Positions 1 through 64,000 of a stretch of 64,000 nucleotides of DNA are shown one piece after another. Location of the stretch: the IMG/VR virus record IMGVR_UViG_3300046373_000049, positions 2,460-66,459 of that record; one strand, written 5' to 3'. Position numbers and translations under genes: made by a program. Under the pieces are notes generated by a model that saw only the letters and a list, made by a program, of their open reading frames with translations, was not told the origin of the DNA and ran no database searches. This stretch comes from a virus. Each line of letters starts with the position of its first letter. Within the stretch, counting starts at the first letter, position 1.

Positions 1-564
1 ATGCGCGACCGCAAGGGCGAGTACATCCTGCGCAGCGAGGCCGTCGCCTGGGCTGATATGGTCAAGAAGTGCAGCGCCAGCGATCAGGCTGAATTCAATC
101 GCAAGTGGACGGAACAGAAGACCCGCGCCGACAAGGCAGAGGACGAGCGTGATGAAAATCACAAGCTCCTGATGCAATACAAGCGTGAAGCTGATGCTTT
201 GTGGAAGCGCGTGAATAGTGGCGAGGCGGCGTTCAAGAACTTCCACCGCTCGCTGTGCGCACGCTTCGGCTATGTGCATGACGAAGTGGACTGGAAGCGC
301 GATCAGGTATCGCTGGAAGAGCACATTGCGGCCAAGGTGCAGCCAGCCGCGCAGCATGACATCGTGAAGGACGCTGTAAATCGCTTCCTTGGCTGGAAGC
401 TGCCAAAGGACTTCGGCCCCGACTGCGGCATTTCGTTCGACGGGCGTAAGGACGACGAGTTCAACAAGAACAAATCATGGCCTATCGGCACAAACTTGCT
501 CACTGCGGATCAGGCCAAGGCCATGTTCGAGCACTGCCTGCTGGTGAAGAAAGGGGGCGTGTGA
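1..564 (+). CDS. hypothetical phage protein (start may lie upstream of the window)
   Basis: 187-aa ORF with coding-like codons; its stop overlaps the next ATG. Confidence 0.7.
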   Translation: MRDRKGEYILRSEAVAWADMVKKCSASDQAEFNRKWTEQKTRADKAEDERDENHKLLMQYKREADALWKRVNSGEAAFKNFHRSLCARFGYVHDEVDWKRDQVSLEEHIAAKVQPAAQHDIVKDAVNRFLGWKLPKDFGPDCGISFDGRKDDEFNKNKSWPIGTNLLTADQAKAMFEHCLLVKKGGV

Positions 565-878
565 TGCGCGAGCCACTGAGAATCCGCGTCATCATCGAAG
601 GAGGCAGGTTCGGTGAAGTGATTGCCGATGTAGCCTCCATGCTGTCTCCTGAAATGGACGAGGTGATGACGCCATTGAAACTGTCCGATGGGGCACCATC
701 ATTTTTTGACACGCCGCAATCTACCATTCAGCGCGTGATGGCGATGCGCAGTTTCTCTGCACAAAACCTTGCGCCAGAGGTGGCGAAAGTGCTGATCGAG
801 GCCATGCGCTCCAGGGACACGATCAACGGCTACACGAAGGCAGAACGCGATGAAATTAACGGGAAAGGCGGGGAATGA
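564..878 (+). CDS. hypothetical protein
   Basis: ATG at 564 overlaps the upstream TGA; ATGA-coupled to the next gene. Confidence 0.65.
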   Translation: MREPLRIRVIIEGGRFGEVIADVASMLSPEMDEVMTPLKLSDGAPSFFDTPQSTIQRVMAMRSFSAQNLAPEVAKVLIEAMRSRDTINGYTKAERDEINGKGGE

Positions 879-1231
879 TGGACAGCTCGCAGATTAAGGC
901 GGCGCGTGAAGCGCTCGACCGCATAAACGACTTCGGCTACATGTGCGAGGGCCAAGCCATCCGCCCTATGTTGAAGGTACTGGATGATTTCATTCGCGCA
1001 GCCGAGGAAGCCAAGCCCGTGGCCACGCCATCATTTTATAAGGGCGACCGTGTGGAAGTCCGTAATCCTTTCGGCCACATTTACAGCGGGATCATCACCA
1101 AAGCAGAAACACGGTGGAGTGCGGATAAGCGGCCATACCTCTATTACCAAGTCCGCGCAGACGGCGAAAAAACTTCAGCTCAAGTTATTCCAAGCCAGAT
1201 CATAACTATCGCTACTAAGGATGGCGCGTGA
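875..1231 (+). CDS. hypothetical protein with an SH3-like C-terminal part
   Basis: FYKGDRVEV...YSGIIT...YYQV pattern. Confidence 0.6.
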   Translation: MMDSSQIKAAREALDRINDFGYMCEGQAIRPMLKVLDDFIRAAEEAKPVATPSFYKGDRVEVRNPFGHIYSGIITKAETRWSADKRPYLYYQVRADGEKTSAQVIPSQIITIATKDGA

Positions 1232-1307
1232 TGTGGGCGCTGCTGGACGTGCTCCAGTTCATCGTGCTCGTGGGCATCCTGGCTATGTGGCTCAAGGGGC
1301 AGAAGCG

Positions 1308-1724
1308 ATGAAAGCCATCTACGACTTGGGCGCAGTGCCTGTGGATGCCAATGCCAGGGAGGTGCTGAAGCCCGGCGACCATTACGACCCTACATTGCGT
1401 CCAGACTCGCAGCTTGAATGGGATACGCCACCTCCCGCAGTAAGCCGCGCACGCGGCAGGCATGAAGTTCCACCAGAAGACTTGACCGGAAGGAAACACG
1501 GGAACCTGACCGTAGTATCCTATTGGGGAAGGGGTGAAGGCGCGCAGCGTGGTGCAGTGGCACAGAAATGGGTATGCCGCTGCCTTTGCGGGCGCTATGT
1601 CATCCGCACAGGCAAGAGCATCAAGAATCAGGTACGGCAGGATAAGGCTGACTGTTGCCGCGTATGCAACCATCTGTCATCAATTCAGTACCATGACCGA
1701 ATGAAGCAACTAAAGCAAATTTAA
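1308..1724 (+). CDS. Cys-rich protein resembling the N-terminal module of phage HNH/AP2 endonucleases
   Basis: DLTGRKHGNLTVV...WVCRCLCG...CCRVC. Confidence 0.55.
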   Translation: MKAIYDLGAVPVDANAREVLKPGDHYDPTLRPDSQLEWDTPPPAVSRARGRHEVPPEDLTGRKHGNLTVVSYWGRGEGAQRGAVAQKWVCRCLCGRYVIRTGKSIKNQVRQDKADCCRVCNHLSSIQYHDRMKQLKQI

Positions 1725-1734
1725 GGGGCGCACC

Positions 1735-2460
1735 ATGAGCAACGACGACGACATCCTGGGGGCCGAAGTCCCTATCGTGCGTTCGGGGAAGCGGTACTCG
1801 AAGCAGGGCAAGACGACCCCGACGACCAAGGACACGCCGAGTGGAAGCAAAGCATCATCGCAGCCCAAGGCGAAGCCAAAAGCAAAGAGCAAGGCTAAGG
1901 CTCCCACCAAGGGGGTAGCCAAGCCTAAAGCAACAGGCAAAGTCCCAAGGAAGACCATGAAGGATGCAGGCGTTCAAGTAGGCCCAGGACGCCCCACCCT
2001 GTACGATCCCGAGAAGCATCCCCGCCTCGTGCGTAACCTCGCATTGGTGGGATTCTCCGAGAACCTGATCGCCAATAGTCTCGGTATCAGCGGAGGGACA
2101 TTTAACAATTGGAAAAACGAGCACGAAGAAATACTAAACGCCCTACGGGAAGGCAGGGAGGAAGCTGATGGAGCCGTCGCCGCGAGCCTCTTCCAGCGGG
2201 CGCTTGGCTACTCACATCCCGACGTGGATATAAAAATGTACAAGGGCGATATTATCGAAACGCCAATCATCAAGCACTACCCACCGGATACCCAGGCGGC
2301 GATCAAGTGGCTTGAAAACCGGCAGCACGCCAAGTGGCGCCAGCGCACCATCACAGAGGTGACGGGGCCGGAAGGTGGGCCGATTGAGCAGATCGTGGGC
2401 ACCACAACCGACTTCGCAAAGCTGCGCGAGAAACTGAAGGCACAGAAAGGCACGAAATGA
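1735..2460 (+). CDS. terS: terminase small subunit
   Basis: GRPTLYDPE, HTH (LIANSLGISGGTFNNWK), VAASLFQRALGY, KHYPPDTQAAIKWLENRQ, EVTGPEGGPI; Lys-rich N-terminus. Confidence 0.85.
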   Translation: MSNDDDILGAEVPIVRSGKRYSKQGKTTPTTKDTPSGSKASSQPKAKPKAKSKAKAPTKGVAKPKATGKVPRKTMKDAGVQVGPGRPTLYDPEKHPRLVRNLALVGFSENLIANSLGISGGTFNNWKNEHEEILNALREGREEADGAVAASLFQRALGYSHPDVDIKMYKGDIIETPIIKHYPPDTQAAIKWLENRQHAKWRQRTITEVTGPEGGPIEQIVGTTTDFAKLREKLKAQKGTK

Positions 2461-3071
2461 GCGACTACGACCGATACATCGAAACCCGTGACAAATCCCT
2501 GCGCGACATCGCCCAGCGCGACGCACGCATCAAAAGCCCGGCTATCGACGCCCAGGTGAAGGCAGCGCTTGGGCATACACGGGCTGCCGACATTTACCTG
2601 CCAAACCACATCGACCAGTTCCATCCGAACGGCGTGGCACCCAAGCGCACCATCACGGATTCGCCAGTCAGTCAGGTGCTGCGCAGCATCGAAGCGGCGA
2701 AGCGCTTGAGGGACGAGCACAAGTTCTGGCCGCGTCTGCGCCCTGTCACGACCTTCAGCGGCATGACGGAATGGCAGGCTGACTACCATAGCAAGCACGC
2801 CCGCAACCTTACCCCTGCTGACGCATACGACTCCCTGGCGAAATACATGGGCCTGAGCCTGCGCTCGCGGCCAGCTTCATACGGAATACAACGGACGCAG
2901 AAGCGGTCTATTGCGCCCCTGCCTCGCGTCGTCGTATGCTTCCCTACAGGTGCTGCGCGCTGGAAGGCAGAACTGGATGGCAAGAAGTCTTATGGCCCTA
3001 CGCCCACGGCAGCACTGCGAGCGCTTATGGCTCAGATCGAAGTGAAGAGCAAGAATGCTGGGAGCTGCTGA
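2457..3071 (+). CDS. hypothetical protein
   Basis: 204-aa ORF ATGA-coupled to terS. Confidence 0.65.
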   Translation: MSDYDRYIETRDKSLRDIAQRDARIKSPAIDAQVKAALGHTRAADIYLPNHIDQFHPNGVAPKRTITDSPVSQVLRSIEAAKRLRDEHKFWPRLRPVTTFSGMTEWQADYHSKHARNLTPADAYDSLAKYMGLSLRSRPASYGIQRTQKRSIAPLPRVVVCFPTGAARWKAELDGKKSYGPTPTAALRALMAQIEVKSKNAGSC

Positions 3072-3298
3072 TGGGAACAGTAATGGACGTGGGCGTGGGG
3101 CTGTACATGATGGCCATAGTCGTGGGCATCATCATCCCCCTGCTGGTGTACATCCAGCACGACTGTACAAATCTGTACGACGAGTGGAGCGAAGAGAACC
3201 CATGCGACCACTTCCGCGTGCTGGCCGCCCTTGGCGACAAGACGGGCAAGTGCGTTAAATGCGGGGCCGATGTTGACCTCGACTCTATGAATCCGTAG
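3071..3298 (+). CDS. small membrane protein with CxH/CxxC
   Basis: hydrophobic N-terminal helix; CDHF...CVKCG. Confidence 0.5.
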   Translation: MGTVMDVGVGLYMMAIVVGIIIPLLVYIQHDCTNLYDEWSEENPCDHFRVLAALGDKTGKCVKCGADVDLDSMNP

Positions 3299-3329
3299 TG
3301 CAACCGTAGTAAAACCAAGGAGTATCACC

Positions 3330-3659
3330 ATGCTGTCTCACATCCGCAAAAACTGGTCGCTGTATGCAGCAGTGGCCTTCTTCATCGTCGGCGTCTTCTT
3401 CCTGTTCTCGGGTCATGCCAAGGCCCAGCAGGTTGTACCCGAAGCAGCCGTGGCCGTTGACACTGGCGGCTATGGCATCATCGGCATCGACGCCAAGGAC
3501 GCGGCTACCTGCGCCGACAAGGATGCGTGTGTACTGCTGACCGAGAAGGCCGCCATGCACATCAGCCACCAGCTCGCCAAGGCTCAGGAACAGGCCGCCA
3601 AGTACAAGGCCCAGCTCGAAGCCATCAAGGAAGCCAAGGCCGCCAGCAAGTGCATCTGA
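3330..3659 (+). CDS. secreted or membrane-anchored hypothetical protein
   Basis: AAGGAG RBS; signal-peptide-like N-terminus ending AKA; coiled-coil C-terminus. Confidence 0.7.
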   Translation: MLSHIRKNWSLYAAVAFFIVGVFFLFSGHAKAQQVVPEAAVAVDTGGYGIIGIDAKDAATCADKDACVLLTEKAAMHISHQLAKAQEQAAKYKAQLEAIKEAKAASKCI

Positions 3660-3743
3660 TGCACTGCATCACGACCTGAAGTCAAAACCCGCGTTTTGCC
3701 GCACTCTTCATAGGGTGCGGCATCGCAACATAAAGAGGCAATC

Positions 3744-3968
3744 ATGTACGAAATTGAGGTCTTCAACGAGCTGAAACGCAACGCTGCCATAGCCCGCGTC
3801 AAGGCGCTCGAACTGAAGGGCAAGTACAACACGACATACGGCGAGGCAACACGTCTCCTGCAACAATGTACGCACCAGGAGACGCTGGCACGCCAGTATG
3901 AAGAGCTGGCCGCTATGGTTAATAACTCCAACACAATGACCGGCGCTTCGCCAGTCACCAAAATCTAA
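3744..3968 (+). CDS. small helical protein (paralog 1)
   Basis: GAGG RBS; similar to the next ORF. Confidence 0.7.
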   Translation: MYEIEVFNELKRNAAIARVKALELKGKYNTTYGEATRLLQQCTHQETLARQYEELAAMVNNSNTMTGASPVTKI

Positions 3969-3976
3969 GGATCAAT

Positions 3977-4207
3977 ATGTACGCCACTGAAGTCTATAAC
4001 CTGCTTGTCAAAAGCGCCGAGACAAGCCGCAAGTGGGAACGGGAGCTGAATGACAAGGCTTTCGCCCTTGAGGTTGAGGCCAAGCGCCACCGTGACAACG
4101 CAAACTACCATTCAAGCGTCGCACGCCAATACAACGCCCTGGCTATCCAGGTCGAGCAAGCCAACATCAAGTTCGGCGCGAATCCTGGCCCAACGACACG
4201 CAACTAA
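3977..4207 (+). CDS. small helical protein (paralog 2)
   Basis: TAAGGA RBS; shares MYxxEVxNxL and ARQYxxLA with the previous ORF. Confidence 0.7.
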   Translation: MYATEVYNLLVKSAETSRKWERELNDKAFALEVEAKRHRDNANYHSSVARQYNALAIQVEQANIKFGANPGPTTRN

Positions 4208-4217
4208 GGAACCCACC

Positions 4218-4481
4218 ATGCTTTCCATTGCCATCAAACGCGAATTTACCGAGCGCCGCGACATGCTTACCGAAGGTGCAGAGCGTGCCGACATGGACGC
4301 CGCGACGTTCCTGTTGCGCCATCAAAGGCAAGTGGCTCTTGCCGCAGAAATGCGCAGCCAAGCCAGCGAATACCAGCGGCTCCTACACACAATGGAATTC
4401 GAGCCAGAGCCAGTTGAAACGCTGGTCGTCGATGGCCGCGTCGTCAACGCTGACTTCGATCCATACTGCGGTCGCAACTAG
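4218..4481 (+). CDS. small helical protein
   Basis: TAAGGA RBS, ATG at 4218. Confidence 0.65.
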   Translation: MLSIAIKREFTERRDMLTEGAERADMDAATFLLRHQRQVALAAEMRSQASEYQRLLHTMEFEPEPVETLVVDGRVVNADFDPYCGRN

Positions 4482-4483
4482 CC

Positions 4484-5242
4484 ATGAAATACGCATCCGA
4501 GAACTTCATGGACTTGGTGGCGCTTGGCAAAGTGCCCGGCGTCAGCAGGGTATCAGCCCTTGGCTACAACGTGGACGTGGACACGAGCACCACGCCCGAA
4601 GACATCTGGCCGGGCGGCGGCCTGTACCCGTTCAAGACCAGCGCTGGCATCCTGGAAATACTGTCCAGTAGCGCGAACGACACGGCAGCGGGCACGGGCT
4701 GCCGCACTGTGCTGATACGCGGCCTGGATGCGAACTACGATCAGATCAGCGAAACCGTGTCGATGAATGGCACGACGGCAGTGCAGACGACTCTGCAATA
4801 CCTGCGCGTCAACAGCATGACCGGCGATGGCGTCAGCAACACGGCCAATGGCACAAGCAACCTTGGCACCATCACGCTGCGCGACACAGGCGCAGGCACG
4901 ACCAGGGCCATCATGGACATCGGGCGCGGCATGAGCACGGCAGCGATCTACACTGTCCCTGCTGGCTATACGCTGCTGCCATACGCGGTCGAAGTCTCGA
5001 TCAACGTGGCGGCGGCAGGCCCGGCCCGCAAGGTCGATGTGGCCTTCGTGTTCCGCAACGCTGCTGGCTTCGTCCGCACCACACGTGTGGTACAGGCAAG
5101 CGATGCCACGCCGACGCTGCTGCCAATCACCACACGCATCCCAGTGCAGGAGAAGACCGACTTCATCATGCGCTGCCTGACGGCAGACACAGCAAATTCA
5201 GCCGTGTCCGCCTCGTGGGAAGCATTGCTCTACAAGAACTGA
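4484..5242 (+). CDS. conserved phage beta-rich protein, possibly virion-associated
   Basis: GYNxDVDT..EDIWPGGG, SSSANDTAAGTG, GLDANY motifs typical of a widespread phage family; Thr/Gly/Ala-rich. Confidence 0.6.
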   Translation: MKYASENFMDLVALGKVPGVSRVSALGYNVDVDTSTTPEDIWPGGGLYPFKTSAGILEILSSSANDTAAGTGCRTVLIRGLDANYDQISETVSMNGTTAVQTTLQYLRVNSMTGDGVSNTANGTSNLGTITLRDTGAGTTRAIMDIGRGMSTAAIYTVPAGYTLLPYAVEVSINVAAAGPARKVDVAFVFRNAAGFVRTTRVVQASDATPTLLPITTRIPVQEKTDFIMRCLTADTANSAVSASWEALLYKN

Positions 5243-5249
5243 GGCCATC

Positions 5250-5549
5250 ATGCAGTATTCGTTACAGGGCGCTACCGCAGCAGCAACAGGGCGCGGCATC
5301 CCATTCAACAGGGGCGGCAAGGGCATCCAGTACAGCGTCGCAGGCACGGGCGCTGTCACTGCCACGTTCGCCATGGACATAAGCCAGGACGGGATCAACT
5401 GGGTCGAGCGCTTCCCGCTGCTGTCCCTGAGCGGCACGAACAGCGCAAGCGACGCCATGCAGCTCCCCGAGGACTGGGACTATGTGCGCTTCCGCCTGCT
5501 GACCATCACAGGCACCAGCGCTTCTGCTGGCGCTGGAGTGGGCGCATAA
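5250..5549 (+). CDS. small beta-sandwich protein, possibly structural
   Basis: DISQDGINW...YVRFRL pattern; GAGG RBS. Confidence 0.6.
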   Translation: MQYSLQGATAAATGRGIPFNRGGKGIQYSVAGTGAVTATFAMDISQDGINWVERFPLLSLSGTNSASDAMQLPEDWDYVRFRLLTITGTSASAGAGVGA

Positions 5550-5806
5550 TGACTATCACCCAAGTGACGGGCGACCTCATAGGCCGCATCAGGACAGCCG
5601 CAGCGACCAACACCAAGCTGACCAATGCCGATCTTCTGCTGGTCGCCCGTCGCCTGGAAATCATGCAGTCGGAGTGCAAGCATGCGCACCTGATTGCGGC
5701 CCCAGGCTGCGAGCCAATGTGCGAGCGCTGCGGCATGGGACAAGGCAAGATCAACCGCCTGGAGCTGATGCGCCGGGTAAAGCAAGGGGGCAGGGATGGA
5801 ACGTAG
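5549..5806 (+). CDS. hypothetical Zn-ribbon protein
   Basis: CKH...CERCG. Confidence 0.55.
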   Translation: MTITQVTGDLIGRIRTAAATNTKLTNADLLLVARRLEIMQSECKHAHLIAAPGCEPMCERCGMGQGKINRLELMRRVKQGGRDGT

Positions 5807-6272
5807 CGCAGTAATATCGGATGACGGCCTTTATCGTTACTACCTCTCGCGGCGCTGGGGCGGCGGCAAGAGCATGGTCTTCATCATGTTGAACCCGTCC
5901 ACGGCAGACGCCAGCGTGGACGATGCCACCATCCGCAAGTGCATCGGCTTTGCCGAGCGGGCGAACTGCACGGCCATCGAAGTGGTCAACCTGTTCGGCT
6001 TCCGCGCCACCAAGCCGAAAGACCTGTGGCTGGCCGACGACCCTGTGGGGCCGGATAACCTGCACAATGTCGCCTTCGCCCTGGCGTCGAGCAAAGACTG
6101 CATCGTGGTCTGCGCATGGGGCGCGAATGCGAGCAACGAAGACAGCGCCGACGTGCGCCTGCTGCTGGCACGCAAGGGCATCCGCGCCAAGTGCCTGGGC
6201 GTGACGAGCGGCGGGCAGCCACGGCATCCACTCATGCTGGCCTACGCCACCAAGCTGGAGCACTTCGTATGA
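5796..6272 (+). CDS. DUF1643 family protein
   Basis: YRYYLSRRW, FIMLNPSTAD..DDATIRKC, VVNLFGFRAT, VVCAWG, PRHPL. Confidence 0.9.
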   Translation: MERSAVISDDGLYRYYLSRRWGGGKSMVFIMLNPSTADASVDDATIRKCIGFAERANCTAIEVVNLFGFRATKPKDLWLADDPVGPDNLHNVAFALASSKDCIVVCAWGANASNEDSADVRLLLARKGIRAKCLGVTSGGQPRHPLMLAYATKLEHFV

Positions 6273-6421
6273 GCAACGCACGCATCCTCGTATCCCGCAA
6301 CAAGCGGGAAGGCCGCTTCATTGGTAGGACGGTCTACATAGCTGTAGTTGTCGCAGTGTATGAAAATTATGCTGGCGTAACGCAGCCGGTAAAGGTTCGC
6401 TTACGGGAGCGCACACAATGA
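6269..6421 (+). CDS. hypothetical protein
   Basis: ATGA overlaps at both ends. Confidence 0.45.
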   Translation: MSNARILVSRNKREGRFIGRTVYIAVVVAVYENYAGVTQPVKVRLRERTQ

Positions 6422-6852
6422 CTGTCATCGCATGGGACGGCAAGACGCTGGCCGCAGACAAGCGCATGACCTACGGCAGCTCGCCCATCACCGTGACGAA
6501 GATACACCGCGTCCCGCAAGGGATCGTCGGCATCCACGGCGGCGCGTCGCATGGGATGGCTATCGTCCTGTGGCTGCGCCAGGGCGCTACTCGTAGCAAG
6601 TTCCCCAAGGTCGATGACGCAGACCATAGTGCGGGCGTGCTGCTTATTACGAAATCCGGCAAGGCATACTCACTCGAAGGCCACACATCCCCTGTGTTCA
6701 AGCGCATCGAAGACGCTCGCGTGGCATGCGGCAGCGGCGCCGACTTCGCTCGCACGGCCATGAGCCTGGGCATGGATGCGCGTGCTGCCGTTGGCATCGC
6801 CTGCCAGTTCGACATTTACTGCGGCAATGGTATCGACTACATGGAGCCATGA
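6418..6852 (+). CDS. HslV/proteasome-beta-like Ntn hydrolase
   Basis: N-terminal M-T-V-I-A-W-D...AAD, TKI, ACGSG, D-x-Y-C-G. Confidence 0.75.
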   Translation: MTVIAWDGKTLAADKRMTYGSSPITVTKIHRVPQGIVGIHGGASHGMAIVLWLRQGATRSKFPKVDDADHSAGVLLITKSGKAYSLEGHTSPVFKRIEDARVACGSGADFARTAMSLGMDARAAVGIACQFDIYCGNGIDYMEP

Positions 6853-7139
6853 TGGACTGCCCTGTTTGCAAGATCATCGACGCCATCACGACATCGAACC
6901 CAGTGGCATACCTGCGCTGGGCCATCCAGGAATGCTACCTGGAGACAGACGCCATCCCCACGCTGATCGCTGTGCATCCACGGGTCATGATGGCGCTGCT
7001 GATGTCGGATGAATGCCTGGAGGACATCAACAACATCCACGGGCAATGCAAGCAGGTATGGCTCGACGGCGTGCTGGTCATCGAACAGCTTGCTGGCAAT
7101 GAACTTCTTCGGCGTGATAGTGTGGTTGTAGAATTGTAG
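6849..7139 (+). CDS. hypothetical protein
   Basis: ATGA-coupled; N-terminal CxxC. Confidence 0.55.
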   Translation: MMDCPVCKIIDAITTSNPVAYLRWAIQECYLETDAIPTLIAVHPRVMMALLMSDECLEDINNIHGQCKQVWLDGVLVIEQLAGNELLRRDSVVVEL

Positions 7140-7141
7140 GC

Positions 7142-8836
7142 ATGCTGCTATCCGATGAAGAAATCTTTGCCCTTCACGCCGCGCCATACGAAGACATCCT
7201 CGACCTGTGGGAAGAGTATGAGAATCGGTATGGCCCAGGCGTGCGTAAGGACTTGGGCCTTGTAGACCGCTTCTATCTGCTGGTCGTCCTGCTTCATCGC
7301 CTGGACGCGCTGCATCCCTGGCTGTATGCCCGCTGCCGCGAGGTCGAACTCGATACCGATGGCTACCTCGACCTGTGGGCACGCGAGCACTACAAGAGCA
7401 CCATCATTACCTTCGCTGGGATCATCCAGGAAATCTTGCGCGACCCGGAAATCACGGTCGTCATCTTCAGCCATACCAAGCCCATTGCCCGTAAGTTCAT
7501 GCTCCAGATCAAGCAGGAGTTTGAGACAAACGAAGAGCTGGTCAAGACCTACCCTGACATCCTGTGGAGCGACCCGCGCAAGGAAGCGCCCAAGTGGTCA
7601 GAGGAAAAGGGGCTTGTGGTGCGCCGCAAGTCGAACCCGAAGGAAGCCACGCTTGAGGCCCACGGCCTGATCGACGGCCAGCCAACAGGCGGCCACTGGA
7701 CGCTGCGCGTCTACGATGACGTAGTGACCCCTGAATCCGTCAGCACGCCCGAACAGGTGGCGAAGGCGACCGCTGCATGGGAGCTGTCTGACAACCTGGG
7801 CGCACGCTCGCCCGGCGTGGATGTGGCCCGCGCTTGGCACGTCGGCACGCGGTACAGCTTCGCAGATACCTACAACGACATCATGGAGCGCGGCGCCCTG
7901 AAGCCCCGCGTCTACGCCGCCACGAGCAATGGCCTTGCCGATGGCATCCCCGTGATGCTGACGCCTGCCGCATGGGCCGCGAAGAAGCTGACGCAAGGCC
8001 CGGCCACGATTGCCTGCCAGATGCTCCAGAACCCGGCAGCGGGCAACGAGGCCATGTTCAAGAAGGAATGGCTCCAGTTCATCGACATCCGCCCGTCCAC
8101 GCTCAACGTGTACATCATGTGCGACCCTGCCAGCTCGAAGAAGAAGGGCAGCGACAACACGGCCATGGCTGTCATCGGCATCGACAGCGGCGGCAACAAG
8201 TACCTGCTTGACGGATTCCGTCACAAGATGAATCTGCGCGAGCGCTGGGAGGCCATGCGTGGTCTGCGCCGCGTATGGATGTCCAGGCCCGGCGTGCAGA
8301 TGGTCAAGGTGGGATACGAGAAATACGGCATGCAGTCGGACATGGAATACTTTGAAGAGCAGATGCAGAAGGACAAGGACGCCTTCGAGATTATCGAGCT
8401 GTCGTGGACGAAGGACGGCACCGAGTCGAAGAATGACCGCGTGCAGCGCCTCGTACCTGACTTCCAGTCGGGCAAGTTCTTCCTGGCCCAGCTATGCGTG
8501 CGCAAGGTTCCGCTGCTGGACGAGCACAATCAGCCAGTGAAGACCAGCGATGGCGAAGTGGTCATGGTCAACGAGCCATACGAGACAGCGAACCAGATCA
8601 AGCTGCGCGAGCGGGGCCAGGGCTTCCGCGTCTTCCAGCCGGTCAAGCGCCGCGACCACGAAGGCAACCTGTACTCGCTCAACAAAGGCTTCCTGGACGA
8701 GTACCTGTTCTTCCCATTCTCCAGCAAGAAAGACTTGATCGACGCAGTGTCACGGCTGTACGACATGGAGCCTGTCTCCCCTGTGGTCATCGACCAATCT
8801 ATACTGGAACCTACATCCTATTCAGACGGACTTTAA
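7142..8836 (+). CDS. terL: terminase large subunit
   Basis: Walker A variant AREHYKST, Walker B RVYDDVV, GTRY, nuclease motifs CDPA..SDNTA and DLIDAVS. Confidence 0.92.
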   Translation: MLLSDEEIFALHAAPYEDILDLWEEYENRYGPGVRKDLGLVDRFYLLVVLLHRLDALHPWLYARCREVELDTDGYLDLWAREHYKSTIITFAGIIQEILRDPEITVVIFSHTKPIARKFMLQIKQEFETNEELVKTYPDILWSDPRKEAPKWSEEKGLVVRRKSNPKEATLEAHGLIDGQPTGGHWTLRVYDDVVTPESVSTPEQVAKATAAWELSDNLGARSPGVDVARAWHVGTRYSFADTYNDIMERGALKPRVYAATSNGLADGIPVMLTPAAWAAKKLTQGPATIACQMLQNPAAGNEAMFKKEWLQFIDIRPSTLNVYIMCDPASSKKKGSDNTAMAVIGIDSGGNKYLLDGFRHKMNLRERWEAMRGLRRVWMSRPGVQMVKVGYEKYGMQSDMEYFEEQMQKDKDAFEIIELSWTKDGTESKNDRVQRLVPDFQSGKFFLAQLCVRKVPLLDEHNQPVKTSDGEVVMVNEPYETANQIKLRERGQGFRVFQPVKRRDHEGNLYSLNKGFLDEYLFFPFSSKKDLIDAVSRLYDMEPVSPVVIDQSILEPTSYSDGL

Positions 8837-8839
8837 GCC

Positions 8840-9130
8840 ATGAGCCACGATCCATTCGCACCAACACCCGCCTTCCTGGAGTGGCTGGACTCGCTGCCGC
8901 CCACGCCAAAGGTCATTCTTCGCCGCAAGGTTGAGGCCAAGGAAGACCGCGCAGAAAAGGCCGCGAAACGCGAGGCCGATATAATTGCGGTACAGCAGCG
9001 CATCGCCGCCGAGAAAGCAGCGAAGAAGCTGGCAGGCGATGGCCGCACGAAGCGGGGCCGGAAGGCCAAGGTGCAGGAAGTCTACCCGAACAGCCGGGTT
9101 CATCTGATGGAAGACAGCGACGAGGAATAG
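8840..9130 (+). CDS. basic hypothetical protein
   Basis: 96-aa ORF directly after terL. Confidence 0.6.
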   Translation: MSHDPFAPTPAFLEWLDSLPPTPKVILRRKVEAKEDRAEKAAKREADIIAVQQRIAAEKAAKKLAGDGRTKRGRKAKVQEVYPNSRVHLMEDSDEE

Positions 9131-9133
9131 ACC

Positions 9134-9310
9134 ATGGCAAACGAGAACCTTCCACCGAAGACCAGCACGCGCCTGTGGAGTGAAGAGGTAGGCATGGTCG
9201 ATCCCGAGGCACGCAGCACGGTGAAGGACATCGCCTACGAGTGGAGCAGCGGACGCCGCTACCGTGATGGCGAAGGCCCATCGGCTGAAGTGGACGTGCC
9301 CACGCCATGA
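9134..9310 (+). CDS. hypothetical protein (58 aa)
   Basis: GAGG RBS; MANENLPPK...VPTP translated by hand; below the ORF-track cutoff. Confidence 0.55.
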   Translation: MANENLPPKTSTRLWSEEVGMVDPEARSTVKDIAYEWSSGRRYRDGEGPSAEVDVPTP

Positions 9311-9468
9311 TGAAGGTGCTGGCCGACGCGCTGCTGCCCAAGGATTACCAGGAGCTTCCTGACATGATCCGCGCCAGCTACTCCCCGCAGGAATGGCTGT
9401 GGCTATCCGACCGCGAGAAGGCCATGCTGATCCAGACTGAAACCGAACCCGACATTTACATCGACTGA
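9307..9468 (+). CDS. hypothetical protein (53 aa)
   Basis: ATGA overlap; YQELPDMIRASYSPQEWLWLSD. Confidence 0.6.
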   Translation: MMKVLADALLPKDYQELPDMIRASYSPQEWLWLSDREKAMLIQTETEPDIYID

Positions 9469-9475
9469 GGCAGCA

Positions 9476-9835
9476 ATGAGCTTAGAACTTACCGGCCTGG
9501 ACACTGGCGCAGGCGTGGACATCAGCAGCAACGACTTCATGATGTCGCGCACCATCGCAGAGGCGCTGCATGCGCATTACCCTGGGCACTTGTGGGCCGT
9601 GACGTGCGAGGGCAAGACCGGCCTTATCACCATCCGCGACCTGTTCCTGTCGGGCGCATACGGCTACGTGCTGAAGATTGGCGACGTGTTTTCCATCAGC
9701 GACCTGGAGCGCAAGGCCATCATGGGAGCTGGTGAAATCCTCGAACGGTTTAAGATGGAGCGGGGCCGGTTCGACGAGGCCAAGTATCACACGATGAAAA
9801 CCGACTTCGCAGGCCGACTGGAGTTTGACAAATGA
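9476..9835 (+). CDS. conserved phage protein preceding the portal
   Basis: LHAHYPGHLWAV...GAGEILERF. Confidence 0.7.
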   Translation: MSLELTGLDTGAGVDISSNDFMMSRTIAEALHAHYPGHLWAVTCEGKTGLITIRDLFLSGAYGYVLKIGDVFSISDLERKAIMGAGEILERFKMERGRFDEAKYHTMKTDFAGRLEFDK

Positions 9836-12369
9836 CAACCGAAAACCACGACTGGCTGGCGACGGCCCGCGAGGCGTATGACACGTCCACCACGTACTTC
9901 GACGCATCCATCCGCCGCCAAGTGGAAAGCGACATCCGCCAGTTCCAGGGCCAGCACCCAGTCGGTTCCAAGTATCTGGCCGAGACAGGACGCTCCAAGC
10001 TGTTCCGCCCGAAGACGCGCACGACCATCCGCAAGAACGAAGCCGTGGCCGCCGAGGCATTCTTCACCACGACCGACGTTGTGGCCGTGTCCGCCCAGGA
10101 CGACAATGACCCGTCGCAGCAGGCGAGTGCCGCGATCATGCAGGAAATCTTGCAGTACCGCCTCACCAAGTCTATCCCGTGGTTCCTGACCGTCATCGGC
10201 GGCTACCAGGACGCGCTGACTGTCGGCATCGTCGCCTCGCACCAGTGCTGGGAATACAACGCCAAAAAGCGCATCGACCGCCCATCCATTGAGCTTGTGC
10301 CTATCGAGAATCTGCGCTTCGACCCGGCAGCCAAGTGGACAGACCCTGTGGGCACGTCGCCATACATCATTCACATGATCCCGATGTACGTGAAGGACGT
10401 GAAGGCTCGCATGAAAACGGTGGACACGAAGACCGGCGAAGCCAAGTGGAACAAGCTGTCGGACGAGCAGATCATGATGGGCATCAAGCAGTACGGCGAC
10501 AGCACGCGGCTCCAGCGCGAGCATGGCCGCACCGACAGCAAGGATCAGCCCAGCAGCATTGGCGACTACAACATCGTGTGGGTACACCGGAACGTCATCG
10601 AAGACGACGGCGAAGACTACCTGTACTACACGCTGGGCACGGTCGCACTGCTGTCGAAGCCTGTGCCGCTGTCCGACCAGTACGCCCACGGCAAGCGTCC
10701 GTATGTCATCGGCAACGCCATCATCGAAACGCACAAGCAGTACCCATCCTCGCTGGCGAAGATCAGCAAGGACGTGCAGGCCGAAATCAATGACCTCGCC
10801 AATCTGCGCATCGACAACGTGCGCTTCGCCTTGAACAAGCGCTACTTCGTCAAGCGTAACAAACAGGTCGATCTGCGCTCGCTCGTGCGCAACACGGCTG
10901 GCTCCGTCACGCTGATGGACGACCCTGAAGCCGATGTCAAAACGGTCGAATTCAACGACGTGACCGGCAGCGCATACCAGGAGCAAGACCGCCTCAACCT
11001 GGACTTCGACGATGTGACCGGCAGCTTCAGCGGCGCCAGCGTGCAGAGCAACCGCAAGCTCAATGAAACCGTGGGCGGCATGCAGCTCCTGGACGGCAGC
11101 GCGAACCAAGTCAGCGGCTACCAGCTCCGCACGTTCGTGGAAACCTGGGTCGAGCCAGTGCTGTCCCAGCTCGTGCTGCTGGAGCAGTATTACGAAACGG
11201 ATGAAGTCATCCTGGCCCTGGCTGGCAAGAAGGCCGACCTGTTGCAGAAGTTCGGCATTGACACTGTGACCGATGACTTGCTCACGGAAGAGCTTACGTT
11301 AAACGTCAACGTCGGCATGGGCGCCACCAATCCGACCGAGCAAATGAACAAGTTCACGCAGGGGCTGGCCGCGCTGCGCGACATCCTGGCTGACGGCACG
11401 CTTATCAAGTACGGCCTGAAGGTAGAGGAAGTCATTACCGAACTCTTCGGCAAGCTGGGCTTCCGCGACGGCGCCCGCTTCTTCGAGCCATCCGACCAGG
11501 AGAAGCCGGAAGTCACGGCCCTGAAGCAGCAAGTCCAGGAGCTGATGCAGCAAGTGGCGCAGAAGACCGACCCACGGCTTGTCGAAGCGGAAATCCGCAA
11601 GATCGACGCCGAGATTGCTTCCATGCAGGCCAAGGACGAAAAGGAACTGGCATCGAAGATCAAGCTCATGGTCGAGGCCCAATTCAGCGCCATGCAGTCC
11701 GCCGAGGTGCTTACCGCTGTCCCAGGCGTGGCGCCTGTGGCCGACGCGCTGATGGTCGCCGCTGGCGCACCCGACCCGAACTTCATCGCTGGCGACAACG
11801 CTGCTGGCGCTGTAGGTATCGAGCCGGTCAAGAACAAGCGTGTGGGCACCGTATTCACTCCAGGCGGCGCCGTGCAGGGCGACACATCCCCGAATACACC
11901 GGCAGCGCCAGCAGCGCCTGCAAGCCCTGGCGTGGGCGCTGCACAGGGCATCGAGACAACGCGGCCTGACAGCGTGGGCTTGGCCGATGGCGGCGAGGTG
12001 GGCGATCCTGAAGACGACATGATGGACGGCTACGCCAATGGCGGCATGATCCAAGGCCCAGGCACCGGCACATCCGATTCGATCCCTGCCACGGTCGCAC
12101 CGACCGGCGCACCGGCTGCCGTGTCGGCTGGCGAATTCCATGTGCCGCAGGCTGTCGTTGACGCCATCGGAGTGGACTTCTTCCAGGGTCTTATTCAGCA
12201 GTATCATCAACCAGTAGAAGGCGAGGCCGTGGGCGAGCAAGCAGCCCCAGGCGCCGACCCGATGCAACTGACGCAGGGCGACTTCATCATCCCTGCCGAT
12301 GTGGTCGCGGCACTTGGCCCTGACTTCTTCGAGGAACTGATGAAACAATACGGGGGCGCACAGCAATGA
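9832..12369 (+). CDS. portal protein (podovirus type) with a C-terminal extension
   Basis: 845 aa after terL; SKLFRPKTR, QAEINDLANLRIDN, ETVGGM; tail carries ADGG/ANGG-GPGTGTSDSIPA. Confidence 0.85.
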   Translation: MTTENHDWLATAREAYDTSTTYFDASIRRQVESDIRQFQGQHPVGSKYLAETGRSKLFRPKTRTTIRKNEAVAAEAFFTTTDVVAVSAQDDNDPSQQASAAIMQEILQYRLTKSIPWFLTVIGGYQDALTVGIVASHQCWEYNAKKRIDRPSIELVPIENLRFDPAAKWTDPVGTSPYIIHMIPMYVKDVKARMKTVDTKTGEAKWNKLSDEQIMMGIKQYGDSTRLQREHGRTDSKDQPSSIGDYNIVWVHRNVIEDDGEDYLYYTLGTVALLSKPVPLSDQYAHGKRPYVIGNAIIETHKQYPSSLAKISKDVQAEINDLANLRIDNVRFALNKRYFVKRNKQVDLRSLVRNTAGSVTLMDDPEADVKTVEFNDVTGSAYQEQDRLNLDFDDVTGSFSGASVQSNRKLNETVGGMQLLDGSANQVSGYQLRTFVETWVEPVLSQLVLLEQYYETDEVILALAGKKADLLQKFGIDTVTDDLLTEELTLNVNVGMGATNPTEQMNKFTQGLAALRDILADGTLIKYGLKVEEVITELFGKLGFRDGARFFEPSDQEKPEVTALKQQVQELMQQVAQKTDPRLVEAEIRKIDAEIASMQAKDEKELASKIKLMVEAQFSAMQSAEVLTAVPGVAPVADALMVAAGAPDPNFIAGDNAAGAVGIEPVKNKRVGTVFTPGGAVQGDTSPNTPAAPAAPASPGVGAAQGIETTRPDSVGLADGGEVGDPEDDMMDGYANGGMIQGPGTGTSDSIPATVAPTGAPAAVSAGEFHVPQAVVDAIGVDFFQGLIQQYHQPVEGEAVGEQAAPGADPMQLTQGDFIIPADVVAALGPDFFEELMKQYGGAQQ

Positions 12370-12698
12370 GCCAAGAGCAAGAAGAGCGGGCCGCACTGAT
12401 CGAGGCCAACAGGGGCCACTATGATGCCATCGACTTCGGCCTGGAAGTGCGCGGCTTCCTTGGCTCGAAGGTGGGCAAGTACCTCGTGCAGCGCGCCGAG
12501 GAAGAGCGCGAGGCCGCCTTGTCGGCCTTGATCGAGGTCAGCGCCCACGATTACAAGCAGATCGCCAAGCTGCAATCCGACATCAAGCGCGCCGAGTCGA
12601 TCCAGCTATGGATGGCAGAGCTGATCCAGGAAGGCGTCAGCGCACAGGAACAGCTCCTGCATCAAGATCAGGTCACACTTCGGGAAGAAGCGGAATGA
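12366..12698 (+). CDS. hypothetical head-region protein
   Basis: helical 110-aa ORF coupled to the portal. Confidence 0.7.
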   Translation: MSQEQEERAALIEANRGHYDAIDFGLEVRGFLGSKVGKYLVQRAEEEREAALSALIEVSAHDYKQIAKLQSDIKRAESIQLWMAELIQEGVSAQEQLLHQDQVTLREEAE

Positions 12699-12967
12699 AC
12701 ACGCGCAAAATGTCCCGCTACAAGTGCCACAAGATCGTGCATGCCGGGCAGATCACGGCCATGGTGGCAATGCAAGGCGGCTTCCGCATCGACTACACCG
12801 GGCGCAATGGCGAGGCCCGCTTCATCAATGTCAAGGACGCCTGGGCCGCCAAGCATGCGACGGCTGAAGTGGGCGGCTACCTCGTCGTGTACGAGGACGG
12901 CTTCATGTCATATTCGCCTAAGAAGGCTTTCGAGGACGGCTACAGCCTGGAGACAGATCATGATTGA
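12695..12967 (+). CDS. conserved phage protein
   Basis: YKCHKIVHA...GGYLVVYEDGFMSYSPKKAFEDGY. Confidence 0.75.
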   Translation: MNTRKMSRYKCHKIVHAGQITAMVAMQGGFRIDYTGRNGEARFINVKDAWAAKHATAEVGGYLVVYEDGFMSYSPKKAFEDGYSLETDHD

Positions 12968-13099
12968 AGTATTCAGCACCACGGTGGCATACGGCATCCT
13001 GGCAGTATCGAGTGGCTGTACAGTTCTGTACACATACGATCTGCTGAAATTCACGACGCACAGCATTTTCAACCGCAGTTAAACAAGGAGTAGCAAACT

Positions 13100-14197
13100 A
13101 TGAGCACCATCCAATCGGACGTGCAGGGCGAGGCCGGTCAAAAAGAAATTGTGCAGGAGCAAACGACCGATGATAATAGCGCCAAGGTGCGCGAGCCTAG
13201 CGCTCGTGAATTGGCGATGGATGCGATTTCCGCCAGCCGCAACGAAGCCTTCGAGAAAGAATCGGGCATCAAGCTGGTAGGCGATGAAACGCAAGCTGCA
13301 TTGCAAGCAGGTGCTGATGAAGCGGCCCGCGTGGCAGCCGAAGCTGGCGCCCAGGATGACGAGCTGGATGCGCAGCAAGAAGCGCAACAGGCCGCAGCCG
13401 CAGCAGCCGCCGCAGCAGCAAAGGTAGTACCGGATGATTTCCTGAAGCAGAAGGTGAAGGTCAAGATCAACGGCGTGGAAAGCGAAGCGAGCATCGAAGA
13501 CATGCAGCGCGTCTTCCAGAAGTCCGAATCCGCTGACCGCCGACTGGCCGAAGCAGCGCGCCGCGAGCGCGAACTGCAAGACCGGGAAGTACAGCTTCAG
13601 CAACAGGTAGCTGACTCGAAGAAGGTGACTGAAGCAGCGCCAGCACCAGTCGATCCAGCGGAAGCAAAAGCATTCGCCGCCGCGATGTTTGAAGGCGACG
13701 AAGGCAAAGCGGTAGAAGCATTCAATAAGGCAGTAAGCAAGGCAGCAGAAGGTGTAGTCGAAGGGCGCTTGAAAGCATTCCAAGCTACCCAGCCCGCGCA
13801 AGTGGACATCGACCAGATCACTGCTACGGTGGAACAGCGATTCGTAGTCAACAGCGCATTGAAGAAGTCTCAGACTGATTATCCTGAGCTGTATGCTGAC
13901 CCTGACTTGGAAGAATTGGCAGCCGCGAAAATCCGGCGCAAGCAGAGCGAAGAAGGTCTTTCGTTTGCTGATGCGCTCGAAGCGACCGGCAGCGAATTGG
14001 CAACCAAGTTCGGCTGGCAGAAACCAGGACATCCGGCGAAGGCAGACACAACCGCCCGTGATAAGAAGCTGGCAGCTAAAGCAGCACTCGACCCAGTAGT
14101 GGGAACAGGTGCAAAAACTTCGACAACCGAACCGGCGCCAATGACGCATTCGCAGATCATCGCGGACATGCAGAAGCAGCGCGGCCAGAGCGTCTAA
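13100..14197 (+). CDS. capsid scaffolding protein
   Basis: acidic coiled-coil with VKVKINGVE; immediately upstream of the major capsid gene; AAGGAG RBS. Confidence 0.8.
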   Translation: MSTIQSDVQGEAGQKEIVQEQTTDDNSAKVREPSARELAMDAISASRNEAFEKESGIKLVGDETQAALQAGADEAARVAAEAGAQDDELDAQQEAQQAAAAAAAAAAKVVPDDFLKQKVKVKINGVESEASIEDMQRVFQKSESADRRLAEAARRERELQDREVQLQQQVADSKKVTEAAPAPVDPAEAKAFAAAMFEGDEGKAVEAFNKAVSKAAEGVVEGRLKAFQATQPAQVDIDQITATVEQRFVVNSALKKSQTDYPELYADPDLEELAAAKIRRKQSEEGLSFADALEATGSELATKFGWQKPGHPAKADTTARDKKLAAKAALDPVVGTGAKTSTTEPAPMTHSQIIADMQKQRGQSV

Positions 14198-14230
14198 GCC
14201 AACTGAATTTCAACTTAGGAGTATTACATC

Positions 14231-15175
14231 ATGGCTGGTCAAGTATGGGTAACGAACTCTTTGGGCGGTTACATGTTTTCGGAAACGCTGTCCAAAGTGC
14301 TGCGCATGTCGGTTCAACCGCTGTGCAAATTCCGTCAGTTCGCTGACATCAAGGACGCCGCTGTTCAAGGTAAGGGCAAGGGCGATACCTTCCACTGGAA
14401 CGTCTATTCGGACATCGCCACCCAGGGTACTGTCATCCTGGAAACGAACACGATGCCGGAATCGAACTTCACCATCACCCAAGGCACGATGACGATTACC
14501 GAATTCGGTAACTCGGTTCCTTACACCGGCAAACTGGATGACCTGTCCAGCCAGCCCGTCAAGGAAATCATCGGCAAGGTGCTGAAGAACGACGCCAAGA
14601 AAGCCTTCGATCTGGCCGCCTGGGCGCAGTTCAACGCAACGCCACTGCGCGTCGTGCCTACTGGTGGCACCGATACCAGCGCCATCACGCTGACGACCAA
14701 CGGCACCGCCACGCTGACCAACAACGTGGCGCTGGGCAAGGATCACGTCAAGTCCATCGTGGACTTGATGAAAGAGCGCAACATCCCACCTTACATGGCG
14801 GATGACTATGTGGCGCTGGCCCACCCTACCACGTTCCGCAAGCTCAAGAACGACCTGGAAGCAGTCCACCTGTACACGGACGCTGGCTTCCAGATGATCT
14901 TGAACGGCGAAATGGGTCGCTACGAAAACGTGCGCTTCGTCGAGCAAACGAACAAAGCCAAGGAAGCCTTCGTCAACGCGAAGTCCAACTGGGCCTTCTT
15001 CTTCGGCAACGACACGGTGGCAGAGGGCATCGCCGTGCCAGAAGAAATGCGCGGCAAAATCCCGACCGATTATGGTCGTTCGCGTGGTATCGCATGGTAC
15101 TACCTGGGCGGCTTCGGCCTGATCCAAACGCAGCAAGCTCAAGCCCGCATCGTGAAGTGGGACAGCGCCGCGTAA
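14231..15175 (+). CDS. major capsid protein (N4-gp56-like family)
   Basis: FRQFAD, GKGDTFHW, EFGNSV, HPTTFRKL, GEMGRYENVRFVE, DYGRSRGIAWY; TAGGAG RBS; strongly biased codons. Confidence 0.9.
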   Translation: MAGQVWVTNSLGGYMFSETLSKVLRMSVQPLCKFRQFADIKDAAVQGKGKGDTFHWNVYSDIATQGTVILETNTMPESNFTITQGTMTITEFGNSVPYTGKLDDLSSQPVKEIIGKVLKNDAKKAFDLAAWAQFNATPLRVVPTGGTDTSAITLTTNGTATLTNNVALGKDHVKSIVDLMKERNIPPYMADDYVALAHPTTFRKLKNDLEAVHLYTDAGFQMILNGEMGRYENVRFVEQTNKAKEAFVNAKSNWAFFFGNDTVAEGIAVPEEMRGKIPTDYGRSRGIAWYYLGGFGLIQTQQAQARIVKWDSAA

Positions 15176-15198
15176 TCCGGCCTGACCGGTAGCACCAC

Positions 15199-15229
15199 AA
15201 TAACGCCCTGGCCTATGCTGGGGCGTTAT
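15199..15229 (+). terminator. hairpin after the capsid gene (stabiliser or weak terminator)
   Basis: ATAACGCCCTGGC-CTAT-GCTGGGGCGTTAT; no long U tract. Confidence 0.4.
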
Positions 15230-15244
15230 CACATGGAGAATGAC

Positions 15245-15544
15245 ATGAAAGACAACATGACGCCGATGGCTCACGGCCTGGGCGATGAAGTGAAGGGCAC
15301 GCATGACGCGACCTATACCTGCGAGCCTACGGCTGATCTTGCCAAGGGCACTGCCACGCACGGTATGACCTTGAACGGCATGGGCGGCCTGACCGCTGCC
15401 GACATCGAAGCTGGCTTCAGCGATGGCGAATACCATCCGCCGCCACCCCCGACCGATGGCACCATCGCCAATCCGATCATGGACTTGATCGACGACGAGG
15501 ACACGGGCGGCTTTCTGCACCGCGACCACGGCTGGGCACGGTGA
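15245..15544 (+). CDS. hypothetical head-region protein
   Basis: GGAG RBS before the ATG at 15245. Confidence 0.6.
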   Translation: MKDNMTPMAHGLGDEVKGTHDATYTCEPTADLAKGTATHGMTLNGMGGLTAADIEAGFSDGEYHPPPPPTDGTIANPIMDLIDDEDTGGFLHRDHGWAR

Positions 15545-15616
15545 AGCGAACCGAATAGGCAGTACACGAGCGATCTATAATGGGCCTTTAGACGGCCCTC
15601 TTTTGAGGAAATTATC

Positions 15617-15982
15617 ATGGCATACGACGATCCAGACTTCCAAATCCGCCGCGAATCGGCCCACATCACCGTGGCAGGCGCCACTACCGAGGGCGCCAAG
15701 TTCCGCCAGTTCCAGGCATTCCGCCTGAAGGCTGTCCACGCTTGCGTCATCACGGCAGGCACGGCGACTACCCACGGCTACGATGTCTATCACGGCACGA
15801 CCAGCATCGGCACCATCGCACTGAGCACGGGCGCCGCTGGCGTCGTGGCTCACTCGGCCACGCTCAACGAGTCCGTGGCCACGATGGAGCAAGTGTCCGT
15901 CAAGTCGCTGGCAGATGCGACCGGCGTGGCACATATCGTGTACGAGTACGAAACCCTGCCGAGCGCTGCACAAACCGCGTAA
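15617..15982 (+). CDS. putative head decoration or minor capsid protein
   Basis: GAGGA RBS; beta-rich; near the capsid gene; followed by a C(UUCG)G hairpin at about 15991-16006. Confidence 0.55.
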   Translation: MAYDDPDFQIRRESAHITVAGATTEGAKFRQFQAFRLKAVHACVITAGTATTHGYDVYHGTTSIGTIALSTGAAGVVAHSATLNESVATMEQVSVKSLADATGVAHIVYEYETLPSAAQTA

Positions 15983-16025
15983 TCACGCAACGGGGCTTCG
16001 GCCCCGCTTCACCTGGAGAAACACC

Positions 16026-16244
16026 ATGAAATCCACTGACATGTATAAGCCTTCGGGCGATCTGCAAGGCGACACGAGCGCCATGCCCGACCGTGGCACC
16101 AGCACCGGCATGGTGGACAACACCGACCTGGGCGGCATGAGCCTCGACCCATCGGCCACGAACAGCAAGGGCGGCATCGGCGGCAGCACCAAGTCCGACG
16201 ACGAAATGCGCGACATGCCCGACGCTGCCACCGGCAAAGTCTGA
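16026..16244 (+). CDS. small acidic low-complexity protein
   Basis: GGAG RBS. Confidence 0.55.
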   Translation: MKSTDMYKPSGDLQGDTSAMPDRGTSTGMVDNTDLGGMSLDPSATNSKGGIGGSTKSDDEMRDMPDAATGKV

Positions 16245-16275
16245 TTTTCAACCTGACCCATAAAGGGGAGTATCA

Positions 16276-16629
16276 ATGAAGCTCGACAAATCCAAGCCTT
16301 ACGGCACAGTCTTCGGTGACAACCAGGGCCGCGTATTCGACCAGGATGGCGAATATTTCCGTGGCGACGGTTCGCTGTGGGTTCCGACCGAAGAAGAGCT
16401 GGCAGCCGCTTCCGCGCAAGGCGATGAAACGCCGAACGACGATCAGAAGGAAGAAGCGGAAACCAACAAGGTGCGCAAGGAAACCGCAGCCAAGGGCGCC
16501 AGCAAGGCCAAGGCTCAAGCTGTCGGCAAGGCCAAGGCAAAGGCCGCCAAGGAGCCTGTCAAGGCCATCCAGGCAAAGCCGCTGTCGGCTGCCGATCAGC
16601 AAGTCGCTGACCAACTCACCCAAGGCTAG
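16276..16629 (+). CDS. hypothetical protein with an Ala/Lys-rich tail
   Basis: GGGGAG RBS; LDKSKPYGTV..FDQDGEYF. Confidence 0.7.
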   Translation: MKLDKSKPYGTVFGDNQGRVFDQDGEYFRGDGSLWVPTEEELAAASAQGDETPNDDQKEEAETNKVRKETAAKGASKAKAQAVGKAKAKAAKEPVKAIQAKPLSAADQQVADQLTQG

Positions 16630-16633
16630 ACCC

Positions 16634-18097
16634 ATGACCCGCCCAGCAGACGCCATCAAATACCTGATCGTCCCATTCACACGCGGCGCAGTGCTCGACC
16701 TGGGCGCGACCCAGGCCGACAAGCTGTTCCCGCACTTCCTCACTGTAGGCGACTTGGGCGATGTCAAGGATGCTCTTGACGACCTGTCGTCGTTCCAGGA
16801 TGGGAAGTGCGATGCGGTTGTCGCCAGCCATACTGGCGTGCATGATGTGATGGGGGCGATGCTGGAATGGTGGCGTGTGCTTGAGGTGGGCGGGCACCTC
16901 GTCCTGCATGACGCGCTGGACGAAGCTGATGAATTCCAGCAAGAAGCCCGCATGAAGGCCGTCACGGAAGCGACGGCTTTTGGCTGGGAGCGCGTATTCT
17001 GCACGGTGCAGGAATATGGCGCGCTGTCCGTGTTCAAGAAATTATGGGTTCCAGAATGCGGCGAGGGCTGGGATCGCAACGAGAAATCCGTGTGCGTCTG
17101 CCGCTTCGGCGGATTCGGTGACATGCTCCAGGCGGCCAACATCCTGCCGCAGCTCAAGCGCGACGGCTGGCACGTCACTGTCATGACCACGCCGAAGGGC
17201 CAGGACATCATCCGGCACGACCCGCATGTTGACGCATGGCTGATCCAGGACACTGACCAAGTGCCGAATCATCTGCTGTCCGAATACTGGAAGGTGCAGG
17301 CCACGCAGTTCGACCGCTTCATCAACCTGTCGGAATCGGTCGAAGGCACCATGCTGGCGATCCCTGGCCGCACGAACCATGCGTGGCCCGACAGCGTGCG
17401 CCGCGTCGAGCTGAACCGCAACTACCTGGAATGGACGGCTCAACTGGCCGAGGTCGCCTACTCGAACGAGACACGCTTCTATCCCAGCCTGAATGAAGAA
17501 GGCAAGGTGGGAACCTACGTAAGCATGCTGCGCGCCGAGCTTGACCCGCAGCCGTTCGGCATCATCAACAAGCAGCTCTTCGTCATTACCTGGGCGCTGG
17601 CCGGTTCGTCCGTCCACAAGTTCTATCCGTGGCAGGACAGCGTGATTGCCGCGATCATGAAGGAACTGCCGCAGGCCGTGGTCATCCTGACCGGCGACTT
17701 CGCCTGCCAGATTCTCGAACAGGGCTGGGAAGCCGAGCCTCGCGTGCGCTGCGAATCCGGCAAGATGACGATCCGCGATACGCTGGCGCTGGCCCAGCAA
17801 TCGCATTGCGTCGTCGGCCCCGAAACCGGCGTGCTCAATGCCGTGGCTTTCGAGGACAATGCCAAGGTGCTGATGCTGTCGCACAGCTCGCACGAGAACC
17901 TGTCGAAGCACTGGACGAACACGACGGCGCTGGAGCCTGTCGATACGCCGTGCTACCCATGCCACCGACTGCACTACGGCAGCGAGTTTTGCCACATTCA
18001 TCAAGACACGGGCGCGGCCATGTGCCAGCTTTCGATCATGCCTGACCGCGTAATGGATGCTATCCGTTCCGCGTACTACAAATGGACAGCACGATGA
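16634..18097 (+). CDS. class I methyltransferase-like domain fused to a GT9 (heptosyltransferase-like) glycosyltransferase
   Basis: N-terminal VLDLGA...EWWRVLEVGGHLVL; then RFGGFGDML, DPHVD, HKFYPW, VGPETGVLNA, PCYPCH..C..C..I.PDRV. Confidence 0.8.
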   Translation: MTRPADAIKYLIVPFTRGAVLDLGATQADKLFPHFLTVGDLGDVKDALDDLSSFQDGKCDAVVASHTGVHDVMGAMLEWWRVLEVGGHLVLHDALDEADEFQQEARMKAVTEATAFGWERVFCTVQEYGALSVFKKLWVPECGEGWDRNEKSVCVCRFGGFGDMLQAANILPQLKRDGWHVTVMTTPKGQDIIRHDPHVDAWLIQDTDQVPNHLLSEYWKVQATQFDRFINLSESVEGTMLAIPGRTNHAWPDSVRRVELNRNYLEWTAQLAEVAYSNETRFYPSLNEEGKVGTYVSMLRAELDPQPFGIINKQLFVITWALAGSSVHKFYPWQDSVIAAIMKELPQAVVILTGDFACQILEQGWEAEPRVRCESGKMTIRDTLALAQQSHCVVGPETGVLNAVAFEDNAKVLMLSHSSHENLSKHWTNTTALEPVDTPCYPCHRLHYGSEFCHIHQDTGAAMCQLSIMPDRVMDAIRSAYYKWTAR

Positions 18098-18750
18098 ACC
18101 TCCGCGACCTGATTGATTTATTCCGCATCGACGTTGACGACACGGTTGAACCGTTTCTGTTTGGCGAAGACGAGGCCATCGAATACGCAAACGACGCGCA
18201 GAACGAAGCAGCGCGCCGCTCACGCCTTCTGCTTGACTCGACGACTACCGCCATAGCCAACATCGACGTTGTGGCCGCCACGGGCCTGTATGAGCTTGAC
18301 CCGCGTGTGCTGTTCATTCGCAAGGCCCGCTTCGCCAACAAGCAGCCGCTGCGCCGCATGAACATGCAGGACATGGAAACCCGCGATCCATACTGGGAAG
18401 ACGCGAACGCCAGCGAGCCGATGTACTTCATCAGCGACTACGAAACCGGCAAGATTCGCCTGCATCCCACGCCGTCCGAAAGCGGCACGCTGCTGCTGAC
18501 CGTGGTGCGCGACCCGCTGGCGGAAATGAACGACATCGACGACGTGCCTGAAATCCCGGCCCGCTATCATCGCAGCCTGCGCTTCTGGATGGCCTTCCGC
18601 GCCTACAGCAAGCAGGACGCGGAGGCAAACGACCCAAAAAAAGCCATCGACAGCCTGTCCATGTTCGAGCAAGAATTCGGCAAGAAGTCCGCTGCCATCG
18701 ACGAAACCTGGATCAACCGCGAGCAACAGGAAGGCGACGGCACCTACTAG
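18094..18750 (+). CDS. head-tail adaptor protein
   Basis: LIDLFR...YANDAQNEAARR...IRLHPTP...PEIPARYH. Confidence 0.75.
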   Translation: MNLRDLIDLFRIDVDDTVEPFLFGEDEAIEYANDAQNEAARRSRLLLDSTTTAIANIDVVAATGLYELDPRVLFIRKARFANKQPLRRMNMQDMETRDPYWEDANASEPMYFISDYETGKIRLHPTPSESGTLLLTVVRDPLAEMNDIDDVPEIPARYHRSLRFWMAFRAYSKQDAEANDPKKAIDSLSMFEQEFGKKSAAIDETWINREQQEGDGTY

Positions 18751-18840
18751 GAACCGACATGCAAGCAAGACTCAAGAAGAACAGCAACTGCGGCTGCACC
18801 CTGGCCGAAGCCTTTTTCATCATCGCACTGTGGAGCTATT

Positions 18841-18999
18841 ATGTTGAGCAAATTAAAAGACGCGCTTGATTTCGCACTCGACGTTCTGTTCGAGCTGACC
18901 GATCCCGTGGCGGGCGACTGCCCAGTGTGCGCGCTGTGGCGTGGCATTGCCATCGGCGTCATCGCATGCGTCGTCGTATGGCTGGCGGTCGCGCTGTGA
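18841..18999 (+). CDS. small membrane protein (52 aa)
   Basis: GGAG RBS; CPVC followed by a TM helix; GTGA overlap with the next gene. Confidence 0.55.
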   Translation: MLSKLKDALDFALDVLFELTDPVAGDCPVCALWRGIAIGVIACVVVWLAVAL

Positions 19000-20195
19000 A
19001 GGACATCGAAATCGGCAGCTTTGCCGGTATCCACAATACGCTATCTGCCGAGCGCATCAAGACCACGGCCAGCCGCGACGATTCCAGCGTCGATCTGGTC
19101 GAGGCCGTCAACGTGGACATCGACAACTCGCAGCGCCTGTCACGGCGCCCAGGCCAAACTATGAAGGTCGAGGGCGCCGCACACTCGCTGTGGTCTGAAG
19201 GCGCCATGTGCCTGTTCGTGGCCGCTGGCAGCATGTTCATCATGAACGAGGGCTACGGCCTGACGGAAGTGGCAGCCGGGCTGTCGAACGCCCGCATGTC
19301 CTACATCGCCGTGAATGGCCGCGTGTACCACAGCAACGGCGGCGTGACCGGCGTGGTGGACGAGGGCCGCGTGCGCGCCTGGGGCACCGACATCAACGAC
19401 ATCAAAGTGCGCGGCATTGCCACTGGTGGCAGTATGCCTGCTGGGATGTACCTGTACGCGATGACCTTCACGACCCGCGACGGCCAGGAAAGCGGCACCG
19501 GCATGGCGCAGCGGATTGACCTCCCATTCGGCGGCGCCATCGACTTCAACTGGGCCGTGCCCGACGATGCGAACATCGTGGACTGCACCATCTACATCAG
19601 CCAGCCGAACGGCGAAGTGATGTACATGGCAGCCAAGCTGGATGTCGAGCAGCAGACCTACTACTACAACGGCGGCGAGCGCGTGCTGCCGCTGGCGACA
19701 CAGTGGCTGGACGCTCCACCAGCAGGGCAGGCGCTGGCGCTGCACAAGGGCCGCATCTATATCGCCATGGCCGACGTGCTGTACGCCACGACCCCGCTTT
19801 CGTATGAGCATTGCGACTTGCGCGACTATCGCGCCTTCGACAACACGACCATCAACGTGGTCGCGGCAGTGGAAGGCGGCCTGTTCGTCGGCACCGAGAA
19901 AGCCGTTTATTACCTCAACGGTGCATCTTTCGATGATAATACGCTGGTGCGCAAAATGGAATTCGGCGCTGTACGTGGTTCGCTCGTGTACGCCGATGGG
20001 CAAGCTGTCACAGGTAATCCAGTGCTGCATGGGATTATCGTAGCGCTGTTCGCTACCGCTGATGGCATTGTCATGGGTATGCCCGATGGTTCGATTAGCA
20101 ATCTTACCCAGGAGCGTTACCAGATGCCGGAAGGCCAGGGCGGGGCAGCCGTCTTTATTGCTGGTCAGTACAGCAAATATCTGCTGACGATGTAA
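18996..20195 (+). CDS. tail nozzle or tubular protein (beta-propeller-like)
   Basis: FAGIHN...AVNVDID...RRPG N-terminus; follows the adaptor. Confidence 0.7.
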   Translation: MKDIEIGSFAGIHNTLSAERIKTTASRDDSSVDLVEAVNVDIDNSQRLSRRPGQTMKVEGAAHSLWSEGAMCLFVAAGSMFIMNEGYGLTEVAAGLSNARMSYIAVNGRVYHSNGGVTGVVDEGRVRAWGTDINDIKVRGIATGGSMPAGMYLYAMTFTTRDGQESGTGMAQRIDLPFGGAIDFNWAVPDDANIVDCTIYISQPNGEVMYMAAKLDVEQQTYYYNGGERVLPLATQWLDAPPAGQALALHKGRIYIAMADVLYATTPLSYEHCDLRDYRAFDNTTINVVAAVEGGLFVGTEKAVYYLNGASFDDNTLVRKMEFGAVRGSLVYADGQAVTGNPVLHGIIVALFATADGIVMGMPDGSISNLTQERYQMPEGQGGAAVFIAGQYSKYLLTM

Positions 20196-20232
20196 CCTGC
20201 CTCGCTTTGGGGCTTAACTTTGGAGAAATATC

Positions 20233-21003
20233 ATGACGTTGCGACTGTCTACTGGTCTGCGCAATTTTGTCAACGCGGACGGCTCGATCAAGGGCGCGCT
20301 GCAAAACGGCGAAATCAAAATCTACACCGGCTCCCAGCCTGCCACGGCTGATGCCGCACCCACCGGCACGCTGCTGGCGACCATCACTTCCGGTTCGGGC
20401 GCCCGCACCGCTGAAGTTCTGGCGACCGGCACTGTCACCCTGGCTGGCTCCGCTGGCTCCGTCACGGCCCTGACAGTTGACGGCGTGTCGATCATCGACG
20501 CCGCCGTGGCATTCAACTCCAGCCTGACGCAAACCGCTGTCGATCTGGCTGCCATGATTAACAGCTCGCGCAGCGCTCCCGATTACACGGCCACGTCTTC
20601 GGGCGCCGTCGTGACGATCATCGCCGCACGCGGCACGGGCGCATCGCCAAACACGTTCGTTGTGGACGCAACCTGCACGACCATGACCAGCACCGACGTG
20701 GCGATGGCGAGCGGCGTCACCGCTGTCAACGGCCTGAAGTTCGGCACCAGCACCGCTGGCGTGCTGTCGAAGCACGATACCCAGGTGTGGTCTGGTATCG
20801 CTGGCGCCACCGGCACTGCTGGCTGGTTCCGCTTCACCGGCAGCGTGGCCGACAGCGGCGCCTTGGACTCGGCTGCCACCGAAGTCCGTATGGACGGTGC
20901 GATTTCGACCAGCGGCGCGCAGTTGAACATGTCGAGTACCAGCATCACTTCGGCAGCGACGCAGACCATCAGCTCGTTCCCAATCACGTTGCCTACGTCG
21001 TAA
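20233..21003 (+). CDS. virion structural (fibre subunit-like) protein, paralog of 54006..54425
   Basis: IKIYTGSQPATAD..GTLLA, ATGTAGWFRF, MDGAISTSGAQL; central Ig-like insertion. Confidence 0.7.
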   Translation: MTLRLSTGLRNFVNADGSIKGALQNGEIKIYTGSQPATADAAPTGTLLATITSGSGARTAEVLATGTVTLAGSAGSVTALTVDGVSIIDAAVAFNSSLTQTAVDLAAMINSSRSAPDYTATSSGAVVTIIAARGTGASPNTFVVDATCTTMTSTDVAMASGVTAVNGLKFGTSTAGVLSKHDTQVWSGIAGATGTAGWFRFTGSVADSGALDSAATEVRMDGAISTSGAQLNMSSTSITSAATQTISSFPITLPTS

Positions 21004-21015
21004 TAGGGGGCCGAC

Positions 21016-23340
21016 ATGGCAACATCGACTCTATGGCGGATTAACATCACGGACAACAATGGCGGCAGCCAGTTGGGCGTGAATGATTTCCAATTCCGCG
21101 TGGCAGTCGGTGTGCCTGTCGCTTTCCCAGGCGGCACGGTATTCGACGCTGATAGCCAGGGTACTAGCGCCAGCTTCGCTTCGGATGGCGACATCCTTGA
21201 AGGCTGGCGCACCGTCGCCGCTACCACGGCATCATCGTGGAGCGCTGAATTCTCCACCACTAAAGAAATCGTTGCCTACGTTATTCGAGGCGACAGCGAC
21301 ATCACGTTCTCGCCACTGGACTTCACCCTGGATTACTGGGATGGCGGCTCGTGGGTAACGGTAGACACGCAGACCGCGCAAAGTTCCTGGACGCCGTATC
21401 AGGTGCGGGAATACACTGTCGGCGTGGCCGGTTACGACGAGCATGTGGGCATCTGGAACGAGGCGTCGGATCAGTGGCGCATGGTCATCACGGCGAACAA
21501 CGGCGATCCAGACATCGGCCTTATCGACTGGAAGATGCGCCCGCAGACAGATGCTTACGTCTTCATGGACGAAACCTACTTCGGCACGGCGACCGCCTCT
21601 TCCGAAGCAGTAAGCCATCCAGCGAGCGATGCCACCGACGACGACAATGCCGTATCCTCCTGGCGCACCGACGCCGAGGCAACCGGCACGTTTTATTACA
21701 CCTTCCCTGACGGCCTGATCTTTGAGCCTATTGCCTATGTGTTCCGTTCGGAATTCATCGACAACATGCCGCGCAATTTCACGCTGGAGTATTTCGATTA
21801 CATCACGAACGACTGGGTTATTTGCGACACGCGGATCAACCAAGGGCCGGATGCTTTCGATGGCACAGACCATTCCTACGTCATTACCCGCGACTTTTCC
21901 CCGCAGGGTATCTTAGGTGGCACGCCTGACAACGATTGCACATTTCCAGAACTCACCGTCAACGGATTGCTCAACGTGCCAACAGATACCTACGTGGGCG
22001 GCGACCTCGCCATTTCCTCGCTGACGCTTTCCGCGACTCATGCGCTTGCAAACGATGGCTCGATCTTCATCACCGCCCTGACTGCTTCAGGTAGCGGAGA
22101 ATCCGGCGCGCTTGTGACCGGCAACTCCTTCTTCCCCGAATTGGAAATGGCGGCTGGCGGCTTCGCTGATGGGATGACCATGCCGAAGTTCTCGCTTGCC
22201 GCGACCGGCGTAGCGGGAACCACGGCAGATGGTGATGCCGACATCCCTGCATTCCGTGCGGCTGGCGGCTTCGCTGATGGGATTGTCCTGGAAGGCGTAA
22301 CGCTATCGGCCAGCGGCTTCGCTGGCATCCTGATTAACGGCGCCGTGTCGATGCCGCTGCTGTCCGTGGATGGCGGCCTTGATGCAGCCCTGGCCCTGGA
22401 AGAACTGACGCTGGCAGGGACGATGGTGGCTGGCGCGCTGATGACCGGCGATGCCGTGTTGCTGGCGCCGACCGTCGATGCGTCCTTCGCCTTCCAGACT
22501 GACATCGTTCTGCCTGAACTGTCCGTGTCCGCCACCGGCTTCACTGGCGGCGCGTTCGCTGGCAATGCCATCATGCTGGCGCCGACCGTCGATGCCTTCA
22601 TGTACGAGGACACTACCGCGCAGGGCGACGTGACGTTCTCGATCCTGGCCGCCGCTGGCAGCATGTACGGCGGCAACTTCATCGAAGGCAGCGTCACGAT
22701 CCCGCGTGTCTCGCTTGACGGCGTGGCCGTGGCCGGGAACGTGGCTACAGCGTCCATCACGCTGCCGTTGCTGTCGGTGGATGCCGAGGGTCACTTCAGC
22801 GCCATCGGCACGGCTGACATCGAACTGATGGCCCTGCTGGTCAATGGCGTGATGTCCAATCCGCAGGAACTGCTGAATCCGACCACGATTGCGCTGAATA
22901 CTCGCGTGAAGGCGGTGACGACATACGATGGCGTGGCCTTCAACAGCTTCGCCAACTTCAATGGCGTGACGCTGGCGGCCAGCGCTGACGGCATCGTGGC
23001 CCTGACCGGCGCCGACGACCTTGGCGTGCCCATCGCGGCCTATGTCCTGTCGGGCGAATCCGACTTCAACACGGAACAGTTCAAGCGCGTCATTACCGGC
23101 TATGCTGGCTATCGTGCTGACGGCGACCTGGAGCTGACGCTCATTACCGACGAGCACCACGAATTCATCTACCGCCTTGCTGCGCGCCAGGGCAGCGGTA
23201 CGATCCATGCTTCCCGCGTCAAGTTTGGCCGTGGCGTCGAGGGCAAGTATTGGCAGTGGCGTATGGCGAACGTGGACGGCGGCGACTTCACGCTGGACAG
23301 CCTGACCTTGAACGCGCAAGAGCTTGGCCGCCGTGTATGA
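21016..23340 (+). CDS. tail or fibre protein with two discoidin-like domains and approximately 22-aa repeats
   Basis: two WRxxITxNNG...SW...P.xFTL(D/E)Y.D...W domains; periodic G-x-x-x-(L/I)-P-x-(L/F)-S-(V/L)-x-(A/G) region; conserved C-terminal anchor (KFGRG..GKYWQW). Confidence 0.65.
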   Translation: MATSTLWRINITDNNGGSQLGVNDFQFRVAVGVPVAFPGGTVFDADSQGTSASFASDGDILEGWRTVAATTASSWSAEFSTTKEIVAYVIRGDSDITFSPLDFTLDYWDGGSWVTVDTQTAQSSWTPYQVREYTVGVAGYDEHVGIWNEASDQWRMVITANNGDPDIGLIDWKMRPQTDAYVFMDETYFGTATASSEAVSHPASDATDDDNAVSSWRTDAEATGTFYYTFPDGLIFEPIAYVFRSEFIDNMPRNFTLEYFDYITNDWVICDTRINQGPDAFDGTDHSYVITRDFSPQGILGGTPDNDCTFPELTVNGLLNVPTDTYVGGDLAISSLTLSATHALANDGSIFITALTASGSGESGALVTGNSFFPELEMAAGGFADGMTMPKFSLAATGVAGTTADGDADIPAFRAAGGFADGIVLEGVTLSASGFAGILINGAVSMPLLSVDGGLDAALALEELTLAGTMVAGALMTGDAVLLAPTVDASFAFQTDIVLPELSVSATGFTGGAFAGNAIMLAPTVDAFMYEDTTAQGDVTFSILAAAGSMYGGNFIEGSVTIPRVSLDGVAVAGNVATASITLPLLSVDAEGHFSAIGTADIELMALLVNGVMSNPQELLNPTTIALNTRVKAVTTYDGVAFNSFANFNGVTLAASADGIVALTGADDLGVPIAAYVLSGESDFNTEQFKRVITGYAGYRADGDLELTLITDEHHEFIYRLAARQGSGTIHASRVKFGRGVEGKYWQWRMANVDGGDFTLDSLTLNAQELGRRV

Positions 23341-24953
23341 ACGACGACTACATCAGCAACGAGCCGGTCGCAACCGGCTGGCTTCGCACTGAAATCAAGG
23401 GCGACAAGCTGGCCGGGATGGCTTACGTCCGCGAGGCGCGCAAGGCGCTTGGGCACCTCCGCATCATCCACGGCATCAATGACCGCATGTCCGCAGGCGA
23501 AGCTGGCGGCTTCTACAAGAACGCCTTCAGGAAAGAAGATGGCACGCTGATCGAGGTGCTGTCGAATAACGGCATGGATACGATTCGCATCACGACTCAG
23601 CAGGAGCAGGAATTCAAGTCGGAGACTGCCGAGGCAAAGCCTGTGGAAGCGGTCAATATCCGGCCAAGCATCAAACCCACTGAAACCATGTACGAGGCAG
23701 AGCCTAAGAAATTTGAAGAGCCTGTGCCCGTCAAGAAAAAAGAGATCGCCATGAAAAAGGAAGAGCGTGTTGCTTGCCTGTGGGAAGCCGACCAGGAGCA
23801 CTACTCCCCAGCCGTGTTCGGCTACAACATCAAAGGCCCGCTGGTGGGGGAAAATACCGATGTCTTCATGGGGGGCGGCATCACGCCGCTGACGCCGTTT
23901 CCAGAGTCGGCCCACACTAGCACCATGTTCATGTTCGACAAGAACACGATGGCAGCCAATGGCAGCTTCGCCTTGCCGAACGCCCCGACGCAGAACCTGG
24001 AAATGAGCTGGGACAACATCACCAACAAGTTCTTCATCAGCGATGTGACGGCAAACATCGGCGTCACTGTGTTCCAGGAATTCGGCCTGTACAAGTTCGG
24101 CCAGGGCGATAGCGGCACGCGATACATGCTGCCAACGCTGGGCGAGAACTCGTTCCAGAATAGCTACCTGGACAGCCAGCAAAGCGTGTCGAAGAACGTG
24201 GTGGCAATTACTGGCGGCGTCGGCGGCGCCTACTATCAAATCATGGATACGGAGTCGGGCGTCATCGTCAACTCGATCCCCATCGAATTCTTGCAGACCT
24301 TCCCAATGGAAAAGGTATGCGTGGCACCGAATGGCGACGTGATTACTGCCCGCTCGTGGGAAGGCCCGATTGAAATCGTCCGCCACGGGATTATTGCGCG
24401 CAGCTACCCGCAGCCCGGCATCCCAAACAATACCCCTGGGAATATCCAGATCGTTGTCTGCAACGACAACACGACCCTGTTTCTTTTCCAGCTCGATCTG
24501 TCCAATGTCGGGTCGCTCTACAAATTCACGCAGGCGACAGAGCTGTGGGAGAAGGTGGAATTTGATGGCGACTTCGGCCCATCATACACAGAGCTGAAAT
24601 ACCTTCCCGTCTATCCTAAGCTCATGCACGACGACGTAAGCGATGCTGTTGTTGTGGTGCGCGCTGACTCGACCGGCGCCTGGGTATTCAACGCGGTCGA
24701 TTGCCTGGATCAAGAGCTGGGCGATTTCTTCTTCCCGTTCGAGAATCCTCCGCAAGAGGAAACCGATAGCAGCGGCGGGATTTTCAACGGCTGCTTCCCA
24801 CAGATGATTCATGATGGCGCACTTGTTGTGCGCTATATTGTCGGTTCATCGTCGGCTTCGGTGACTTCGCAGCGCAAGTGCATCGCTGGCCTGTACGTCA
24901 TCGGCATCCTGCGCCAAACGAAAGATGAAGAATTTACTGAAGGGGAAGAATAA
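23337..24953 (+). CDS. putative tail protein
   Basis: 538 aa, beta-rich, within the tail module. Confidence 0.6.
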   Translation: MNDDYISNEPVATGWLRTEIKGDKLAGMAYVREARKALGHLRIIHGINDRMSAGEAGGFYKNAFRKEDGTLIEVLSNNGMDTIRITTQQEQEFKSETAEAKPVEAVNIRPSIKPTETMYEAEPKKFEEPVPVKKKEIAMKKEERVACLWEADQEHYSPAVFGYNIKGPLVGENTDVFMGGGITPLTPFPESAHTSTMFMFDKNTMAANGSFALPNAPTQNLEMSWDNITNKFFISDVTANIGVTVFQEFGLYKFGQGDSGTRYMLPTLGENSFQNSYLDSQQSVSKNVVAITGGVGGAYYQIMDTESGVIVNSIPIEFLQTFPMEKVCVAPNGDVITARSWEGPIEIVRHGIIARSYPQPGIPNNTPGNIQIVVCNDNTTLFLFQLDLSNVGSLYKFTQATELWEKVEFDGDFGPSYTELKYLPVYPKLMHDDVSDAVVVVRADSTGAWVFNAVDCLDQELGDFFFPFENPPQEETDSSGGIFNGCFPQMIHDGALVVRYIVGSSSASVTSQRKCIAGLYVIGILRQTKDEEFTEGEE

Positions 24954-27271
24954 TGTCTTGCGGCGGCGGATTCATTGTTGGTGATGTCCCGGAAGTTCTG
25001 GTCGATCCAGTCCTGCCGGTCGAGCCATATCCAGACCTTCCCCTGCTGGACGACCTGGAGCCGTTCGGCGGCCTGCCGGAAGTGCCAGCAGCCCAGCCAG
25101 CAGAGCCTGCGCTGCCAGCGGCGGAAGTCACCCCACCTGATTCGGTATCCGTAGCGCTCGTCGATTCGGCCACGCCCGGCGTCGTCGCTGGCGTCATCAC
25201 GCAGACTGGCGTGCTGGCCCAGGATTCCCAGGCATCTGCCCTTGCGACCATTGAGGCGCTGGCGCTGTACGACAATTCGTTCGAGCCTGTGGAAACGCCC
25301 GTCATCCCAGTTGGCAGCGTCGTTATCGCACCGCTTGGCGCCGCGCCGCCAGATACCGACCTGACGCCGAACTTCGCCACAGCACCAGACTCGCCAGTGA
25401 CGGCTGACATCCCGCTGGCCGACATCGGCATCGCTCCAGCATACGACGTGGCCGACATCACGCTGTTTGAAATCCCGCTGCCTGATCCGTTCGACGCGCT
25501 GCTGCCGAGCGAAGCCGTGTACGATGCGCTGCCGGTCGCCATCGAACCTGACTTCAGCCTGCCTGCCGTGCCGACCCTGATCGAGCTGACCGTGCCCGAT
25601 GCGCCTGTGCTCGACCTTCCTGTGTTCGATGCGGCGCCCGGCCTGAAGCCTGAAGCGCCTGAATCGGAATTCCACTATACCCAGGTCGAATACACCACGG
25701 CGCTGCTGACCGCTATGAATTCGCGGCTGGCCGATCTGGTCAGCGACATGACCGCCACCGGCATCGACGAGGACGTGGAGGATGCCATCTGGAACCGGGC
25801 TGCCGACCGCGAGGCCATGCTGACGCATCGCGCCACGGATGAAGCCCTGCGCCTGATGAAGTCCCGTGGCTTCCGCATCCCTGAAGCGTCGCTCGTCCGT
25901 ATCGTGCAGCAGGCTTTGCAGAGCGGCCTGCAACGCGACGCCAGCTTGCAGCGTGCTGTGGCGCTGGAGCGCGCAAACCTTCAACAAGCCAACTTCCGCT
26001 TCGCCCTGGAAACCACTGTATCGCTGGAGTCGCGCATGATCGACAAGGCGAACGCGGCCCAGGCCCGAGCACTGGAAGCTGCGAAGGCTACCGTCACAGC
26101 GGAAATCCAACTGTTCAACGCCAAGGTGCAAATGTTCTCGGCTGATGTCCAGGCGTTCGCCATGAAGGCCGAGGTCTTCAAGACCCGCTTGCAGGCGGCG
26201 CTGGCCCAGGTCGAAATCTACAAGGTGCAACTGGAAGCGCAGCGCGCCGTGGGCGAGGTCAACGATCAGAAGGTCGCCATCTACCGTGCGCAGATCGAGG
26301 GCGTGCGCGCCATCGTCGGCACGTACAGCACTCGCGTGGACGCGGCCAAGGCGCAGATCGCATCGAACAAATCCGTGGTCGAAGCCTACCGCTCGCGCAT
26401 CGGCGCACTGGAAGCCCAGGTCACGGCGAAGATCACGGAATACGACACGTACAGCGCCCGCGTGCGCGGCCAAGCTGCGAAGGTGCAAGTCTTCAGCAAA
26501 CAGGTGCAGGCGTACCGCTCCCGCGTCCAGGCGTTCGACACGACGGCAAAGGCCAAGGTAGCCGTCCAGGAACTGCGCTTCAAGCAGGCGAACGAGTATC
26601 CTCTCGAACTCTACAGCGCCCGCATCGACGCATACCGCATCGCGGCCACGGCTGAAGCCGAGCGCCTGCAAACCACGGCGTCCGTGTTCAATGCCCGCAT
26701 CCGCGCCTTCACCGCGCAGGAGGGCGCCAAGGTGGATCACGTCGGCGCCCAGGTAAAGGTCATGGCCGCCAATGCGGCAGCGCAGATCGCCCAGGCCGAG
26801 ACATCAATCGATGCCGCCCGGCAGAACTACGCCTCGGCAGAGAAGGCTTCCAATTCCGCGCAAGGCAACCTCCGTTCGGCTGGTCAGTTGAGCGGCCAGT
26901 TGGCTGCCGCCGCCATCGCAGCGCAAAGCGTCACGGCATCCATTTCCGAATCCGGCTCGATGTCCTCGTCGAACTCGGAATCGAATTCCGCCACGAACGC
27001 ACTCAGCTACTCGGCCAGCACGTCCACTGGTTCGTCGTCCTCGACCAGCACCGCATACAGCTCGACAAGCGGCCAGTCCGTGTCGAACTCGCGCAGCACG
27101 AACGAGGGCCGGGCCTACAGCAAGAGCCAGGGCAATTCGACTTCGCAACGTCGTTCGGCCAGCAACTCGACGCAGGTTTCCGCAAGCAACGGCAAGTCCG
27201 TCGCGCTCAACACTACTGTATCCTTGAGCACTAGCAACGAATGCTCCGATGTAACGACGATCAACGAATAG
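24953..27271 (+). CDS. virion or ejection protein, paralog A (Pro-rich, coiled-coil, Ser-rich tail)
   Basis: TGIDEDVEDAIW, RGFRIP, long heptad region, SxSxS tail. Confidence 0.7.
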   Translation: MSCGGGFIVGDVPEVLVDPVLPVEPYPDLPLLDDLEPFGGLPEVPAAQPAEPALPAAEVTPPDSVSVALVDSATPGVVAGVITQTGVLAQDSQASALATIEALALYDNSFEPVETPVIPVGSVVIAPLGAAPPDTDLTPNFATAPDSPVTADIPLADIGIAPAYDVADITLFEIPLPDPFDALLPSEAVYDALPVAIEPDFSLPAVPTLIELTVPDAPVLDLPVFDAAPGLKPEAPESEFHYTQVEYTTALLTAMNSRLADLVSDMTATGIDEDVEDAIWNRAADREAMLTHRATDEALRLMKSRGFRIPEASLVRIVQQALQSGLQRDASLQRAVALERANLQQANFRFALETTVSLESRMIDKANAAQARALEAAKATVTAEIQLFNAKVQMFSADVQAFAMKAEVFKTRLQAALAQVEIYKVQLEAQRAVGEVNDQKVAIYRAQIEGVRAIVGTYSTRVDAAKAQIASNKSVVEAYRSRIGALEAQVTAKITEYDTYSARVRGQAAKVQVFSKQVQAYRSRVQAFDTTAKAKVAVQELRFKQANEYPLELYSARIDAYRIAATAEAERLQTTASVFNARIRAFTAQEGAKVDHVGAQVKVMAANAAAQIAQAETSIDAARQNYASAEKASNSAQGNLRSAGQLSGQLAAAAIAAQSVTASISESGSMSSSNSESNSATNALSYSASTSTGSSSSTSTAYSSTSGQSVSNSRSTNEGRAYSKSQGNSTSQRRSASNSTQVSASNGKSVALNTTVSLSTSNECSDVTTINE

Positions 27272-27279
27272 GAAACAGC

Positions 27280-29412
27280 ATGTCCATTACGCCACCTCCG
27301 ATTATCGACACTGCATCTGGCATCGTAACTACCGTCCTGGGCGAGTCGCAAAGCATGGCGCAGCAGGCCATGTCTCGCGGCTTGACCGCGATTCAATCGC
27401 TGGGCAGTTTCGATGTGGACATCCCGCCACTGGATACGCCGGTCTTCGACATCCCGAGCATCGATTTGCTGGATGCTGGCGTGGCTCCGTCCGATCCAGG
27501 CAATCTGACAACGCCAGTAATCCCGCTGCCAGCGGAACCTGCGCAGGGAAATCTGCCTCCGCTGGATATTGGCGAGGCGCCGGAATATACCCTGGCCGCG
27601 CCGCTGCTGATCGACGTTCCGCTGCCTGACCCATTCGATGCGCTGACGCCGACCTCACCAAACCTGCCGGTAGTGTCGGCGCCTGTCGAGCCGGATTTCA
27701 CGCTGCCTGCCGTACCGACATTTGCAGCACTCAATATCCCAGCCGCGCCCGTGTTCGACATCCCGCTGTTCGACGACGTGGCGCCGGAAGCGCCAGATGC
27801 CATCGACGTGCAATTCGCCTGGGCTGAAACCGAGTACGCAAGCGACAACCTGACGACGCTCAATGAACGCCTGCTGGAAATTGTCGAAGGTGTATCGACC
27901 GGCCTGCCAGTGGAAATCGAAGAAGCCATCTGGCAGAAGGGCTGCGATGCCGAGGCCATGCTCACGTTCCAGGCCGTAAAGAATGCGCTTGACCTGACGG
28001 CAGCACGCGGGTTCAACATCCCAGGCGGCCAACTTGTACGCATTGTCCAGGAGGCAATCGAGTCGGGCCTGAAGAGCGATGCCGATCTGTCGCGCCAAGT
28101 GATGACGGATCAGGCAAAGCTGGAGCAATCAAACTTCCACTTCGCCTTCGGCAATGCAATGCAGCTCGAAGGCCGCCTGATCGAGCTGTTCAATCAGGTG
28201 CAGGCCCGTGCGCTCGACGCCGAGACTTTCCGCATCGGTGCGCTGGTCAACCTGTTCAACGCCCGCGTGGCCTTGTACACGGCTGACGTGCAAGCCTTCG
28301 GCGTCAAGGCCGAGGTATTCAAGACCCGGCTGCAAGCGGCCCTGGCCCAGCTTGAGGTCTACCGCGCCGAGCTGCAAGGGCTGAAGATCATCGGCAGCTT
28401 GAATGTCCAGTTGGCCCAGCAGTACAGCGCCCAGGTCGATGGCGTGAAGGCGCTGGCCGATGTCTACCGCGCCCGCGTCGAGGCCGTCAGCCTGACCGTG
28501 GAAACAAACCGCAACCGTACAGAACTGTACAAGGCGCAGATCGAATCCTATTCCGCCTTGGCGAAAGCGAACGGCGCCCAGGTGCAAGGATACCTGGGCC
28601 AAGTCCAGGCCGAGCAGACCAAGGTGGAAATGTTTAGCGAGCAAGTGCTCGCGTACAACTCCCGCGTGGACGCCTACCGCGCCCTGACCGATGCCAAGCT
28701 GGCCGACACGCAGTTCCAGTTCCGCCAGTTGCAGCAGTTCCCTGTGCAGCTCTATCGCGCAAAGATCACGGGCTACCAAGCGCAGATCAGCGGCGAGGCA
28801 GCGCGCCTTGGCGCCACGGCTGAAGTGTTCCGCGCCCGCGTGGACGCCTATGCAGCGGTCGAGCGCACGCAGGGCCAGCGCGCCTCGGCCCAGGCAGACA
28901 CGCTCGAAACGACGACGCGCCTGTATTCGACCCAGGCCCGCACGCAGCTCCAGGCTGGCATCATCAACATCGACGTGGCGCAACTGAAATCGGAAACGGC
29001 CCAGGCCGCGCTGCGGTCAGCCGGGCAACTGGCAACGCAACTGGCTTCCGCTGCAATGTCGGCCCGAAATGTGTCGGCATCCATCACTGGCGCCACATCA
29101 AATTCGGCTGGAGTCTCGGCATCGAATAGTATGTCGGTATCGGCAAGCACAGGTTTCAGCAGCAGCAGCAGCACGAGCACGAGCAGCAGCTCGACAACGG
29201 GCACGGCAAATAGTGCAAGCGCATCAATTTCTAACTCGCAATCGATGTCGCATAACCAGAGCCAGTCTGACTCTTTCGAGCAATCGGTATCGAATTCTGA
29301 ATCGAACTCTTCGTCGAATGAGACTTCACTCAGCGCCCGTAATGCGGCTTCAACAAGCGTAGGCAGCAGCCGACGCCTTACGAATAGCACCGTTTATCGT
29401 CACAAGGGATAA
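27280..29412 (+). CDS. virion or ejection protein, paralog B
   Basis: TGLPVEIEEAIW, RGFNIP; shares KAEVFKTRLQAALAQ with paralog A; SxSxS tail. Confidence 0.7.
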   Translation: MSITPPPIIDTASGIVTTVLGESQSMAQQAMSRGLTAIQSLGSFDVDIPPLDTPVFDIPSIDLLDAGVAPSDPGNLTTPVIPLPAEPAQGNLPPLDIGEAPEYTLAAPLLIDVPLPDPFDALTPTSPNLPVVSAPVEPDFTLPAVPTFAALNIPAAPVFDIPLFDDVAPEAPDAIDVQFAWAETEYASDNLTTLNERLLEIVEGVSTGLPVEIEEAIWQKGCDAEAMLTFQAVKNALDLTAARGFNIPGGQLVRIVQEAIESGLKSDADLSRQVMTDQAKLEQSNFHFAFGNAMQLEGRLIELFNQVQARALDAETFRIGALVNLFNARVALYTADVQAFGVKAEVFKTRLQAALAQLEVYRAELQGLKIIGSLNVQLAQQYSAQVDGVKALADVYRARVEAVSLTVETNRNRTELYKAQIESYSALAKANGAQVQGYLGQVQAEQTKVEMFSEQVLAYNSRVDAYRALTDAKLADTQFQFRQLQQFPVQLYRAKITGYQAQISGEAARLGATAEVFRARVDAYAAVERTQGQRASAQADTLETTTRLYSTQARTQLQAGIINIDVAQLKSETAQAALRSAGQLATQLASAAMSARNVSASITGATSNSAGVSASNSMSVSASTGFSSSSSTSTSSSSTTGTANSASASISNSQSMSHNQSQSDSFEQSVSNSESNSSSNETSLSARNAASTSVGSSRRLTNSTVYRHKG

Positions 29413-29418
29413 GACATC

Positions 29419-30894
29419 ATGGCAAACGAAATCGACGAAATCGCCAAGGAATCCAAGCGCTATGTCAACGCGCCGGTAAATCCACCGGCTGCCGTCGTCC
29501 AGCCGCGCAATGTGGACATCAGCCGCCCATACGAACAGCGTATCGGCAGCGTCCCATACTCGAATCCGAACGTGCAAGGCGGCCTGCTGTCGGCAGAAGC
29601 TGCCCAGTTCCAGCAAGAGCGCGGCTTGACGCAGAACCCTGTGCGTGGTGGCGCATCGCCAATCGCTGCTGCGGCAGCACCAGCAGCGCCAGCAGCAGCA
29701 CCATCGCCAATCCAAGCAGCAGCGCAAAAAGCTGGCAGCACGCTGGGCCGGATGACGACTGGCGCCGCGTCCAGTATTGGCGGCCTTGCATCGAAGGCGG
29801 CCCCGTTCATTGCTCCAGTGATGGAAGGTGGGCGCGTGCTCCAGGTGGCGGTCGATCCGAACACGACGAAATCCCAGGTGGCGCAGCAAGCAGTCGAAGG
29901 CGCATCGCGCTGGGGCGCTGCCGCTGGTGGCGCCTCGCTTGGCGCTGGCCTGGGCGCAATGGCTGGCCCGATTGCCCCAGTGGCAGCCCCTGTTGGCGGC
30001 GTCATCGGCGGCATCGGCGGCTACATCGCTGGCGACATGGCCGTGAATAAGCTGCGCTCGATGCTGGGCCTTGGCGATAAATCCCCTGTGCAGCAAGTGC
30101 AGGATCGCAATGCCGCTGCCGCTGGCGAGGCATATCAGCCAGCACGCCTGACCAATGATGCGCAATCCCGTATCGGCCTGCTTGGCTCGCAAAGCGCCAT
30201 GAACCCGCAGCCAGCAGCCGCAGCCGCTACAACGCCCGCCACGGCGCCGCAATCTGCGCAGGCACCTACCCAGCCGGGCGCTCGCATTCGTGCAGCGGCG
30301 GCCCCAGCAGCGCGGCCTGCTGGCCGTTCCCGCATTGCTCAAGCAGCAGCGCCAGCACAGCCGGGCGAAGATGGCACCGTCCAGGTCATCCGTGGCCTGG
30401 AACAAACCGTCGCCATCCCTGGCGTCAACGGCGGCCCGATGCGTGAAATCCCACTGGCTGCATACGAAGCTGGCAAGACCGACGCATATCAAAGCGCCGA
30501 GGCACAGGCTGCCGTCAATTCTGCTAACCCGGATCAGGTGAAGATGCAATCCAAGCTGGCGGAAATCGCCGCCGAGAATGCAGGCCGCATGGGCGTGGCT
30601 GGCATCGGCGCTAGTGCATCGCGCTACAACACGGATGCGAACATCGCCGCCCGCCGCGACGAGCTGAAGAACAACGTCATCTACTCGGACGACACGATCA
30701 CGGATGAATTCGGCAACGCCAAGGTTATCCGCCGTGCGTATCGTCCAGACGGCACGCCAATCACTGCGCCTACCCAGGCGAAGCCATCCCTTGATGTTGC
30801 CACGCAGCAAGCTCAGAATGCCGTGAAGGCTGGAGCCAACAAAGATGCCGTCAATGGTATCCTTACAGGCTACGGCTATCCGCCAATCAAATAA
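29419..30894 (+). CDS. putative internal virion (ejection) protein
   Basis: Ala/Gln/Pro-rich, with a glycine zipper (GAAAGGASLGAGLGAMAG...GGVIGGIGG). Confidence 0.65.
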   Translation: MANEIDEIAKESKRYVNAPVNPPAAVVQPRNVDISRPYEQRIGSVPYSNPNVQGGLLSAEAAQFQQERGLTQNPVRGGASPIAAAAAPAAPAAAPSPIQAAAQKAGSTLGRMTTGAASSIGGLASKAAPFIAPVMEGGRVLQVAVDPNTTKSQVAQQAVEGASRWGAAAGGASLGAGLGAMAGPIAPVAAPVGGVIGGIGGYIAGDMAVNKLRSMLGLGDKSPVQQVQDRNAAAAGEAYQPARLTNDAQSRIGLLGSQSAMNPQPAAAAATTPATAPQSAQAPTQPGARIRAAAAPAARPAGRSRIAQAAAPAQPGEDGTVQVIRGLEQTVAIPGVNGGPMREIPLAAYEAGKTDAYQSAEAQAAVNSANPDQVKMQSKLAEIAAENAGRMGVAGIGASASRYNTDANIAARRDELKNNVIYSDDTITDEFGNAKVIRRAYRPDGTPITAPTQAKPSLDVATQQAQNAVKAGANKDAVNGILTGYGYPPIK

Positions 30895-30903
30895 GGGCTG
30901 GAC

Positions 30904-33900
30904 ATGGAAAACGATAAAGACCTGGGCGCATTCGCGTCCACCGTTCCGCAGAAGCAGAACGACCTGGGCGACTTCGCTTCTGCTGTACCGGCCCCGCCGT
31001 CGCCCATCAAGCGCATGGCTTCGGATGTCGGCCTGTCACTGGCACGCGGTATTGTCGGCGCCCCTGAAGCGCTGATCGGCTTGGCCGACATTCCTTCTGG
31101 TGGCGCTGTCGGTAAGCTGGCCGAACAGGCTGGCATCAAGACCAAGGAAACAAAAAACATCATCGCGGATTACTACTCGCCAGAGTACAAGGCCGCGCAG
31201 GAAAAGGTCAACACGGCTGAAGGCTTTGTGCCGACCGTCGTTGCCGCTGCACAGAATCCTTCCACTATCGTCGGTAGCGCGGTTGAATCCCTGCCGTCCA
31301 TGGTGGCAGGCGGCGCCATTGGCCGCGTCGCCCGTGGCGCTTCAGCCATGAGTCCAGTTCTCGCTGGCGCCATTGGTGAGGGCGCTGTATCTGCTGGTCA
31401 GACGGCAGAGCAGGTTCGCCAGTCCACGGCGAATGGTCTGCTGACGCCTGAGCAAGCCGGGCTGGCTGCCGCATCCGGCGCCGCCACTGGCGCCATCAAC
31501 CTTGTTGGCGGCAAGATCGCGCAGAAGCTGGGTATTGCCGACCTGGATACCATGCTGGCTGGCGGCGCCGGTCAAGCAGGCCGCGCCGGGCTGGCTCGCC
31601 GCGTCGCGCAAGGCGCTGTAAGCGAAGGCTTGCTGGAAGAGGCGCCACAGTCATACCAGGAACAAGTGGCGCAGAACCTCGCCACCGGCCAGCAATGGAA
31701 CCAGGGCGCGGCCAATGCTGCTGCACAGGGCGCGCTGGCTGGCGGCCTGATGGGCGGCGGCGCGAACATCCCTGGCCCTATCACTGGCGCGGCCAACAAG
31801 GCAGCACCAGAACAGCCTGGAGCATCCGTACCCATCAAGACGATGGAAGCGGCACAGGCTCGCGCAAACCGCATGACCACGGAAACCGGCACGCCGTTTG
31901 AAGTCACGCCACATCCGACTGTCGGCGGCTCCTTCACCGTTACACCAGTCGAGGTGGAAAATGGAAAACCAGGACGAAGCGATGGAACAGGTGATGGAAA
32001 ACCATCTGGTGCAGCGAACGCTGTCATGGATTCCGCTGTACAACCCGCTAACATCATTGCAGATGCTGGAGCTGGTGGACGCGGGACTGGCGACGCCGGA
32101 CGAAATCAGCCTGTGGTCGAAGGATCAACTGCCGGAACCGCGCAACAGCCAGATCGAGTATCTGGCGATCCTGCTGACGCTGGACGTGCCGACCTCGCCG
32201 GTAATGTAGAAGCCGCTCCATTGGCGCCGCCCGCTGGCCCGATTGAAGCCGCCTCGCGCCTCGCGCCGCAAGCACCTGTCGCTGGCGCCGAGGCCGCTGC
32301 CGCTCCGCTGGAAGCAGCGGCTGCCGCCGCGCCCGTACAAGTGGCTCGCCCTGACGGCACCATCGTCGAGGCCACGAACATCGGTGCGAGCAAGGTCAAT
32401 CCAGCCGATCCTGCAAGCCTGCGCATGGCGACCGGCTTTGATCTGTCAGCGCACGACGCCGCGAACTCCCCGCTCAACGAGCGCCGCCTGTCCACGCCAG
32501 CCCAGCAGACCGCGAACAATGCCAAGCTGGGCGAGGCAGACTTCCAGGGCTTGACCGTCAAGGTGGAAAATCCACAGGGTTCGGTGCGCAGCGGCGTGGC
32601 CGAAGATAAGACCCCATGGAATACCCTGATGACTGAGCACTACGGCTACATCAAGGGCACCAAGGGAGCCGATGCCGCTGGCGTCGATACCTTCGTCGGC
32701 CCATCCGTGGACAGCCCCAAGGCTTTCGTCGTGGATCAGACCAGCGCCGATGGCAAGTTCGACGAGCACAAGGTCATGCTGGGCTTCAACACGCTGGACG
32801 AAGCGAAGGCTGCCTATTACGACAACTACCAGCAAGGCTGGCAGGGCGGCGAGAACATCAGCGAAACGACGGTCGATGGCCTGAAGGATTGGCTGAAGAC
32901 CGGCGAAACCACACAGCCATTCTCCGCGAACCAGACAACAGCGCCAGCGCAGGAAGCAGCACCAGCATCGCCCGCCGTGGCCCAGGCCCAGGCCGCCAAT
33001 GTCGTGCCGAAGGAACTGGCCGTGCAGGCGACCGGCACGTTTTCCGATCAGGCCGCAGCGCAGACCTTCGCCGCCACGAACAAGCTGGATGTCGAGGCCG
33101 TGCCGAATCCGAAGGGCGGATTTTCGCTGGCCCCGAAGGTGGCGCCGGAAACCGCACTGTCCCGCGTCGCTGACGACAAGCGCATCAATGAATTGAATAA
33201 GGCCATGGAAAGCGAGGGCGTCAAGATCAGCGTGGTGCGCAATGTCACGCCTGAGCAGCGCATCGTGCAGGCCGTGGCCGACAAGGCATTCGGCACGCGC
33301 CTGACCTACGTGACCGACAACGATGTTTTCCATGGCGTCGCATACAAGGGCGACGTGTACGTGGCGACCGGCGAGAAATCCCCGCTGATCCCCATCACAT
33401 TCCACGAGGTATCGCACATCCTGCAAATGACTGATAAGAAGCTGGCGTCAAAGCTGGAAGATTTCGTCGTGCAATACATGAAGCCGGGCCTTGTTCAAAG
33501 CCGCATCGACTACGAGAACTCCCGCGCTCCAGCGGAAAACCAGATCGGCCTTGAGCAAGGTTTCAATGAAACCATGGCAGACATCGGCGGCGCCGTGGCG
33601 GTCGATCCGAACTTCTGGCGCAAGATGGCCGAGCACGACGAAAGCCTGTTCCGCAAGGTGGCATACAAGGTCATGCAGATGCTGACCAAGGCCATCCGCG
33701 TGGCAGCCGGTTCGCACTTCGACATCGACCGCATGGTAAGCGACCGCGCTGCCGTGCAGGAAGCCATCGCAAAAGCCTGGGGCGAGTACAACAGCAACCG
33801 CGACAAGGGCGTTTATAAAGGCAAAGAAAATGGAACAGGATCGGATCAAAAAGCTGGAGGACAGCAAACCCTTGCGCGAAAAGTTCAAGAGCCAGCAGGA

Positions 33901-36900
33901 GTTTCAGGAAAGTCTGAATTACTGGATGCAGCACCAGGGAAAGATAATCGCGCTATCCCGCTCCGTGGACTCCCCACCTCCGTCATCGTCGATGGCAAAG
34001 CCGTAACCTTCGGCCCGTTCGCACCGGCCAAGGAAGCGGCGGAACGCTACCGCAAAGCGGCAGGCATCACTGCGCCTGTGCAGCGCGACTACGTGAAGGT
34101 CGATCCGCAGCGTGCCCGTGGCATCGCCGCAGAATTTGAGGACATGAAGCACGACCCGAGCGATCCGAAGGTCAAGGCGTCGTATGCCGCCATGATTAAA
34201 GAAACGCTGGCCCAGTACCAGGAAATCAAGAAGACCGGCCTGAAGATCGAGCTGATTACCGGCGCCGACCCATACGGCAATCCGCGCAAAGCCATTATGG
34301 ATGTCGTCAACAACAACCACTTGTGGGTCTACCCAACTACGTCGGGATTTGGCGGCACCGAGTCCGCAGGCGTGGACATCACCGGCAATCCACTGCTGGC
34401 GCCAGTGGACGAAAAGATCGGCAAGCACCAGCTTGTAGCGAACGATGTTTTCCGCATCGTCCACGATTACTTCGGCCACATCAAGGAGGGCGTCGGCTTC
34501 CGCGCCGAGGGCGAAGAGAACGCATGGCAGCAGCACGCTTCCATGTACTCCGACCTTGCCCGCCCAGCCATGACGACCGAGACTCGCGGCCAGAACTCAT
34601 GGGTAAATTTCGGCCCGTTCGCTGAATTCAACAAGACGGCAAACGGCGCCGACACGCAGTACGCTCCACAGAAAGTCGGCCTGATGCCTGAGTGGACGGC
34701 GACCAATGAGAAGCCGCAGTTCTCGCGCACGCCGCCCGACTGGATCAATCAAGTCCCAGGCATGACGCCTGAGATTGCGAAGAAGGTGGGCTTGTGGGTT
34801 CCTGAAAAAACCCTGGCAGAACGCTTCAACGAGCTGAAGCAAGACCTTGGCAAGAAGATGGTGCAGGGCATGGTCGATCAGTTCGCGCCCATCAAGGCGC
34901 TGGACATGAAGGCGTACATGCAGGCCCGGCTGTCGAAGGCATCCGATGGCGGCCTGGAAGCCATGCTGATGTATGGCAAGCTGGGCCTGGACGCCGATGG
35001 CGCCATCACGGTCAGCAATACGGGCGGCTTCATCGACTCCATGAAAAAGCTGGGCGTAGAGCAGGAGCGCTTCTTTTCCTGGGTAGCAGGCAACCGCGCC
35101 GCCGAGCTGAAGGCGAACGGCAAAGAAAACCTCTTCACCGATACCGACATCAGCGCGCTGAAGAACTTGAACCAGGGCGTGAATGCTGACGGCAAAAACC
35201 GTACAGCCCTGTACGCCGAGGTGCTGAAGGACTTGAACGGTTTCTCGAAATCCATCCTGGACATCGCAGAGAAGTCGGGCTTGATCGACGGCAACGAGCG
35301 CCACAAGTGGGAGAAGGATTTCTATGTGCCGTTCTACCGCGTCCTGGAAGATGACGGCAAGGCTGTCGGCCCGCGCAATCTGGCTGGCCTGACGAACCAG
35401 TACGCCTTCAAGAAGCTGAAGGGCGGCAAGGAAAACTTGAATGACCTGATGCAGAACACGGTCATGAACTGGGCGCATCTGTTGTCGGCATCGCTCAAGA
35501 ATCAGGCGGCCACGACGACCCTGGACGCGGCACAGAAACTGGGCGTGGCCCACAATGTCACGTCGTCCACGAAGGGTTCCGTCTTCGTCCTGAAGAATGG
35601 CAAGGAAATGCACTACGTCGTTGACGATCCATTCATCACCGATGCGATTTCTTCGCTCGCCTTCAGCGGCATGAAGGGCACCATCATCGACATCGCCACC
35701 AAGGCGAAGCGGATGCTGTCGTTCGGCGTGACGTTCGGCCCGACCTACAAAATCCGCAACATCATCCGCGACCAATTGCAAGCCGTGGCCGCGAACCCGA
35801 TGTCGCTCAACGTGGCGAAGAACCTTGCCACCGGCATCAAGTATTCGTCGAAGGACAATCCACTGTATGCGCAGATGCTGGCTGGCGGCGGCCTGTTCCG
35901 CATGGGCGCTGCCTACGAGGACAACCGCGCACAGCACCTGAAGAATCTGGTGAAGAAGCTCCCATCTGGCAGCATCGTGGACTCGACGACGAAGCTGCGC
36001 GGCGTGGCGAACAAAGCATACGACGCCTGGATGGAACTGGGCGACCGTGGCGAGACAATCACGCGGGCCGCGATCTACTCGCAGATGATGGCCGCTGGAG
36101 CAAGCCATCTGGAAGCCAGCTACAACACGCGGGACAGCATGGACTTCGGCCTGCAAGGTGCATGGCCTGCCGTCCGCCTGTTGACGCAAACCGTACCGTT
36201 CATGAATGCCCGCATGCAGGGTCTGTATAAGCTGGGCCGCGCAGCCAAGGAAAACCCACGCCGCTTCGCCACGGTGCTGGGCGCCACGTCCATCGCCACG
36301 ATTGCGCTGATGCTGGCGAGCCGCGACGACGAGGACTGGAAGCGCCGCGAGGAATGGGATCGTGACAGCTTCTGGTGGTTCAAAGTCGGCGGCAAAGCCA
36401 TTCGCATTCCAAAGCCATTCGAGATTGGCGCCATGGCATCCATTGCAGAGCGTGGCCTTGACATGATCCTGGAAGGCATGGACGAAAAGAGCCGCGACCG
36501 TTTCGCCAAGCGGCTGTATCACATCGTCATGGATAACCTGTCGATGAATCCTGTTCCGCAGCTCGTCAAGCCAGCACTCGACCTGTACGCCAACAAAGAC
36601 CCGTTCCGCCTGCGCGCCATTGAAACCCCTGGCATGGAAAAGCTGTCTAAGTCCGAGCGCATCGGCGGCAGCACGACCGGCATGGCCGTGATGCTTGGCA
36701 AGGCAGGCGTCCTGTCGCCAGTCCAGATCGACTACATCATCAGCGGATACTTCGGCTGGCTTGGTTCGCACATCGCCATGGCTGCCGACCCAGTGATGCG
36801 CCCAGTAATGGGCATGCCTGAAAAGGCTGAACGGAAGATCGACGACGCCTTCTTCGTGGGCGACTGGGTAAAGGAATTGCCATCGAACCAAAGCCGCTAT

Positions 36901-37188
36901 GTCGAAGAGTTTTATCGCCAAGCTGTCAAGGTGCGCGAAGCAACGGCTGACATGCAGCACTATAAAAAACTCGGCAATATCGAGAAGGCCCGCGAGATTT
37001 TCGAGGAAGACAAGGAGCTGATTAAGCAATCGCCGCGTTTCAATATGGCAACCACGAGTATCAATAAAATCAATTTACGAATTCAACAAGTACAAGCATC
37101 CAGTAAAATGGATGCCAAGCAGAAACGGGTTGAAGTGGATCGCCTTAGCGCTATGCGAAATAAGATTGCTGAAAGAGTAATGAAGTGA
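30904..37188 (+). CDS. large polyvalent internal virion protein (pyrophosphatase-like, zincin-like and LPD38-like domains)
   Basis: 2094 aa; ENPQGSVRSG..YGYIKGT..DEHKVMLGF; FHEVSH; VHDYFGH; C-terminal PFMNARMQG, EEWDRDSFW, RIPKPFEIG. Confidence 0.85.
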   Translation: MENDKDLGAFASTVPQKQNDLGDFASAVPAPPSPIKRMASDVGLSLARGIVGAPEALIGLADIPSGGAVGKLAEQAGIKTKETKNIIADYYSPEYKAAQEKVNTAEGFVPTVVAAAQNPSTIVGSAVESLPSMVAGGAIGRVARGASAMSPVLAGAIGEGAVSAGQTAEQVRQSTANGLLTPEQAGLAAASGAATGAINLVGGKIAQKLGIADLDTMLAGGAGQAGRAGLARRVAQGAVSEGLLEEAPQSYQEQVAQNLATGQQWNQGAANAAAQGALAGGLMGGGANIPGPITGAANKAAPEQPGASVPIKTMEAAQARANRMTTETGTPFEVTPHPTVGGSFTVTPVEVENGKPGRSDGTGDGKPSGAANAVMDSAVQPANIIADAGAGGRGTGDAGRNQPVVEGSTAGTAQQPDRVSGDPADAGRADLAGNVEAAPLAPPAGPIEAASRLAPQAPVAGAEAAAAPLEAAAAAAPVQVARPDGTIVEATNIGASKVNPADPASLRMATGFDLSAHDAANSPLNERRLSTPAQQTANNAKLGEADFQGLTVKVENPQGSVRSGVAEDKTPWNTLMTEHYGYIKGTKGADAAGVDTFVGPSVDSPKAFVVDQTSADGKFDEHKVMLGFNTLDEAKAAYYDNYQQGWQGGENISETTVDGLKDWLKTGETTQPFSANQTTAPAQEAAPASPAVAQAQAANVVPKELAVQATGTFSDQAAAQTFAATNKLDVEAVPNPKGGFSLAPKVAPETALSRVADDKRINELNKAMESEGVKISVVRNVTPEQRIVQAVADKAFGTRLTYVTDNDVFHGVAYKGDVYVATGEKSPLIPITFHEVSHILQMTDKKLASKLEDFVVQYMKPGLVQSRIDYENSRAPAENQIGLEQGFNETMADIGGAVAVDPNFWRKMAEHDESLFRKVAYKVMQMLTKAIRVAAGSHFDIDRMVSDRAAVQEAIAKAWGEYNSNRDKGVYKGKENGTGSDQKAGGQQTLARKVQEPAGVSGKSELLDAAPGKDNRAIPLRGLPTSVIVDGKAVTFGPFAPAKEAAERYRKAAGITAPVQRDYVKVDPQRARGIAAEFEDMKHDPSDPKVKASYAAMIKETLAQYQEIKKTGLKIELITGADPYGNPRKAIMDVVNNNHLWVYPTTSGFGGTESAGVDITGNPLLAPVDEKIGKHQLVANDVFRIVHDYFGHIKEGVGFRAEGEENAWQQHASMYSDLARPAMTTETRGQNSWVNFGPFAEFNKTANGADTQYAPQKVGLMPEWTATNEKPQFSRTPPDWINQVPGMTPEIAKKVGLWVPEKTLAERFNELKQDLGKKMVQGMVDQFAPIKALDMKAYMQARLSKASDGGLEAMLMYGKLGLDADGAITVSNTGGFIDSMKKLGVEQERFFSWVAGNRAAELKANGKENLFTDTDISALKNLNQGVNADGKNRTALYAEVLKDLNGFSKSILDIAEKSGLIDGNERHKWEKDFYVPFYRVLEDDGKAVGPRNLAGLTNQYAFKKLKGGKENLNDLMQNTVMNWAHLLSASLKNQAATTTLDAAQKLGVAHNVTSSTKGSVFVLKNGKEMHYVVDDPFITDAISSLAFSGMKGTIIDIATKAKRMLSFGVTFGPTYKIRNIIRDQLQAVAANPMSLNVAKNLATGIKYSSKDNPLYAQMLAGGGLFRMGAAYEDNRAQHLKNLVKKLPSGSIVDSTTKLRGVANKAYDAWMELGDRGETITRAAIYSQMMAAGASHLEASYNTRDSMDFGLQGAWPAVRLLTQTVPFMNARMQGLYKLGRAAKENPRRFATVLGATSIATIALMLASRDDEDWKRREEWDRDSFWWFKVGGKAIRIPKPFEIGAMASIAERGLDMILEGMDEKSRDRFAKRLYHIVMDNLSMNPVPQLVKPALDLYANKDPFRLRAIETPGMEKLSKSERIGGSTTGMAVMLGKAGVLSPVQIDYIISGYFGWLGSHIAMAADPVMRPVMGMPEKAERKIDDAFFVGDWVKELPSNQSRYVEEFYRQAVKVREATADMQHYKKLGNIEKAREIFEEDKELIKQSPRFNMATTSINKINLRIQQVQASSKMDAKQKRVEVDRLSAMRNKIAERVMK
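31961..32209 (+). CDS. nested +1-frame gene (82 aa) inside the polyvalent protein gene
   Basis: GAGGT RBS; codons mostly end in G/C while the host frame here ends in A/T. Confidence 0.65.
   Translation: MENQDEAMEQVMENHLVQRTLSWIPLYNPLTSLQMLELVDAGLATPDEISLWSKDQLPEPRNSQIEYLAILLTLDVPTSPVM
33830..34006 (+). CDS. nested +1-frame gene (58 aa) inside the polyvalent protein gene
   Basis: MEQDRIKKLEDSKPLREKFKSQQEFQESLNYWMQHQGKIIALSRSVDSPPPSSSMAKP; A-rich AAAGG leader; same codon-bias switch. Confidence 0.6.
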   Translation: MEQDRIKKLEDSKPLREKFKSQQEFQESLNYWMQHQGKIIALSRSVDSPPPSSSMAKP

Positions 37189-37241
37189 CGCGGCCCCGTA
37201 TCATGGGCCACTTTAAATGGCCTTGATACAGGGGATTAAGC

Positions 37242-37583
37242 GTGGACAATTACGGCGACGAAACGGAACTCACGACGGCAGAATGGCGCGAAAGCATGAC
37301 CGTCGCGCTGGCGAACCAGCAGGAGCTGATCGAGGTGCTGCAAAAGCAGAGCGACATTTGCACCGAAGAACTGGCCCAGCTAAAACTTGGCGTGGCAGAG
37401 AACAGCGCCATGACGAAGGAAACCCGCGACAACTCCAGCGAAATGCTGGAAGTGTTTAAGCTGATGAAGGGCGGGATGAAGGTAATCGAATTCATCGGCA
37501 AGCTGGGCAAGGTCGTCGCCATGATCGGCGCTGGCTATGCCGCATATCAGAAACTGAAGCACGGCGAATGGCCGATTAAATAG
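37242..37583 (+). CDS. coiled-coil protein with a C-terminal TM segment (lysis region)
   Basis: GTG start; hydrophobic C-terminus. Confidence 0.65.
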   Translation: MDNYGDETELTTAEWRESMTVALANQQELIEVLQKQSDICTEELAQLKLGVAENSAMTKETRDNSSEMLEVFKLMKGGMKVIEFIGKLGKVVAMIGAGYAAYQKLKHGEWPIK

Positions 37584-37591
37584 GAGCTGTC

Positions 37592-37831
37592 ATGGAACTG
37601 ATCGACGACAAAAGCAAGCTGATGAAATTCTGGAGCGTGCGCGCCAGCATCTTCGCCGCGCTCTTCGCGCTGCTGGACTTGCTGTCGCAGATGACGGACG
37701 TGCTGCCGTTCGTCAAGGGCATTGTGCCTGACCGCACCTTCATGGTCATGTCGCTGGTCTGCGCATTGGCTGCGCCAGTCCTGCGCGCCATCAAACAAGC
37801 GAGCCTGCACGATGAATCCGGTCAGCCTTAA
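37592..37831 (+). CDS. putative holin
   Basis: two TM helices; KFWSVR...RAIKQ; precedes the endolysin. Confidence 0.75.
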   Translation: MELIDDKSKLMKFWSVRASIFAALFALLDLLSQMTDVLPFVKGIVPDRTFMVMSLVCALAAPVLRAIKQASLHDESGQP

Positions 37832-38336
37832 ACAGCTCAAGGCCATCATGCCGCTGGCCTACGGCAAAGCCGACCTGTTCCTGGGGCCGCTCAATGCAGC
37901 CATGGCTGAATTCGACATCAGCACGCCAGCGCGCCAAGCATCCTTCCTGTCGCAGATCGCCCACGAGTCGGGCCAACTGCGCTGGGTTCGGGAGCTGGCG
38001 AGCGGCAAGGCATACGAGGGTCGCAAAGACCTGGGCAACACGCAGCCGGGCGACGGCGTGCGGTTCAAGGGTCGCGGCCTGTTGCAGACCACTGGCCGCA
38101 GCAACTACGCCCAGGCTGCCGCCGCGCTGCACCTGGACTGCATCAACCATCCTGAGCTGCTGGAGCAGCCGCTCAACGCAGCTCGTGCTGCCGGGCTGTT
38201 CTGGAAGCGCAACAACCTCAACGCCCTGGCAGACACCGGCAACCAGGAGCGCGTGACGCGGCGCGTCAACGGTGGCGTGAATGGCTTGGCCGAACGACTG
38301 GCCTTTTACTCTGTGGCGATGAAGGTGCTGGCATGA
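37812..38336 (+). CDS. endolysin, glycoside hydrolase family 19
   Basis: FLSQIAHESG, LGNTQPGDGVRFKGRGLLQTTGRSNY, TRRVNGGVNGLAERL. Confidence 0.93.
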   Translation: MNPVSLKQLKAIMPLAYGKADLFLGPLNAAMAEFDISTPARQASFLSQIAHESGQLRWVRELASGKAYEGRKDLGNTQPGDGVRFKGRGLLQTTGRSNYAQAAAALHLDCINHPELLEQPLNAARAAGLFWKRNNLNALADTGNQERVTRRVNGGVNGLAERLAFYSVAMKVLA

Positions 38337-38725
38337 ACAAGATCGCGGATTTCTTCGGACTGGGCTGGGTCAAGGTAGTTGTCGTCGGCATCGTCCTCGC
38401 TGGCTGCTTCAGCGCAGGCTGGGCGACGAACGGATGGCGGCTTGGCACCGACATAGCCAAAATCAAATTGGAGGCCGCCACGGGCCGCGCAGACGCCACA
38501 GAGCTGGCATTGAAGAAGCTGGCTGACGACAGCAAGAAGGTCAACGAGGCTGCCGTGAAGTCCGCCGCCACCATCAACGGCGTCAACGACAAGCTCGATG
38601 CCATTCGGAAGGATATGAAAAATGCGAAACCGCCACCTCTTCCTGCTGGCTGCCGTCCTGATCCTGTCAGGGTGCGAGCACTTACCGAAGCAGCCGCCGC
38701 AGTGGACGCCGCCACAACTCGATAG
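38333..38725 (+). CDS. rz: i-spanin (Rz-like)
   Basis: N-terminal TM, GWATNGWRL, coiled-coil, C-terminal Cys. Confidence 0.8.
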   Translation: MNKIADFFGLGWVKVVVVGIVLAGCFSAGWATNGWRLGTDIAKIKLEAATGRADATELALKKLADDSKKVNEAAVKSAATINGVNDKLDAIRKDMKNAKPPPLPAGCRPDPVRVRALTEAAAAVDAATTR

Positions 38726-38873
38726 CAAGCTTGCCGAGCCTTGCCATAAAAATGGCCTGCCAGCATCGGATGATTACGATGCATGGCAAGCCTGGGTACA
38801 GGATAAGGTGCTGCCGAATTACGCGGACTGCGCAATCCGGCATAACGCTACTGTCGATGCTTGGCCCAGGTAG
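38622..38873 (+). CDS. rz1: o-spanin lipoprotein (Rz1-like)
   Basis: lipobox ILSGC; Pro-rich; CAIRHNA; overlaps Rz. Confidence 0.85.
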   Translation: MRNRHLFLLAAVLILSGCEHLPKQPPQWTPPQLDSKLAEPCHKNGLPASDDYDAWQAWVQDKVLPNYADCAIRHNATVDAWPR

Positions 38874-39303
38874 CTTCCAGGGCTTTCTTCTTCGCTGCGC
38901 GCCGGGCCGCTGTTTGCTTCAGCACAGGCAAGTCCAGTTTGGCGCGCACGACATCATACAAGCTGGATTCCTCGCGGTTTATCAATGACTTGTCAGGCTC
39001 GTACAGCGTGACGGTGGAAATGCTTTGCGCATCAGTCCTTGATAGGGATGCCGGGTGCTCGCTTTTCAACACGATATATCCGATACCCCATCCAACTTCC
39101 CGCAGACCGCAGCGCAAGCAAACGCGCTCGTCAGGGTCTGATGCTCCATAGTCCGACAGCTTCGGCTTGCACTGGCCGATTTCCTTATGCTTGCAGTAGC
39201 GTATGGCGCGGTACTGTGCCTGTGCTACACCGGCCCGCGCCTCCTTCAGCACTTCATACGCCTTGCGGATTCCAGCGTCCTTCGGTTTCATACCGCTCTC
39301 CAT
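38848..39303 (-). CDS. hypothetical Zn-binding protein
   Basis: CKH...RVCLRCG. Confidence 0.65.
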   Translation of the reverse strand: MESGMKPKDAGIRKAYEVLKEARAGVAQAQYRAIRYCKHKEIGQCKPKLSDYGASDPDERVCLRCGLREVGWGIGYIVLKSEHPASLSRTDAQSISTVTLYEPDKSLINREESSLYDVVRAKLDLPVLKQTAARRAAKKKALEATWAKHRQ

Positions 39304-39329
39304 AGGCCGGGCGAACCCGGCCCGGCCAG

Positions 39330-39641
39330 TTACACTGCCAAACGATCCAGCAAGTCCAGGATCGAATGATCCAGGCCCGACACGTAGTTTTCCAGGCCGA
39401 CCAACTGGCCCGCGTACAACGAAGCGTCAGGGCCGACGACCGCCAATTCGCTGGACGTGCTGGCCGCCAATTCAGACTGCTGACGCAGAACCGGCTGAAG
39501 CCGTGTTGCCAGTTCTTTCAAGTGCCCATGCAGGAAGTCCACCGCCGAGCCGAGTCGCTGGAACCGGGAATCCAGTTCCGACAGTGGCAATGGTGCGGCA
39601 GAAGTCCCGATGTTGGTTGATGTCGTAGTGCTCGATGCCAT
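39330..39641 (-). CDS. hypothetical coiled-coil protein
   Basis: LATRLQPVL...LLDRLAV; AAGGA RBS. Confidence 0.65.
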   Translation of the reverse strand: MASSTTTSTNIGTSAAPLPLSELDSRFQRLGSAVDFLHGHLKELATRLQPVLRQQSELAASTSSELAVVGPDASLYAGQLVGLENYVSGLDHSILDLLDRLAV

Positions 39642-40056
39642 TTTCTTCTTCCTTGATAGTGTTGCTGGGATTCAGCCCAGCGCTGTCTTGCGTTACCGGC
39701 CCGAAGAACGCGGCGTCGAGCGGGTCACGATGCGCCGTGCCGTCCTGCCAGTCCTTCGTAAAAATTCGCAGCTCGTGGTCGTAATCGTCACGACCGAACA
39801 GCAGCTCTTCTTCAGTCGGCTGGGCGCCAAGGCTGTACATGGCGATGTAGCCGCCGCGACGATTGCCAGGGTTATAGCCGCTGATGTGGATCAAGCCGTT
39901 CTGTTTCATGAAGGTCAGGTAATGACCGTAGGTTCCTTTTGGCATGTTCATCTTTTCGCCAATCGAGGATGCCGTAACGAAGCCCATGCCGATAAGCTCT
40001 TCGATACGCATGATCCGTGCGATGGCGGTGGGGGTAGTGAAATTGTAGCCAGCCAT
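39472..40056 (-). CDS. winged-HTH protein
   Basis: TASSIGEKMNMPKGTYGHYL..GLIHISGY; HRDPLDAAFFG. Confidence 0.65.
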   Translation of the reverse strand: MAGYNFTTPTAIARIMRIEELIGMGFVTASSIGEKMNMPKGTYGHYLTFMKQNGLIHISGYNPGNRRGGYIAMYSLGAQPTEEELLFGRDDYDHELRIFTKDWQDGTAHRDPLDAAFFGPVTQDSAGLNPSNTIKEEENGIEHYDINQHRDFCRTIATVGTGFPVPATRLGGGLPAWALERTGNTASAGSASAV

Positions 40057-40275
40057 TTACGTCACCTTTTTGCAGACAAAATCGCGCCATACATACTGCA
40101 CGGCAGGGTCGGTTTCCTGGAACACAGGGCCGACAAGGAGGGAGCCAGCCTTGCGGCAGGCGTCCAGGGTTTTGAAAGGCTGGCCCAGGGCGCCCGGCTC
40201 AAGCTCGAACCGCGTGAGAACTGGGGTCAGGCTTTGCGCGCCCTGGACGAACACGAGGAAAATAAGTGCATACAT
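40057..40275 (-). CDS. small secreted or membrane protein
   Basis: MYALIFLVFV...FKTLDAC...FVC. Confidence 0.55.
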   Translation of the reverse strand: MYALIFLVFVQGAQSLTPVLTRFELEPGALGQPFKTLDACRKAGSLLVGPVFQETDPAVQYVWRDFVCKKVT

Positions 40276-40277
40276 GG

Positions 40278-40916
40278 TTAGCGCTCCGGTACGGTGTGAC
40301 GGCGGGCGAATACCCAGCACGGGCCGTCTTCCGTGTCGTGGATCGAGAACGTGTGCCACTTGCCGTACTTGTCGGCGGGCGGCGCCTCGGCCTGCCAGCC
40401 GCTGTAGTCGGCGCTTTCGCACTCGAAATAATTGATCTTCGCCTGATTGTCGTCAGGCTCGTCTTCCAGGTGCTCAACGTGCAGCTCCAGACCTTGATCC
40501 CGCGTCCAGGCTTTCCAGGCGTCCCAATCGCCTTCGCCTATATCCGGGATGCCTGGATTGGCCCAGCTACCGTCCCGCGTGTCGCGCAGGACGGTGACAT
40601 CCAGCGGGATCAGATCGGCCTTGGTCGAGGCGCCGCGATTGAACAGCATCATGGCGAGGTTGAGCACATCAACTGGGTCGCCCTTTTCCACATGGTCGCG
40701 CAGCATGTTGCGCAGGGTCTGCGCGCTGCACAGGAGCGGGTCGTTCCAGCCCGACCGGCCCTTGACGCGGCAGGCGGCCATCTTGCCCTTCATGGCGACA
40801 GCAGCCTGATCGATGGCAGCATTGTCCTGATTATGGTCGTGAAGGAGCTTCATATTTTTTTGTGCCAGCTCGATGCGGTCGATGGACTCTTGCTGGTGTG
40901 GGCGTAAGTTACTCAT
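40278..40916 (-). CDS. two-domain hypothetical phage protein
   Basis: KGRSGW..HVEKGDPVDVLNLAMM plus SIHDTEDGP. Confidence 0.7.
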   Translation of the reverse strand: MSNLRPHQQESIDRIELAQKNMKLLHDHNQDNAAIDQAAVAMKGKMAACRVKGRSGWNDPLLCSAQTLRNMLRDHVEKGDPVDVLNLAMMLFNRGASTKADLIPLDVTVLRDTRDGSWANPGIPDIGEGDWDAWKAWTRDQGLELHVEHLEDEPDDNQAKINYFECESADYSGWQAEAPPADKYGKWHTFSIHDTEDGPCWVFARRHTVPER

Positions 40917-41308
40917 GATTTCCTCGTTGTGATTGGTGCATCTTGAATCTTGAAAAAACGACGGCGGCGCTGACGTGCCACCACAAGGCGACCGAAGCCG
41001 AAGGCGGCTCCAGGTACGCATCGCGCTTCATTAATTTCTTCGCAGGCCATGGAGTACAGGTCGCCAAGGGTAGGGCAGAAGCATTCGCCCATGGATTTAA
41101 CGTATTCCTCCATATCCAGGCAGGCTGGGCAGGTTTTGTAGACCTTAAACTGGCCATCCCACAGGCCGGATACTGAGCGGTACTGGTCGCCGGGCCGGAT
41201 GCAATCGCAGTTGCACTCGTCGCAGCGATGCACCTTGCGCGCCGTGTGCCGAGCCTGGGTGCAGAAGGCTGGCATTTCATCCCAGTCGTGGTCACAGCTA
41301 CACATCAT
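40913..41308 (-). CDS. Zn-finger hypothetical protein
   Basis: TARKVHRCDEC..IRPGDQY..KTCPAC. Confidence 0.75.
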   Translation of the reverse strand: MMCSCDHDWDEMPAFCTQARHTARKVHRCDECNCDCIRPGDQYRSVSGLWDGQFKVYKTCPACLDMEEYVKSMGECFCPTLGDLYSMACEEINEARCVPGAAFGFGRLVVARQRRRRFFKIQDAPITTRKS

Positions 41309-41469
41309 TTCTCCTTTACCGGCAGGGCCGGTTTGTACTGGATGGCATTCAAGTAGAAATCGAGGGCCATGTGGAACGCCTGTCTTTCGGAATACTTCTG
41401 GAAGCGGTCGTCGCGCAGCCGGTTGAATTCGGCGTATGCGTCGTTCTTCTGTGTCGTATTGGCATCCAT
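41305..41469 (-). CDS. hypothetical protein (54 aa)
   Basis: AAGGAGGG RBS; ATGA overlap with the next gene. Confidence 0.55.
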   Translation of the reverse strand: MDANTTQKNDAYAEFNRLRDDRFQKYSERQAFHMALDFYLNAIQYKPALPVKEK

Positions 41470-41490
41470 GTGGCTCCCCTCCTTGCCCAG

Positions 41491-41519
41491 TATATTAGGA
41501 CACTTATACTGGATTACAA
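41491..41519 (-). promoter_or_regulatory. putative sigma70 promoter
   Basis: TTGTAA-16 nt-TAATAT on the minus strand in an AT-rich gap. Confidence 0.5.
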
Positions 41520-41527
41520 GGTTTATT

Positions 41528-42559
41528 TTAATAAGTCATCGTGATGTGAGGGATCAAGCCCTTCACGATCAGGCTGACGCAGCGCTTCGCCACGGCTTCG
41601 TCAACACCAGCTTCCAGCAGCGCATCCAGGGCTTCGCGGTTGAACTTGGCGCGATGCTGTTCGTCTTCGCTGCGGGCCTTGCTGGCGCTGGCTGCCGCGT
41701 CCGCTTCGGACTGTGCGCGGGCACGCTCCGCTTCGACGGCGGCCTGCTGGTTCGCTTCAGCATTGCGCTGCGCATCTTCTGCTGCGCGCTTGGCGTTTTC
41801 TGCCTTCAGGTTCGCTTCAGCCACTTGACGGTCAGCGGCGTCCTTGTCGGCGCGGGCGCGGTCTTCCGCCGCCTTGGTGGCTGCTGCTGCGGCCTTGTCA
41901 GCGATGTCCTTTTCACGGGCGGCGCGTTCCAGGTCAGCGATCTTCTGGCGGTTTTCTGCCAGCTCGCGCTGTTCCGCTTCATGCTGGAATGCTGTCTTGT
42001 GCAGCTCGCCAAGTTCGGACAGGCGCTGCGCCTTGGCCTGCTTCGCCGTGGCCTTCTTGTCACCGAAGCTGTCGTCGATTTCCAGCGCGAACAGGGAATC
42101 AATAGCGTACTTCAGGTCTTCCGTCGTCGTGGCTTCCTGGCCGAACGTGACGACGGCATTGATCTTCGCTTCGAGCGCGGCCACGGCTGCGGCTTCACGC
42201 GCTTCGATTTCATCCAGCGGTTTCTGATGCACGTCGATCATGGCTTCGACGCGGGCCTTGATGCCCTTGGCTTCAGTGTCGATGGCGATACCTTCCAGGC
42301 GCGACTTTTCTTTGGCCGCCGTGCGTGCGGCTTCCAGAGCGGCCTTGGTCTTGCGCAGCTTGTAGATATGGCTGCGGGCGTCCTTGTTGCCAGCCTTGCT
42401 TTCGTAGTCGAACACGACGGCAGCATTGTCTTTTTCCAGGCCAGCCAGTTCCGCATAGAACGGGACATAGGCTGCCACGGCGCTGACCGGCGCATCGACC
42501 ACTTCGCTGGCGACTTCGACCGGCGCTTCCGCCGCTACTTTTTTCTTGGCTACCATCAT
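41528..42559 (-). CDS. long coiled-coil phage protein
   Basis: [13 protein letters not shown]...HQKPLDE...[10 protein letters not shown]. Confidence 0.75.
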
Positions 42560-43062
42560 TGCTCCTTGTGTTTTTTATTCCCCAGCCAAGCTGGGCGTCT
42601 GTTGTTCGCTTGCTCTTTTGCTGTGGCCCATCGACAATTTTCTGGTGCGTAATTTCCATTACAGTCGATTCTGTCGATACTTAAATCGCCATCGGGAATC
42701 CCCATATCAGCGAGAAAATTTTCAAAGCATTCCCTCCATCGGTCGCACACAGCAATTCCGCGACCGCCCCAATATTTAAACTCAGGATGCTTTTCGTAGT
42801 AGCAGCGATTAAGCATGTTCCTATATATCCTGTAGACGCGAGTACCAGCCATGCCGTGAGTGGTCATTTTTTTCTTATTAATTTCAACCATAAGACAGCC
42901 ACATGAAGCTGTGCGTCCAGACCGAAGATGATCTATGCGAGCGACTGTGCTATGGCCGCATTCACATACGCAATTCCACATCCACTTCCCGCTTTGACGG
43001 TAAGCTTCAGAAACGGCTGTCAGCTTATTGAACTTGACGCCAGCGATGTCTGTCTTTTTCAT
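42556..43062 (-). CDS. HNH homing endonuclease
   Basis: [47 protein letters not shown]; lower GC than its neighbours. Confidence 0.9.
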
Positions 43063-43517
43063 TTTTCAGACCACTTTATATTCAGCTCAGTGCCGAGCGC
43101 ATAGAGCCATTCGACAAAGACAGATGCCAGCTTCAGCGAGAACTTGCGAGACTGCACGCCGAGCATGACGACGCCAGTGCCATCAAACGCTGGGGCCATT
43201 TCGATGCTACCCATACTGGCCCACAGCGGCGCGATGTCAGGGTCTTTGCAAGTGTCGCGCTTGAACTGGTCAATCAGGATGCGCTTCATGTCGTCCGTGT
43301 CCCAGCGCTTCCCGCAATGATCGTATTGCCGCGCAATGTCGCCAATCATCGCATGATATTTTTGCTCTTGATCGCGGCTCTTTTTCGGTAACGGCCTGTC
43401 CAAAATAAAACGGACAGGATTATCCGGGTCTATCGGCGCAGATGAAATTGCTTCGATAGCCCGGTCAATCTGTTCCTGGGAACGGATCATGATCGTCCGG
43501 TCATTGAAGGTAGCCAT
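43059..43517 (-). CDS. ninB: NinB-family recombination protein
   Basis: [34 protein letters not shown]. Confidence 0.8.
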
Positions 43518-43518
43518 G

Positions 43519-43815
43519 TTATTTCAGTGGGCCGCGCAGTTTCTCGATCAGGGATTTCGCTTCGCTGTTCGATTCCAGTAGCAGCTTCAGGTCGCCAGTG
43601 ATGCCCTGATCCGTCAGCGACAGCAGACCGCCGATAAGCAGGATGGCCGCCTGATCGGGGCCAGCCGTGCGCGCAAATTGAACAGTAGCAGCCATGATGA
43701 TGGCCGACCATGCTTCGGCGCGCAGTTCTGGTGGGAACACGGAAACGACGGTCTGGATATGCGCGGTAAGATCGTCGGCGCTTTGTATTCTTCCGCTGAT
43801 AGGAACTTGTGCCAT
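43519..43815 (-). CDS. hypothetical protein
   Basis: ATG at 43815 coupled to the exonuclease stop. Confidence 0.6.
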   Translation of the reverse strand: MAQVPISGRIQSADDLTAHIQTVVSVFPPELRAEAWSAIIMAATVQFARTAGPDQAAILLIGGLLSLTDQGITGDLKLLLESNSEAKSLIEKLRGPLK

Positions 43816-44465
43816 TACATCCCCTTGATTTTTGCAACGGTGGCGGCGACGGTTTCTTCCACTTCCTTGATGAAGACCGAGACAGCATCTTCCATCTTTG
43901 CGATCAGCGCTTCGTCGCGGTACAAGCGCTGCGTGTAGAGCTGCGCATCGTTCGGGCAGCGCGGGTCGAACGATGTGAAGTCCATCCATTCGCGTTCGGT
44001 AATCCACAAGCCAGCCTGGACTTGATAGACATGCTTTTCCGGCATACCTTGCAACCACGTCTGGATGTGGATGGTCGAATCTTTTGGCGACTTATTTTCC
44101 CAGGCGCCGAGGTCGTCGATCATGCCGTCCAGCGACACGCCGACGCCTGGATGCCGGATGTTCTTGATGAAGCCAGCTTCGATGATCGTGTTGCCCGACT
44201 GGACTTCATAGGCCGTGCGTGCGAAGGATTCGCAGTCCTTGCCCCACTGCATAGCGTAGGCATTCACATTGTCCAGCGGGACGCCATTGATGCGTTCCGT
44301 GACCAGTTCCCACAGGTAGTTCTCGCGGGCCTGCAACGGCTTGCCAGTGGTCTTACTGACTTGCATCACATCCAGGATGCGGCTGCCAGTGACGTGCCCG
44401 GCGCGGTCTTGTTTCCACTCGTCCGTGCCCTGAGCGAAAGCGGAGATAATCAGATTGCTATTCAT
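43815..44465 (-). CDS. YqaJ/lambda-exonuclease-family 5'-3' exonuclease
   Basis: QGTDEW..RAGHVTGS, AMQWG..E..AR, SLDG, ENKSP, YQVQAGLW. Confidence 0.9.
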   Translation of the reverse strand: MNSNLIISAFAQGTDEWKQDRAGHVTGSRILDVMQVSKTTGKPLQARENYLWELVTERINGVPLDNVNAYAMQWGKDCESFARTAYEVQSGNTIIEAGFIKNIRHPGVGVSLDGMIDDLGAWENKSPKDSTIHIQTWLQGMPEKHVYQVQAGLWITEREWMDFTSFDPRCPNDAQLYTQRLYRDEALIAKMEDAVSVFIKEVEETVAATVAKIKGM

Positions 44466-45469
44466 TATGGAAGTCCTGTGGTTGAGGGTACGTCGGCAAA
44501 TTCCACATCGCTGACATCAGCATCCGTGGCGATCTTTTTCCAGCGCTCGTGGTCGCCAGCCAGGGCTTGCCGCTGCGCCTTGGTGATGTCCATCCAGGCT
44601 TTCTTGTACACGTCCAGACCCTTCTTCGCTGCGGCTTCCAGCGTGGCCTTGACGGCATTCATTTCCGGCGTGCCAGCGCCAGCTTCTTCAGCGGCTGCGG
44701 CCTGCACCTGACCGGCGATGTCAGCGCCGTTGTCGCGCTTGATACGCTGGCTTCCACTGATGGCATCGACGTTGCCTTCGTGCTCGTTCAAGATGGCTTC
44801 GGCGGCGGCCAGTCGCTCAGTGCGCGGCCAGTTTTTTGAGGCTCGCTTCATCGCTGCCTTCTTTACCATTTCCTCGAACCATTCCTGCCACGGGCCTGAC
44901 TTGGCTTTCGACTTCGACTTGATCTTTTTAATTTCGTCCATGTCCAGGGTTTCGATGCGGTCGATCCCGTTATGCAGTTTGGCCCAAACGTACACGCCGC
45001 GAATTTCTCCGCGCTGTTCGTCATTATCGAACGGGTCAAACTTGTGCGTGGGCGGCGCGTATGGGCCGTTGTACTCGAACTTGTCATTGGCCCGCACGAT
45101 TTCAGCCGCAGCATCCAGGACGCTGCCTGTGTCAGTCGCCAGCTTCTTCAGGCCGATGTAGCTGATGTCCAGGCAGCACAGGCCATCACGTGGCACCAGA
45201 TAGGCCAGCTTCATGGCCGGGTTCAACGTCAGGCCGACAGCCGCCACGTTCGTGATTGCATTGCGGATCGACGCCGTGCTGCACTTTGGCAGGTATTCGG
45301 ACGCGCTGATAATCTGCACAGCGAACTTGCCTTCGCGCTCGAAATGCACAAGGTTATCGATGATGGCAATCTTGTTGAAGTCTTCCTCGACTTCAGCGAC
45401 GATGACTTCCCACTGCGCAGCCTTGGCTTCAGGCGTCTGAGGCTGGCGGTTATTTTGCTGGGCTGCCAT
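44465..45469 (-). CDS. recT: RecT-family ssDNA-annealing recombinase
   Basis: GLTLNPAMKLAYLVPR..LDISYIGL, GPW..WFEEM.KK. Confidence 0.9.
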   Translation of the reverse strand: MAAQQNNRQPQTPEAKAAQWEVIVAEVEEDFNKIAIIDNLVHFEREGKFAVQIISASEYLPKCSTASIRNAITNVAAVGLTLNPAMKLAYLVPRDGLCCLDISYIGLKKLATDTGSVLDAAAEIVRANDKFEYNGPYAPPTHKFDPFDNDEQRGEIRGVYVWAKLHNGIDRIETLDMDEIKKIKSKSKAKSGPWQEWFEEMVKKAAMKRASKNWPRTERLAAAEAILNEHEGNVDAISGSQRIKRDNGADIAGQVQAAAAEEAGAGTPEMNAVKATLEAAAKKGLDVYKKAWMDITKAQRQALAGDHERWKKIATDADVSDVEFADVPSTTGLP

Positions 45470-45902
45470 GCTGGCTCCTTAATTTTTCGTACAGTGCTGC
45501 AAGGGCTTCGCGTGCCTTGCTGACGCTGCCATCGACATTGATGATCCTGCTTTTGTCGCCGGAAATCTCGATCAGCTTTTTCACTGAATGCGAAGAGAAG
45601 CTGCGCATATGCAGGATATAATCCGCACCGATGCAGGCGGCCCTGATCGTATGCTTGTTGCCATCGCACGACATGGTACGCAGATCGAACAAGTCATCGA
45701 ATTCATCATGGATGGCTGTTTCGTGGTAAGCCTTAACCAGCCCAATGACTAATACCTTTTTCGCAAAACTTTCAGCTTGATGAATGCCGACTTGTAATGG
45801 CGACGTTTTCTTGCACGAGCAAAAGCCACTAGAGCTTTTGCAATCCATGAAGCCCTGTGTACACCGCCCGGTCTTTTCCTGTAACTCATGATGATCTTTC
45901 AA
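45450..45902 (-). CDS. hypothetical protein (AT-rich, first gene of the leftward operon)
   Basis: GAGG RBS, TTG start. Confidence 0.5.
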   Translation of the reverse strand: MKDHHELQEKTGRCTQGFMDCKSSSGFCSCKKTSPLQVGIHQAESFAKKVLVIGLVKAYHETAIHDEFDDLFDLRTMSCDGNKHTIRAACIGADYILHMRSFSSHSVKKLIEISGDKSRIINVDGSVSKAREALAALYEKLRSQHGSPAK

Positions 45903-45935
45903 AATTACCTCGTGTTGAGTGGATTTACGCTACGT

Positions 45936-45963
45936 ATTATAAATGGATTAATCTTGAATACAA
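45936..45963 (-). promoter_or_regulatory. leftward sigma70 promoter
   Basis: TTGTAT-16 nt-TATAAT. Confidence 0.65.
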
Positions 45964-45999
45964 GGGAGCGCTTCTATTGTGTGCAGCAGATGCGGTCTG

Positions 46000-46028
46000 T
46001 TGACGCTATGGATCAACGCCTTTATATT
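46000..46028 (+). promoter_or_regulatory. rightward sigma70 promoter (leaderless transcript)
   Basis: TTGACG-17 nt-TATATT; ATG begins 7 nt after the -10 box with no RBS. Confidence 0.7.
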
Positions 46029-46034
46029 GAACGC

Positions 46035-46271
46035 ATGAAAACAGACCTGAGCAAAATCGTGGTGGCTTTGATGCATTCCGGCCTTACGCAGAATCAAATT
46101 GCGCAAGCCGTAGGATGCTCGCAGCCTAATATCGCAATGATCGCCAGTAAAAAGAGCGGCGCTATTCAGCCCACTCTGAAGACGGCGATGGGGCTGATCG
46201 ACCTTGCTGCGAAGCACGGCATCACGCCTACCGGCACGAAGAAGCGTGCCAGCAAGGAGGCATCAGTTTGA
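46035..46271 (+). CDS. Cro-like HTH regulator
   Basis: GLTQNQIAQAVGCSQPNIAMI. Confidence 0.85.
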   Translation: MKTDLSKIVVALMHSGLTQNQIAQAVGCSQPNIAMIASKKSGAIQPTLKTAMGLIDLAAKHGITPTGTKKRASKEASV

Positions 46272-46711
46272 ACATGAAACGGACTGGCTTCAGCACGACC
46301 ACGAAGCGCATGAAACAAGGCGCATTTCTCAAGGGGAAGGTCGTGGAAAAAAATCCACTAAAACCTGACAAGCGCCCGAAGAAGATGAAAACGAAGCAGC
46401 TCCCAAAGACCGCAGAGGATGTGGCCTTTTGGGATCGGCTCGCCAAGGAAGTGGGATGCGTGGCCTGCCTGAAGGATGGAAACTTTAACCCTCACGTCAG
46501 CATCCACCACATCGACGGACGCACGAAACCCGGCTGCCATAGCCTTGTGCTTCCGCTGTGCGGCCCCCATCATCAGCAGGACGACACTGATCCTGCTGGC
46601 CGGGTGGCAGTCCACCCTTACAAGGCCCGCTTCGAGCGGAAGTACGGAACCCAGGAAGAATTGCTGGCTCAATGCCACGCATTCCTTGCACTCGAATTAC
46701 CATTCATCTAA
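46268..46711 (+). CDS. Ref-like recombination-enhancement HNH nuclease
   Basis: GCVAC..HHIDGRTKPGCH..LPLC..HHQ..VHPYKARFE..YGT. Confidence 0.8.
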   Translation: MNMKRTGFSTTTKRMKQGAFLKGKVVEKNPLKPDKRPKKMKTKQLPKTAEDVAFWDRLAKEVGCVACLKDGNFNPHVSIHHIDGRTKPGCHSLVLPLCGPHHQQDDTDPAGRVAVHPYKARFERKYGTQEELLAQCHAFLALELPFI

Positions 46712-46719
46712 GGCGCACA

Positions 46720-47598
46720 ATGAAAGCTAAATTCACACGTCACCCCTTGTCCGCGCTGTTTGCGCAGTTCGACATGGGCGACACGGAAATCGCAGCGCTT
46801 GCTGCCGACATCACGGCGAATGGTCAGGTCGTGCCCATCGTCACCACTGAAGGCCAGATTCTCGACGGCTGGAATCGCTACCGCGCTTGCTTCCTGGCGA
46901 ACATCGAACCTATCACGGAAGAACTGCCTGATGGCCGCGACGCCTGGGCCTACGTGTGCGCCGTCAACATGCTGCGCCGCAGCCTGACGCCGAAGCAAAA
47001 GGCCGCCGTGTTCCTGCTGCACGAAGAGCTGGTAAGCGGCGATGGCGTACAGAATTGTACGCCCAGCGTGCGCGAGGTAGCCGAGACATTCGACATCAGC
47101 CACGGCACTGCGCAGAACTTGACGAAGGTAGCCCGCGACGGCTCCAAGGAACTGAAGACCGCTGTGCTGAATGGCGAAGTGTCGATCAGCAATGCGGCAC
47201 AGATCGCGGCGCTGCCAGCCGACCAGCAGCCTGCGGCCATCGTCGAAGATAAGCGCCCGGCTAAGAAGCCAGAAAAAGTAATCGAGCCTGCTGACGATGC
47301 GCTGGGCGACTTCGACATCATCGAAGAACTGGAACAACTCCAGGCCCGTTATGACGAGCTGGAACGCAAGTGCGCCTCACTCGAATCCAGCGACGGCGGC
47401 GCCGAACTGGCAAAGCAGATCGCCATGACGAACGGCCTGCAATCCCGTTTGAACCAGGAAATCACGAAGAATGCAGAGCTGGACAAGAGCCTGCGCCGCT
47501 TCGGTAAAATCCTGGCGGAACTGCGCAAGATCACGGAAGTGGACGACGATTCCAAGATCGCCAACGTGGTCAAGTTCATGAAGGCTGTTCCGAAATGA
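46720..47598 (+). CDS. ParB-like N-terminal domain protein with HTH and coiled-coil
   Basis: HPLSALF..LAADI..GQ..PI..ILDGWNRYRAC, NMLRRSLT. Confidence 0.8.
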   Translation: MKAKFTRHPLSALFAQFDMGDTEIAALAADITANGQVVPIVTTEGQILDGWNRYRACFLANIEPITEELPDGRDAWAYVCAVNMLRRSLTPKQKAAVFLLHEELVSGDGVQNCTPSVREVAETFDISHGTAQNLTKVARDGSKELKTAVLNGEVSISNAAQIAALPADQQPAAIVEDKRPAKKPEKVIEPADDALGDFDIIEELEQLQARYDELERKCASLESSDGGAELAKQIAMTNGLQSRLNQEITKNAELDKSLRRFGKILAELRKITEVDDDSKIANVVKFMKAVPK

Positions 47599-49163
47599 GC
47601 GAGCAACTTGATATGCTGTCGTCGCCAGCGATGCAACCAGTCGCTGCTGCTGTGGCGCAGGCCGTGCCAGAATTGGATGCTGAATTTTGGGATGGCTTGC
47701 GTGACTGGCAGCAGCGCTGCATCGGTGAGATACGGCAGCATATCAGGGAAGGAAAGAAGAACATCCTTATCTGCGCCCCTACCGGCGCAGGTAAGACTCG
47801 CCTCGCCTCTTACGTCATCAATGAGACAGCGCGCAAGCTGAAGCGCGCAAACTTCGTCGTCGATAGGATCAACCTGATCGACCAGACGGCAACAGAATTC
47901 GATAAGTTCCAGATCAAGTTCGGCGTCCATCAAGCAGACCACTGGAAGTTCCGCCCATGGGAGCGCGTGCAACTGTGCAGCGCACAGACCCTTGCCCGGC
48001 GCAAGTGGCCTGAAGCTGATGTCGATGTGTTCGACGAAGCGCATACGCTTTACGACACGCAGAAGAAACGCATGGCTGGCCGCACGCGCATCACGCTGGG
48101 CCTGTCCGCTACACCATTCACAAAAGAGCTGGGCTTGTACTTCGATGCGCTCGTCAACGTGACGACCACGAACGAGCTGATAGGCAAAGGTCTACTTTCC
48201 CCTTACAAGATATTCGCCGCGTCCGAACCGGACATGACTGGCGTGAAGGTAAGCGGCGGGGAGTGGGACGAAAAGGAATCATCGAAGCGCGCCCTGGAAG
48301 TGGTGGGCGATTGCGTGGCCGAGTACCTTGCGCACGGCGAGGGGAAGAAGTTCATTTGCCAAGCCGTCGATGTAGATCACGTCAAGGAATTGCACCGGCA
48401 GTTCATGGAAGCTGGCGTCATGTGCGCCACCTATACATACCTGGACAAAGACGAAGACCGCAAGGAAATCGTGGAAGAGTACCGCAAGCCCGACAGCTTC
48501 TATCGCGGCCTGATTACGGTAACGGCTGCCACCAAGGGCTTCGACGTTCCAGACATCGGCGTGCTGATTATGGCGAAGCCGTACCGCAAGTCCCTGGCCG
48601 ACGTTATCCAGTTCTTCGGGCGCGGCCTGCGCGTGTCGCCGGAAACCGGCAAGGAAGTTCTGATCGTGCTCGACCATTCCGGCAACCTGCATCGCTTCTG
48701 GAAGCAGTGGACGGAATTCTTCGAGCTGGGCGCGCAGGAGCTGGACGACGGGAAGAAATCGAAGTCCAAGGAAAAACTGCAAGACCTGGAAGATACTTCG
48801 ATGAAGTGCCCGAAGTGCAAGCACCTTCACATGGCTATGCCGAACTGCCCCAACTGCGGCTTCGAGTACCCACGGAAAACCAAGGGCGTGCAGCACAAGG
48901 CTGGCAAATTAAAAGAGGTCGCTGCTAATGGCGACCCGAAGAAAATGAACGCCGAAATCTGGCCCCAGGTTGTCACATACGCGAAAGAAAAGCGCGGACT
49001 GGAAGGCGAGAAATATGCGATGGCAATCTACAAGTCCATCACAGGCGAATGGCCGCGCTCGACATACCATGCGACCGATGGGAAGCCATTGACCGATGCG
49101 ATAAGGAAGCGCATAGTAGCGAGCCAGATTCGTTTTGCTAAAGGTAAGGCTAAAGCTAAATGA
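47595..49163 (+). CDS. superfamily 2 (DEAH) helicase with a C-terminal Zn finger
   Basis: APTGAGKT, DEAH, LSATP, GFDVPDI, QFFGRGLR, CPKC..CPNCG. Confidence 0.93.
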   Translation: MSEQLDMLSSPAMQPVAAAVAQAVPELDAEFWDGLRDWQQRCIGEIRQHIREGKKNILICAPTGAGKTRLASYVINETARKLKRANFVVDRINLIDQTATEFDKFQIKFGVHQADHWKFRPWERVQLCSAQTLARRKWPEADVDVFDEAHTLYDTQKKRMAGRTRITLGLSATPFTKELGLYFDALVNVTTTNELIGKGLLSPYKIFAASEPDMTGVKVSGGEWDEKESSKRALEVVGDCVAEYLAHGEGKKFICQAVDVDHVKELHRQFMEAGVMCATYTYLDKDEDRKEIVEEYRKPDSFYRGLITVTAATKGFDVPDIGVLIMAKPYRKSLADVIQFFGRGLRVSPETGKEVLIVLDHSGNLHRFWKQWTEFFELGAQELDDGKKSKSKEKLQDLEDTSMKCPKCKHLHMAMPNCPNCGFEYPRKTKGVQHKAGKLKEVAANGDPKKMNAEIWPQVVTYAKEKRGLEGEKYAMAIYKSITGEWPRSTYHATDGKPLTDAIRKRIVASQIRFAKGKAKAK

Positions 49164-50068
49164 GCGACTTCTTATTTGTCCTTCAGGCCAATGGCTTCAT
49201 GGTGGATTCCGTGGAGCCTGACGGCAAGTTCCATCGGTGCAAAACCGTGGAGCATCCAAAGAAAAAAAACGGGTACTACAAGCTCAACTATGATGGGCGC
49301 ATCGGGTACTATGGCGACTTTTCACGCAGCGGGGAAACGCTGACATGGAAGGCGTCCGCAGAACAGATAGAACTGCTGCCGCAGCGCAGCCAGGAAGAAA
49401 TACAGGCTCGCAAGGATGAAGAGCGCCGCGTCAAGGTGGCAGCAGTCCACGCCGCCCGCGACTACTATGCCCAGGCCAAGCCCATGCAGGGCGGCCATCC
49501 ATATCTTGAAAGCCACGGCCTTACCGTGCAGGGCTGCGATGCCGTGCGCGTGGACGGCAAGTGGATGGTCGTGCCCATGTACCGCAACGGCTCGCTCCTG
49601 TGCGTCCAGCGCATCGCTGGCGACGGCACGAAGCTGTATTGGGAGGACGCCATATCGAAGGGAACCTCGCTTGTCCTGGCTCGCCACGACAGCACGCTGA
49701 CCGTGTACTGCGAGGGCTTCGCCACCGGCCTAGCCATCTTCCAGGCCATTCCTTTATGCACCGTAGTGGTGTGCTTCACTGCCGCCAATATGCTGTTGGT
49801 CGCTACCGAGTCCAAGCCACACGGGATGACCGTTGTGTGCGCCGACAACGACGTGGCGACAGCAGAGAAATTCAGGCTCACCACGGGCATTGCGACAAAT
49901 CCGGGGCTGGAGTATGGGAAGAAGGCTGCGGACGCGCTGGGGGCCGGTTTGGCCTACCCAGTTGGCATTAAAGGCACCGACTGGTGCGACGCATTACTGG
50001 AAGGCTGGCCGAAGATGAAGGTGCGGCAGGCGATATTGAAGCAGGCCAAACCAATCTTCAAGAAATAG
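49160..50068 (+). CDS. TOPRIM DNA primase
   Basis: DGKFHR, HPYL, CEGFATG, CADND, TDWCD. Confidence 0.88.
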   Translation: MSDFLFVLQANGFMVDSVEPDGKFHRCKTVEHPKKKNGYYKLNYDGRIGYYGDFSRSGETLTWKASAEQIELLPQRSQEEIQARKDEERRVKVAAVHAARDYYAQAKPMQGGHPYLESHGLTVQGCDAVRVDGKWMVVPMYRNGSLLCVQRIAGDGTKLYWEDAISKGTSLVLARHDSTLTVYCEGFATGLAIFQAIPLCTVVVCFTAANMLLVATESKPHGMTVVCADNDVATAEKFRLTTGIATNPGLEYGKKAADALGAGLAYPVGIKGTDWCDALLEGWPKMKVRQAILKQAKPIFKK

Positions 50069-50079
50069 TTTCAAGAATT

Positions 50080-50440
50080 ACCGCAACAAGTCGGGGCCAT
50101 TAACCCAGCCCAGCCCAACTGTCGATGAAGCAGCGGCTATAAACGTGTCACAAACCGGACGACATCCGGTTTCCTTTGCGATAGGCCGTGAAAACATCGG
50201 ATGATCGAAGGTTGACTAGATATACGACTTTCATCAGGCTACCTCACCATAATGCTTCGGGTGAGGTTTGGACTTGAGGCAAAGAGAAACTGTGTTTTGA
50301 TGTTTGCGAATCATTGGCACTTCAGTGGTTCGCAAACGTCCCTTGGGACGGGGAGTTAGATCAAACACTCCGGTATGCGCCAACGCCCAGCCAGCAGTAA
50401 GACTTCGATTACAGTAGATGCGTACAGAACTGTACGCAGA
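50080..50440 (+). ncRNA. structured non-coding region (ncRNA or origin) after the primase
   Basis: nested stems with G-U pairs on the + strand; no credible ORF. Confidence 0.5.
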
Positions 50441-50521
50441 AGCGAACCAAAAAACAACAGTGAATTCATATAGAATGGTGACTCGATCAGGTAACTTATA
50501 TACCCCACAGAGGAACCAGAA

Positions 50522-50710
50522 ATGCAAGTACACGCAACGCCATTCCCAGGCTCGCCGCCTGACTGGCATTTGAACCACAAGACAAAAATGTGCAGGCACT
50601 GCAAGCGCCATCGTTCGACGAACCAGTACACGCTGGTCACGGACGACTTTTGCAAGCAGTGCTCCCTGCGCGGCTACGGCGTCAACCAACAACCGAAAGA
50701 AACCACATGA
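50522..50710 (+). CDS. small Zn-finger protein
   Basis: GAGGA RBS; CRHC..CKQC. Confidence 0.65.
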   Translation: MQVHATPFPGSPPDWHLNHKTKMCRHCKRHRSTNQYTLVTDDFCKQCSLRGYGVNQQPKETT

Positions 50711-51387
50711 GCCGCATTCATTTACTCGCAGCAGCAAAGTCCAAGCTGGGCGCAAAGAACGACATTGAATTCGGCAAGGCGCTGGGCTGCGTAAAGTCGT
50801 TCATTTCAATGATGCGCTGCGGCCAGAAAAACATCCCGGCTACCGTCTTCGACAAGATCGAAGCCGCTGGCATTCCGAAAGAAGAAATTGACCGGCTGAT
50901 GGGGCTGAATGATGACGACGGTAGCGAACCCGTGCAACCTGTGCCTGTCGTACAGCGGCATGCACCACATGAAGAACCAGTGCTGCCAAGTGCGGTATCT
51001 GGCGGCGATGCCGAAGCTGCACCGGCAACTGCATTACGAGTCGAAGGTGAAGGAGCTGGGGAAGGAAGCGGTCAACGACCTGATGTTGCTGGTCAACCAG
51101 GAGCTGAAGCGGAAGCGGACGTACCTGGAGCTGCTAAAACTGCGCGGCGGAAACGGAACGACCTGAGCAGCATCGTCCTGCGCGAAGGCTCGATCTACTA
51201 TCCGAAGAAGGACAGCAAGCACACGCATCGGCGCATCACCGGCCTGACGCGCAACGGCAAGGCCAGCTATGTCCTGTATTCCATCGGCAGCGACACGATC
51301 CACTGCTGCGAGCGCCGCACGTTCCTGGCCTGGATGGACTTGGCGAAGATCGACAAGCCACAGCCATCGGCAGGGAGCCTTACATGA
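50707..51387 (+). CDS. HTH protein fused through an overprinted linker to a second domain
   Basis: NDIEFGKALGCVKSFISMMRCG; the middle part is low-complexity and overlaps 50909..51166. Confidence 0.65.
   Translation: MSRIHLLAAAKSKLGAKNDIEFGKALGCVKSFISMMRCGQKNIPATVFDKIEAAGIPKEEIDRLMGLNDDDGSEPVQPVPVVQRHAPHEEPVLPSAVSGGDAEAAPATALRVEGEGAGEGSGQRPDVAGQPGAEAEADVPGAAKTARRKRNDLSSIVLREGSIYYPKKDSKHTHRRITGLTRNGKASYVLYSIGSDTIHCCERRTFLAWMDLAKIDKPQPSAGSLT
50909..51166 (+). CDS. nested +1-frame gene (85 aa, Cys-rich)
   Basis: CNLC..CCQVRYL; codons overwhelmingly end in G/C. Confidence 0.7.
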   Translation: MMTTVANPCNLCLSYSGMHHMKNQCCQVRYLAAMPKLHRQLHYESKVKELGKEAVNDLMLLVNQELKRKRTYLELLKLRGGNGTT

Positions 51388-51611
51388 CCTACAAGTACAA
51401 CGCCATCAGCTTGTTGTTTATGATGCCACCAGCTTTCTTCAACTTGTGCGCACGGTACATCATGGAAGGCCGCGATCAGTCCATAGAAATGGATGCGAAT
51501 TACTGCCTTGATGCGCCGAACTACATGCCAGCAGGCGGCTGCCAAGCGTTTGAAGCCTTTGGCCGTAAAGGTGCGAATTTCGCAGAACAGATCGAGGTGA
51601 CACGACCATGA
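51384..51611 (+). CDS. hypothetical protein
   Basis: ATGA-coupled at both ends. Confidence 0.55.
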   Translation: MTYKYNAISLLFMMPPAFFNLCARYIMEGRDQSIEMDANYCLDAPNYMPAGGCQAFEAFGRKGANFAEQIEVTRP

Positions 51612-51886
51612 ACCATCCAGACGAGTATTACCTGCAAGACAGCCGCACCATCTGCGGCAACGACATGATGTTCCACGGGATCATCGGCGGCTACACGAGC
51701 GACTTGAATAAGGCCCGCGTTTTCACACGCGAGAAAGCGTTCAAGTACCACGCGCAGCGCGACACGGACATCCCGTGGCCGAAATCCTACATCGACAGCA
51801 AGTCCCGCCCGGCTGTCGATTTCCAGTACGTGAATGCTGATGAAGCGGCGGCCAGCTTGAAACCCATCCTCAACTCTATCAAATAA
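51608..51886 (+). CDS. conserved phage protein
   Basis: YYLQDSR..GND..GYTSDL.KA..DIPWPKSYID. Confidence 0.75.
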   Translation: MNHPDEYYLQDSRTICGNDMMFHGIIGGYTSDLNKARVFTREKAFKYHAQRDTDIPWPKSYIDSKSRPAVDFQYVNADEAAASLKPILNSIK

Positions 51887-51898
51887 CGGGATCACATC

Positions 51899-52720
51899 AT
51901 GACCATCGACACATCATTTACAGAAACCTTCGGCGGCTGTGGCCTGCCTGAATGCTTGCAAAAATATTTCCAGGCTAAATTTACGAATGGCTTGGCAGTG
52001 CATGACAGCTATCAACGAATCGTTGAAGCCATCCACGCACACGGCATGGAAATGGCGACGAAATCTGGTGCGGAACAGTCGGCCCGCATCCGCGTCCTGG
52101 AAGCCGAGCGCGACAACGAACAGCAGCGCTACGAAATCCTGCAACGCGAGAACAACCATCTTCAGCACAAGCTGACGGCAGCGCAGCGCATCGTCGATCA
52201 AGGCTATCCAGATTTCACCGAATGGCAGCCGACGCCAGCGGGCGTGAATGCTTTGCCGGAACTGATCCGCCAGTATGTGTGCGGCCTGCAAACCATGGCC
52301 GACCCTTCCGGCACCGTGGCAGAAAACACGCTGCTGCGTGACCAGACGACCATGCTGGATGCCATGATTGGCCGCCTGAAGAACGATCTGGAAATAGCCA
52401 AGGCTGCACAGGTCATCACGCAGCACGAGCTTGCCCGCGCCGAAGCCAAGGCCGCCGAAGTCATCGCTTATAGCAACGAGCGCGACGACTACGAGCGTTT
52501 GCTCATGAAGACCAATGCCGAGCTGACGAAGGAAGTCAGCGCCGCCCACTTCGCCACGGTAAAGGCCCAGGACGAGCTGGCCCGCATCACGCAGATCAAC
52601 GACAACACGTCCGAGAAACTGGAAGCCTGCCGCGACGACTCGAACACGCTGCGCCGCCGCTTCGTCGCAGCCCAGCAGGAGCTGGAAACGCTGCGCACTA
52701 TTACGGGCACGCAGTCGTGA
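51899..52720 (+). CDS. coiled-coil hypothetical protein
   Basis: 273 aa, heptad-rich. Confidence 0.7.
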   Translation: MTIDTSFTETFGGCGLPECLQKYFQAKFTNGLAVHDSYQRIVEAIHAHGMEMATKSGAEQSARIRVLEAERDNEQQRYEILQRENNHLQHKLTAAQRIVDQGYPDFTEWQPTPAGVNALPELIRQYVCGLQTMADPSGTVAENTLLRDQTTMLDAMIGRLKNDLEIAKAAQVITQHELARAEAKAAEVIAYSNERDDYERLLMKTNAELTKEVSAAHFATVKAQDELARITQINDNTSEKLEACRDDSNTLRRRFVAAQQELETLRTITGTQS

Positions 52721-52920
52721 GCGAGCACTCGAAAAAGCTGGATGTGGGGGCGCGTGTCGTCACCACGTTTTCCGGCAAGATCACGCTGCACCACATCACC
52801 AAAAAATACATCACGCCGCACTGCCAAAGTGGCGTGATGTTTGAAGTCGATCCACCAGTGCCTAAGTCCAGCGGCGGCGACGCCAGGATTGATGCAGGGT
52901 GGTTCCAGGAGTGGAAATGA
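52717..52920 (+). CDS. hypothetical protein
   Basis: GTGA overlap; CQSGV..IDAGWF. Confidence 0.6.
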   Translation: MSEHSKKLDVGARVVTTFSGKITLHHITKKYITPHCQSGVMFEVDPPVPKSSGGDARIDAGWFQEWK

Positions 52921-53372
52921 CGAACGCTATCCGATGGACAGATGAAATGCTGGCCGCCTATGAAAAGCGCCTTGGTCGCAAGCTGAATACGCCAGCCGCC
53001 AGGGCTGAAGCCGAAGCCGGAAAACCGGCATCGAAGCCTGCGGCCAGCAAGTACCACAACGTCAAGGTGGCGACGGCTGATGGCGTCTTCGACTCCAAGC
53101 GCGAGGCCGAGCGCTGGAAGCACCTGAAGGAAGGTGAAGCACTGGGCTTCATCACGAACCTGATCCGGCAAGTCACGTTCGAGCTGGCCCCGAAGGTCAA
53201 GCAGGAAGGTAGCGCACGGGCCACGCCAGCCATGCGCTACAAGGCGGACTTCATCTACGTCGAGCACGGCCAGCTCGTCGTCGAAGACGTGAAGGGGATG
53301 AAGACCCGCACCTACCTGATGAAGAAGCACCTGATGGCGACCATCCACGGCATCACGATCAAGGAGACATAA
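52917..53372 (+). CDS. DUF1064 family putative endonuclease
   Basis: SKYHNVK..DG.FDSKREA, YKADFIY, VVEDVKG.KT..Y..KK.LM. Confidence 0.9.
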   Translation: MTNAIRWTDEMLAAYEKRLGRKLNTPAARAEAEAGKPASKPAASKYHNVKVATADGVFDSKREAERWKHLKEGEALGFITNLIRQVTFELAPKVKQEGSARATPAMRYKADFIYVEHGQLVVEDVKGMKTRTYLMKKHLMATIHGITIKET

Positions 53373-53725
53373 TGACGAAGCCCATCCCGCCGCTGCTGCA
53401 CAACTTCCCGCCTGAAGAAGAGGTATCGAAGGAAGAGGTGCTTGCATTCATGAAGCGCAACATTGGCACATTCTTTTCCAGTAACCAGATCGGCCTGAAG
53501 TTCGGCCTGGGGAAGAACGCGGCCCGCAAGCGCCTGGAGCTGCTGACCGAAGAAGGTGAAATCGAGCGCAGCATGGACAAGCGGCTTGTCAGCTACTTCG
53601 TCCCGGCGCCCGCTGGCAGCATCGGCCTGTCACGCGAGCACAACATCGACAAGCCGTTGTCCGAAGACTACAAGCGCCGGATGGGCAACATGTACGAGCT
53701 GATCGAAGAGCGCCGCCTGAAGTAA
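53372..53725 (+). CDS. winged-HTH protein
   Basis: SSNQIGLKFGLGKNAARKRLELLTEEGEI. Confidence 0.7.
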   Translation: MTKPIPPLLHNFPPEEEVSKEEVLAFMKRNIGTFFSSNQIGLKFGLGKNAARKRLELLTEEGEIERSMDKRLVSYFVPAPAGSIGLSREHNIDKPLSEDYKRRMGNMYELIEERRLK

Positions 53726-53797
53726 GTATTTTGCGAAGTCAAGTATTGATTTATACTGCAAGCTGAAAAGCCGCATCAACCTCACGAGGTCTATATC

Positions 53798-53911
53798 ATG
53801 GCAACGAAACCGAAGGCACCGCCACCAGTCCAGATTCCGTACACGCCGAGCGAGGCCGATATTCTGCGCCAGCTTGGCTTCGGCATGAAGGACGATGGCC
53901 GGGGCCGGTAA
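53798..53911 (+). CDS. 37-aa peptide
   Basis: GAGGT RBS; MATKPKAPPPVQIPYTPSEADILRQLGFGMKDDGRGR; upstream TATACT -10 box. Confidence 0.45.
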   Translation: MATKPKAPPPVQIPYTPSEADILRQLGFGMKDDGRGR

Positions 53912-53954
53912 TGAGTCTCCTTCGTCGGGGGCGTTGACACCTCCCGGCGCTTTA

Positions 53955-53985
53955 CCCTGGCGCTACTCACGCCAGGGATTTTTTT
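53955..53985 (+). terminator. intrinsic terminator
   Basis: CCCTGGCG-CTACTCA-CGCCAGGG followed by ATTTTTTT. Confidence 0.8.
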
Positions 53986-54005
53986 ATTAACTTGGAGTAA
54001 CTATT

Positions 54006-54425
54006 ATGGCACTCAATACCCAGCTCGCAAACGCGACAGTCAACGCACAGGCAGATGCACTGGCTACGCTGCTGAATAGCGGATACTTGCGCATCTACAG
54101 CGGCACGCAGCCCGCCACGGCTGACACGGCCCTGTCGGGCAACACACTGCTGGCCGAGCTGCGCTTCAACGCCACGGCGGCGCCTGCTGCATCTGGCGGC
54201 CTGCTGACGTTCAACGCCATCACGTCCGATTCGTCGGCGGATGCGAGCGGCACGGCTACCTTCTTCCGCGCATTCAAGTCGGACGGAACCACTGTTGTCC
54301 TGGATGGCAACGTCGGCACCTCGTCCGCAAACTTGGTCATTTCGACCACGACCATCACGGCGACTCAGGTTGTCTCGTGCTCGTCCTTCACGCATGACGT
54401 GTTGAACGCCAGCACCGGCCTGTAA
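54006..54425 (+). CDS. virion fibre subunit-like protein, paralog of 20233..21003
   Basis: LRIYSGTQPATAD..NTLLAEL, ASGTATFFR, LDGNVGTSSANL; GGAG RBS. Confidence 0.7.
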   Translation: MALNTQLANATVNAQADALATLLNSGYLRIYSGTQPATADTALSGNTLLAELRFNATAAPAASGGLLTFNAITSDSSADASGTATFFRAFKSDGTTVVLDGNVGTSSANLVISTTTITATQVVSCSSFTHDVLNASTGL

Positions 54426-54436
54426 GGTAGAGCGCC

Positions 54437-54808
54437 ATGACCCTCCAGATTGCCGACCGCGTGAAGGAAACGACGACGACCACGGGAACCGGCTCACTTA
54501 CCGTGGCCGGGGCCATGACCGGCTTTCGCGCTTTCTCGTCGGTATGCAGCACGGGAGACACGTTCTACTATGGCGTGCAGGCTGTGGATGGCAGCGGCGT
54601 GCCGACTGGCGATTGGGAAGTCGGCTTCGGCACGTACAGCGGCGCCAACACGCTGGCCCGCACGACCATCCTCTCTTCCAGTAATGCTAATGCCGCCGTC
54701 AGCTTCGCCGCTGGCACGAAGCAGGTATGGATTGACTTGGCAGCCGCCCAGCTCAACGCCATCCCAGCCGCCGACTATGTTTCATATACCTTCGCAGGGG
54801 GTCTTTAA
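54437..54808 (+). CDS. fibre-associated protein
   Basis: ADRVKETTTTTGTG..GFRAF..WEVG.GT..SSSN..FAAGTKQV, a motif set common at phage fibre N-termini. Confidence 0.7.
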   Translation: MTLQIADRVKETTTTTGTGSLTVAGAMTGFRAFSSVCSTGDTFYYGVQAVDGSGVPTGDWEVGFGTYSGANTLARTTILSSSNANAAVSFAAGTKQVWIDLAAAQLNAIPAADYVSYTFAGGL

Positions 54809-54810
54809 TC

Positions 54811-55227
54811 ATGCCTACCGCTACTCCAATTTTTCCGCAGACCGTCAAGAACTTCGTGGCGCAGGTTTTGCCAGCAGATGCTTCCGGCAAGAAAACCCTC
54901 GTCACTGGCGCCGCCAATGGCACGAAGGTTGAAGCCATCCTCGTGACATCGACCGACACAACCGCCCGCGACCTTCAACTGATTATGACGGTCAGCGCTG
55001 TCGATTACATCCTGGCCACGGTTTCGATCCCGATTACGGCTGGCTTCATCAACAGCGTGCCAGCAGTGGACATCATGCGCAATGCGCAATGGCCGGGCTT
55101 GGCCTACGATGCGAACGGCAACAAGGTGCTGTATGTCGCCAATGGCGCCGTCCTGAGCGTGAAAACCCTGACAACCGTTACCGCTGCCAAAGAAGTCGAT
55201 GTCTTTGGCTACGGCGCGGACTTCTGA
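54811..55227 (+). CDS. beta-rich structural protein
   Basis: TPIFPQT..TGAANG..YGADF. Confidence 0.65.
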   Translation: MPTATPIFPQTVKNFVAQVLPADASGKKTLVTGAANGTKVEAILVTSTDTTARDLQLIMTVSAVDYILATVSIPITAGFINSVPAVDIMRNAQWPGLAYDANGNKVLYVANGAVLSVKTLTTVTAAKEVDVFGYGADF

Positions 55228-55229
55228 TT

Positions 55230-56261
55230 ATGTTTGGCGAAATCGGACAGCGCCTGAAGGGCGGGCTGCAATATCTACTCGTCACGTTCCTGGGCACGAC
55301 GGTTAATTTCCGTGTGCATCACGGCCAGGACTTGACGATCCAGGCGGGCGACGCCATTGCGGCTGGCACGGGCAGCACGGGCCGCACCTTGACAATCAAG
55401 GGCGGCCAAGCCACGTCAGCGAATGGCGTCAATACTGCAACAGGCGGCGCCGTGGCGATTGTTGGCGGCGATCCTCCTGCGCTGTTTGGCTCCAATGGCG
55501 GCGGCCCTGGCGGCGCAGTCAATATCACAGGCGGCGCTGGTCTTGGTGGCGCTGTCGGGAATGGCGGCACCGTTACTATCACGGGCGGCGCTGGCACGGG
55601 CGGCAACAACGCTGGCAACGTTGTTATTACGAACGGCGCGGGCGGCTCGCCCACCATCCAGATCATCGGCGCGGCAGGTACTGCTGGCGCTATCACGATA
55701 AAGTCAGGCTCCAGCGGCGGCGCGGCTGGCGGCGCGCTGACCATTCAATCCGGCGACGGCACCAGCTTGAACGCAGGCGGCGCCATGATCCTGCGCCCAG
55801 GCGACTCCAGCAATGAAGTCGGCCAGCATCTACAGCTTCAAGGCGCAGCAGCAAGCGGTGGCAACCGCCTGGGCGGCCATGTGAAATTGCAAGGCGGCGC
55901 CGCTTCTGGCACTGGCGGATCGGGATGCGTCATTACGTTGACGCCGACAGCGGATCAGGCTTACTCGAAGCAGGTTCCCACGACTGGCTTTTCCATCACC
56001 ATCGCCAACAACATCCGCACGCTGATCCTCGACCCGGCTGGCACGCTGGCGACTGGAACCATCACGATGCCAGCGACGGCGACTGATGGGCAGAGCGTCC
56101 GCATCACTTCGACGCAGATCATCACGGCGCTTACCGTGTCGGCAAATGCAGGCCAGTCCATCACGAACGCGCCAACAGCATTCAACCCGAACCTGACCGG
56201 CGCGCAAGGCTATGAATTCATCTATGTCGCTTCCAATACGACGTGGTATCGCTTGCAATAA
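55230..56261 (+). CDS. glycine-rich fibre or receptor-binding protein
   Basis: repeated GGxVxIxGG turns; C-terminal domain PAGTLATGTITMP..WYRL. Confidence 0.7.
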   Translation: MFGEIGQRLKGGLQYLLVTFLGTTVNFRVHHGQDLTIQAGDAIAAGTGSTGRTLTIKGGQATSANGVNTATGGAVAIVGGDPPALFGSNGGGPGGAVNITGGAGLGGAVGNGGTVTITGGAGTGGNNAGNVVITNGAGGSPTIQIIGAAGTAGAITIKSGSSGGAAGGALTIQSGDGTSLNAGGAMILRPGDSSNEVGQHLQLQGAAASGGNRLGGHVKLQGGAASGTGGSGCVITLTPTADQAYSKQVPTTGFSITIANNIRTLILDPAGTLATGTITMPATATDGQSVRITSTQIITALTVSANAGQSITNAPTAFNPNLTGAQGYEFIYVASNTTWYRLQ

Positions 56262-56276
56262 CAACCGGGGCATATC

Positions 56277-57032
56277 ATGGCGCTTGGCTTCGGCTCAATC
56301 TCAGAAGTAGCGATTGTTTCCCAGCGTGATGCTGGGGCTTCTGGCGTTACCTCGACAGGTGCGACATCGCAGGCGCAGACGGCAGCCGCATCAGCAGCCA
56401 TCAGCGCTGACGCAACAGCATCGACCAGCCAAGCGCAGACCGCAGCAGCTTCGGCAGCCATCAGCGTATCGGCTGCCACTTCAACGTCGCAAGCGCAAAG
56501 CACGGCTGCCACGGCAGACATCGCCACGTCGGCAAGCGCAACGACATCCCAGGCACAAACGACGGAAGCCACCGCAGCCATCAGCGTAGCAGCAGGCGTC
56601 ACAACGTCGCAGGCGCAATCTGTTGCCGCAGTAGCCGACGCATCCTTTAGTGCTACTGTAGCGACATCGCAGGCGCAGACCGCTGCGGCTACTGGCGGAA
56701 TCAGCACTTCAGCAATAGTTGCCACAAGCCAAGCCCAATCTAACGCGATTACAGGGGCCATAGAGGCGTCCGCAGCCATCCAGGTAGCGCAGGCGCAGAC
56801 AACCTCCGCAAACGCCAGCGTGGCATCATCCGGCGCGGCAGCGACGTATCAGGCGCAAACTTGCAGCGCCGTAGGCGATGTCCAGACGGTTGTTGGCACT
56901 GGCGCCTTATCGTGCAGCATCAGGGTATCCCCAGCCGTGGCGCTCCAGGCTCGCACCTGGAAGGCGACCACGATGGAATTTTCTTTACGTGCTGCCGTCA
57001 AGGGGCGAACCGATGTGAGGCCCAATCCATGA
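56277..57032 (+). CDS. Ala/Ser/Thr-rich protein with nine 20-aa repeats
   Basis: MALGFGSISE N-terminus; (T/S)SQAQ(T/S) core every 20 residues. Confidence 0.75.
   Translation: MALGFGSISEVAIVSQRDAGASGVTSTGATSQAQTAAASAAISADATASTSQAQTAAASAAISVSAATSTSQAQSTAATADIATSASATTSQAQTTEATAAISVAAGVTTSQAQSVAAVADASFSATVATSQAQTAAATGGISTSAIVATSQAQSNAITGAIEASAAIQVAQAQTTSANASVASSGAAATYQAQTCSAVGDVQTVVGTGALSCSIRVSPAVALQARTWKATTMEFSLRAAVKGRTDVRPNP
56350..56890 (+). repeat. nine degenerate 60-bp coding repeats
   Basis: CA(G/A)GC(G/A/C)CA(G/A) core recurring every 60 nt. Confidence 0.75.
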
Positions 57033-57355
57033 GCAACATTCAAACTTTATATATCAACAACGACAACGTGCTGGAAGTGTCGGCGCTGAAGGACGACGTG
57101 ACCGGCGAATTCTTGAACGATGCCACGGTAATGGTCACGCTGACGGATGCGACCACTGGCGAAGAAGTGGATGGTGCGACGTGGCCTGTGGCGATGGATT
57201 ACCTGGATGAATCGAATGGGGTTTTTCGTTGCTCGCTGACGCATGAGCTTGACCTACTGGCGGGACGGCAATACAACGCCGTTGTTGTTGCGGATGGTGG
57301 GGTGGGGCTGTACGCGAGCTTCACGGTGCTTTGTGTCGCCCGCGCACGGGTTTAA
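57029..57355 (+). CDS. small Ig-like structural or anchor protein
   Basis: DN.LEV..L.D..TGEF...ATV.VTL.D..G..WP..M.Y. Confidence 0.65.
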   Translation: MSNIQTLYINNDNVLEVSALKDDVTGEFLNDATVMVTLTDATTGEEVDGATWPVAMDYLDESNGVFRCSLTHELDLLAGRQYNAVVVADGGVGLYASFTVLCVARARV

Positions 57356-57564
57356 GGGAATCTGCGGAAGTCGGGATGCTGGTTCGTCTTTATGAGGAAC
57401 AGCTCCCAGTCGGCTGGCGGCATACTCGTGAGGCCAGTCTCCCACTCGCTCCAGCGCTGTAGGCTGTTGCGGTAAAGCAGATCGGCTGCCTCTTCCTGAG
57501 TCAGCCCGGCGACCTTCCTGGCCGCCTTGATCTGGTCTGTTGTCGGACTAAGTTCATGTCTCAA
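57352..57564 (-). CDS. XRE-family HTH protein
   Basis: AAGGAGG RBS, TTG start; IKAARKVAGLTQEEAA..WSEWETG..MP..WELF. Confidence 0.8.
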   Translation of the reverse strand: MRHELSPTTDQIKAARKVAGLTQEEAADLLYRNSLQRWSEWETGLTSMPPADWELFLIKTNQHPDFRRFP

Positions 57565-57575
57565 AACATCCCTCC

Positions 57576-57959
57576 TTAAACGTAAAGACGCGGTTTGAAA
57601 ATGCCGCCGACCTCGACAGCCAGAACGTCGAACCATTCGAGCGCCTTGTGTACCGCGTGCAGGGCGCTGTCGGCAGTGGTGACGAACTTGTGGGCCACGA
57701 AGCCGTGCTGGATCGAGTAGACCCCAGGCGCCACTTCCTTGACCGTCAGCCAGCCGTAGATCGTCGGCATCTTCGTTTCCTTGCTGGCCTTGTGCTGCTG
57801 GCGCGGCCATGCCTTGTGCGACGTGTAATCGTGGAAGGCCAGCGCCCATATCGAGTAGCCGGTCAGGATCAGCAGCGGATGGGCGACCAGATCATGCAGG
57901 ATGGCCCAGCCGCGTTTCTCTTCGGCGTTTGCACACGCCTCGCGTGGATCAGTTTTCAT
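57576..57959 (-). CDS. hypothetical protein
   Basis: WAILHDLVAHPL..FHDYTS..AWP. Confidence 0.65.
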   Translation of the reverse strand: MKTDPREACANAEEKRGWAILHDLVAHPLLILTGYSIWALAFHDYTSHKAWPRQQHKASKETKMPTIYGWLTVKEVAPGVYSIQHGFVAHKFVTTADSALHAVHKALEWFDVLAVEVGGIFKPRLYV

Positions 57960-58261
57960 TACTGCCACACTGGATGGGATTCTTGATTGACGCTCAGGCC
58001 GACGATGACGCCTGCATCGTCCAGGCTGATCGTCACGCCGTTATCTTGCAAGCCGTCCAGGAAGCCTTCCACGAACAGGTGATGCTCTTGCGTGTGGGCG
58101 GCGTAACCGGCTGCGATGGCGGCGGCCTTGATGTCCGTGAAAATCTGGCCCAGGCGCACCGTCGTGACGGCGTGCAGCCCGCGCTGGTAGGCGACCCCAC
58201 TGGCCTGCTGTTCCAGGATGGTGGCAGTCATTTGCTGAAGCTCTTGCGTTTGGTTTTTCAT
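57959..58261 (-). CDS. hypothetical protein
   Basis: AAGGAG RBS. Confidence 0.65.
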   Translation of the reverse strand: MKNQTQELQQMTATILEQQASGVAYQRGLHAVTTVRLGQIFTDIKAAAIAAGYAAHTQEHHLFVEGFLDGLQDNGVTISLDDAGVIVGLSVNQESHPVWQ

Positions 58262-58334
58262 GATGGTGCTCCTTCAGTGGGGTTATCGGGAAAGGCTCCC
58301 GTGTATGCGCCCGAAGACGCATACGCTGGCCCTT

Positions 58335-58946
58335 TCAGTCGGCATGGCGGGATGCCCACGCTGGCGTGTTGTAGTACTTGTCGTTCGCATCTGGACGAAG
58401 GCCCATGATGACGCCCGTGAAGCGACCATCATCGAAATTGACCACGGCGCGGTCTTTGTCATGGCCAATATAGAGCTGGTTGAATTTGCGCTGTCCGGTC
58501 AACATGATGTTGGCCTTTTTGAACGCCTCCAGATATGCCACTTCAAGCTGCGCAGGCGTATTGCTTACCGGCTTATTCGGCATCACCTTGGCGTAGTCGG
58601 GGAACGTCGCGTCTATCATGTTGAAGGTCTTCGTCACCCTCGTATAGGCGTCATGCATCGACCATAAATTTCCTGGGCCGTCGTGCGACAGGATTATGGT
58701 ATGGGAGCCATTCTTTGTCGGCTTGAAAAATTCAATCACGTCACGCGGGATGATGTACTGGCCCGGCATGAATTGACCAGTGCCTGAAAGTCGAAGCACG
58801 CCCATGATGTGCCCGTTCGTTGCGACGAGCCGACTTTCCGTCTTGCCGATTTCCAGGAGCACGCCGTTCAAGTAGTAGCGGATGTCCTGCTTCGCCGCGA
58901 GTAACAGCATGGCGGCGAGGTCGCGCTTTTTGATTTCGTGGCTCAT
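58335..58946 (-). CDS. truncated DNA polymerase III beta-clamp (DnaN)-like protein
   Basis: AAKQDIRYYLNGVLLE, LVATNGHIM, IIPR, FPDY.KV, GVIMGLR; only 203 aa. Confidence 0.8.
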   Translation of the reverse strand: MSHEIKKRDLAAMLLLAAKQDIRYYLNGVLLEIGKTESRLVATNGHIMGVLRLSGTGQFMPGQYIIPRDVIEFFKPTKNGSHTIILSHDGPGNLWSMHDAYTRVTKTFNMIDATFPDYAKVMPNKPVSNTPAQLEVAYLEAFKKANIMLTGQRKFNQLYIGHDKDRAVVNFDDGRFTGVIMGLRPDANDKYYNTPAWASRHAD

Positions 58947-59236
58947 GATGTTTTGCCCCCAGCTTGCTTGATGGCGCCGATGGCTTGGCTTGGAGCTTCG
59001 TTCATTTCGCGGATGGTTTCGGCCTGGAGTGCGCTGTCACGCAGGTTCACGTCCTTCATCATCATGCGATGCAGTTTGAGCATGCGCTCCAGCGCGGCCA
59101 GCAGGCCCGGCGCGGCTTCGTGTACGGCGCGCAGCTTGAGCTGCTGTTCGTACCAGTCGTCCGTGATGACGATGTGCTTCGGTGGCGGCACAAAGTCGAT
59201 GGTGACGATGGGGGATGGTTTTCTGTGGTCACTCAT
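58943..59236 (-). CDS. hypothetical phage protein
   Basis: AAPGLLAAL..AIKQA.G motif. Confidence 0.65.
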   Translation of the reverse strand: MSDHRKPSPIVTIDFVPPPKHIVITDDWYEQQLKLRAVHEAAPGLLAALERMLKLHRMMMKDVNLRDSALQAETIREMNEAPSQAIGAIKQAGGKTS

Positions 59237-59531
59237 GATGCGCTCCCTGTTTTGTGAAGCGTGGCACGAAGAAGTCTTTCAGCTTTCCCGTGTCGCGGTC
59301 GATGTGCCGGATGATCCCGCCAACATCGTGTGAAAGATTGAAGTTATCCGCTTCCAGCAGCTCTTTCAAGCGCAGCGGATTGCCGTGATTATGGACGGCA
59401 GTGATGTCCATTTCGACATCCAGTTGATCCAGCTCGACGCCATTAGCTCCATACAGATCAACTGCGCGTTTGGCGATTTCCATAATCAGCTTGCGGTCTT
59501 CCTTGCTGACCTTCCAGTTTAAGACTGCCAT
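59229..59531 (-). CDS. conserved phage protein
   Basis: MDITAVH..PLRL..LL.AD.FN..HDV.GI.RH.DR.TG.L..F.PRF; AAGGAG RBS. Confidence 0.75.
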   Translation of the reverse strand: MAVLNWKVSKEDRKLIMEIAKRAVDLYGANGVELDQLDVEMDITAVHNHGNPLRLKELLEADNFNLSHDVGGIIRHIDRDTGKLKDFFVPRFTKQGAHHE

Positions 59532-59599
59532 GATATTTCTCCTTCGTTGCGGGTCAAAGCGCCCGTAACAGCCCACGGGTATGGGCTGTGGCTGGAGCT

Positions 59600-60376
59600 T
59601 TAGTTGCCAAAGATAGCGCGCAAAACGTCTTGCAGTTCATCCTCATGCGTGCGTGGCTTGCCGTGCCGTGGATCGGCAATACGGGCAGCCGCTTCTGCCT
59701 TGAGGATTTCCGCTGGCGACAGTTGGCCGCGCTTCAGCGTGAATTTGAACGTCTTCAGATCAACGTCGATCTTCAGCGTGTCTCCAGGCTTCGGGAAATC
59801 CCGGCGCGCATCTTTGATAACGGCATCGACAAGCTTGCCGAAGAGCGTGTCCAGGCCAATATGCCCGAGCTTTTTGTATCGACGTGCTGCCACGCGGTAG
59901 CCGATGCGAATCCAGCCACGCACGTCTTCCTTCACGCTGCGAAACTTTTCAACGTTAGTTACCAACGTTCTTTGTTCGCCGGTTTTGTGCATCGGCGCAG
60001 TGTTGGCTGCATTTATTTCAGTGTCGCTCAATAAGGCGCTCAACATTCTTTCGGCACCAGCATCAAGCGGTTTATTTGCCAGCCCATGTGGGGGCTTCGG
60101 CACCTTGTAATTTTGCATCGCAAGGAACACGTCCAAGTCGCTGGCGCTGGCTTCGTACATGTTTTCCGGGTTCCCGTAAAAGCGCCCGTATAAGGTCACG
60201 CCGAAGGCGCGCAGCTCACCATCGAATGCTGACCTGTCGTCCAGGTGCTCCAGCACGTCATGTGCGACGACGTGGGCCAAGCCTGGATCGAAGTTAGGAC
60301 AGCAGTTAGGCTTCCAGCCGTCGATGGCTTTCGTCACCGTCCAGTCGAAGGTGCGCGAGCGGATGTGTGATGTCAT
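59600..60376 (-). CDS. hypothetical protein with an AHDVLEH metal-binding-like motif
   Basis: AAGGAG RBS before the ATG at 60376. Confidence 0.7.
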   Translation of the reverse strand: MTSHIRSRTFDWTVTKAIDGWKPNCCPNFDPGLAHVVAHDVLEHLDDRSAFDGELRAFGVTLYGRFYGNPENMYEASASDLDVFLAMQNYKVPKPPHGLANKPLDAGAERMLSALLSDTEINAANTAPMHKTGEQRTLVTNVEKFRSVKEDVRGWIRIGYRVAARRYKKLGHIGLDTLFGKLVDAVIKDARRDFPKPGDTLKIDVDLKTFKFTLKRGQLSPAEILKAEAAARIADPRHGKPRTHEDELQDVLRAIFGN

Positions 60377-60446
60377 GATTACTCTCCTTATGTTGACCGG
60401 GACAATCCCCGAAGATGCCCCGCACGCGAGGCATCTGCTGGCGCTG

Positions 60447-60641
60447 TCAGGTGCGTATCTGGAACTGCGCAGGGCAGTATTCATTCCAGATGCGGCCACT
60501 GGGATCGAGGCGCTTGCGCGCTTCGGCCAGAGCTTCTTGCTCACGCTTGCCGCGACGGTATTCACCGTCATCATCAGCGTGGGCGAAATACCAGTCGAAA
60601 CCCTTGAGCCGGTTTCGGTACTGGTCGAGGTCTTCGATCAT
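60447..60641 (-). CDS. small phage protein
   Basis: L.GFDWYF.HADD..Y..G. Confidence 0.7.
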   Translation of the reverse strand: MIEDLDQYRNRLKGFDWYFAHADDDGEYRRGKREQEALAEARKRLDPSGRIWNEYCPAQFQIRT

Positions 60642-60910
60642 GCGGGTACTCCTTCAGTTTCACGGAAGCGTTTGCGGGATACCGACAGCGCAATCGGCAC
60701 GCTGTCGGCTGGGTTTGCAACGATGTCCTCCGGGTCTTCCCACTGGACGGGCACCGTGGCAATGTAGTGCGACGGCGGGTCGATGTCTGCCATCGCCTGT
60801 TCGCGTGAGTCGTACAGATCGCCAGCGTGGCGGTCTAAGGTATTGGGTTTGCCTTCGCGGTGAAACCATCCACTGCGATAAATGTTCATGTAGCAAATTT
60901 TGGTAGCCAT
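60638..60910 (-). CDS. hypothetical protein
   Basis: AAGGAG RBS; YMNIY..Y.SRE.A. Confidence 0.65.
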   Translation of the reverse strand: MATKICYMNIYRSGWFHREGKPNTLDRHAGDLYDSREQAMADIDPPSHYIATVPVQWEDPEDIVANPADSVPIALSVSRKRFRETEGVPA

Positions 60911-60994
60911 TGGAATTCTCCTTGGTGGGGTCATGGGAGGGTATCGGGACAATCCCCGTGATAGCGCCCACTCAAGGCGCTATCGCTGGTGCTG

Positions 60995-61456
60995 TCAGGA
61001 AAGCGGGAAGATCAGTGCGTCGATGCTGTACTGGCCTGTGCCAGCCAGGACGATGACGGCCAGCAGGAACAGGTACAGCACTTCGGGCAGGTAGAGCCAA
61101 TCAGCTACCCAGTCGCCGCGATTGATCGGATGGTAGGCCGCCACCTTAGCCTTCGATTCGCAGCAGCAGGCGACGACGCAGATAATCATCAGCACACCAG
61201 CATTGAAGGCCGACAAGAAGCCCAGCGCCAGCAGCAAGCCGGATGCGAATTCCCATCCAGGCACCCACCACTGCATGAAGCCCAGCGCCGGGATGTGATT
61301 CTTGCGCAGGTTCGCCGTCAGCGAGTTATGGCGCCCGACGTTGAACAGTTTATTGAAGCCCGATATGGCGAAGAACGTGCCGACACAGAGGCGGGTCAGC
61401 GCCAGTGCAGCATCGGGGGCAAGCAGGCCGTGGGCCGCGACATTGAGGATATCCAT
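60995..61456 (-). CDS. DoxX-family membrane protein
   Basis: RLCVG.FF..SG.NKL, EF..GLLL.LG, G.G.YSID. Confidence 0.85.
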   Translation of the reverse strand: MDILNVAAHGLLAPDAALALTRLCVGTFFAISGFNKLFNVGRHNSLTANLRKNHIPALGFMQWWVPGWEFASGLLLALGFLSAFNAGVLMIICVVACCCESKAKVAAYHPINRGDWVADWLYLPEVLYLFLLAVIVLAGTGQYSIDALIFPLS

Positions 61457-61457
61457 G

Positions 61458-61586
61458 TCAGCCGTCCGAATCGTTGAAGACCATGACGAGGGCCACGAAG
61501 ATGACGTAAGCGGCGGCGACTTTCATCAGGAAGCTGTCCGTTTTTTTACGGGCTGCCTGACATACTTGCGGGATGAATTGCTTCAT
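61458..61586 (-). CDS. 42-aa single-TM peptide
   Basis: GGAG RBS; MKQFIPQ..AAAYVIFVALVMVF. Confidence 0.55.
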   Translation of the reverse strand: MKQFIPQVCQAARKKTDSFLMKVAAAYVIFVALVMVFNDSDG

Positions 61587-61662
61587 GGTTTTCTCCGGTA
61601 AAGGGCAAAGCGCCCGACACTGCGCAGCACCGTGGGGGAGGCGCTGCGCAGTAGCTGGAGCT

Positions 61663-61815
61663 TTAGAAAGCAAGCAGCCAAAGCATATTGGTCAGGAAGG
61701 CGACATGGCCGATATGCTCAGGGAAGAAATGCGTCAATGTAAGGCCAGTTGCCACGATGGCCTTCAGGATCAGCACACGCTTAAAGTGTACTGAGCGGAG
61801 GTATGCTTGCAGCAT
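61663..61815 (-). CDS. 50-aa membrane peptide
   Basis: MLQAYLRSVHFKRVLILKAIVATGLTLTHFFPEHIGHVAFLTNMLWLLAF; TGATG overlap with the upstream gene. Confidence 0.6.
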   Translation of the reverse strand: MLQAYLRSVHFKRVLILKAIVATGLTLTHFFPEHIGHVAFLTNMLWLLAF

Positions 61816-62033
61816 CACGCCTCCGGGGCACCGAGGTGCATGAAGAAGTCCAGCATGATGACAACCAGCGCGGCGCCAGCGGCGTAGCGGTAGTAACCAT
61901 GGGCTTCGACCGAAACCATCCCCAGGTACAGGGAGTGGAACAAGTGCTCGCCTTTATGGCAAACGACGTGCGCAACAGCGTGCGCTTTGTGGCGCAGCCG
62001 GGCCACAGTTGCATGGAAAGATGGATGGGGCAT
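61815..62033 (-). CDS. His-rich small membrane protein
   Basis: GAGG RBS; 10 His in 72 aa; hydrophobic C-terminus. Confidence 0.65.
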   Translation of the reverse strand: MPHPSFHATVARLRHKAHAVAHVVCHKGEHLFHSLYLGMVSVEAHGYYRYAAGAALVVIMLDFFMHLGAPEA

Positions 62034-62039
62034 AACTAC

Positions 62040-62248
62040 CTCTTGAAAGTGGGGATTGGAAGGGGGCGGATGCCCAAGGCTGATGCGTCATTCTGTGATG
62101 GCTGATGCTGGCCATTACCGGGATGTGTCGCTATACAAGGCTTCCATCGGCTCCTTTTGGGATGTGCAGTGGCTGGCGTTAATCTGTCCAGTCTTACCCG
62201 GTCGGCATCATGTCCGCCGTTCGATGTTAAGCCGTGTATAGCGACGCG
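62040..62248 (-). ncRNA. candidate structured ncRNA
   Basis: approximately 25-bp closing stem (62125-62150 with 62221-62247) around small hairpins; ORF-free. Confidence 0.55.
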
Positions 62249-62293
62249 AAAAGCGCCCGTAACAGCGTCCAGGCGGGCGCTGTGGCTGGAGCT

Positions 62294-62476
62294 TTATGTG
62301 ATGTTGCCGACACTGACCAGTGGGATGCGGATCGAGTTAAAGATCAGCCGGGCCACATCACTGTCAAGACCGGCGTATTGCACCACGTCATTCAAGACGA
62401 TGACGTGCTGTTGCCCTTCGCTCAGTTCGCCGCTGGGCAATGCTTCGTATGGAAGCAGTTCGTTGTGGCTGTTCAT
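62294..62476 (-). CDS. hypothetical protein
   Basis: its stop is at the base of hairpin copy 6. Confidence 0.55.
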   Translation of the reverse strand: MNSHNELLPYEALPSGELSEGQQHVIVLNDVVQYAGLDSDVARLIFNSIRIPLVSVGNIT

Positions 62477-62477
62477 G

Positions 62478-62681
62478 TCAGCCGCCTGCTGCGAGTTTCA
62501 GGCTCAGGGCGAAGGCTTCGGCGGCTTCGTGCGTCTTGAAGCCTTCGATGACTTGGCCGTTAGGCTTGGTGATGCCGTGCTTCATCACGTCGCCCTGCTG
62601 GTAGGCATACACCATGTAGGGGAAGATCACGCCACGGTTCAATTCTTCTTTCGTGGTGTGGCTGTTGATGGTCGTTTCCAT
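62478..62681 (-). CDS. hypothetical protein
   Basis: AGGAG RBS. Confidence 0.6.
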   Translation of the reverse strand: METTINSHTTKEELNRGVIFPYMVYAYQQGDVMKHGITKPNGQVIEGFKTHEAAEAFALSLKLAAGG

Positions 62682-62691
62682 GATAAGGCTC

Positions 62692-62832
62692 CTATTTTTT
62701 GAAACAGTGATTGCGGCGATGTGCTCGCCAGAAGGTGTAGACCGCTCCCTTGGCCGCCACGGGCAGCATCCCCCATACAGCGAAGATGATGTGGTGCTCG
62801 ACTTCGGCGATCTTGATTCTGATCGCTTTCAT
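62692..62832 (-). CDS. 46-aa protein
   Basis: GGAG RBS; MKAIRIKIAEVEHHIIFAVWGMLPVAAKGAVYTFWRAHRRNHCFKK. Confidence 0.5.
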   Translation of the reverse strand: MKAIRIKIAEVEHHIIFAVWGMLPVAAKGAVYTFWRAHRRNHCFKK

Positions 62833-62891
62833 GATTCTCTCCATTCGGGATAAGACCCGTGGATGCCTCGCACGCGGGGCATCGGCTGGTG

Positions 62892-63167
62892 CTATCGGAG
62901 GTATGCGGGAAGGCTGGAAGCGCCTTCGGTATCGACGATGTTCTCTGCGACCAGCTCACCGCGCAGCTCGAATTCGCCGCGCTTCACGCGGTCAGCGATG
63001 TAGGCCGACGACAGCACGCCATCAGGGAAGATTTCGCGCAGATGGCTGATATTGCCTTCGGTGGCGATGCCCTGATACTTGTACAGGTCGCCTTCATACA
63101 TCGGGATGATCGAGTAGTAGTGCCCGATGGGGTTCCAGTGGTTTGGTGGGGGAGTCCAGGATGACAT
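62892..63167 (-). CDS. first gene of the early leftward operon, hypothetical
   Basis: AAGGAG RBS before the ATG at 63167. Confidence 0.6.
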   Translation of the reverse strand: MSSWTPPPNHWNPIGHYYSIIPMYEGDLYKYQGIATEGNISHLREIFPDGVLSSAYIADRVKRGEFELRGELVAENIVDTEGASSLPAYLR

Positions 63168-63420
63168 GATATTTCTCCTTGTAGGGCACAGCGCCCGGCG
63201 CTGCCCCCTGTCACGAGGCAGCAACTGAAGCTGTATGTATGTGGTGTTTCGGTAGTTCGCGTGTTTCACATCGGTGCTTGACCCAGGGATCAACCTGGAA
63301 CCGCAGGCCAGCGTCGTGTGGCCCGTTCGTGCTTTCTTTGTCGTATCTAGCGAGGCGGTGATGTAGGGCCGGGGCCATTTCTTTCTGCTGGAAGCAACTC
63401 GTTCGCTAGAACTTATTGCC

Positions 63421-63449
63421 AGCATAGGTTACGGAATACGGAAGCGCAA
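63421..63449 (-). promoter_or_regulatory. sigma70 promoter for the early leftward operon
   Basis: TTGCGC-17 nt-TATGCT. Confidence 0.7.
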
Positions 63450-63457
63450 GGACTAAT

Positions 63458-63487
63458 TTCACGGATACCGTAACAAAGTCGTATATA
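63458..63487 (+). promoter_or_regulatory. possible divergent rightward promoter
   Basis: TTCACG-18 nt-TATATA; GTTACGG/CCGTAAC inverted repeat spans both promoters. Confidence 0.35.
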
Positions 63488-63489
63488 CA

Positions 63490-64000
63490 ACCTGTTGTGT
63501 TGCAGCCACGCAGCAGAAGAGCTGGAAATATTCCTGTGGCGTCCATGTAGAATGGAATCCATCGAACAAGAGCCAGCCGGAACTGGCGCCGAGGCAGCCA
63601 CCAGATAGGTGGGCCAAACTTGATCGATCATGTCCAGACGCGGTTTGGCTCCGTGTAGTGTGCTAAAAAAGCTGCCTAATGCTAGGGACTGAGCCGGGTA
63701 GAACCGGCAAGAATTGCAGCAGGAAAGAACGACGAAGGCCCATTATGCGTGACGCACGAGGTATTGCTTATGTAGACCTGTAGCTATGAACGAAAATGCC
63801 GGGTTCGTGCCGAGGACGGAAGGCACATGCCGTGAATTACGCCGGATGGAAAGAATCCGGCACCAACATGCAGCACGTACCGGAAGGCGGACACAATCGA
63901 GTAAGCAAGGGCCGGGAGTCCCTTCCGAAAATCTGGAAACGAGCCTTTATGGCAGGGAGGAATTAGACTCCCCGCTTGTTGCCTCTCACGAGGCGGCAAG
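63490..64000 (+). ncRNA. candidate large multi-domain structured ncRNA (over 500 nt)
   Basis: about a dozen hairpins in two closed domains; purine-rich loops; no credible ORF. Confidence 0.65.

Follow-up and report, generated by a model that had tools for sequence, protein, structure and literature searches.

Within the gene for a giant polyvalent virion protein of a phage lies an open reading frame in the +1 frame, preceded by a ribosome-binding site of its own. This raises the question of whether the frame is a gene in its own right and, if so, how it came to lie there and what its product has to do with the domains encoded around it. The window analysed here is a stretch of 64,000 nucleotides, and its source is a dsDNA phage with a 66-kb genome of 60% GC, for which pressure on genome size is not obvious. 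We read the interval 31961-32209 as probably a true protein-coding gene that shares its strand with the polyvalent virion-protein gene and is embedded in it in the +1 frame, and put the probability of this reading, which derives from sequence analysis, at about 0.72. The 82-aa ORF is read as a real gene because of its codon signature, substitution pattern, start signal, homologues and predicted fold, which are considered in turn below.

The nested frame and its host gene

The features of the locus are as follows.

30904..37188, + strand: host ORF encoding the polyvalent (DarB-like) virion protein of 2094 aa, from the ORF list and its translation
31951..31956, + strand: Shine-Dalgarno motif GAGGTG, 4 nt 5' of the nested ATG, read from the sequence
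31960..32211, + strand: long-frame reading of the interval, a G/A/D/P/R-rich linker (about aa 353-436) with a GC3 of about 0.37 and strongly atypical codons
31961..32209, + strand: probable embedded gene of 82 aa in the +1 frame of 30904-37188, with ATG at 31961 and TAG at 32207-32209
32500..32898, + strand: InPase (type I pyrophosphatase-like) domain of the long protein, Pfam PF18823, aa 533-665, coordinates calculated from the ORF start
33830..34006, + strand: second +1-frame nested ORF, 58 aa, at aa 976-1034 of the long protein, with a signature like that of 31961-32209
36328..36840, + strand: LPD38 domain near the C-terminus of the long protein, Pfam PF18857, aa 1809-1979, computed coordinates

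The host ORF is preceded by ORFs typed as terminase, portal, head-closure and virion proteins, and the PHROG matches of its 2094-aa product are giant virion and DarB-like families. In the Pfam search of this protein, InPase was matched with an E value of 1e-46 (158.5 bits against a gathering cut-off of 26.8) and LPD38 with an E value of 5e-29 (102.1 bits against a cut-off of 27). The long frame contains no stop across 30904-37185, and no promoter-like site was found in 30500-34500. The nested ORF lies wholly within the host gene, on the same strand and at an offset of +1, and the InPase domain starts about 98 codons after its stop. Both the ORF and the ribosome-binding site claimed by the earlier note are present, with the ATG at 31961, the 82-aa length and the sequence that it quoted, and the start signal reads GAGGTG-N4-ATG. 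The predicted product is acidic, with 13 D/E against 3 K/R, and carries no lipoprotein signal.

Codon usage and substitution pattern

The GC contents of the three codon positions in the nested frame (GC1/2/3 of 0.63/0.33/0.78) are similar to those of the whole long ORF (0.63/0.45/0.72), and the GC3 value agrees with the previous hand count of about three-quarters G/C-ending codons. In 31984-32232 the GC3 of the long frame drops to 0.37. Relative to its own recodings, the nested frame has a codon usage typical of the source genome (z +0.7), and over the same interval the long frame uses strongly disfavoured codons (z -9.4); the switch of the long frame away from G/C-ending codons that had been described for this interval was thus recovered. 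When the long ORF was divided into 23 tiles, two were outliers in codon usage (z -9.7 at 31951 and -5.7 at 33694), the remaining tiles lying between -2.7 and +2.2. We trained a codon model on 14 further ORFs of the window. By this model the +1 frame scored best in 5 of 82 windows slid along the long ORF; four of the five are consecutive (31879-32104) and one lies at 33829. The control was provided by 288 sliding windows of the 14 other ORFs, 10 of which flipped, eight of the flips falling in the initial 300 nt of a listed ORF and the other two being either marginal or near a 3' end.

A Gly/Ala/Asp-rich linker encoded at 60% GC might by itself leave the +1 frame open and coding-like, which would make the nested ORF a compositional accident. 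In favour of this reading, synonymous recoding of the linker peptide with the codon usage of the genome left the +1 frame open in 1363 of 5000 cases (27%); moreover, all alternative-frame candidates from a scan of related loci (29 of 29) use +1, with +2 unrepresented, a preference part of which may be due to a compositional bias of GC-rich genes. Nevertheless, none of the 5000 recodings reached the observed +1 likelihood (z +4.2), and the Ala/Pro-rich linker that follows (32210-32340) keeps a high GC3 and a preference for the long frame. Together with the homologues at 33-47% identity and the confident predicted fold described below, these results make an accident the least probable of the explanations considered. 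In the opposite experiment, in which the nested ORF was recoded synonymously, the long frame was open in only 239 and 263 of 5000 cases, and for this reason it is probably maintained as well.

The substitution pattern was assessed against a relative, L002, which with its twin in run X1 is the only diverged lineage with DNA for the 82-aa family; its long protein is 86% identical to the 2094-aa protein. Run X1 contains both the variant of the window and an L002-like variant, and runs X2-X4 add short pieces only and no new lineage. Run X4 contributes two 151-nt contigs over 31880-32182, and its labelling as RNA-Seq is only a guess. Among runs recorded as RNA, none was found to contain the stretch.

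Stops in the nested frame of close homologues, which the earlier note had named as evidence against the gene, were not found in L002, the one diverged lineage, where both frames are free of stops over the nested interval. Identity amounts to 87% for the nested peptide, over 109 aa, and to 79% for the 127-aa long-frame segment spanning it. The dN/dS ratios in both frames, a comparison proposed in the earlier note, are 0.39 for the nested and 2.6 for the long frame in the core, against 0.16 for the long frame in the upstream flank. Changes synonymous only in the nested frame and changes synonymous only in the long frame stand at 10:4 in the interval and at 6:35 upstream (Fisher p 1.6e-4), the 10:4 split by itself giving p 0.06 against expectation. 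These figures are in agreement with the view, put forward previously, that selection acts on the nested frame and that the long frame is merely kept open. The GAGG and the ATG of the nested start are kept in L002, and a 3-nt indel located directly after the nested stop preserves the long frame.

The same comparison bears on the idea that the nested ORF is the fossil of a gene swallowed at the fusion of two virion genes, its codon signature being a relic that is neither translated nor under selection. A recent capture would also produce typical nested codons and atypical long-frame codons, so codon usage is compatible with this idea. A relic should, however, gather changes that are random or synonymous in the long frame, and the bias observed is toward synonymy in the nested frame; the Shine-Dalgarno motif and the ATG persist in L002, and the 27 distinct sequences of the analogous nested family F3, described below, are all intact, with nucleotide identities as low as 67%. 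We therefore consider a fossil improbable.

Homologues and nested ORFs in related loci

A phmmer search of 1.84 billion representatives returned four small proteins, 66-84 aa in length, at E values of 8e-30 to 2.5e-4 and identities of 79-36%, and a profile search added a fifth, with identity down to 33% among the five. These homologues (P0003-P0006 and P0008) are metagenomic, come without exception from short assembled contigs, and all have their initial Met no more than 25 residues away from the conserved core. Twelve columns of the family alignment are invariant, including W23, P25, W52 and D75. Neither the phmmer search nor a profile search for longer proteins turned up a long fused form of the family. 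Scans of viral, metagenome and genome contigs for the DNA context of P0003-P0008 gave the contig of L002 as sole match, and no match was obtained with tblastn for P0002 against phages or for P0004 against plasmids and phages.

AlphaFold2, run with 7 sequences, predicted a confident three-helix core for the 82-aa product, with a mean pLDDT of 79.8 and values of 92-96 in the 10-residue blocks over residues 31-70. Foldseek searches with this model gave no significant match (best E 3.4 in PDB and 2.5 in BFVD), the ESM Atlas gave no usable match, and no family was assigned to the product in Pfam, PHROGs or NCBIfam. The exact 82-aa sequence is absent from a collection of 15 billion proteins. Embedded proteins are missing from databases because gene callers forbid nested genes on the same strand.

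The second nested ORF of the window, 33830-34006, has a z of +4.8 given the long-frame peptide and a long-frame codon z of -8.1. Its core is conserved in L002, where the start codon lies elsewhere, and no homologue was found among called proteins. The earlier note had paired this ORF with 31961-32209, and as a pattern the pairing holds: the two share the same signature, and +1-frame nested ORFs occur in 40 of 80 related polyvalent-protein loci, where they form at least seven families. Every match to an HMM of a nested family falls inside a long ORF, and in many of the nested ORFs that were examined the ATG is preceded by an SD-like motif. In F2 the nested peptides align at E values of 1e-10 and 9e-6, against 1.6 or worse for the long-frame peptides of the same DNA. 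F5, which is Pro/Ala-rich and of low complexity, may be artefactual.

The family F3 (64 codons) is present in 29 loci. These supply 27 distinct DNA sequences, none of which has a stop in either frame. Nucleotide identity among them goes down to 67%, and the start signal GAGGTG-N4-ATG is invariant in all 27. Variability at nested codon positions 1/2/3 is 48/46/78, variants synonymous in the nested frame and in the long frame number 68 to 37 where the expected share is 0.46 (p 1e-4), and amino-acid identity is 0.74 in the nested and 0.61 in the long frame. F3 is the positional analogue of the 82-aa family (F1), and comparison of the two with hhalign detected no homology. A helix-LPxP-helix motif appears to be shared by both, which is a visual impression only. 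A Foldseek search of the PDB with the F3 model gave nothing usable.

The locus L004 was considered as a possible split form and ruled out, its ORF of 2826 aa being continuous. Nested examples also occur, without annotation, in cultured phages of Erwinia, Klebsiella, Pseudomonas, Agrobacterium, Vibrio and Aeromonas; in the GenBank records examined, only the giant gene is annotated. Among the cultured phages, F3 lies at 50936-51127 of the record of Aeromonas phage phiARM81mr, and F6 is carried by Lastavirus and Ittyvirus phages. Searches of the openly accessible literature yielded no account of a gene nested inside a polyvalent or DarB-like gene.

These families also bear on whether the +1 frame might instead be entered by recoding, a +1 shift upstream of 31961 followed by termination at 32207 giving a truncated N-terminal module with a structured tail. 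Upstream of the nested ATG the +1 frame has no stop for 27 codons, from 31880, and an internal Shine-Dalgarno motif can stimulate +1 shifting, as in prfB. Peptides of the family F6 match positions 2084-2169 of the 2185 positions of phrog_938, at the C-terminal end of this profile of giant proteins, which could point to in-frame or frameshifted forms. On the other hand, the small homologues of the 82-aa product begin with their own Met close to the core, and in F3 and F6 the +1 frame is interrupted only 1-2 codons upstream of the ATG that follows the SD motif, which excludes entry by an upstream shift in those families. The long frame, moreover, offers no stop at which ribosomes would pause, and because 30904-37185 is free of stops a shift site of the prfB type is impossible. 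A recoded isoform is thus very unlikely, and initiation at the internal ATG of an embedded gene is the reading that we retain.

The position of the nested ORFs relative to InPase is relevant to a further proposal, according to which the nested protein is an immunity protein or chaperone dedicated to InPase that travels with the domain as part of an effector-partner cassette. In many loci nested ORFs do lie near InPase: F1 and F3 (in 29 loci) end about 98 and 105 codons upstream of it, F7 lies about 74 codons upstream, and F2 lies 74 codons upstream in one locus and 16-22 codons downstream in two; this nearness is biased, since the 80 loci were gathered via the InPase domain itself. The 82-aa product is also small and acidic, like many secretion chaperones. 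The co-travel of family and effector domain suggested by the earlier note was not borne out, however. The F1 HMM matches 1 of the 80 InPase-bearing loci, the close relative L002, and the family therefore does not track InPase; F2 swaps sides of the domain; and other nested ORFs are distant from it, among them F4, the second ORF of the window (aa 976-1034) and F6, which lies at about aa 1567 in a protein of 4914 aa. InPase, furthermore, has no known toxicity. The role proposed for it is nucleotide or PPi processing (Iyer et al., 2017; PMC5512222). A dedicated partner of InPase is accordingly an unlikely, although not the least likely, description of the nested protein.

Proposed origin, role and relation to known systems

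If the embedded gene is real, the late mRNA of the virion module would carry both readings. Ribosomes coming from 30904 would translate the interval without a break into a disordered G/A/D/P/R linker from the N-terminal module to InPase, and other ribosomes would start at the internal GAGGTG-N4-ATG and produce an acidic three-helix protein of 82 aa, ending at the TAG at 32207. The overlap may have originated when neighbouring virion genes were fused by reading across the small gene. Codon usage suggests that of the two readings the small gene is primary or older, the linker being secondary. The earlier note had described a gene overprinted inside the polyvalent protein; the nesting stands, but the direction implied by this term is the reverse of that suggested by codon usage.

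Our best guess for the 82-aa product, one that we hold at clearly less than even odds, is that it is a cis-encoded accessory which, as a small acidic escort or chaperone, helps the polyvalent protein to be folded, packaged or ejected. Alternatively, it may be an independent small acidic anti-host factor. For the related loci as a whole, it is possible, at slightly less than even odds, that the giant DarB-like genes of many phages systematically hide separately translated +1 small genes, of at least seven families, in their linkers. The featureless G/A/D/R linkers would then not be designed spacers but would have arisen incidentally, when virion genes were fused across small genes already present, and the products would be cis-inherited partners that serve folding, packaging or ejection or that act on the host.

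Should the embedded genes be translated, the polyvalent/DarB-like anti-defence proteins would have small partners that have gone unrecognised, the linkers of polyvalent proteins would gain a mechanical explanation, and fusion across a small gene would become a documented route to overlaps in dsDNA phages, opposite to classical overprinting. A simple screen for further cases would combine a collapse of long-frame GC3, typical +1 codons and an SD-ATG start.

Type III secretion chaperones are small, acidic, helical and encoded next to a cargo that passes a narrow channel unfolded. The small acidic chaperones of type III effectors resemble the 82-aa product by analogy only, no similarity in sequence or fold having been found. 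Polymorphic toxin/immunity and polyvalent-protein cassettes likewise pair modular conflict proteins of several domains with small ORFs in their neighbourhood, and the small ORFs beside polyvalent genes have been likened to toxin cassettes in a paper whose main text uses neither "overlap" nor "frameshift" (Iyer et al., 2017; PMC5512222). In those cassettes the small ORFs adjoin the gene, whereas here they lie inside it, and no co-variation with a domain was found.

The overprinted genes of small viruses (phiX174, RNA viruses) likewise combine a frame of typical codons with an atypical frame in dual coding, and the atypical frame is tied to a disordered peptide. The concept of dual-coding overprinting has been reviewed (PMC8227390). 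In the usual model, a new small ORF is born in an old gene; here, in contrast, it is the small gene that is typical and the linker of the large gene that is atypical, in a 66-kb dsDNA phage under no obvious pressure on size.

Rz1 lies in the +1 frame of Rz, and in lambda-like and Bcep22-like phages the pair is likewise a small gene inside a larger one, on the same strand, in another frame and on one late mRNA. This arrangement has been described as the "embedded class" of spanins (PMC9144972). The locus studied here differs from Rz/Rz1 in that the host gene encodes a giant ejected polyvalent protein and not a lysis protein, a lipoprotein signal is lacking from the predicted product, the host frame encodes a low-complexity linker where the two overlap, and several unrelated embedded families occupy different linkers.

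Two readings of one DNA within a polyvalent gene

The viral record comprises 66,459 bases with direct terminal repeats, and the window, with a GC content of about 60%, covers most of it. Its 2094-residue long protein carries InPase and LPD38 domains and has matches among the PHROG families for giant virion proteins and for DarB-like ones; its gene lies downstream of ORFs assigned to terminase, portal, head closure and virion proteins. These domains, matches and preceding virion-module ORFs make it a phage polyvalent virion protein as Iyer et al. 2017 (PMC5512222) use the term. Two ORFs at 24953-27271 and 27241-29412 (+ strand, 772 and 723 aa) each match phrog_10969 (E 2e-93 and 5e-96) and are tandem paralogous virion-module genes, located just upstream of a 491-aa ORF and the polyvalent gene.

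30904-37188, + strand, long ORF, 2094-aa protein
Residues 533-665 of the long protein, InPase domain (Pfam)
Residues 1809-1979 of the long protein, LPD38 domain (Pfam)
31951-31956, + strand, GAGGTG before the nested ATG, read from the sequence
31961-32209, + strand, nested ORF in the +1 frame of the long ORF (ATG 31961, TAG 32207-32209)
33830-34006, + strand, second nested ORF, 58 aa, +1 frame inside the long ORF

In the nested frame the GC content at codon positions 1/2/3 is 0.63/0.33/0.78, vs 0.63/0.45/0.72 for the entire long ORF, and the GC3 of the long frame drops to 0.37 precisely over the nested interval. These values confirm the observation of the earlier note that nested codons mostly end in G or C and that the long frame shifts away from such codons here. 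A codon model built from the window's 14 other ORFs favoured the +1 frame in 5 of 82 sliding windows along the long ORF, namely an unbroken run of four at 31879-32104 and a single one at 33829. The control, in which each of the 14 ORFs was left out in turn (288 windows), gave ten frame flips, eight inside the first 300 nt of listed ORFs and two marginal or 3'-terminal; the eight near 5' ends are probably over-extended starts. Several of the listed long ORFs (at 16316-16600, 23250, 41369 and 55089) give a coding score in a different frame over their initial 75-300 nt; these starts have probably been placed too far upstream, where they overlap the end of the preceding gene.

Each frame was recoded in turn: its peptide was fixed and its codons were sampled afresh according to genome usage, 5000 times. 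With the long-frame peptide fixed, no recoding out of 5000 reached the observed likelihood of the +1 frame (z +4.2), which was open in 1363 of them; composition may in itself favour the +1 frame to some degree. With the nested peptide fixed, only 239 and 263 of 5000 trials left the long frame free of stops, and therefore its openness over the nested interval is probably maintained and not accidental. Codon usage over the interval is aberrant in the long frame (z -9.4) vs the nested frame (z +0.7); two of 23 tiles along the long ORF stood out (z -9.7 at 31951, z -5.7 at 33694), the remaining values lying between -2.7 and +2.2.

Among 80 loci encoding relatives of the long protein, the only close one is L002 (86% identity over residues 1-2094), where both frames are open over the nested interval. 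Identity to L002 is 87% for the nested peptide (109 aa) vs 79% for the spanning 127-aa long-frame segment. By the Nei-Gojobori method, dN/dS at 31994-32206 comes to 0.39 for the nested frame (6.8 synonymous and 8.2 nonsynonymous changes) and to 2.6 for the long frame (2 synonymous, 13 nonsynonymous); at 31840-31960 it is 0.16 in the long frame. When each difference was classed by its effect in both frames, the nested interval held 10 nested-only and 4 long-only synonymous changes, vs 6 and 35 in the 276 nt upstream (Fisher p 1.6e-4), the 10:4 split by itself, which comes from one diverged lineage, reaching only p 0.06 against expectation. Directly after the nested stop, a 3-nt indel leaves the long frame intact. 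Selection on the nested frame, as the earlier note had proposed, is supported by this substitution pattern together with the recoding and codon statistics. The soil metagenome run X1 contains the window's variant alongside one resembling L002, and therefore adds no independent lineage. Its contigs over 31600-34200 include some identical to the window, at a depth of about 51, and L002-like ones at about 150-200; two strains of the window's phage co-occur in this sample.

The predicted 82-aa product and its homologues

A phmmer search with the stop-to-stop +1 translation against 1.84 billion representative proteins returned five matches, four of them small proteins of 66-84 aa:

P0003, 79% identity, E 8e-30
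P0004, 47% identity, E 3e-11
P0005, 38% identity, E 1e-4
P0006, 36% identity, E 2.5e-4

The fifth, a 1166-aa repeat protein (E 7.7e-4), was regarded as spurious. P0008 (69 aa) came from a profile search, and no longer fused form of the family was recovered. The window's exact 82-aa sequence is not in a collection of 15 billion proteins, which is expected because gene callers suppress nested ORFs. Twelve alignment columns are invariant, including W23, P25, Q34, W52, R61, D75 and P80. The product is acidic (13 D/E vs 3 K/R), and AlphaFold2, using a 7-row alignment, predicts helices at residues 32-40, 46-53 and 61-73 with a mean pLDDT of 79.8 and 10-residue blocks at 92-96 over residues 31-70. 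No similar structure was found in the PDB or BFVD.

Nested ORFs in related loci and cultured phages

The long ORFs of related loci were scanned for +1 or +2 ORFs out-scoring the long frame. This yielded 29 candidates including the window's own, all in the +1 frame and grouped into several families. HMMs of seven families (F1, that of the 82-aa product, to F7) match in 40 of the 80 loci, always within a long ORF, so that at least seven nested families are represented. Their sites are inter-domain linkers, G/A/D/R-rich and of low GC3 in the long frame, and in many of the nested ORFs examined an SD-like motif stands ahead of an ATG.

Nested +1 ORFs within long ORFs, by locus
L003, 3283-3492
L030, 2464-2646
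L054, 2632-2835
L051, 2146-2349
L017, 1492-1686, and 28 further loci
L023, 3742-3948
L043, 2638-2862
L083, 7001-7195, F3, Aeromonas phage phiARM81mr
L084, 1501-1818, F6, Erwinia phage PEp14 (NC_016767 from 31778)
L086, F6, Klebsiella phage SopranoGao

The F3 ORF (64 aa, 29 loci) stops about 105 codons short of the InPase domain, a relative position matching that of the window's nested ORF. Its 27 distinct sequences all carry GAGGTG-N4-ATG before the ORF and have no stop in either frame, and extra alleles at nested codon positions 1/2/3 number 48/46/78. Nested-only synonymous variants outnumber long-only ones (68 vs 37; expected share 0.46, binomial p 1e-4), mean amino-acid identity is 0.74 in the nested vs 0.61 in the long frame, and three helices are predicted (AlphaFold2, pLDDT 84.9). 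For F2, from three very different loci, two pairs of nested peptides align at E 1e-10 and 9e-6 and the third pair gives no match; translated in the long frame, this DNA yields peptides without a significant alignment (E 1.6 or worse). F5 (L042, L043, L060) is Pro/Ala-rich and of low complexity and may be an artefact. F6 peptides at L055 3394-3705 and L033 5803-6108 match phrog_938 (E 2e-21 and 1e-5) at positions 2084-2169, the C-terminal end of this 2185-position profile labelled endolysin; it looks as if some member carries the F6 segment in frame at its C-terminus.

In cultured phages, the phiARM81mr F3 ORF lies within ARM81mr_p69, and F6 has matches in 21 records from 12 named phages, in features labelled DarB-like antirestriction, DNA methylase or PLxRFG protein. 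Record coordinates place the match +1 to the annotated CDS in PEp14 and SopranoGao, where the long reading is G/R/A/D-rich with a GC3 of 0.35-0.40 vs 0.76-0.80 for the nested one. The nested ORFs of phiARM81mr, PEp14 and SopranoGao follow an SD sequence and lie +1 to giant DarB-like or virion genes; the cultured-phage records examined annotate none of them as a CDS. In Pseudomonas phage Itty13 (L085, NC_070969 5617-8823), an F6-like ORF with an open G/R-rich partner frame lies on the strand opposite to both annotated 'hypothetical protein' CDS, PQC19_gp02 and gp03; for this giant gene, the annotated strand may be the wrong one.

The earlier note had paired the 82-aa ORF with 33830-34006, and this pairing is supported: given the long-frame peptide the likelihood of the second ORF has z +4.8, the long-frame codons have z -8.1, and its core KLE(D/E)SKPLREKFKSQ...NYWMQHQGK is kept in L002. 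Changes relative to L002 are 6 nested-synonymous against 4 long-synonymous, its ATG is ACG in L002, which has an ATG further upstream instead, and no homologues were found among called proteins. The further proposal that each effector domain travels with a dedicated overprinted partner is not supported: the 82-aa family occurs in only 1 of the 80 InPase-bearing related loci, and F2 lies upstream of InPase in L003 and downstream in L030 and L054. Nearness to InPase is biased, since the loci were collected through this domain.

Expression, origin and known embedded genes

Over the nested interval, one stretch of DNA carries two readings. In the small reading the codons are normal, a start signal is present, the protein sequence is conserved and the predicted fold is confident; the large reading has abnormal codons, low complexity and relaxed or absent amino-acid constraint, yet is kept open. 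Ribosomes would start independently at the internal SD-ATG. A frameshift isoform of the long protein is unlikely, because the F3 and F6 +1 frame is closed 1-2 codons before the ATG and the small homologues start with Met near the conserved core. The small gene would be the primary frame, and the G/A/D/R composition of the linker would be the mechanical result of reading a GC-rich acidic-protein gene one base off. Adjacent virion genes may have fused across a small gene. As a putative role, an accessory of the giant protein is preferred, with low confidence, over an independent factor.

In the openly accessible main texts searched, we did not come across any report of a gene lying inside a polyvalent or DarB-like gene, and Iyer et al. 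2017 (PMC5512222) use neither 'overlap' nor 'frameshift' in their main text. Same-strand embedded genes as such are known in phages, for example Rz1 in Rz (PMC9144972).

Follow-up and report, generated by a model that had tools for sequence, protein, structure and literature searches.

A conserved small gene nested out of frame in a linker of a phage polyvalent protein gene, and its predicted binding to the adjacent HDYFGH domain

A linker between two domains of a large polyvalent protein, encoded in a 64,000-nucleotide stretch of viral DNA (the window), contains a conserved embedded gene that is previously unannotated. The embedded frame (33830-34006, plus strand) is shifted by +1 relative to the polyvalent gene, and comparison of homologous sequences indicates that it is very probably a genuine protein-coding gene and that the +1 and long frames are both under selection. 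The case for a real gene derives from comparison with other loci and not from the openness of the reading frame alone. Structural modeling suggests that the product probably binds the HDYFGH domain encoded directly downstream. An embedded gene whose product binds and masks that domain is the best explanation overall, held with somewhat better than even confidence.

In the usual view, a polyvalent protein is one long polypeptide from which the domains are released by proteolysis. The host gene (30904-37188, plus strand) is an ORF of 2094 amino acids that combines several unrelated effector-type domains, including the polyvalent-specific families by which large polyvalent proteins are recognized. 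Pfam places InPase (PF18823, E = 1e-46) at residues 533-665 and LPD38 (PF18857, E = 5e-29) at residues 1809-1979, the PHROGs that it matches are giants of the DarB-like and virion RNA polymerase types, and relatives bear ART-PolyVal and DUF7178. Upstream of the small gene the plus strand encodes an HExxH motif (HEVSH, 33403-33417) in the region that the earlier note had called zincin-like, but Pfam lends that name no support. Downstream lies the HDYFGH domain (33952-34713, plus strand, main frame, 254 amino acids), with its signature motif at 34462-34479 (plus strand). This domain yields a confident AF2 model and has no relative in Pfam or NCBIfam. A PDB profile search gave a best E of 0.013 with no matched stretch above threshold, and Foldseek against the PDB gave a best E of 0.22 with TM at most 0.18; matches in BFVD are unnamed phage relatives only, and those in the ESM Atlas are viral 'hypothetical protein' clusters only. 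No sigma-70-like internal promoter was found within 33300-34300.

As first described, the small frame runs from an ATG at 33830 to a TAA at 34004-34006, wholly inside the 2094-amino-acid ORF, and encodes the 58-residue peptide quoted at that time; it spans main-frame residues 976-1035. Its conserved core, KP.RE.F....EF.E...YW....GK, occupies residues 13-38 (33866-33943, plus strand), and the sequence has no cysteine, lipobox, signal peptide or hydrophobic N-terminus. Across the small gene the main frame forms an open linker (33829-33951, plus strand) in which the sole conserved motif, GV.G...LLD, comes from the same nucleotides as EF.E...YW read in the other frame. The small frame had also been said to end where the next domain starts, which is roughly so, but the domain profile begins at about 33958 and the stop codon falls some 16 codons inside it.

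Within 33830-33950 both the phase of selection and the codon usage change over to the +1 frame. Substitutions between the window and its closest relative, locus L001, fall at main-frame codon positions 1/2/3 in the numbers 204/110/551 over the whole gene, 3/4/27 and 8/8/60 in the two flanks of this segment, and 11/8/3 within it, a pattern that places the largest share at the wobble position of the +1 frame. The GC3 of the segment is 0.725 in the +1 frame and 0.22 in the main frame, against 0.72 for the whole gene, in agreement with the earlier description of a linker built of A/T-ending codons; a blind GC3 scan detects the small ORF in 9/9 of the scanned long ORFs that carry it. Over 29 ungapped codons compared at 12 loci, identity is 0.505 in the +1 frame (BLOSUM 2.82 per site) versus 0.351 (1.26) in the main frame, and 1000 synonymous-codon shuffles with the main-frame proteins held fixed gave a +1 identity of 0.263 +/- 0.017 (maximum 0.316). 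The pattern scans were run on the 8-row alignment A3, alignment A2 being too diverse.

Both frames also stay open. Over 12 independent loci, the joint P is 4.7e-7 for an open +1 frame and ~1e-15 for a main frame without stops under the constraint of the +1 peptide; in free-standing homologs the frame corresponding to the main frame is closed. The earlier argument that the arrangement is not due to chance is borne out by these other loci, but not by the openness of the frame in this window, for which P = 0.36 once the main-frame protein and its codon usage are taken into account.

Start sites are enriched as well. In the window a weak Shine-Dalgarno-like AAAGG (33817-33821, plus strand) lies 8 nt before the ATG, and its anti-SD duplex of -3.2 kcal/mol is weaker than that in most homologous loci. 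In 15/16 loci the motif is preceded by a start codon at a distance of no more than 30 codons, the exception being L030, where the nearest start is 39 to 66 codons upstream. The anti-SD duplex reaches -5.5 kcal/mol or lower in 11 of 15 loci versus 12.8% of background start-like triplets, and the mean energy of -6.87 compares with a null of -3.63 +/- 0.61 and was reached in 0 of 5000 resamplings.

The earlier note had proposed a search of HDYFGH homologs for an adjacent or overlapping KPxRExF-type peptide, and the same +1 ORF is present in all 16 distinct loci that hold both ORF and domain, directly upstream of the domain and slightly overlapping it. In each of the 16 the main frame is uninterrupted and the small frame runs unbroken from a start to a stop (the more distant start in L030 included). 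The domains further upstream differ from locus to locus and the HDYFGH domain is constant, which supports linkage to the downstream of the two neighboring domains. On the domain tree the ORF occurs in 15/19 labeled rows, spread over the whole tree. The HDYFGH domain is found without it at four loci (L006, L007/L008, L045 and L046), which form three separate lineages; in one viral record estimated to be 100% complete, no copy of the small ORF was found anywhere. Conversely, about five contexts have the ORF without the domain. A tblastn search with the window's peptide against 50,697 GenBank phage records gave no match at E <= 1. Two copies, neither of them annotated, were then located when four such records were searched locally with a profile. 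Carriers of the ORF include a cultured phage, Planktothrix phage Pag-Yong1 (OL906435.1). Contigs from four DNA runs supplied extra copies, all near-identical or L001-like.

The small protein belongs to a widespread, unnamed family with the consensus KP.RE.F....EFEEA..YW....GR, known in free-standing and fused forms (229 representative clusters at E <= 1e-3, 55 at E <= 1e-10). A free-standing member resides in a bacterial MAG of 4.9 Mb that has no HDYFGH match, and the family is sporadic in bacteria (2/101 relatives of that MAG). Another member adjoins an RT-like gene, and in L027/L028 one is fused in frame to Kinase-PolyVal. Because members stand alone, lie beside an RT-like gene or are fused to Kinase-PolyVal, HDYFGH binding alone cannot account for the conserved residues of the family. 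The best Pfam hit of the small protein is 4HB_MCP_1 (E = 0.015 to 0.034, 14 bits versus a cut-off of 27), and NCBIfam and PHROGs gave no match. The AF2 model (pLDDT 84.7) is a helix-loop-helix with helices at residues 2-11 and 22-47, for which Foldseek against the PDB gave a best E of 8.9 and the ESM Atlas no usable match. The direction implied by the term 'overprinted' may be the reverse of the true one: the genome-typical codon usage of the +1 frame and the width of its family make the linker frame look younger, and it may have been laid over an older short frame.

When small protein and HDYFGH domain were modeled together, three runs gave ipSAE values of 0.93, 0.92 and 0.92, versus 0.02 for the best of three controls, with a partner pLDDT of 79-81 and at least 90% of contacts common to the runs. 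In calibration the mark was reached by 58/80 solved complexes and 2/110 mismatched pairs, counts that apply only roughly to this complex because custom alignments were used. A single structure-prediction method produced the model, from unpaired alignments (14 and 15 rows), and by the tool's own guidance such a score lends support to binding rather than proof of it. Invariant residues of the domain make up 17/41 of the confident interface versus 37/213 elsewhere (Fisher P = 0.001), and the predicted footprint is an invariant polar and arginine patch.

We infer the following course of events. On the polyvalent mRNA the internal ATG would serve as an independent start for ribosomes, which would produce a helix-loop-helix protein of about 58 amino acids. 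This protein would bind the HDYFGH domain on a face that is invariant and rich in arginine, with its invariant Glu27 contacting the domain's invariant Arg112 and Arg184. Binding would most likely hide the putative active surface in the virion-producing cell, and loss of the non-covalent partner on ejection of the polyvalent protein into the next host would arm the domain. The long frame, which the comparison shows to be kept open over the small gene, serves as the inter-domain linker. An inhibitor or safety catch is proposed tentatively, at somewhat less than even confidence, and the roles of activator, chaperone or subunit match the data equally well. The cognate relationship proposed in the earlier note is backed by the 16/16 loci and by the complex model, and is weakened by the four domain loci without the ORF and by the occurrence of the family elsewhere.

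An unlikely alternative is that the embedded gene is real but functions independently of the HDYFGH domain. Its product would be a small effector or adaptor with a target in the host or in another phage component, and its position in the linker would reflect only an ancestral small gene between two effector genes, read through at their fusion. Such a role would fit the free-standing and fused homologs that lack the domain, a family far wider than the domain association, its sporadic bacterial distribution, and the loss of the small ORF at least three times from domain-bearing lineages. It would not explain why the same HDYFGH neighbor recurs in all 16 overlapping loci while upstream domains vary, nor why the modeled complex, with its wide separation from controls, puts the small protein on the domain's invariant face.

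Slightly less credence is given to the view that the small protein binds the domain in order to activate it, to help it fold or to complete it as an obligatory subunit, and not to inhibit it. The complex model speaks equally in its favor, and translation from the same mRNA just before the domain would favor co-translational assembly. Against it, domain-only lineages retain the same invariant residues without the small ORF, so that the domain presumably works alone, and the predicted footprint lies on the invariant patch and not at the periphery.

It is highly improbable that the small ORF supplies the beginning of a frameshifted protein, in which translation from 33830 would slip -1 at GGGAAAG (33937-33943, plus strand, small-ORF frame) to give a peptide-HDYFGH-C-terminal protein. 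The heptamer, which we take to be a slippery site of the lambda G-T type, is in the correct register where conservation changes frame in the window, and an in-frame peptide-effector fusion is known from L027/L028. Nevertheless, a heptamer of the form X_XXY_YYZ occurs in only 3/16 loci, at differing positions; L001 has GGGCAAG at the site; and the HDYFGH profile or motif appears in 0/169 stored proteins (154 family members included), with no in-frame peptide-HDYFGH fusion among them. The frameshift was rejected for want of conservation of the heptamer, which is judged incidental. Equally hard to credit is the idea that the frame is open by chance, as may happen in a GC-rich gene, and yields no product, or that of a long ORF that is really several genes without read-through here: the openness of the +1 frame in the window and the many spurious ORFs overlapping the host gene would suit it, but the +1 conservation, wobble phase, GC3, start-site enrichment, protein family, confident fold and joint openness of both frames do not. 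Antisense coding was also rejected, as each of the three antisense frames is interrupted by stops in between 3 and 9 of the 12 loci.

The embedded gene may not be the only one of its kind. The earlier note had spoken of two cases in the same frame, and the other, most likely the +1 ORF at 31961-32209 of the same host gene, exists and has the same signature; apart from L001 and a single 84-amino-acid database protein, no further copy of it was found. One further +1 ORF of this kind occurs in L003 and L030. A doubtful generalization would be that polyvalent linkers are out-of-frame read-throughs of expressed small partner genes across which neighboring effector genes were fused into giants, with the +1 proteins binding, and probably restraining, adjacent domains until ejection.

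A conserved gene nested in a linker, with a product predicted to bind the next domain, would mean that injected effector arrays have a further, concealed level of regulation or self-protection. The small protein also provides a way into the study of the HDYFGH domain, for which there is a confident model and no PDB fold match. The nested gene also suggests that giants are assembled by fusion across small genes. Gene callers overlook such genes, as the unannotated copies in two GenBank phages illustrate, and the GC3 phase switch offers a cheap search for more cases in other giant phage genes.

The closest familiar arrangement is Rz/Rz1 of phage lambda, in which a small +1-frame gene with its own start lies wholly inside a larger gene and its product binds that of its container. 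Here, too, a small +1 gene lies inside a larger phage gene, and the product of the containing gene is the predicted partner. Rz1-type proteins are lipoproteins with a signal peptide and lipobox cysteine, and their host gene encodes a membrane protein in a lysis cassette; the small protein described here has none of these features and is not of the Rz1 type. Its container is a virion-type polyvalent effector, the embedded gene sits in an inter-domain linker, and the function is not lysis.

Like the immunity or antitoxin partner in effector-immunity and toxin-antitoxin pairs, for example those of polymorphic toxins in the available part of PMC3482391, the small protein appears, among the overlapping loci, to be linked to a single putative effector domain, whose conserved surface it is predicted to cover. 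Unlike the partner in those pairs, it is encoded within the effector gene, in another frame and upstream of the domain, and not by a separate downstream gene, and some carriers of the HDYFGH domain lack it. The host gene itself, with InPase, LPD38 and HExxH, resembles the large polyvalent proteins of Iyer et al. 2017 (PMC5512222), but the nested gene sets it apart from the architecture given in the main text of that paper, where the words 'overlapping', 'frameshift' and 'linker' occur 0 times each. Literature searches turned up no account of nested genes within polyvalent proteins. GndA of E. coli, as presented in the available part of bioRxiv 10.64898/2026.10.22.760973, is likewise an out-of-frame altORF microprotein, encoded inside gnd, that acts on the primary-ORF protein, which corresponds to the target predicted here; it differs in belonging to a cellular housekeeping gene, in its heat-shock localization and in its unrelated sequence. 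Finally, as in the overprinted genes of small viruses treated in the accessible portions of PMC8227390 and PMC3494269, one stretch of DNA encodes two proteins in different frames, but in this case the greater age seems to belong to the short frame, and the long-frame linker appears to have been laid over it.

The polyvalent gene at 30904-37188 on the plus strand belongs to a virus record of 66,459 bases with direct terminal repeats. Its 2094-aa product matches Pfam InPase (residues 533-665) and LPD38 (residues 1809-1979), and carries plus-strand, main-frame HExxH (33403-33417) and HDYFGH (34462-34479) motifs. Its PHROG matches are giant DarB-like and virion-RNA-polymerase-type proteins. By these domains and matches the product is a large polyvalent protein as PMC5512222 uses the term. 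The 58-aa ORF and peptide that the earlier note placed in the +1 frame of this gene are real, extending from an ATG at 33830 to a TAA at 34006 on the plus strand, over main-frame residues 976-1035. When the main-frame protein and the codon usage of the gene were held fixed, 36% of synonymous shuffles left the +1 frame free of stops across the ORF. Taken alone, the openness of the window's ORF is not beyond chance, and the case is carried by comparison across loci.

Pattern scans supplied such loci, covering contigs from viruses, metagenomes and genomes as well as four GenBank phage records; duplicates were merged. The earlier note had suggested searching homologs of the HDYFGH domain (33952-34713) for an adjacent or overlapping peptide, and 16 distinct loci proved to hold both: the window, L001, L002, L004, L005, L013, L014, L020, L021, L023, L029, L030, L032, L035, L044 and L047, with window/L001 and L014/L029 as close pairs. 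In 16/16 the peptide reads in the +1 frame of the domain-encoding ORF, and in 16/16 it sits directly ahead of the domain and runs into its first codons. Among these loci the proposed linkage to a neighbouring domain holds on the downstream side, where the HDYFGH domain is constant, but not upstream, where the domains vary: InPase and HExxH in the window, ART-PolyVal and DUF7178 in L002, DUF7178 in L005, and no recognised domain in L014. The association is kept in shorter proteins, of at most 448 aa (L032) and 503 aa (L020) between stops. Nor is the linkage absolute, as four loci have the domain without the small ORF (L006, L007/L008, L045 and L046). Of the 19 labelled rows on the domain tree, 15 have the ORF; they are spread over the whole tree, and at least three state changes are needed to explain its presence and absence. 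In one viral record, estimated to be 100% complete, no small-ORF copy was found by a search whose positive control succeeded in 5/5 cases. The GenBank phage copies, at 1678-1884 of L044 (OL906435.1, Planktothrix phage Pag-Yong1) and 1887-2024 of L047 (MW202675.1), have strong Shine-Dalgarno sites and are annotated in neither record; the L044 copy is divergent in sequence.

Conservation over this region follows the +1 frame. Across 29 ungapped codons in 12 loci, identity is 0.505 in the +1 frame (BLOSUM 2.82 per site) versus 0.351 (1.26) in the main frame, and 1000 simulations with main-frame proteins fixed and synonymous codons shuffled gave a +1 identity of 0.263 +/- 0.017, with a maximum of 0.316. 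The window and L001 are 86% identical in nucleotide sequence, and their substitutions at main-frame codon positions 1/2/3 number 204/110/551 over the whole gene and 3/4/27 and 8/8/60 in the flanks of 33830-33950; within that interval they number 11/8/3, most of them at the +1 wobble position. Over the same interval GC3 falls to 0.22 in the main frame, from 0.72 gene-wide, versus 0.725 in the +1 frame, and a blind GC3 scan recovers the small ORF in all 9 scanned long ORFs carrying it. A T>C polymorphism at 33913 occurs in contigs of each of the four runs. Read in the +1 frame it is synonymous (Ser28), and in the main frame it replaces Ser with Pro; as support for +1-frame selection it is weak evidence. 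Antisense coding can be dismissed, with stops in the antisense frames in 3 to 9 of 12 loci. A GGGAAAG heptamer (33937-33943) shares the register of the small ORF and sits precisely at the point where the conserved frame changes; it is probably incidental, because it is missing in L001 and in 13/16 loci overall.

In 15/16 loci a start codon is found no more than 30 codons ahead of the motif. For 11 of these 15, pairing with the anti-SD reaches a duplex energy of -5.5 kcal/mol or stronger, versus 12.8% of 3018 background start-like triplets, and the mean energy of -6.87, versus a null of -3.63 +/- 0.61, was reached in 0/5000 resamplings. The window's own Shine-Dalgarno-like site is weak (-3.2 kcal/mol). 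The embedded ORF of L030 starts further upstream and has an extra N-terminal module; in this ORF (2818-3153) an N-terminal part resembling that of L003 is joined in frame to the KP..EFEEA motif. The L003 ORF (2309-2695) is a further +1-frame ORF inside a polyvalent gene, its N-terminal part being 50% identical over 52 residues to that of the L030 ORF. At L023 (2582-2776) an early TGA ends the small ORF right after the FW motif and +1 GC3 is still 0.87 for 64 more codons, which could reflect a second ORF, read-through or an assembly error.

Another +1-frame ORF, of 82 aa, lies within a linker located earlier in the gene (31961-32209, plus strand) and is preceded by GAGGTGGA; we take it to be the other of the two cases claimed by the earlier note. 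It displays the same phase switch as the small ORF, with substitutions relative to L001 of 14/5/6 (+1 wobble position first) and GC3 of 0.33 in the main frame versus 0.78 in the +1 frame. Its only relatives found were in L001 (87% identity) and in one 84-aa database protein (77% identity).

With the +1 peptide fixed, the probability that the main frame is open is 0.17 in the window and lowest, 0.001 to 0.013, in L014, L020, L029, L032 and L035. The joint probability is about 1e-15 over 12 independent loci, and the corresponding frame is closed in free-standing homologs. The region is therefore dual-coding in the strict sense. In the main frame the linker has a single conserved motif, GV.G...LLD, which is the out-of-frame image of EF.E...YW. 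As to direction, the linker seems to be the later reading, superimposed on a small gene that is older, because its codon usage is aberrant, whereas GC3 in the +1 frame is typical of the genome and the +1 product falls in a broad family with free-standing members as well. Such an order would be compatible with a fusion of neighbouring genes across the small gene.

That family was delineated with a 15-row profile against 1.84 billion proteins; 229 representative clusters scored at E <= 1e-3, and 55 of these reached E <= 1e-10. The 154 stored members have a median length of 89 aa, 10 of them reaching at least 200 aa. No match was found among the curated families of Pfam, NCBIfam and PHROGs, and the sole name found for members is 'hypothetical protein'. 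Members occur without the HDYFGH domain in three kinds of context: as free-standing genes 99 to 128 codons long (L024/L033/L034, L031 and probably L036), as in-frame N-terminal fusions to Kinase-PolyVal PF18762 (L027/L028), and internally in bacterial proteins 365 to 490 aa long. At L027/L028 (317-1288 in L028) a 323-aa protein with a Kinase-PolyVal domain has the motif as its N-terminus. At L031 (2758-3144) the motif is the C-terminal part of the small gene, whose divergently oriented neighbour weakly matches reverse transcriptase (PF00078, E = 1.7e-5, under the curated cut-off). The MAG holding L024 gave no HDYFGH match when searched, and the family is held by 2/101 relatives of that MAG.

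The HDYFGH domain (254 aa, 14-row alignment) is modelled with pLDDT 88.1 and pTM 0.89, and 54 columns are invariant in its 14 sequences. Neither sequence comparison (best E = 0.013) nor fold comparison (best E = 0.22, TM no higher than 0.18) gives it a relative in the PDB, and its BFVD matches are unnamed phage proteins only. It may be an enzyme with a fold not yet solved, and it may already carry an LPD number. The small protein (pLDDT 84.7, 74-row alignment) is predicted to form helices 2-11 and 22-47 joined by a loop. Complex models of the two give ipSAE of 0.93, 0.92 and 0.92, as against 0.02 for the best of three controls, with a partner pLDDT of 79-81 and at least 90% of contacts common to the runs. 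This mark is reached by 58/80 solved complexes and 2/110 mismatched pairs, a calibration that is only rough here (own alignments). The prediction supports binding, short of demonstrating it. The predicted footprint covers 41 domain residues, of which 17 are invariant; elsewhere in the domain 37 of 213 are (Fisher P = 0.001). The peptide's Glu27, which alone is invariant across the 74 family rows, contacts invariant Arg112 and Arg184 of the domain in the model.

The comparisons show that two frames are under selection, that an internal start signal is conserved and that the small protein belongs to a family; no paper turned up by literature searches describes genes nested in polyvalent proteins. 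The small protein would be made by ribosomes initiating independently on the polyvalent mRNA, and would then bind the invariant face of the downstream domain. That face is taken as the domain's working surface because domain-only lineages keep it too, and a small protein seated there would more likely mask the domain than complete it. Masking would suit a safety catch that acts in the cell producing virions, a non-covalent partner that would come off on ejection; we regard this function, and with it the inhibitor role that the earlier note had proposed, as a tentative possibility, somewhat short of probable.

Follow-up and report, generated by a model that had tools for sequence, protein, structure and literature searches.

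The early mRNA of phage T7 carries the RNase III processing hairpins R0.3-R1.3, to which the SP82 sites of Bacillus are similar, and the modular theory of phage evolution places linker or boundary sequences at gene borders. According to a review of RNase III, the ideal substrate of the enzyme measures 22 bp, mismatches or loops at its target permit cleavage of a single strand, and RNA is stabilised by the 3' hairpins that the cleavage leaves (PMC3867540). The promoter-early stem-loops (PeSLs) of T4-type phages consist of a sigma70-like promoter and a terminator stem-loop, as described in two reports (PMC2839356, PMC4122927). Relaxed recombination by Red/Rad52-like recombinases is covered in two further sources (PMC2327257, PMC3945230).

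The window analysed here is a 64-kb stretch (64,000 nucleotides) of a 66,459-bp virus record of IMG/VR. Its minus strand carries, between positions 58282 and 63239, eight co-oriented hairpins of about 60 nt each, which punctuate an operon. The features are listed below; the bit scores of the copies (57-67 bits) are given by R1, a covariance model built from these same eight copies, and are high by construction.

57352..63167, minus strand: operon of 17 co-directional called genes, mostly small ORFans (heuristic gene calls and family scans)
63178..63239, minus strand: copy c1, in the leader of the first gene, without an upstream ORF; core variant TTCAG...CCGGG, with a U.G step in place of C:G; R1 65.7 bits, fold -25.4 kcal/mol, z -2.0
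62840..62900, minus strand: copy c2, lower stem holding the TAG stop of gene 62892-63167, followed by an RBS and ATG (62832); R1 60.4 bits
62240..62300, minus strand: copy c3, lower stem holding the TAA stop of gene 62294-62476, terminating in four U; R1 59.7 bits
62123..62245, minus strand: non-coding insert between the c3 lower stem and the c3 CCCGGTAAT tail
61597..61669, minus strand: copy c4, whose upper stem of 14 bp is the longest of the eight and whose lower stem holds the TAA stop of gene 61663-61815; R1 60.6 bits, fold -37.4 kcal/mol, z -5.8
60939..61000, minus strand: copy c5, lower stem holding the TGA stop of the DoxX-family gene 60995-61456, lower stem and tail of a type common to many other phages; R1 63.6 bits, R2 69.8 bits, z -5.0
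60392..60452, minus strand: copy c6, lower stem of the same type as c5, holding the TGA stop of gene 60447-60641; R1 66.6 bits
59546..59606, minus strand: copy c7, lower stem holding the TAA stop of gene 59600-60376; R1 60.0 bits, z -4.0
58282..58340, minus strand: copy c8, with a C(UUCG)G loop, lower stem holding the TGA stop of the clamp-like gene 58335-58946; R1 57.4 bits, z -4.7

All eight copies described in a sequence-only reading of the window, including the three quoted there as examples (c8, c7 and c5), were recovered at the same places and on the minus strand. When R1 was run on both strands of the 64-kb window with filters off, the best matches beyond the eight were their own reverse-strand echoes (18.4 bits at most), the best unrelated match reached 12.8 bits, and no further copy was found in the whole 66,459-bp record. 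From 5' to 3', the common layout begins with a lower stem in which the stop codon of the upstream gene is embedded; above it come a YC:GG step, the invariant A·G mismatch, a G:C pair and an upper stem that varies in sequence but stays paired, and the CCC(G) tail is followed by an RBS and a start codon. As that reading had proposed, the stop codon lies at the foot of the stem in seven of the eight copies, precisely in the 5' arm of the lower stem, the exception being c1, which has no upstream gene; an RBS and ATG likewise follow within 28 nt in seven copies, the exception being c3, after which comes a 260-nt spacer. The CCCG tail of c3 has been pushed away by a 122-nt insert, as judged by comparison with a relative (L004). 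This insert is missing from the closest relative (G001) and from the dominant strain of run X1, with the joint at 62121-62248. The reported absence of a U tract was also verified, none of the eight elements being among the 9 terminator-like sites called in 55000-64000, and the intrinsic terminator, for want of a U tract after the GC-rich stem, was rejected as a candidate.

Folded singly, all eight copies adopt the same architecture, with minimum free energies of -18.5 to -37.4 kcal/mol and z-scores of -1.8 to -5.8 (200 dinucleotide shuffles per copy). Pairing was counted in alignments fitted to the model: with the eight copies, standard pairs occupy 92.0% of 112 pair cells versus 73.9 +/- 3.1% in shuffles (reached by 0/500), slid partners give 33-48% and both sides are altered in 6 of 14 pairs; with 40 distinct copies from 27 records, the corresponding values are 89.3%, 72.1 +/- 1.2% (0/500), 31-43% and 8 of 14. 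Orthologous hairpins provide a direct comparison. Seven of those shared with L004, which is about 85% identical to the window, are non-identical; four stem pairs are altered on both sides with pairing kept or gained, and both changes that break a pair affect the first upper-stem pair, which is often open. Stem cells contain 53 G.U versus 26 A.C, 22 of the latter at one habitually open position, and both c8 and L004:6457 have C(UUCG)G loops. The sense strand scores 48-67 bits versus 20.5 bits at most for the reverse strand. The element is therefore a selected sense-strand fold, as shown by covariation, compensatory changes between orthologues, the G.U pairs accompanied by almost no A.C, and the UUCG loops. 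The A·G mismatch is invariant in 40/40 distinct copies, and 38-39 of the 40 have CC behind the lower stem; the invariance of CCAG, CGGG and CCCG in most copies from outside the window is partly forced by the search patterns that found them. Two statements of the sequence-only reading needed amendment. The stems do covary while remaining paired, but their sequences do not change completely, as the copies form related pairs (c3/c7, c2/c6 and c5/c8) and five lower-stem types. The core bases are fixed as claimed, but the supposed internal loop is a near-continuous helix with fixed mismatches, because the CC of CCAG pairs with the GG of CGGG.

The elements split the operon, whose annotated genes encode a DoxX-family protein, a sliding-clamp-like protein and, at the end, a weak HTH protein, into eight tightly coupled groups of one to three genes, the last of three. 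Every spacer of at least 59 nt contains a copy (7/7) and no junction of 11 nt or less does (0/9), a distribution that bears out the proposed role of the elements as borders of gene groups. The same spacing is observed elsewhere: a stop codon is found at model offset 0-7 in 44/53 members of a first hit set, with a Shine-Dalgarno-like motif and a start codon 7-19 nt beyond the model end in 45/53, and in a second hit set a stop triplet lies within the first 9 nt in 60/60 and a start codon 8-17 nt beyond the model end in 53/60. No promoter or terminator consensus is present between the co-directional genes of the operon. Promoter-like sites number 4 versus 4.0 +/- 2.2 expected, with no enrichment and none usable at an element; there is no room for one, since the start codon lies only 7-19 nt further on. 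Like the PeSLs, the elements are small conserved intergenic cassettes between ORFan genes in plastic regions, where indels or replacements between related phages were ascribed to homologous recombination (PMC2839356, PMC4122927). Indels and replacements between relatives were indeed found at the element, whereas neither a promoter nor an intrinsic terminator was; unlike in the PeSLs, no promoter fits here, the U tract is absent, the stems covary rather than being conserved, and the hosts and phage lineages differ.

The reading that we favour, with a rough probability of 0.45, is that the element is a structured part of the mRNA and the substrate of a host enzyme of the RNase III type, and that it would also provide a short homology for the exchange of gene cassettes. 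In a structured intercistronic segment of a polycistronic mRNA, the lower stem, YC:GG step, A·G mismatch, G:C pair and upper stem would stack into a quasi-continuous double helix some two turns long. Close to the mismatched core, this helix would be cut, probably in just one of its strands, by a host endonuclease that is specific for double strands and of the RNase III type, leaving a protective 3' hairpin on the upstream message. The freed 3' arm and the conserved CCCG tail might then refold into a small 5'-terminal hairpin directly before the RBS of the next group. Cleavage and the type of enzyme are suggested by geometry. On each side, core and terminal loop lie 10-11 nt apart in 26/40 distinct copies and 10-13 nt apart in 55/59, with 11 model positions below the core, which amounts to the two A-form turns (about 20-22 bp) of T7-type sites; the length of the upper stem is not fixed, since 13 forms a second mode and 15 and 23 occur as outliers, which weakens a strict ruler. 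The segment running from CGGG up to the start codon forms a 5'-terminal hairpin of 4-5 bp in 34/37 cases, and a role for it may be proposed on that basis, covariation being unable to test this hairpin because its bases are nearly invariant. The elements resemble the T7 sites in being hairpins repeated between cistrons, some two helical turns long and with central positions that are not Watson-Crick pairs; they lie between the genes of a putative polycistronic message, are devoid of a U tract and would be expected to yield products bearing a 3' hairpin, should cleavage occur. They differ from the T7 sites in having no sequence or Rfam relationship to them, in a core made of a single A·G mismatch instead of an asymmetric internal loop, in carrying a stop codon and a conserved CCCG tail, and in being common to unrelated phages; moreover, kinship of the phage with T7 gained no support, a scan of about 60 proteins having revealed no phage RNA polymerase.

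The same hairpins could act passively, without cleavage, by blocking 3' exonucleases and insulating neighbouring cistrons: translation would be uncoupled, the next RBS would be kept clear of upstream sequence, and terminating ribosomes would open the hairpin by way of the stop codon at its foot. Stable folds, a constant position between stop and RBS and the confinement of copies to the spacers between translationally coupled groups all suit such a role, which we nevertheless regard as somewhat unlikely, since a passive barrier needs neither the invariant A·G/CAG-CGG core, nor the conserved CCCG tail, nor a roughly constant core-to-loop distance.

Beyond the window phage, covariance models match at least 73 other IMG/VR contigs, the cultured Alcaligenes phage CASP1 and one Alcaligenes prophage, giving about 100 distinct copies in a minimum of 77 records, with that of the window not counted. 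Arrays of one to five copies stand in these phages behind primase, exonuclease, terminase and ORFan genes. The notion of an early-operon code was consequently abandoned: placement after primase, exonuclease and terminase genes designates a general intercistronic element. The phages bearing it span 47-66% GC, and the window proteins gave no tblastn match at E 1e-4 or better against CASP1, which carries it. From this comparison and the GC span, we infer that the factor acting on the element would be of host rather than phage origin. Host chromosomes are nearly free of the element, the search pattern having returned 3 stretches in 185,579 species genomes, and 1/151 genomes of the Alcaligenes family matched (35 candidates scored per genome); the many chromosomal copies typical of REP/BIME-type repeats were thus not found. 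The Rfam search proposed in the sequence-only reading was carried out and yielded no family at or near its gathering score: with Rfam 15 at E 10 or better, there was no match on the sense strand and two on the other strand, at 10-18 bits versus gathering scores of 40-64. RNase III needs no fixed sequence, and a sequence-specific protein would suit the invariant CAG/CGG core, including the A·G mismatch, at least equally well. The element could instead bind such a protein, of host or phage origin and distinct from RNase III, and serve as a translational operator, as a loading site for antitermination or for a chaperone, or as the substrate of a dedicated endoribonuclease. This reading is in keeping with an invariant mismatched core inside variable paired stems, typical of protein-recognised hairpins, and with the restriction of the element to phages apparently of one host group, as indicated by CASP1 and the Alcaligenes prophage. 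It is weighed down by the lack of any protein shared between the window phage and CASP1 at this tblastn threshold and of any RNA-binding or nuclease family candidate among the approximately 60 proteins scanned, a host protein being possible, and we consider it unlikely.

The element coincides with mosaic joints. Among the inter-contig similarity pairs, 229 overlap the element and 193 of these share the element only; in 14 of the 229, the upstream flank is common and similarity ends within 25 nt after the element, and in 6 the downstream flank is common and similarity begins within 25 nt of its 5' edge (start offsets of -2, -3 or -10 in the rows listed), these 229 pairs being non-independent and reflecting about 5-6 distinct junction events. 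Two contigs (L076 and L081) are 99.9% identical across 760 nt downstream and unrelated upstream. Between the window phage (G000) and G001, all three indels of the array adjoin elements, for which the chance is about 0.1 if indels are confined to gene borders, and metagenome contigs show joints at the same places; over the genomes as a whole, 16 of the 19 breaks that separate these two phages lie outside the array and have no need of the element. Gene content in relatives therefore does break at the elements, as the sequence-only reading had anticipated. Since the element recurs in dozens of otherwise unrelated phages exactly where gene content changes, it probably shapes the mRNA and also serves as a joint for gene shuffling. 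In the processing reading, the unit of about 60-75 nt (stop codon, hairpin, tail and RBS), being common to unrelated phages of one host group, would also be a homology patch at which phage recombinases might join gene cassettes; the window phage encodes RecT, a YqaJ exonuclease and NinB. Like the linkers of the modular theory, the elements are short conserved border sequences that could guide exchange between otherwise unrelated phage genomes; unlike them, they are defined, structured and covarying, with a likely RNA function of their own.

Similar data might suggest an element acting as DNA, either a single-strand hairpin recombination site (integron attC, REP/RAYT or IS200-type end) with a dedicated recombinase, or a priming signal. 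Cassette-like indels of gene plus hairpin are observed, the element is often the sole similarity between contigs, and G.T wobbles form in DNA too. Integron attC sites, too, are hairpins with imperfect pairing, in which unpaired bases are fixed and the stem sequence is free; each promoterless cassette is followed by one, and all share a single orientation. In contrast to attC, no integrase was found here, the R'/R'' core sequences are absent (the core being CCAG/CGGG), and junctions lie at various points (-2/-3, within the 3' half, or +4 to +16) without a single crossover, while spacing to stop and start codons points to RNA. A DNA-level role is made very unlikely by these variable junctions, by the failure to find a tyrosine recombinase or other integrase, an HUH or a RAYT enzyme among the approximately 60 proteins scanned, by the sense orientation and fixed codon spacing of all examined copies, by the UUCG loops and by the near-absence from host chromosomes. 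Factor-dependent or U-less terminators or attenuators metering expression along the operon, as GC-rich hairpins right after stop codons and the four U of c3 could suggest, are highly improbable, since no copy was called terminator-like and eight in series would silence the distal genes. Ribozymes are frequent in phage metagenomes, and a small self-cleaving one cutting the operon RNA into units would agree with about 12 conserved nucleotides in a small fold; this is equally improbable for a nearly continuous helix without junction or pseudoknot that matches no Rfam family on the sense strand at E 10 or better.

A broader interpretation, possible and put forward tentatively, is that the element is a self-contained, horizontally exchanged 'intercistronic adaptor', a portable combination of stop codon, processing hairpin, mini-hairpin protecting the 5' end, and RBS; by short-homology recombination, phages that are unrelated but belong to one host group could then insert ORFan cassettes into any operon. 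If so, it would be the long-postulated physical linker sequence of phage mosaicism and, compared with integron attC, a counterpart that functions in RNA and is recombinase-free. These ideas are directly testable because a cultured pair, Alcaligenes faecalis and phage CASP1, has a single copy. The element would add to the known phage RNAs a widespread structured motif absent from Rfam and, should the processing model hold, a compact natural operon insulator. It also gives concrete support, at the level of sequence, to the long-standing view that modules are exchanged between unrelated phages under the guidance of short conserved intergenic linkers.

The presence of the element, an intercistronic RNA hairpin, was confirmed and extends well beyond the window. 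All eight copies claimed by the sequence-only reading were found between positions 63239 and 58282 of the minus strand, with lengths of 59-73 nt, and its three quoted examples correspond to copies c8, c7 and c5.

Copies of the hairpin element in the window
63239-63178, minus strand: element copy c1
62900-62840, minus strand: element copy c2
62300-62240, minus strand: element copy c3
61669-61597, minus strand: element copy c4
61000-60939, minus strand: element copy c5
60452-60392, minus strand: element copy c6
59606-59546, minus strand: element copy c7
58340-58282, minus strand: element copy c8

The lower stem comprises 5-6 bp and holds the stop codon of the upstream gene within its 5' arm. Above a single unpaired base on either side, the core consists of a YC:GG step in which the CC of CCAG is paired with the GG of CGGG (the first pair being U.G in c1), an A*G mismatch, a G:C pair and one position mismatched in all eight window copies. 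It is surmounted by an upper stem of 8-14 bp and a loop of 4-8 nt. On the 3' side, the lower stem is followed by CCC(G), then by an RBS and a start codon. The same architecture was obtained when each of the eight copies was folded alone (MFE -18.5 to -37.4 kcal/mol, z -1.8 to -5.8). The earlier counts were reproduced both for a stop codon at the foot of the stem (7/8 copies, c1 having no upstream gene) and for an RBS and ATG behind the element (7/8, c3 being followed by a 260-nt spacer). The stems were also said to remain paired as their sequence changes: in the 8-copy alignment, 92.0% of the 112 pair cells are standard pairs, a value reached by none of 500 shuffles (73.9 ± 3.1%) and compared with 33-48% for slid partners, and both sides have changed in 6 of the 14 pairs.

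A covariance model, R1, was built from c1-c8, which score 57-67 bits by construction. Elsewhere on both strands of the window, R1 detects reverse-strand echoes of the same copies at 18 bits or less and a best unrelated match of 12.8 bits, and no ninth copy was found in the whole 66,459-bp record, of which the window comprises bases 2460-66459. The loose motif CCAGC...CGGG taken alone does not discriminate the element (57 found versus 34 expected). Searching Rfam 15 with the element region returned nothing relevant at E 10 or better.

The copies are located in a run of 17 co-directional genes extending from 63167 to 57352 (heuristic gene calls). An element occupies all seven operon spacers of at least 59 nt and is absent from all nine junctions that overlap or measure 11 nt or less; since only long spacers hold copies, the elements divide the operon into tightly coupled groups of 1-3 genes. 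The proposal that the hairpins punctuate an operon, a putatively early one, stands as regards the division. In other phages the element is found behind primase, exonuclease-region and terminase genes and is therefore not an early-operon device. Promoter-like sites are not enriched in the operon region (4 found versus 4.0 ± 2.2 expected); the one at 59557-59530 overlaps the tail of c7 and the start codon and was taken as chance. None of the nine terminator-like sites called lies on an element.

The operon genes are mostly ORFans, with the exception of a DoxX-family membrane protein, a sliding-clamp-like protein and a weak HTH protein. The DoxX-family gene (60995-61456, minus strand; Pfam 1.2e-11) has a homologue two genes upstream of the element in locus L007. 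The clamp-like protein (58335-58946, minus strand) bears the PHROGs label 'RusA-like resolvase' (phrog_3007), a name that looks doubtful because homologues in GenBank phages are annotated as DNA polymerase III beta/clamp. A scan of approximately 60 phage proteins, among them terminase, portal, major head protein, helicase, primase, RecT, YqaJ exonuclease, NinB and a Ref-like nuclease, revealed neither an RNA polymerase nor an integrase or HUH enzyme. A dense recombination module (43059-46711) combines minus-strand genes for NinB, YqaJ exonuclease and RecT with a plus-strand gene for the Ref-like RecA-dependent nuclease. A 2094-aa virion protein (30904-37188, plus strand) shows DarB-like similarity and, at residues 494-680, a lysozyme/endolysin-like segment; in its N-terminal part there is a weak resemblance to N4-type virion RNA polymerases, namely to their non-polymerase N-terminus. 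Two adjacent large genes (24953-27271 and 27280-29412, plus strand) both match phrog_10969 (E 2e-93 and 5e-96) and resemble tandem copies of one structural gene whose function is unknown. No close cultured relative of the window phage was found, a megablast search of cultured phages with the element region gave no match, and a locus search with a single protein gave none either.

The closest relative, IMG/VR contig G001 (64,959 bp; loci L004 and L008), aligns collinearly with the window phage at 75-93% identity, and its version of the array has nine element copies. The 116-bp 'direct terminal repeat' (63885-64000 together with the first 116 bases of the record) was dismissed as an assembly overlap. 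G001 is permuted at a different place; therefore neither record shows true genome ends, and no information on early entry can be drawn from them. Seven orthologous hairpins differ between the two phages. In four stem pairs (c6 contributes two, c2 and c5 one each) both bases changed and pairing was kept or gained, both pair-breaking changes concern the often-open first position of the upper stem, and one loop changed to C(UUCG)G.

Alignment with G001 is interrupted at 19 places genome-wide, three of them within the array. The suggestion that gene content changes at the elements was borne out there, as all three array breaks adjoin elements; the 16 breaks outside the array need no element, and three out of three has a chance of about 0.1 if indels occur only at gene borders. 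At the first break, G001 has an additional gene and hairpin, with the joint lying within c1, in its 3' half and RBS region. The second is a 122-nt non-coding insert present in the window only (62123-62245, minus strand), which separates the c3 lower stem from its CCCGGTAAT tail; this insert contains a 10-codon frame as well as an SD-like motif and may have been left behind by a cassette since lost. At the third, G001 has an additional 65-codon gene immediately behind c5. No RNA run is listed for the region. Joints or loose ends recur at these positions in contigs from three DNA runs, and a weakly supported contig appears to skip the gene at 59229-59531, directly behind c7. Over 57300-64000, DNA run X1 contains two related strains together, the window's at a depth of about 40-50 and a G001-like one at about 140-185, the latter with the extra cassette behind c1.

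The family search employed patterns derived from the lower-stem types, then R1 and a further covariance model, R2. With the first pattern sets, genuine copies were identified in a further 26 IMG/VR contigs. The last pattern scan gave copies in at least 47 of the 78 loci listed, with at least 69 matches, at least 60 of them distinct. Loci without a model match (31 of these 78, and 17 of 42 in the second pattern) were taken as chance pattern matches. Loci L001-L003 and L006, retrieved with the first pattern, contain an ordinary U-tract terminator; L005, similar by eye, was left out of the count because R1 gives it 23 bits and R2 does not detect it. A 20-bit match behind the clamp-like gene of L014/L015 is devoid of the core, and no element was found near distant clamp-like homologues in 46 loci totalling 582,630 bases.

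The cultured Alcaligenes phage CASP1 carries a single copy on its minus strand, flanked by the hypothetical genes CASP1_00024 and CASP1_00023; this copy (L104/L105, OR960973.1 11203-11267) forms a GC-rich island in a 47% GC genome. A pattern scan of 185,579 species genomes found three stretches only, one of them in Alcaligenes phenolicus DSM 16503, which was also the sole match in 151 genomes of that bacterial family, with few candidates scored per genome. As phage contigs carry many copies and the species genomes three stretches, the element is phage-borne and not a host repeat. Copies are clustered on one strand in all 14 whole records examined, the arrays of the window (8) and G001 (9) being the largest seen and the others holding 1-5. 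The GC content of carriers ranges from 47 to 66%. Carriers G003 and G005 and the window phage have structural genes in common, at 45-79% amino-acid identity; with G007 the overlap is limited to a helicase, a primase and one small ORF, and with CASP1 no common protein was found by tblastn at E 1e-4 or better.

In 40 distinct copies, whose alignment was fitted to the model, pairing amounts to 89.3% versus 72.1 ± 1.2% for shuffles (0/500) and 31-43% for slid partners, and both sides have changed in 8 of 14 pairs. The 5' arm of the lower stem, lying outside the last search pattern, still covaries with a free 3'-arm position: among the matches listed (60 copies), this pair is A-T in 44, T-A in 5, C-G in 3 and G-C in 1. 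Stem cells include 53 G.U versus 26 A.C, 22 of the latter at one habitually open position, and this excess of G.U places the fold on the sense strand. A stop codon was found at model offset 0-7 in 44/53 matches of the first set and, among the matches listed in the second, a stop triplet within the first 9 nt in 60/60; a start codon follows 7-19 nt past the model end in 45/53 and 8-17 nt past it in 53/60 of these respective matches. Outside the window, the search patterns themselves account for part of the constancy of CCAG, CGGG and CCCG; these motifs are also kept in copies retrieved with the model only. The heptaloop GUGACAG recurs in upper-stem loops (10/40 distinct copies and, among the matches listed, 6/60; for example c1, L069, L088, L091 and L095), as does CGUG (5/40). 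Such repeated loops may stem from common descent or constitute a second recognition feature.

The genes beside 53 element matches fall into 28 downstream and 30 upstream clusters. Joints were analyzed in 229 copy pairs from different contigs with nucleotide similarity overlapping the element, pairs which are not independent and beneath which lie about 5-6 separate junction events. Similarity is limited to the element in 193 pairs. The upstream flank is common in 14 pairs, all from the primase family, with similarity ending 25 nt or less after the element; the downstream flank is common in 6, with similarity beginning 25 nt or less from the 5' edge (offsets -2, -3 or -10 among the rows listed). 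Loci L076 and L081 are 99.9% identical over 760 nt downstream of the element and unrelated upstream. The junction points vary between the 5' edge, the inside of the 3' half and 4-16 nt past the 3' end, which fits homologous exchange over a short common patch and not a site-specific crossover.

Below the core the model has 11 positions; above it there are 10-11 in 26/40 copies and 10-13 in 55/59 among the matches listed. This geometry, with stem lengths that are not strictly fixed, suggests a substrate for a double-strand-specific nuclease. Bacterial mRNA is protected by a 5'-terminal stem-loop. If the cut falls on the core's 3' side, the upstream message would retain the upper hairpin, and the 3' arm would be free to fold with the CCCG tail into a 5'-terminal hairpin; a hairpin of 4-5 bp is predicted at the new 5' end in 34/37 cases. 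According to the review PMC3867540, the ideal RNase III substrate measures 22 bp, mismatches or loops in the target allow one strand to be cut, and the 3' hairpins left behind stabilize the RNA. We infer the cut, the enzyme responsible and the tail's role from these features. A sequence-specific protein would fit the invariant core just as well. The accessibility of the SD sequence gave unstable answers in short-context folds. Readings of the element as an intrinsic terminator, attC, REP or ribozyme were rejected.

T7 early RNase III sites resemble the element in place and shape. The element is nevertheless not a member of that class, as it has no relation to T7 and cleavage is presumed here. 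Literature searches on conserved intergenic or intercistronic phage hairpins and on the conserved 12-mer turned up no account of it. It is not a PeSL either: the two defining parts, as given in PMC2839356 and PMC4122927, are lacking because it has no fitting promoter and no U tract. The sequence-only interpretation is partly supported: the fold, the selection and the role as a mosaic joint rest on evidence. RNA processing by the element is a candidate mechanism reached by reasoning, and the element's evolutionary role is like that of the PeSLs of T4-type phages described in these two papers.
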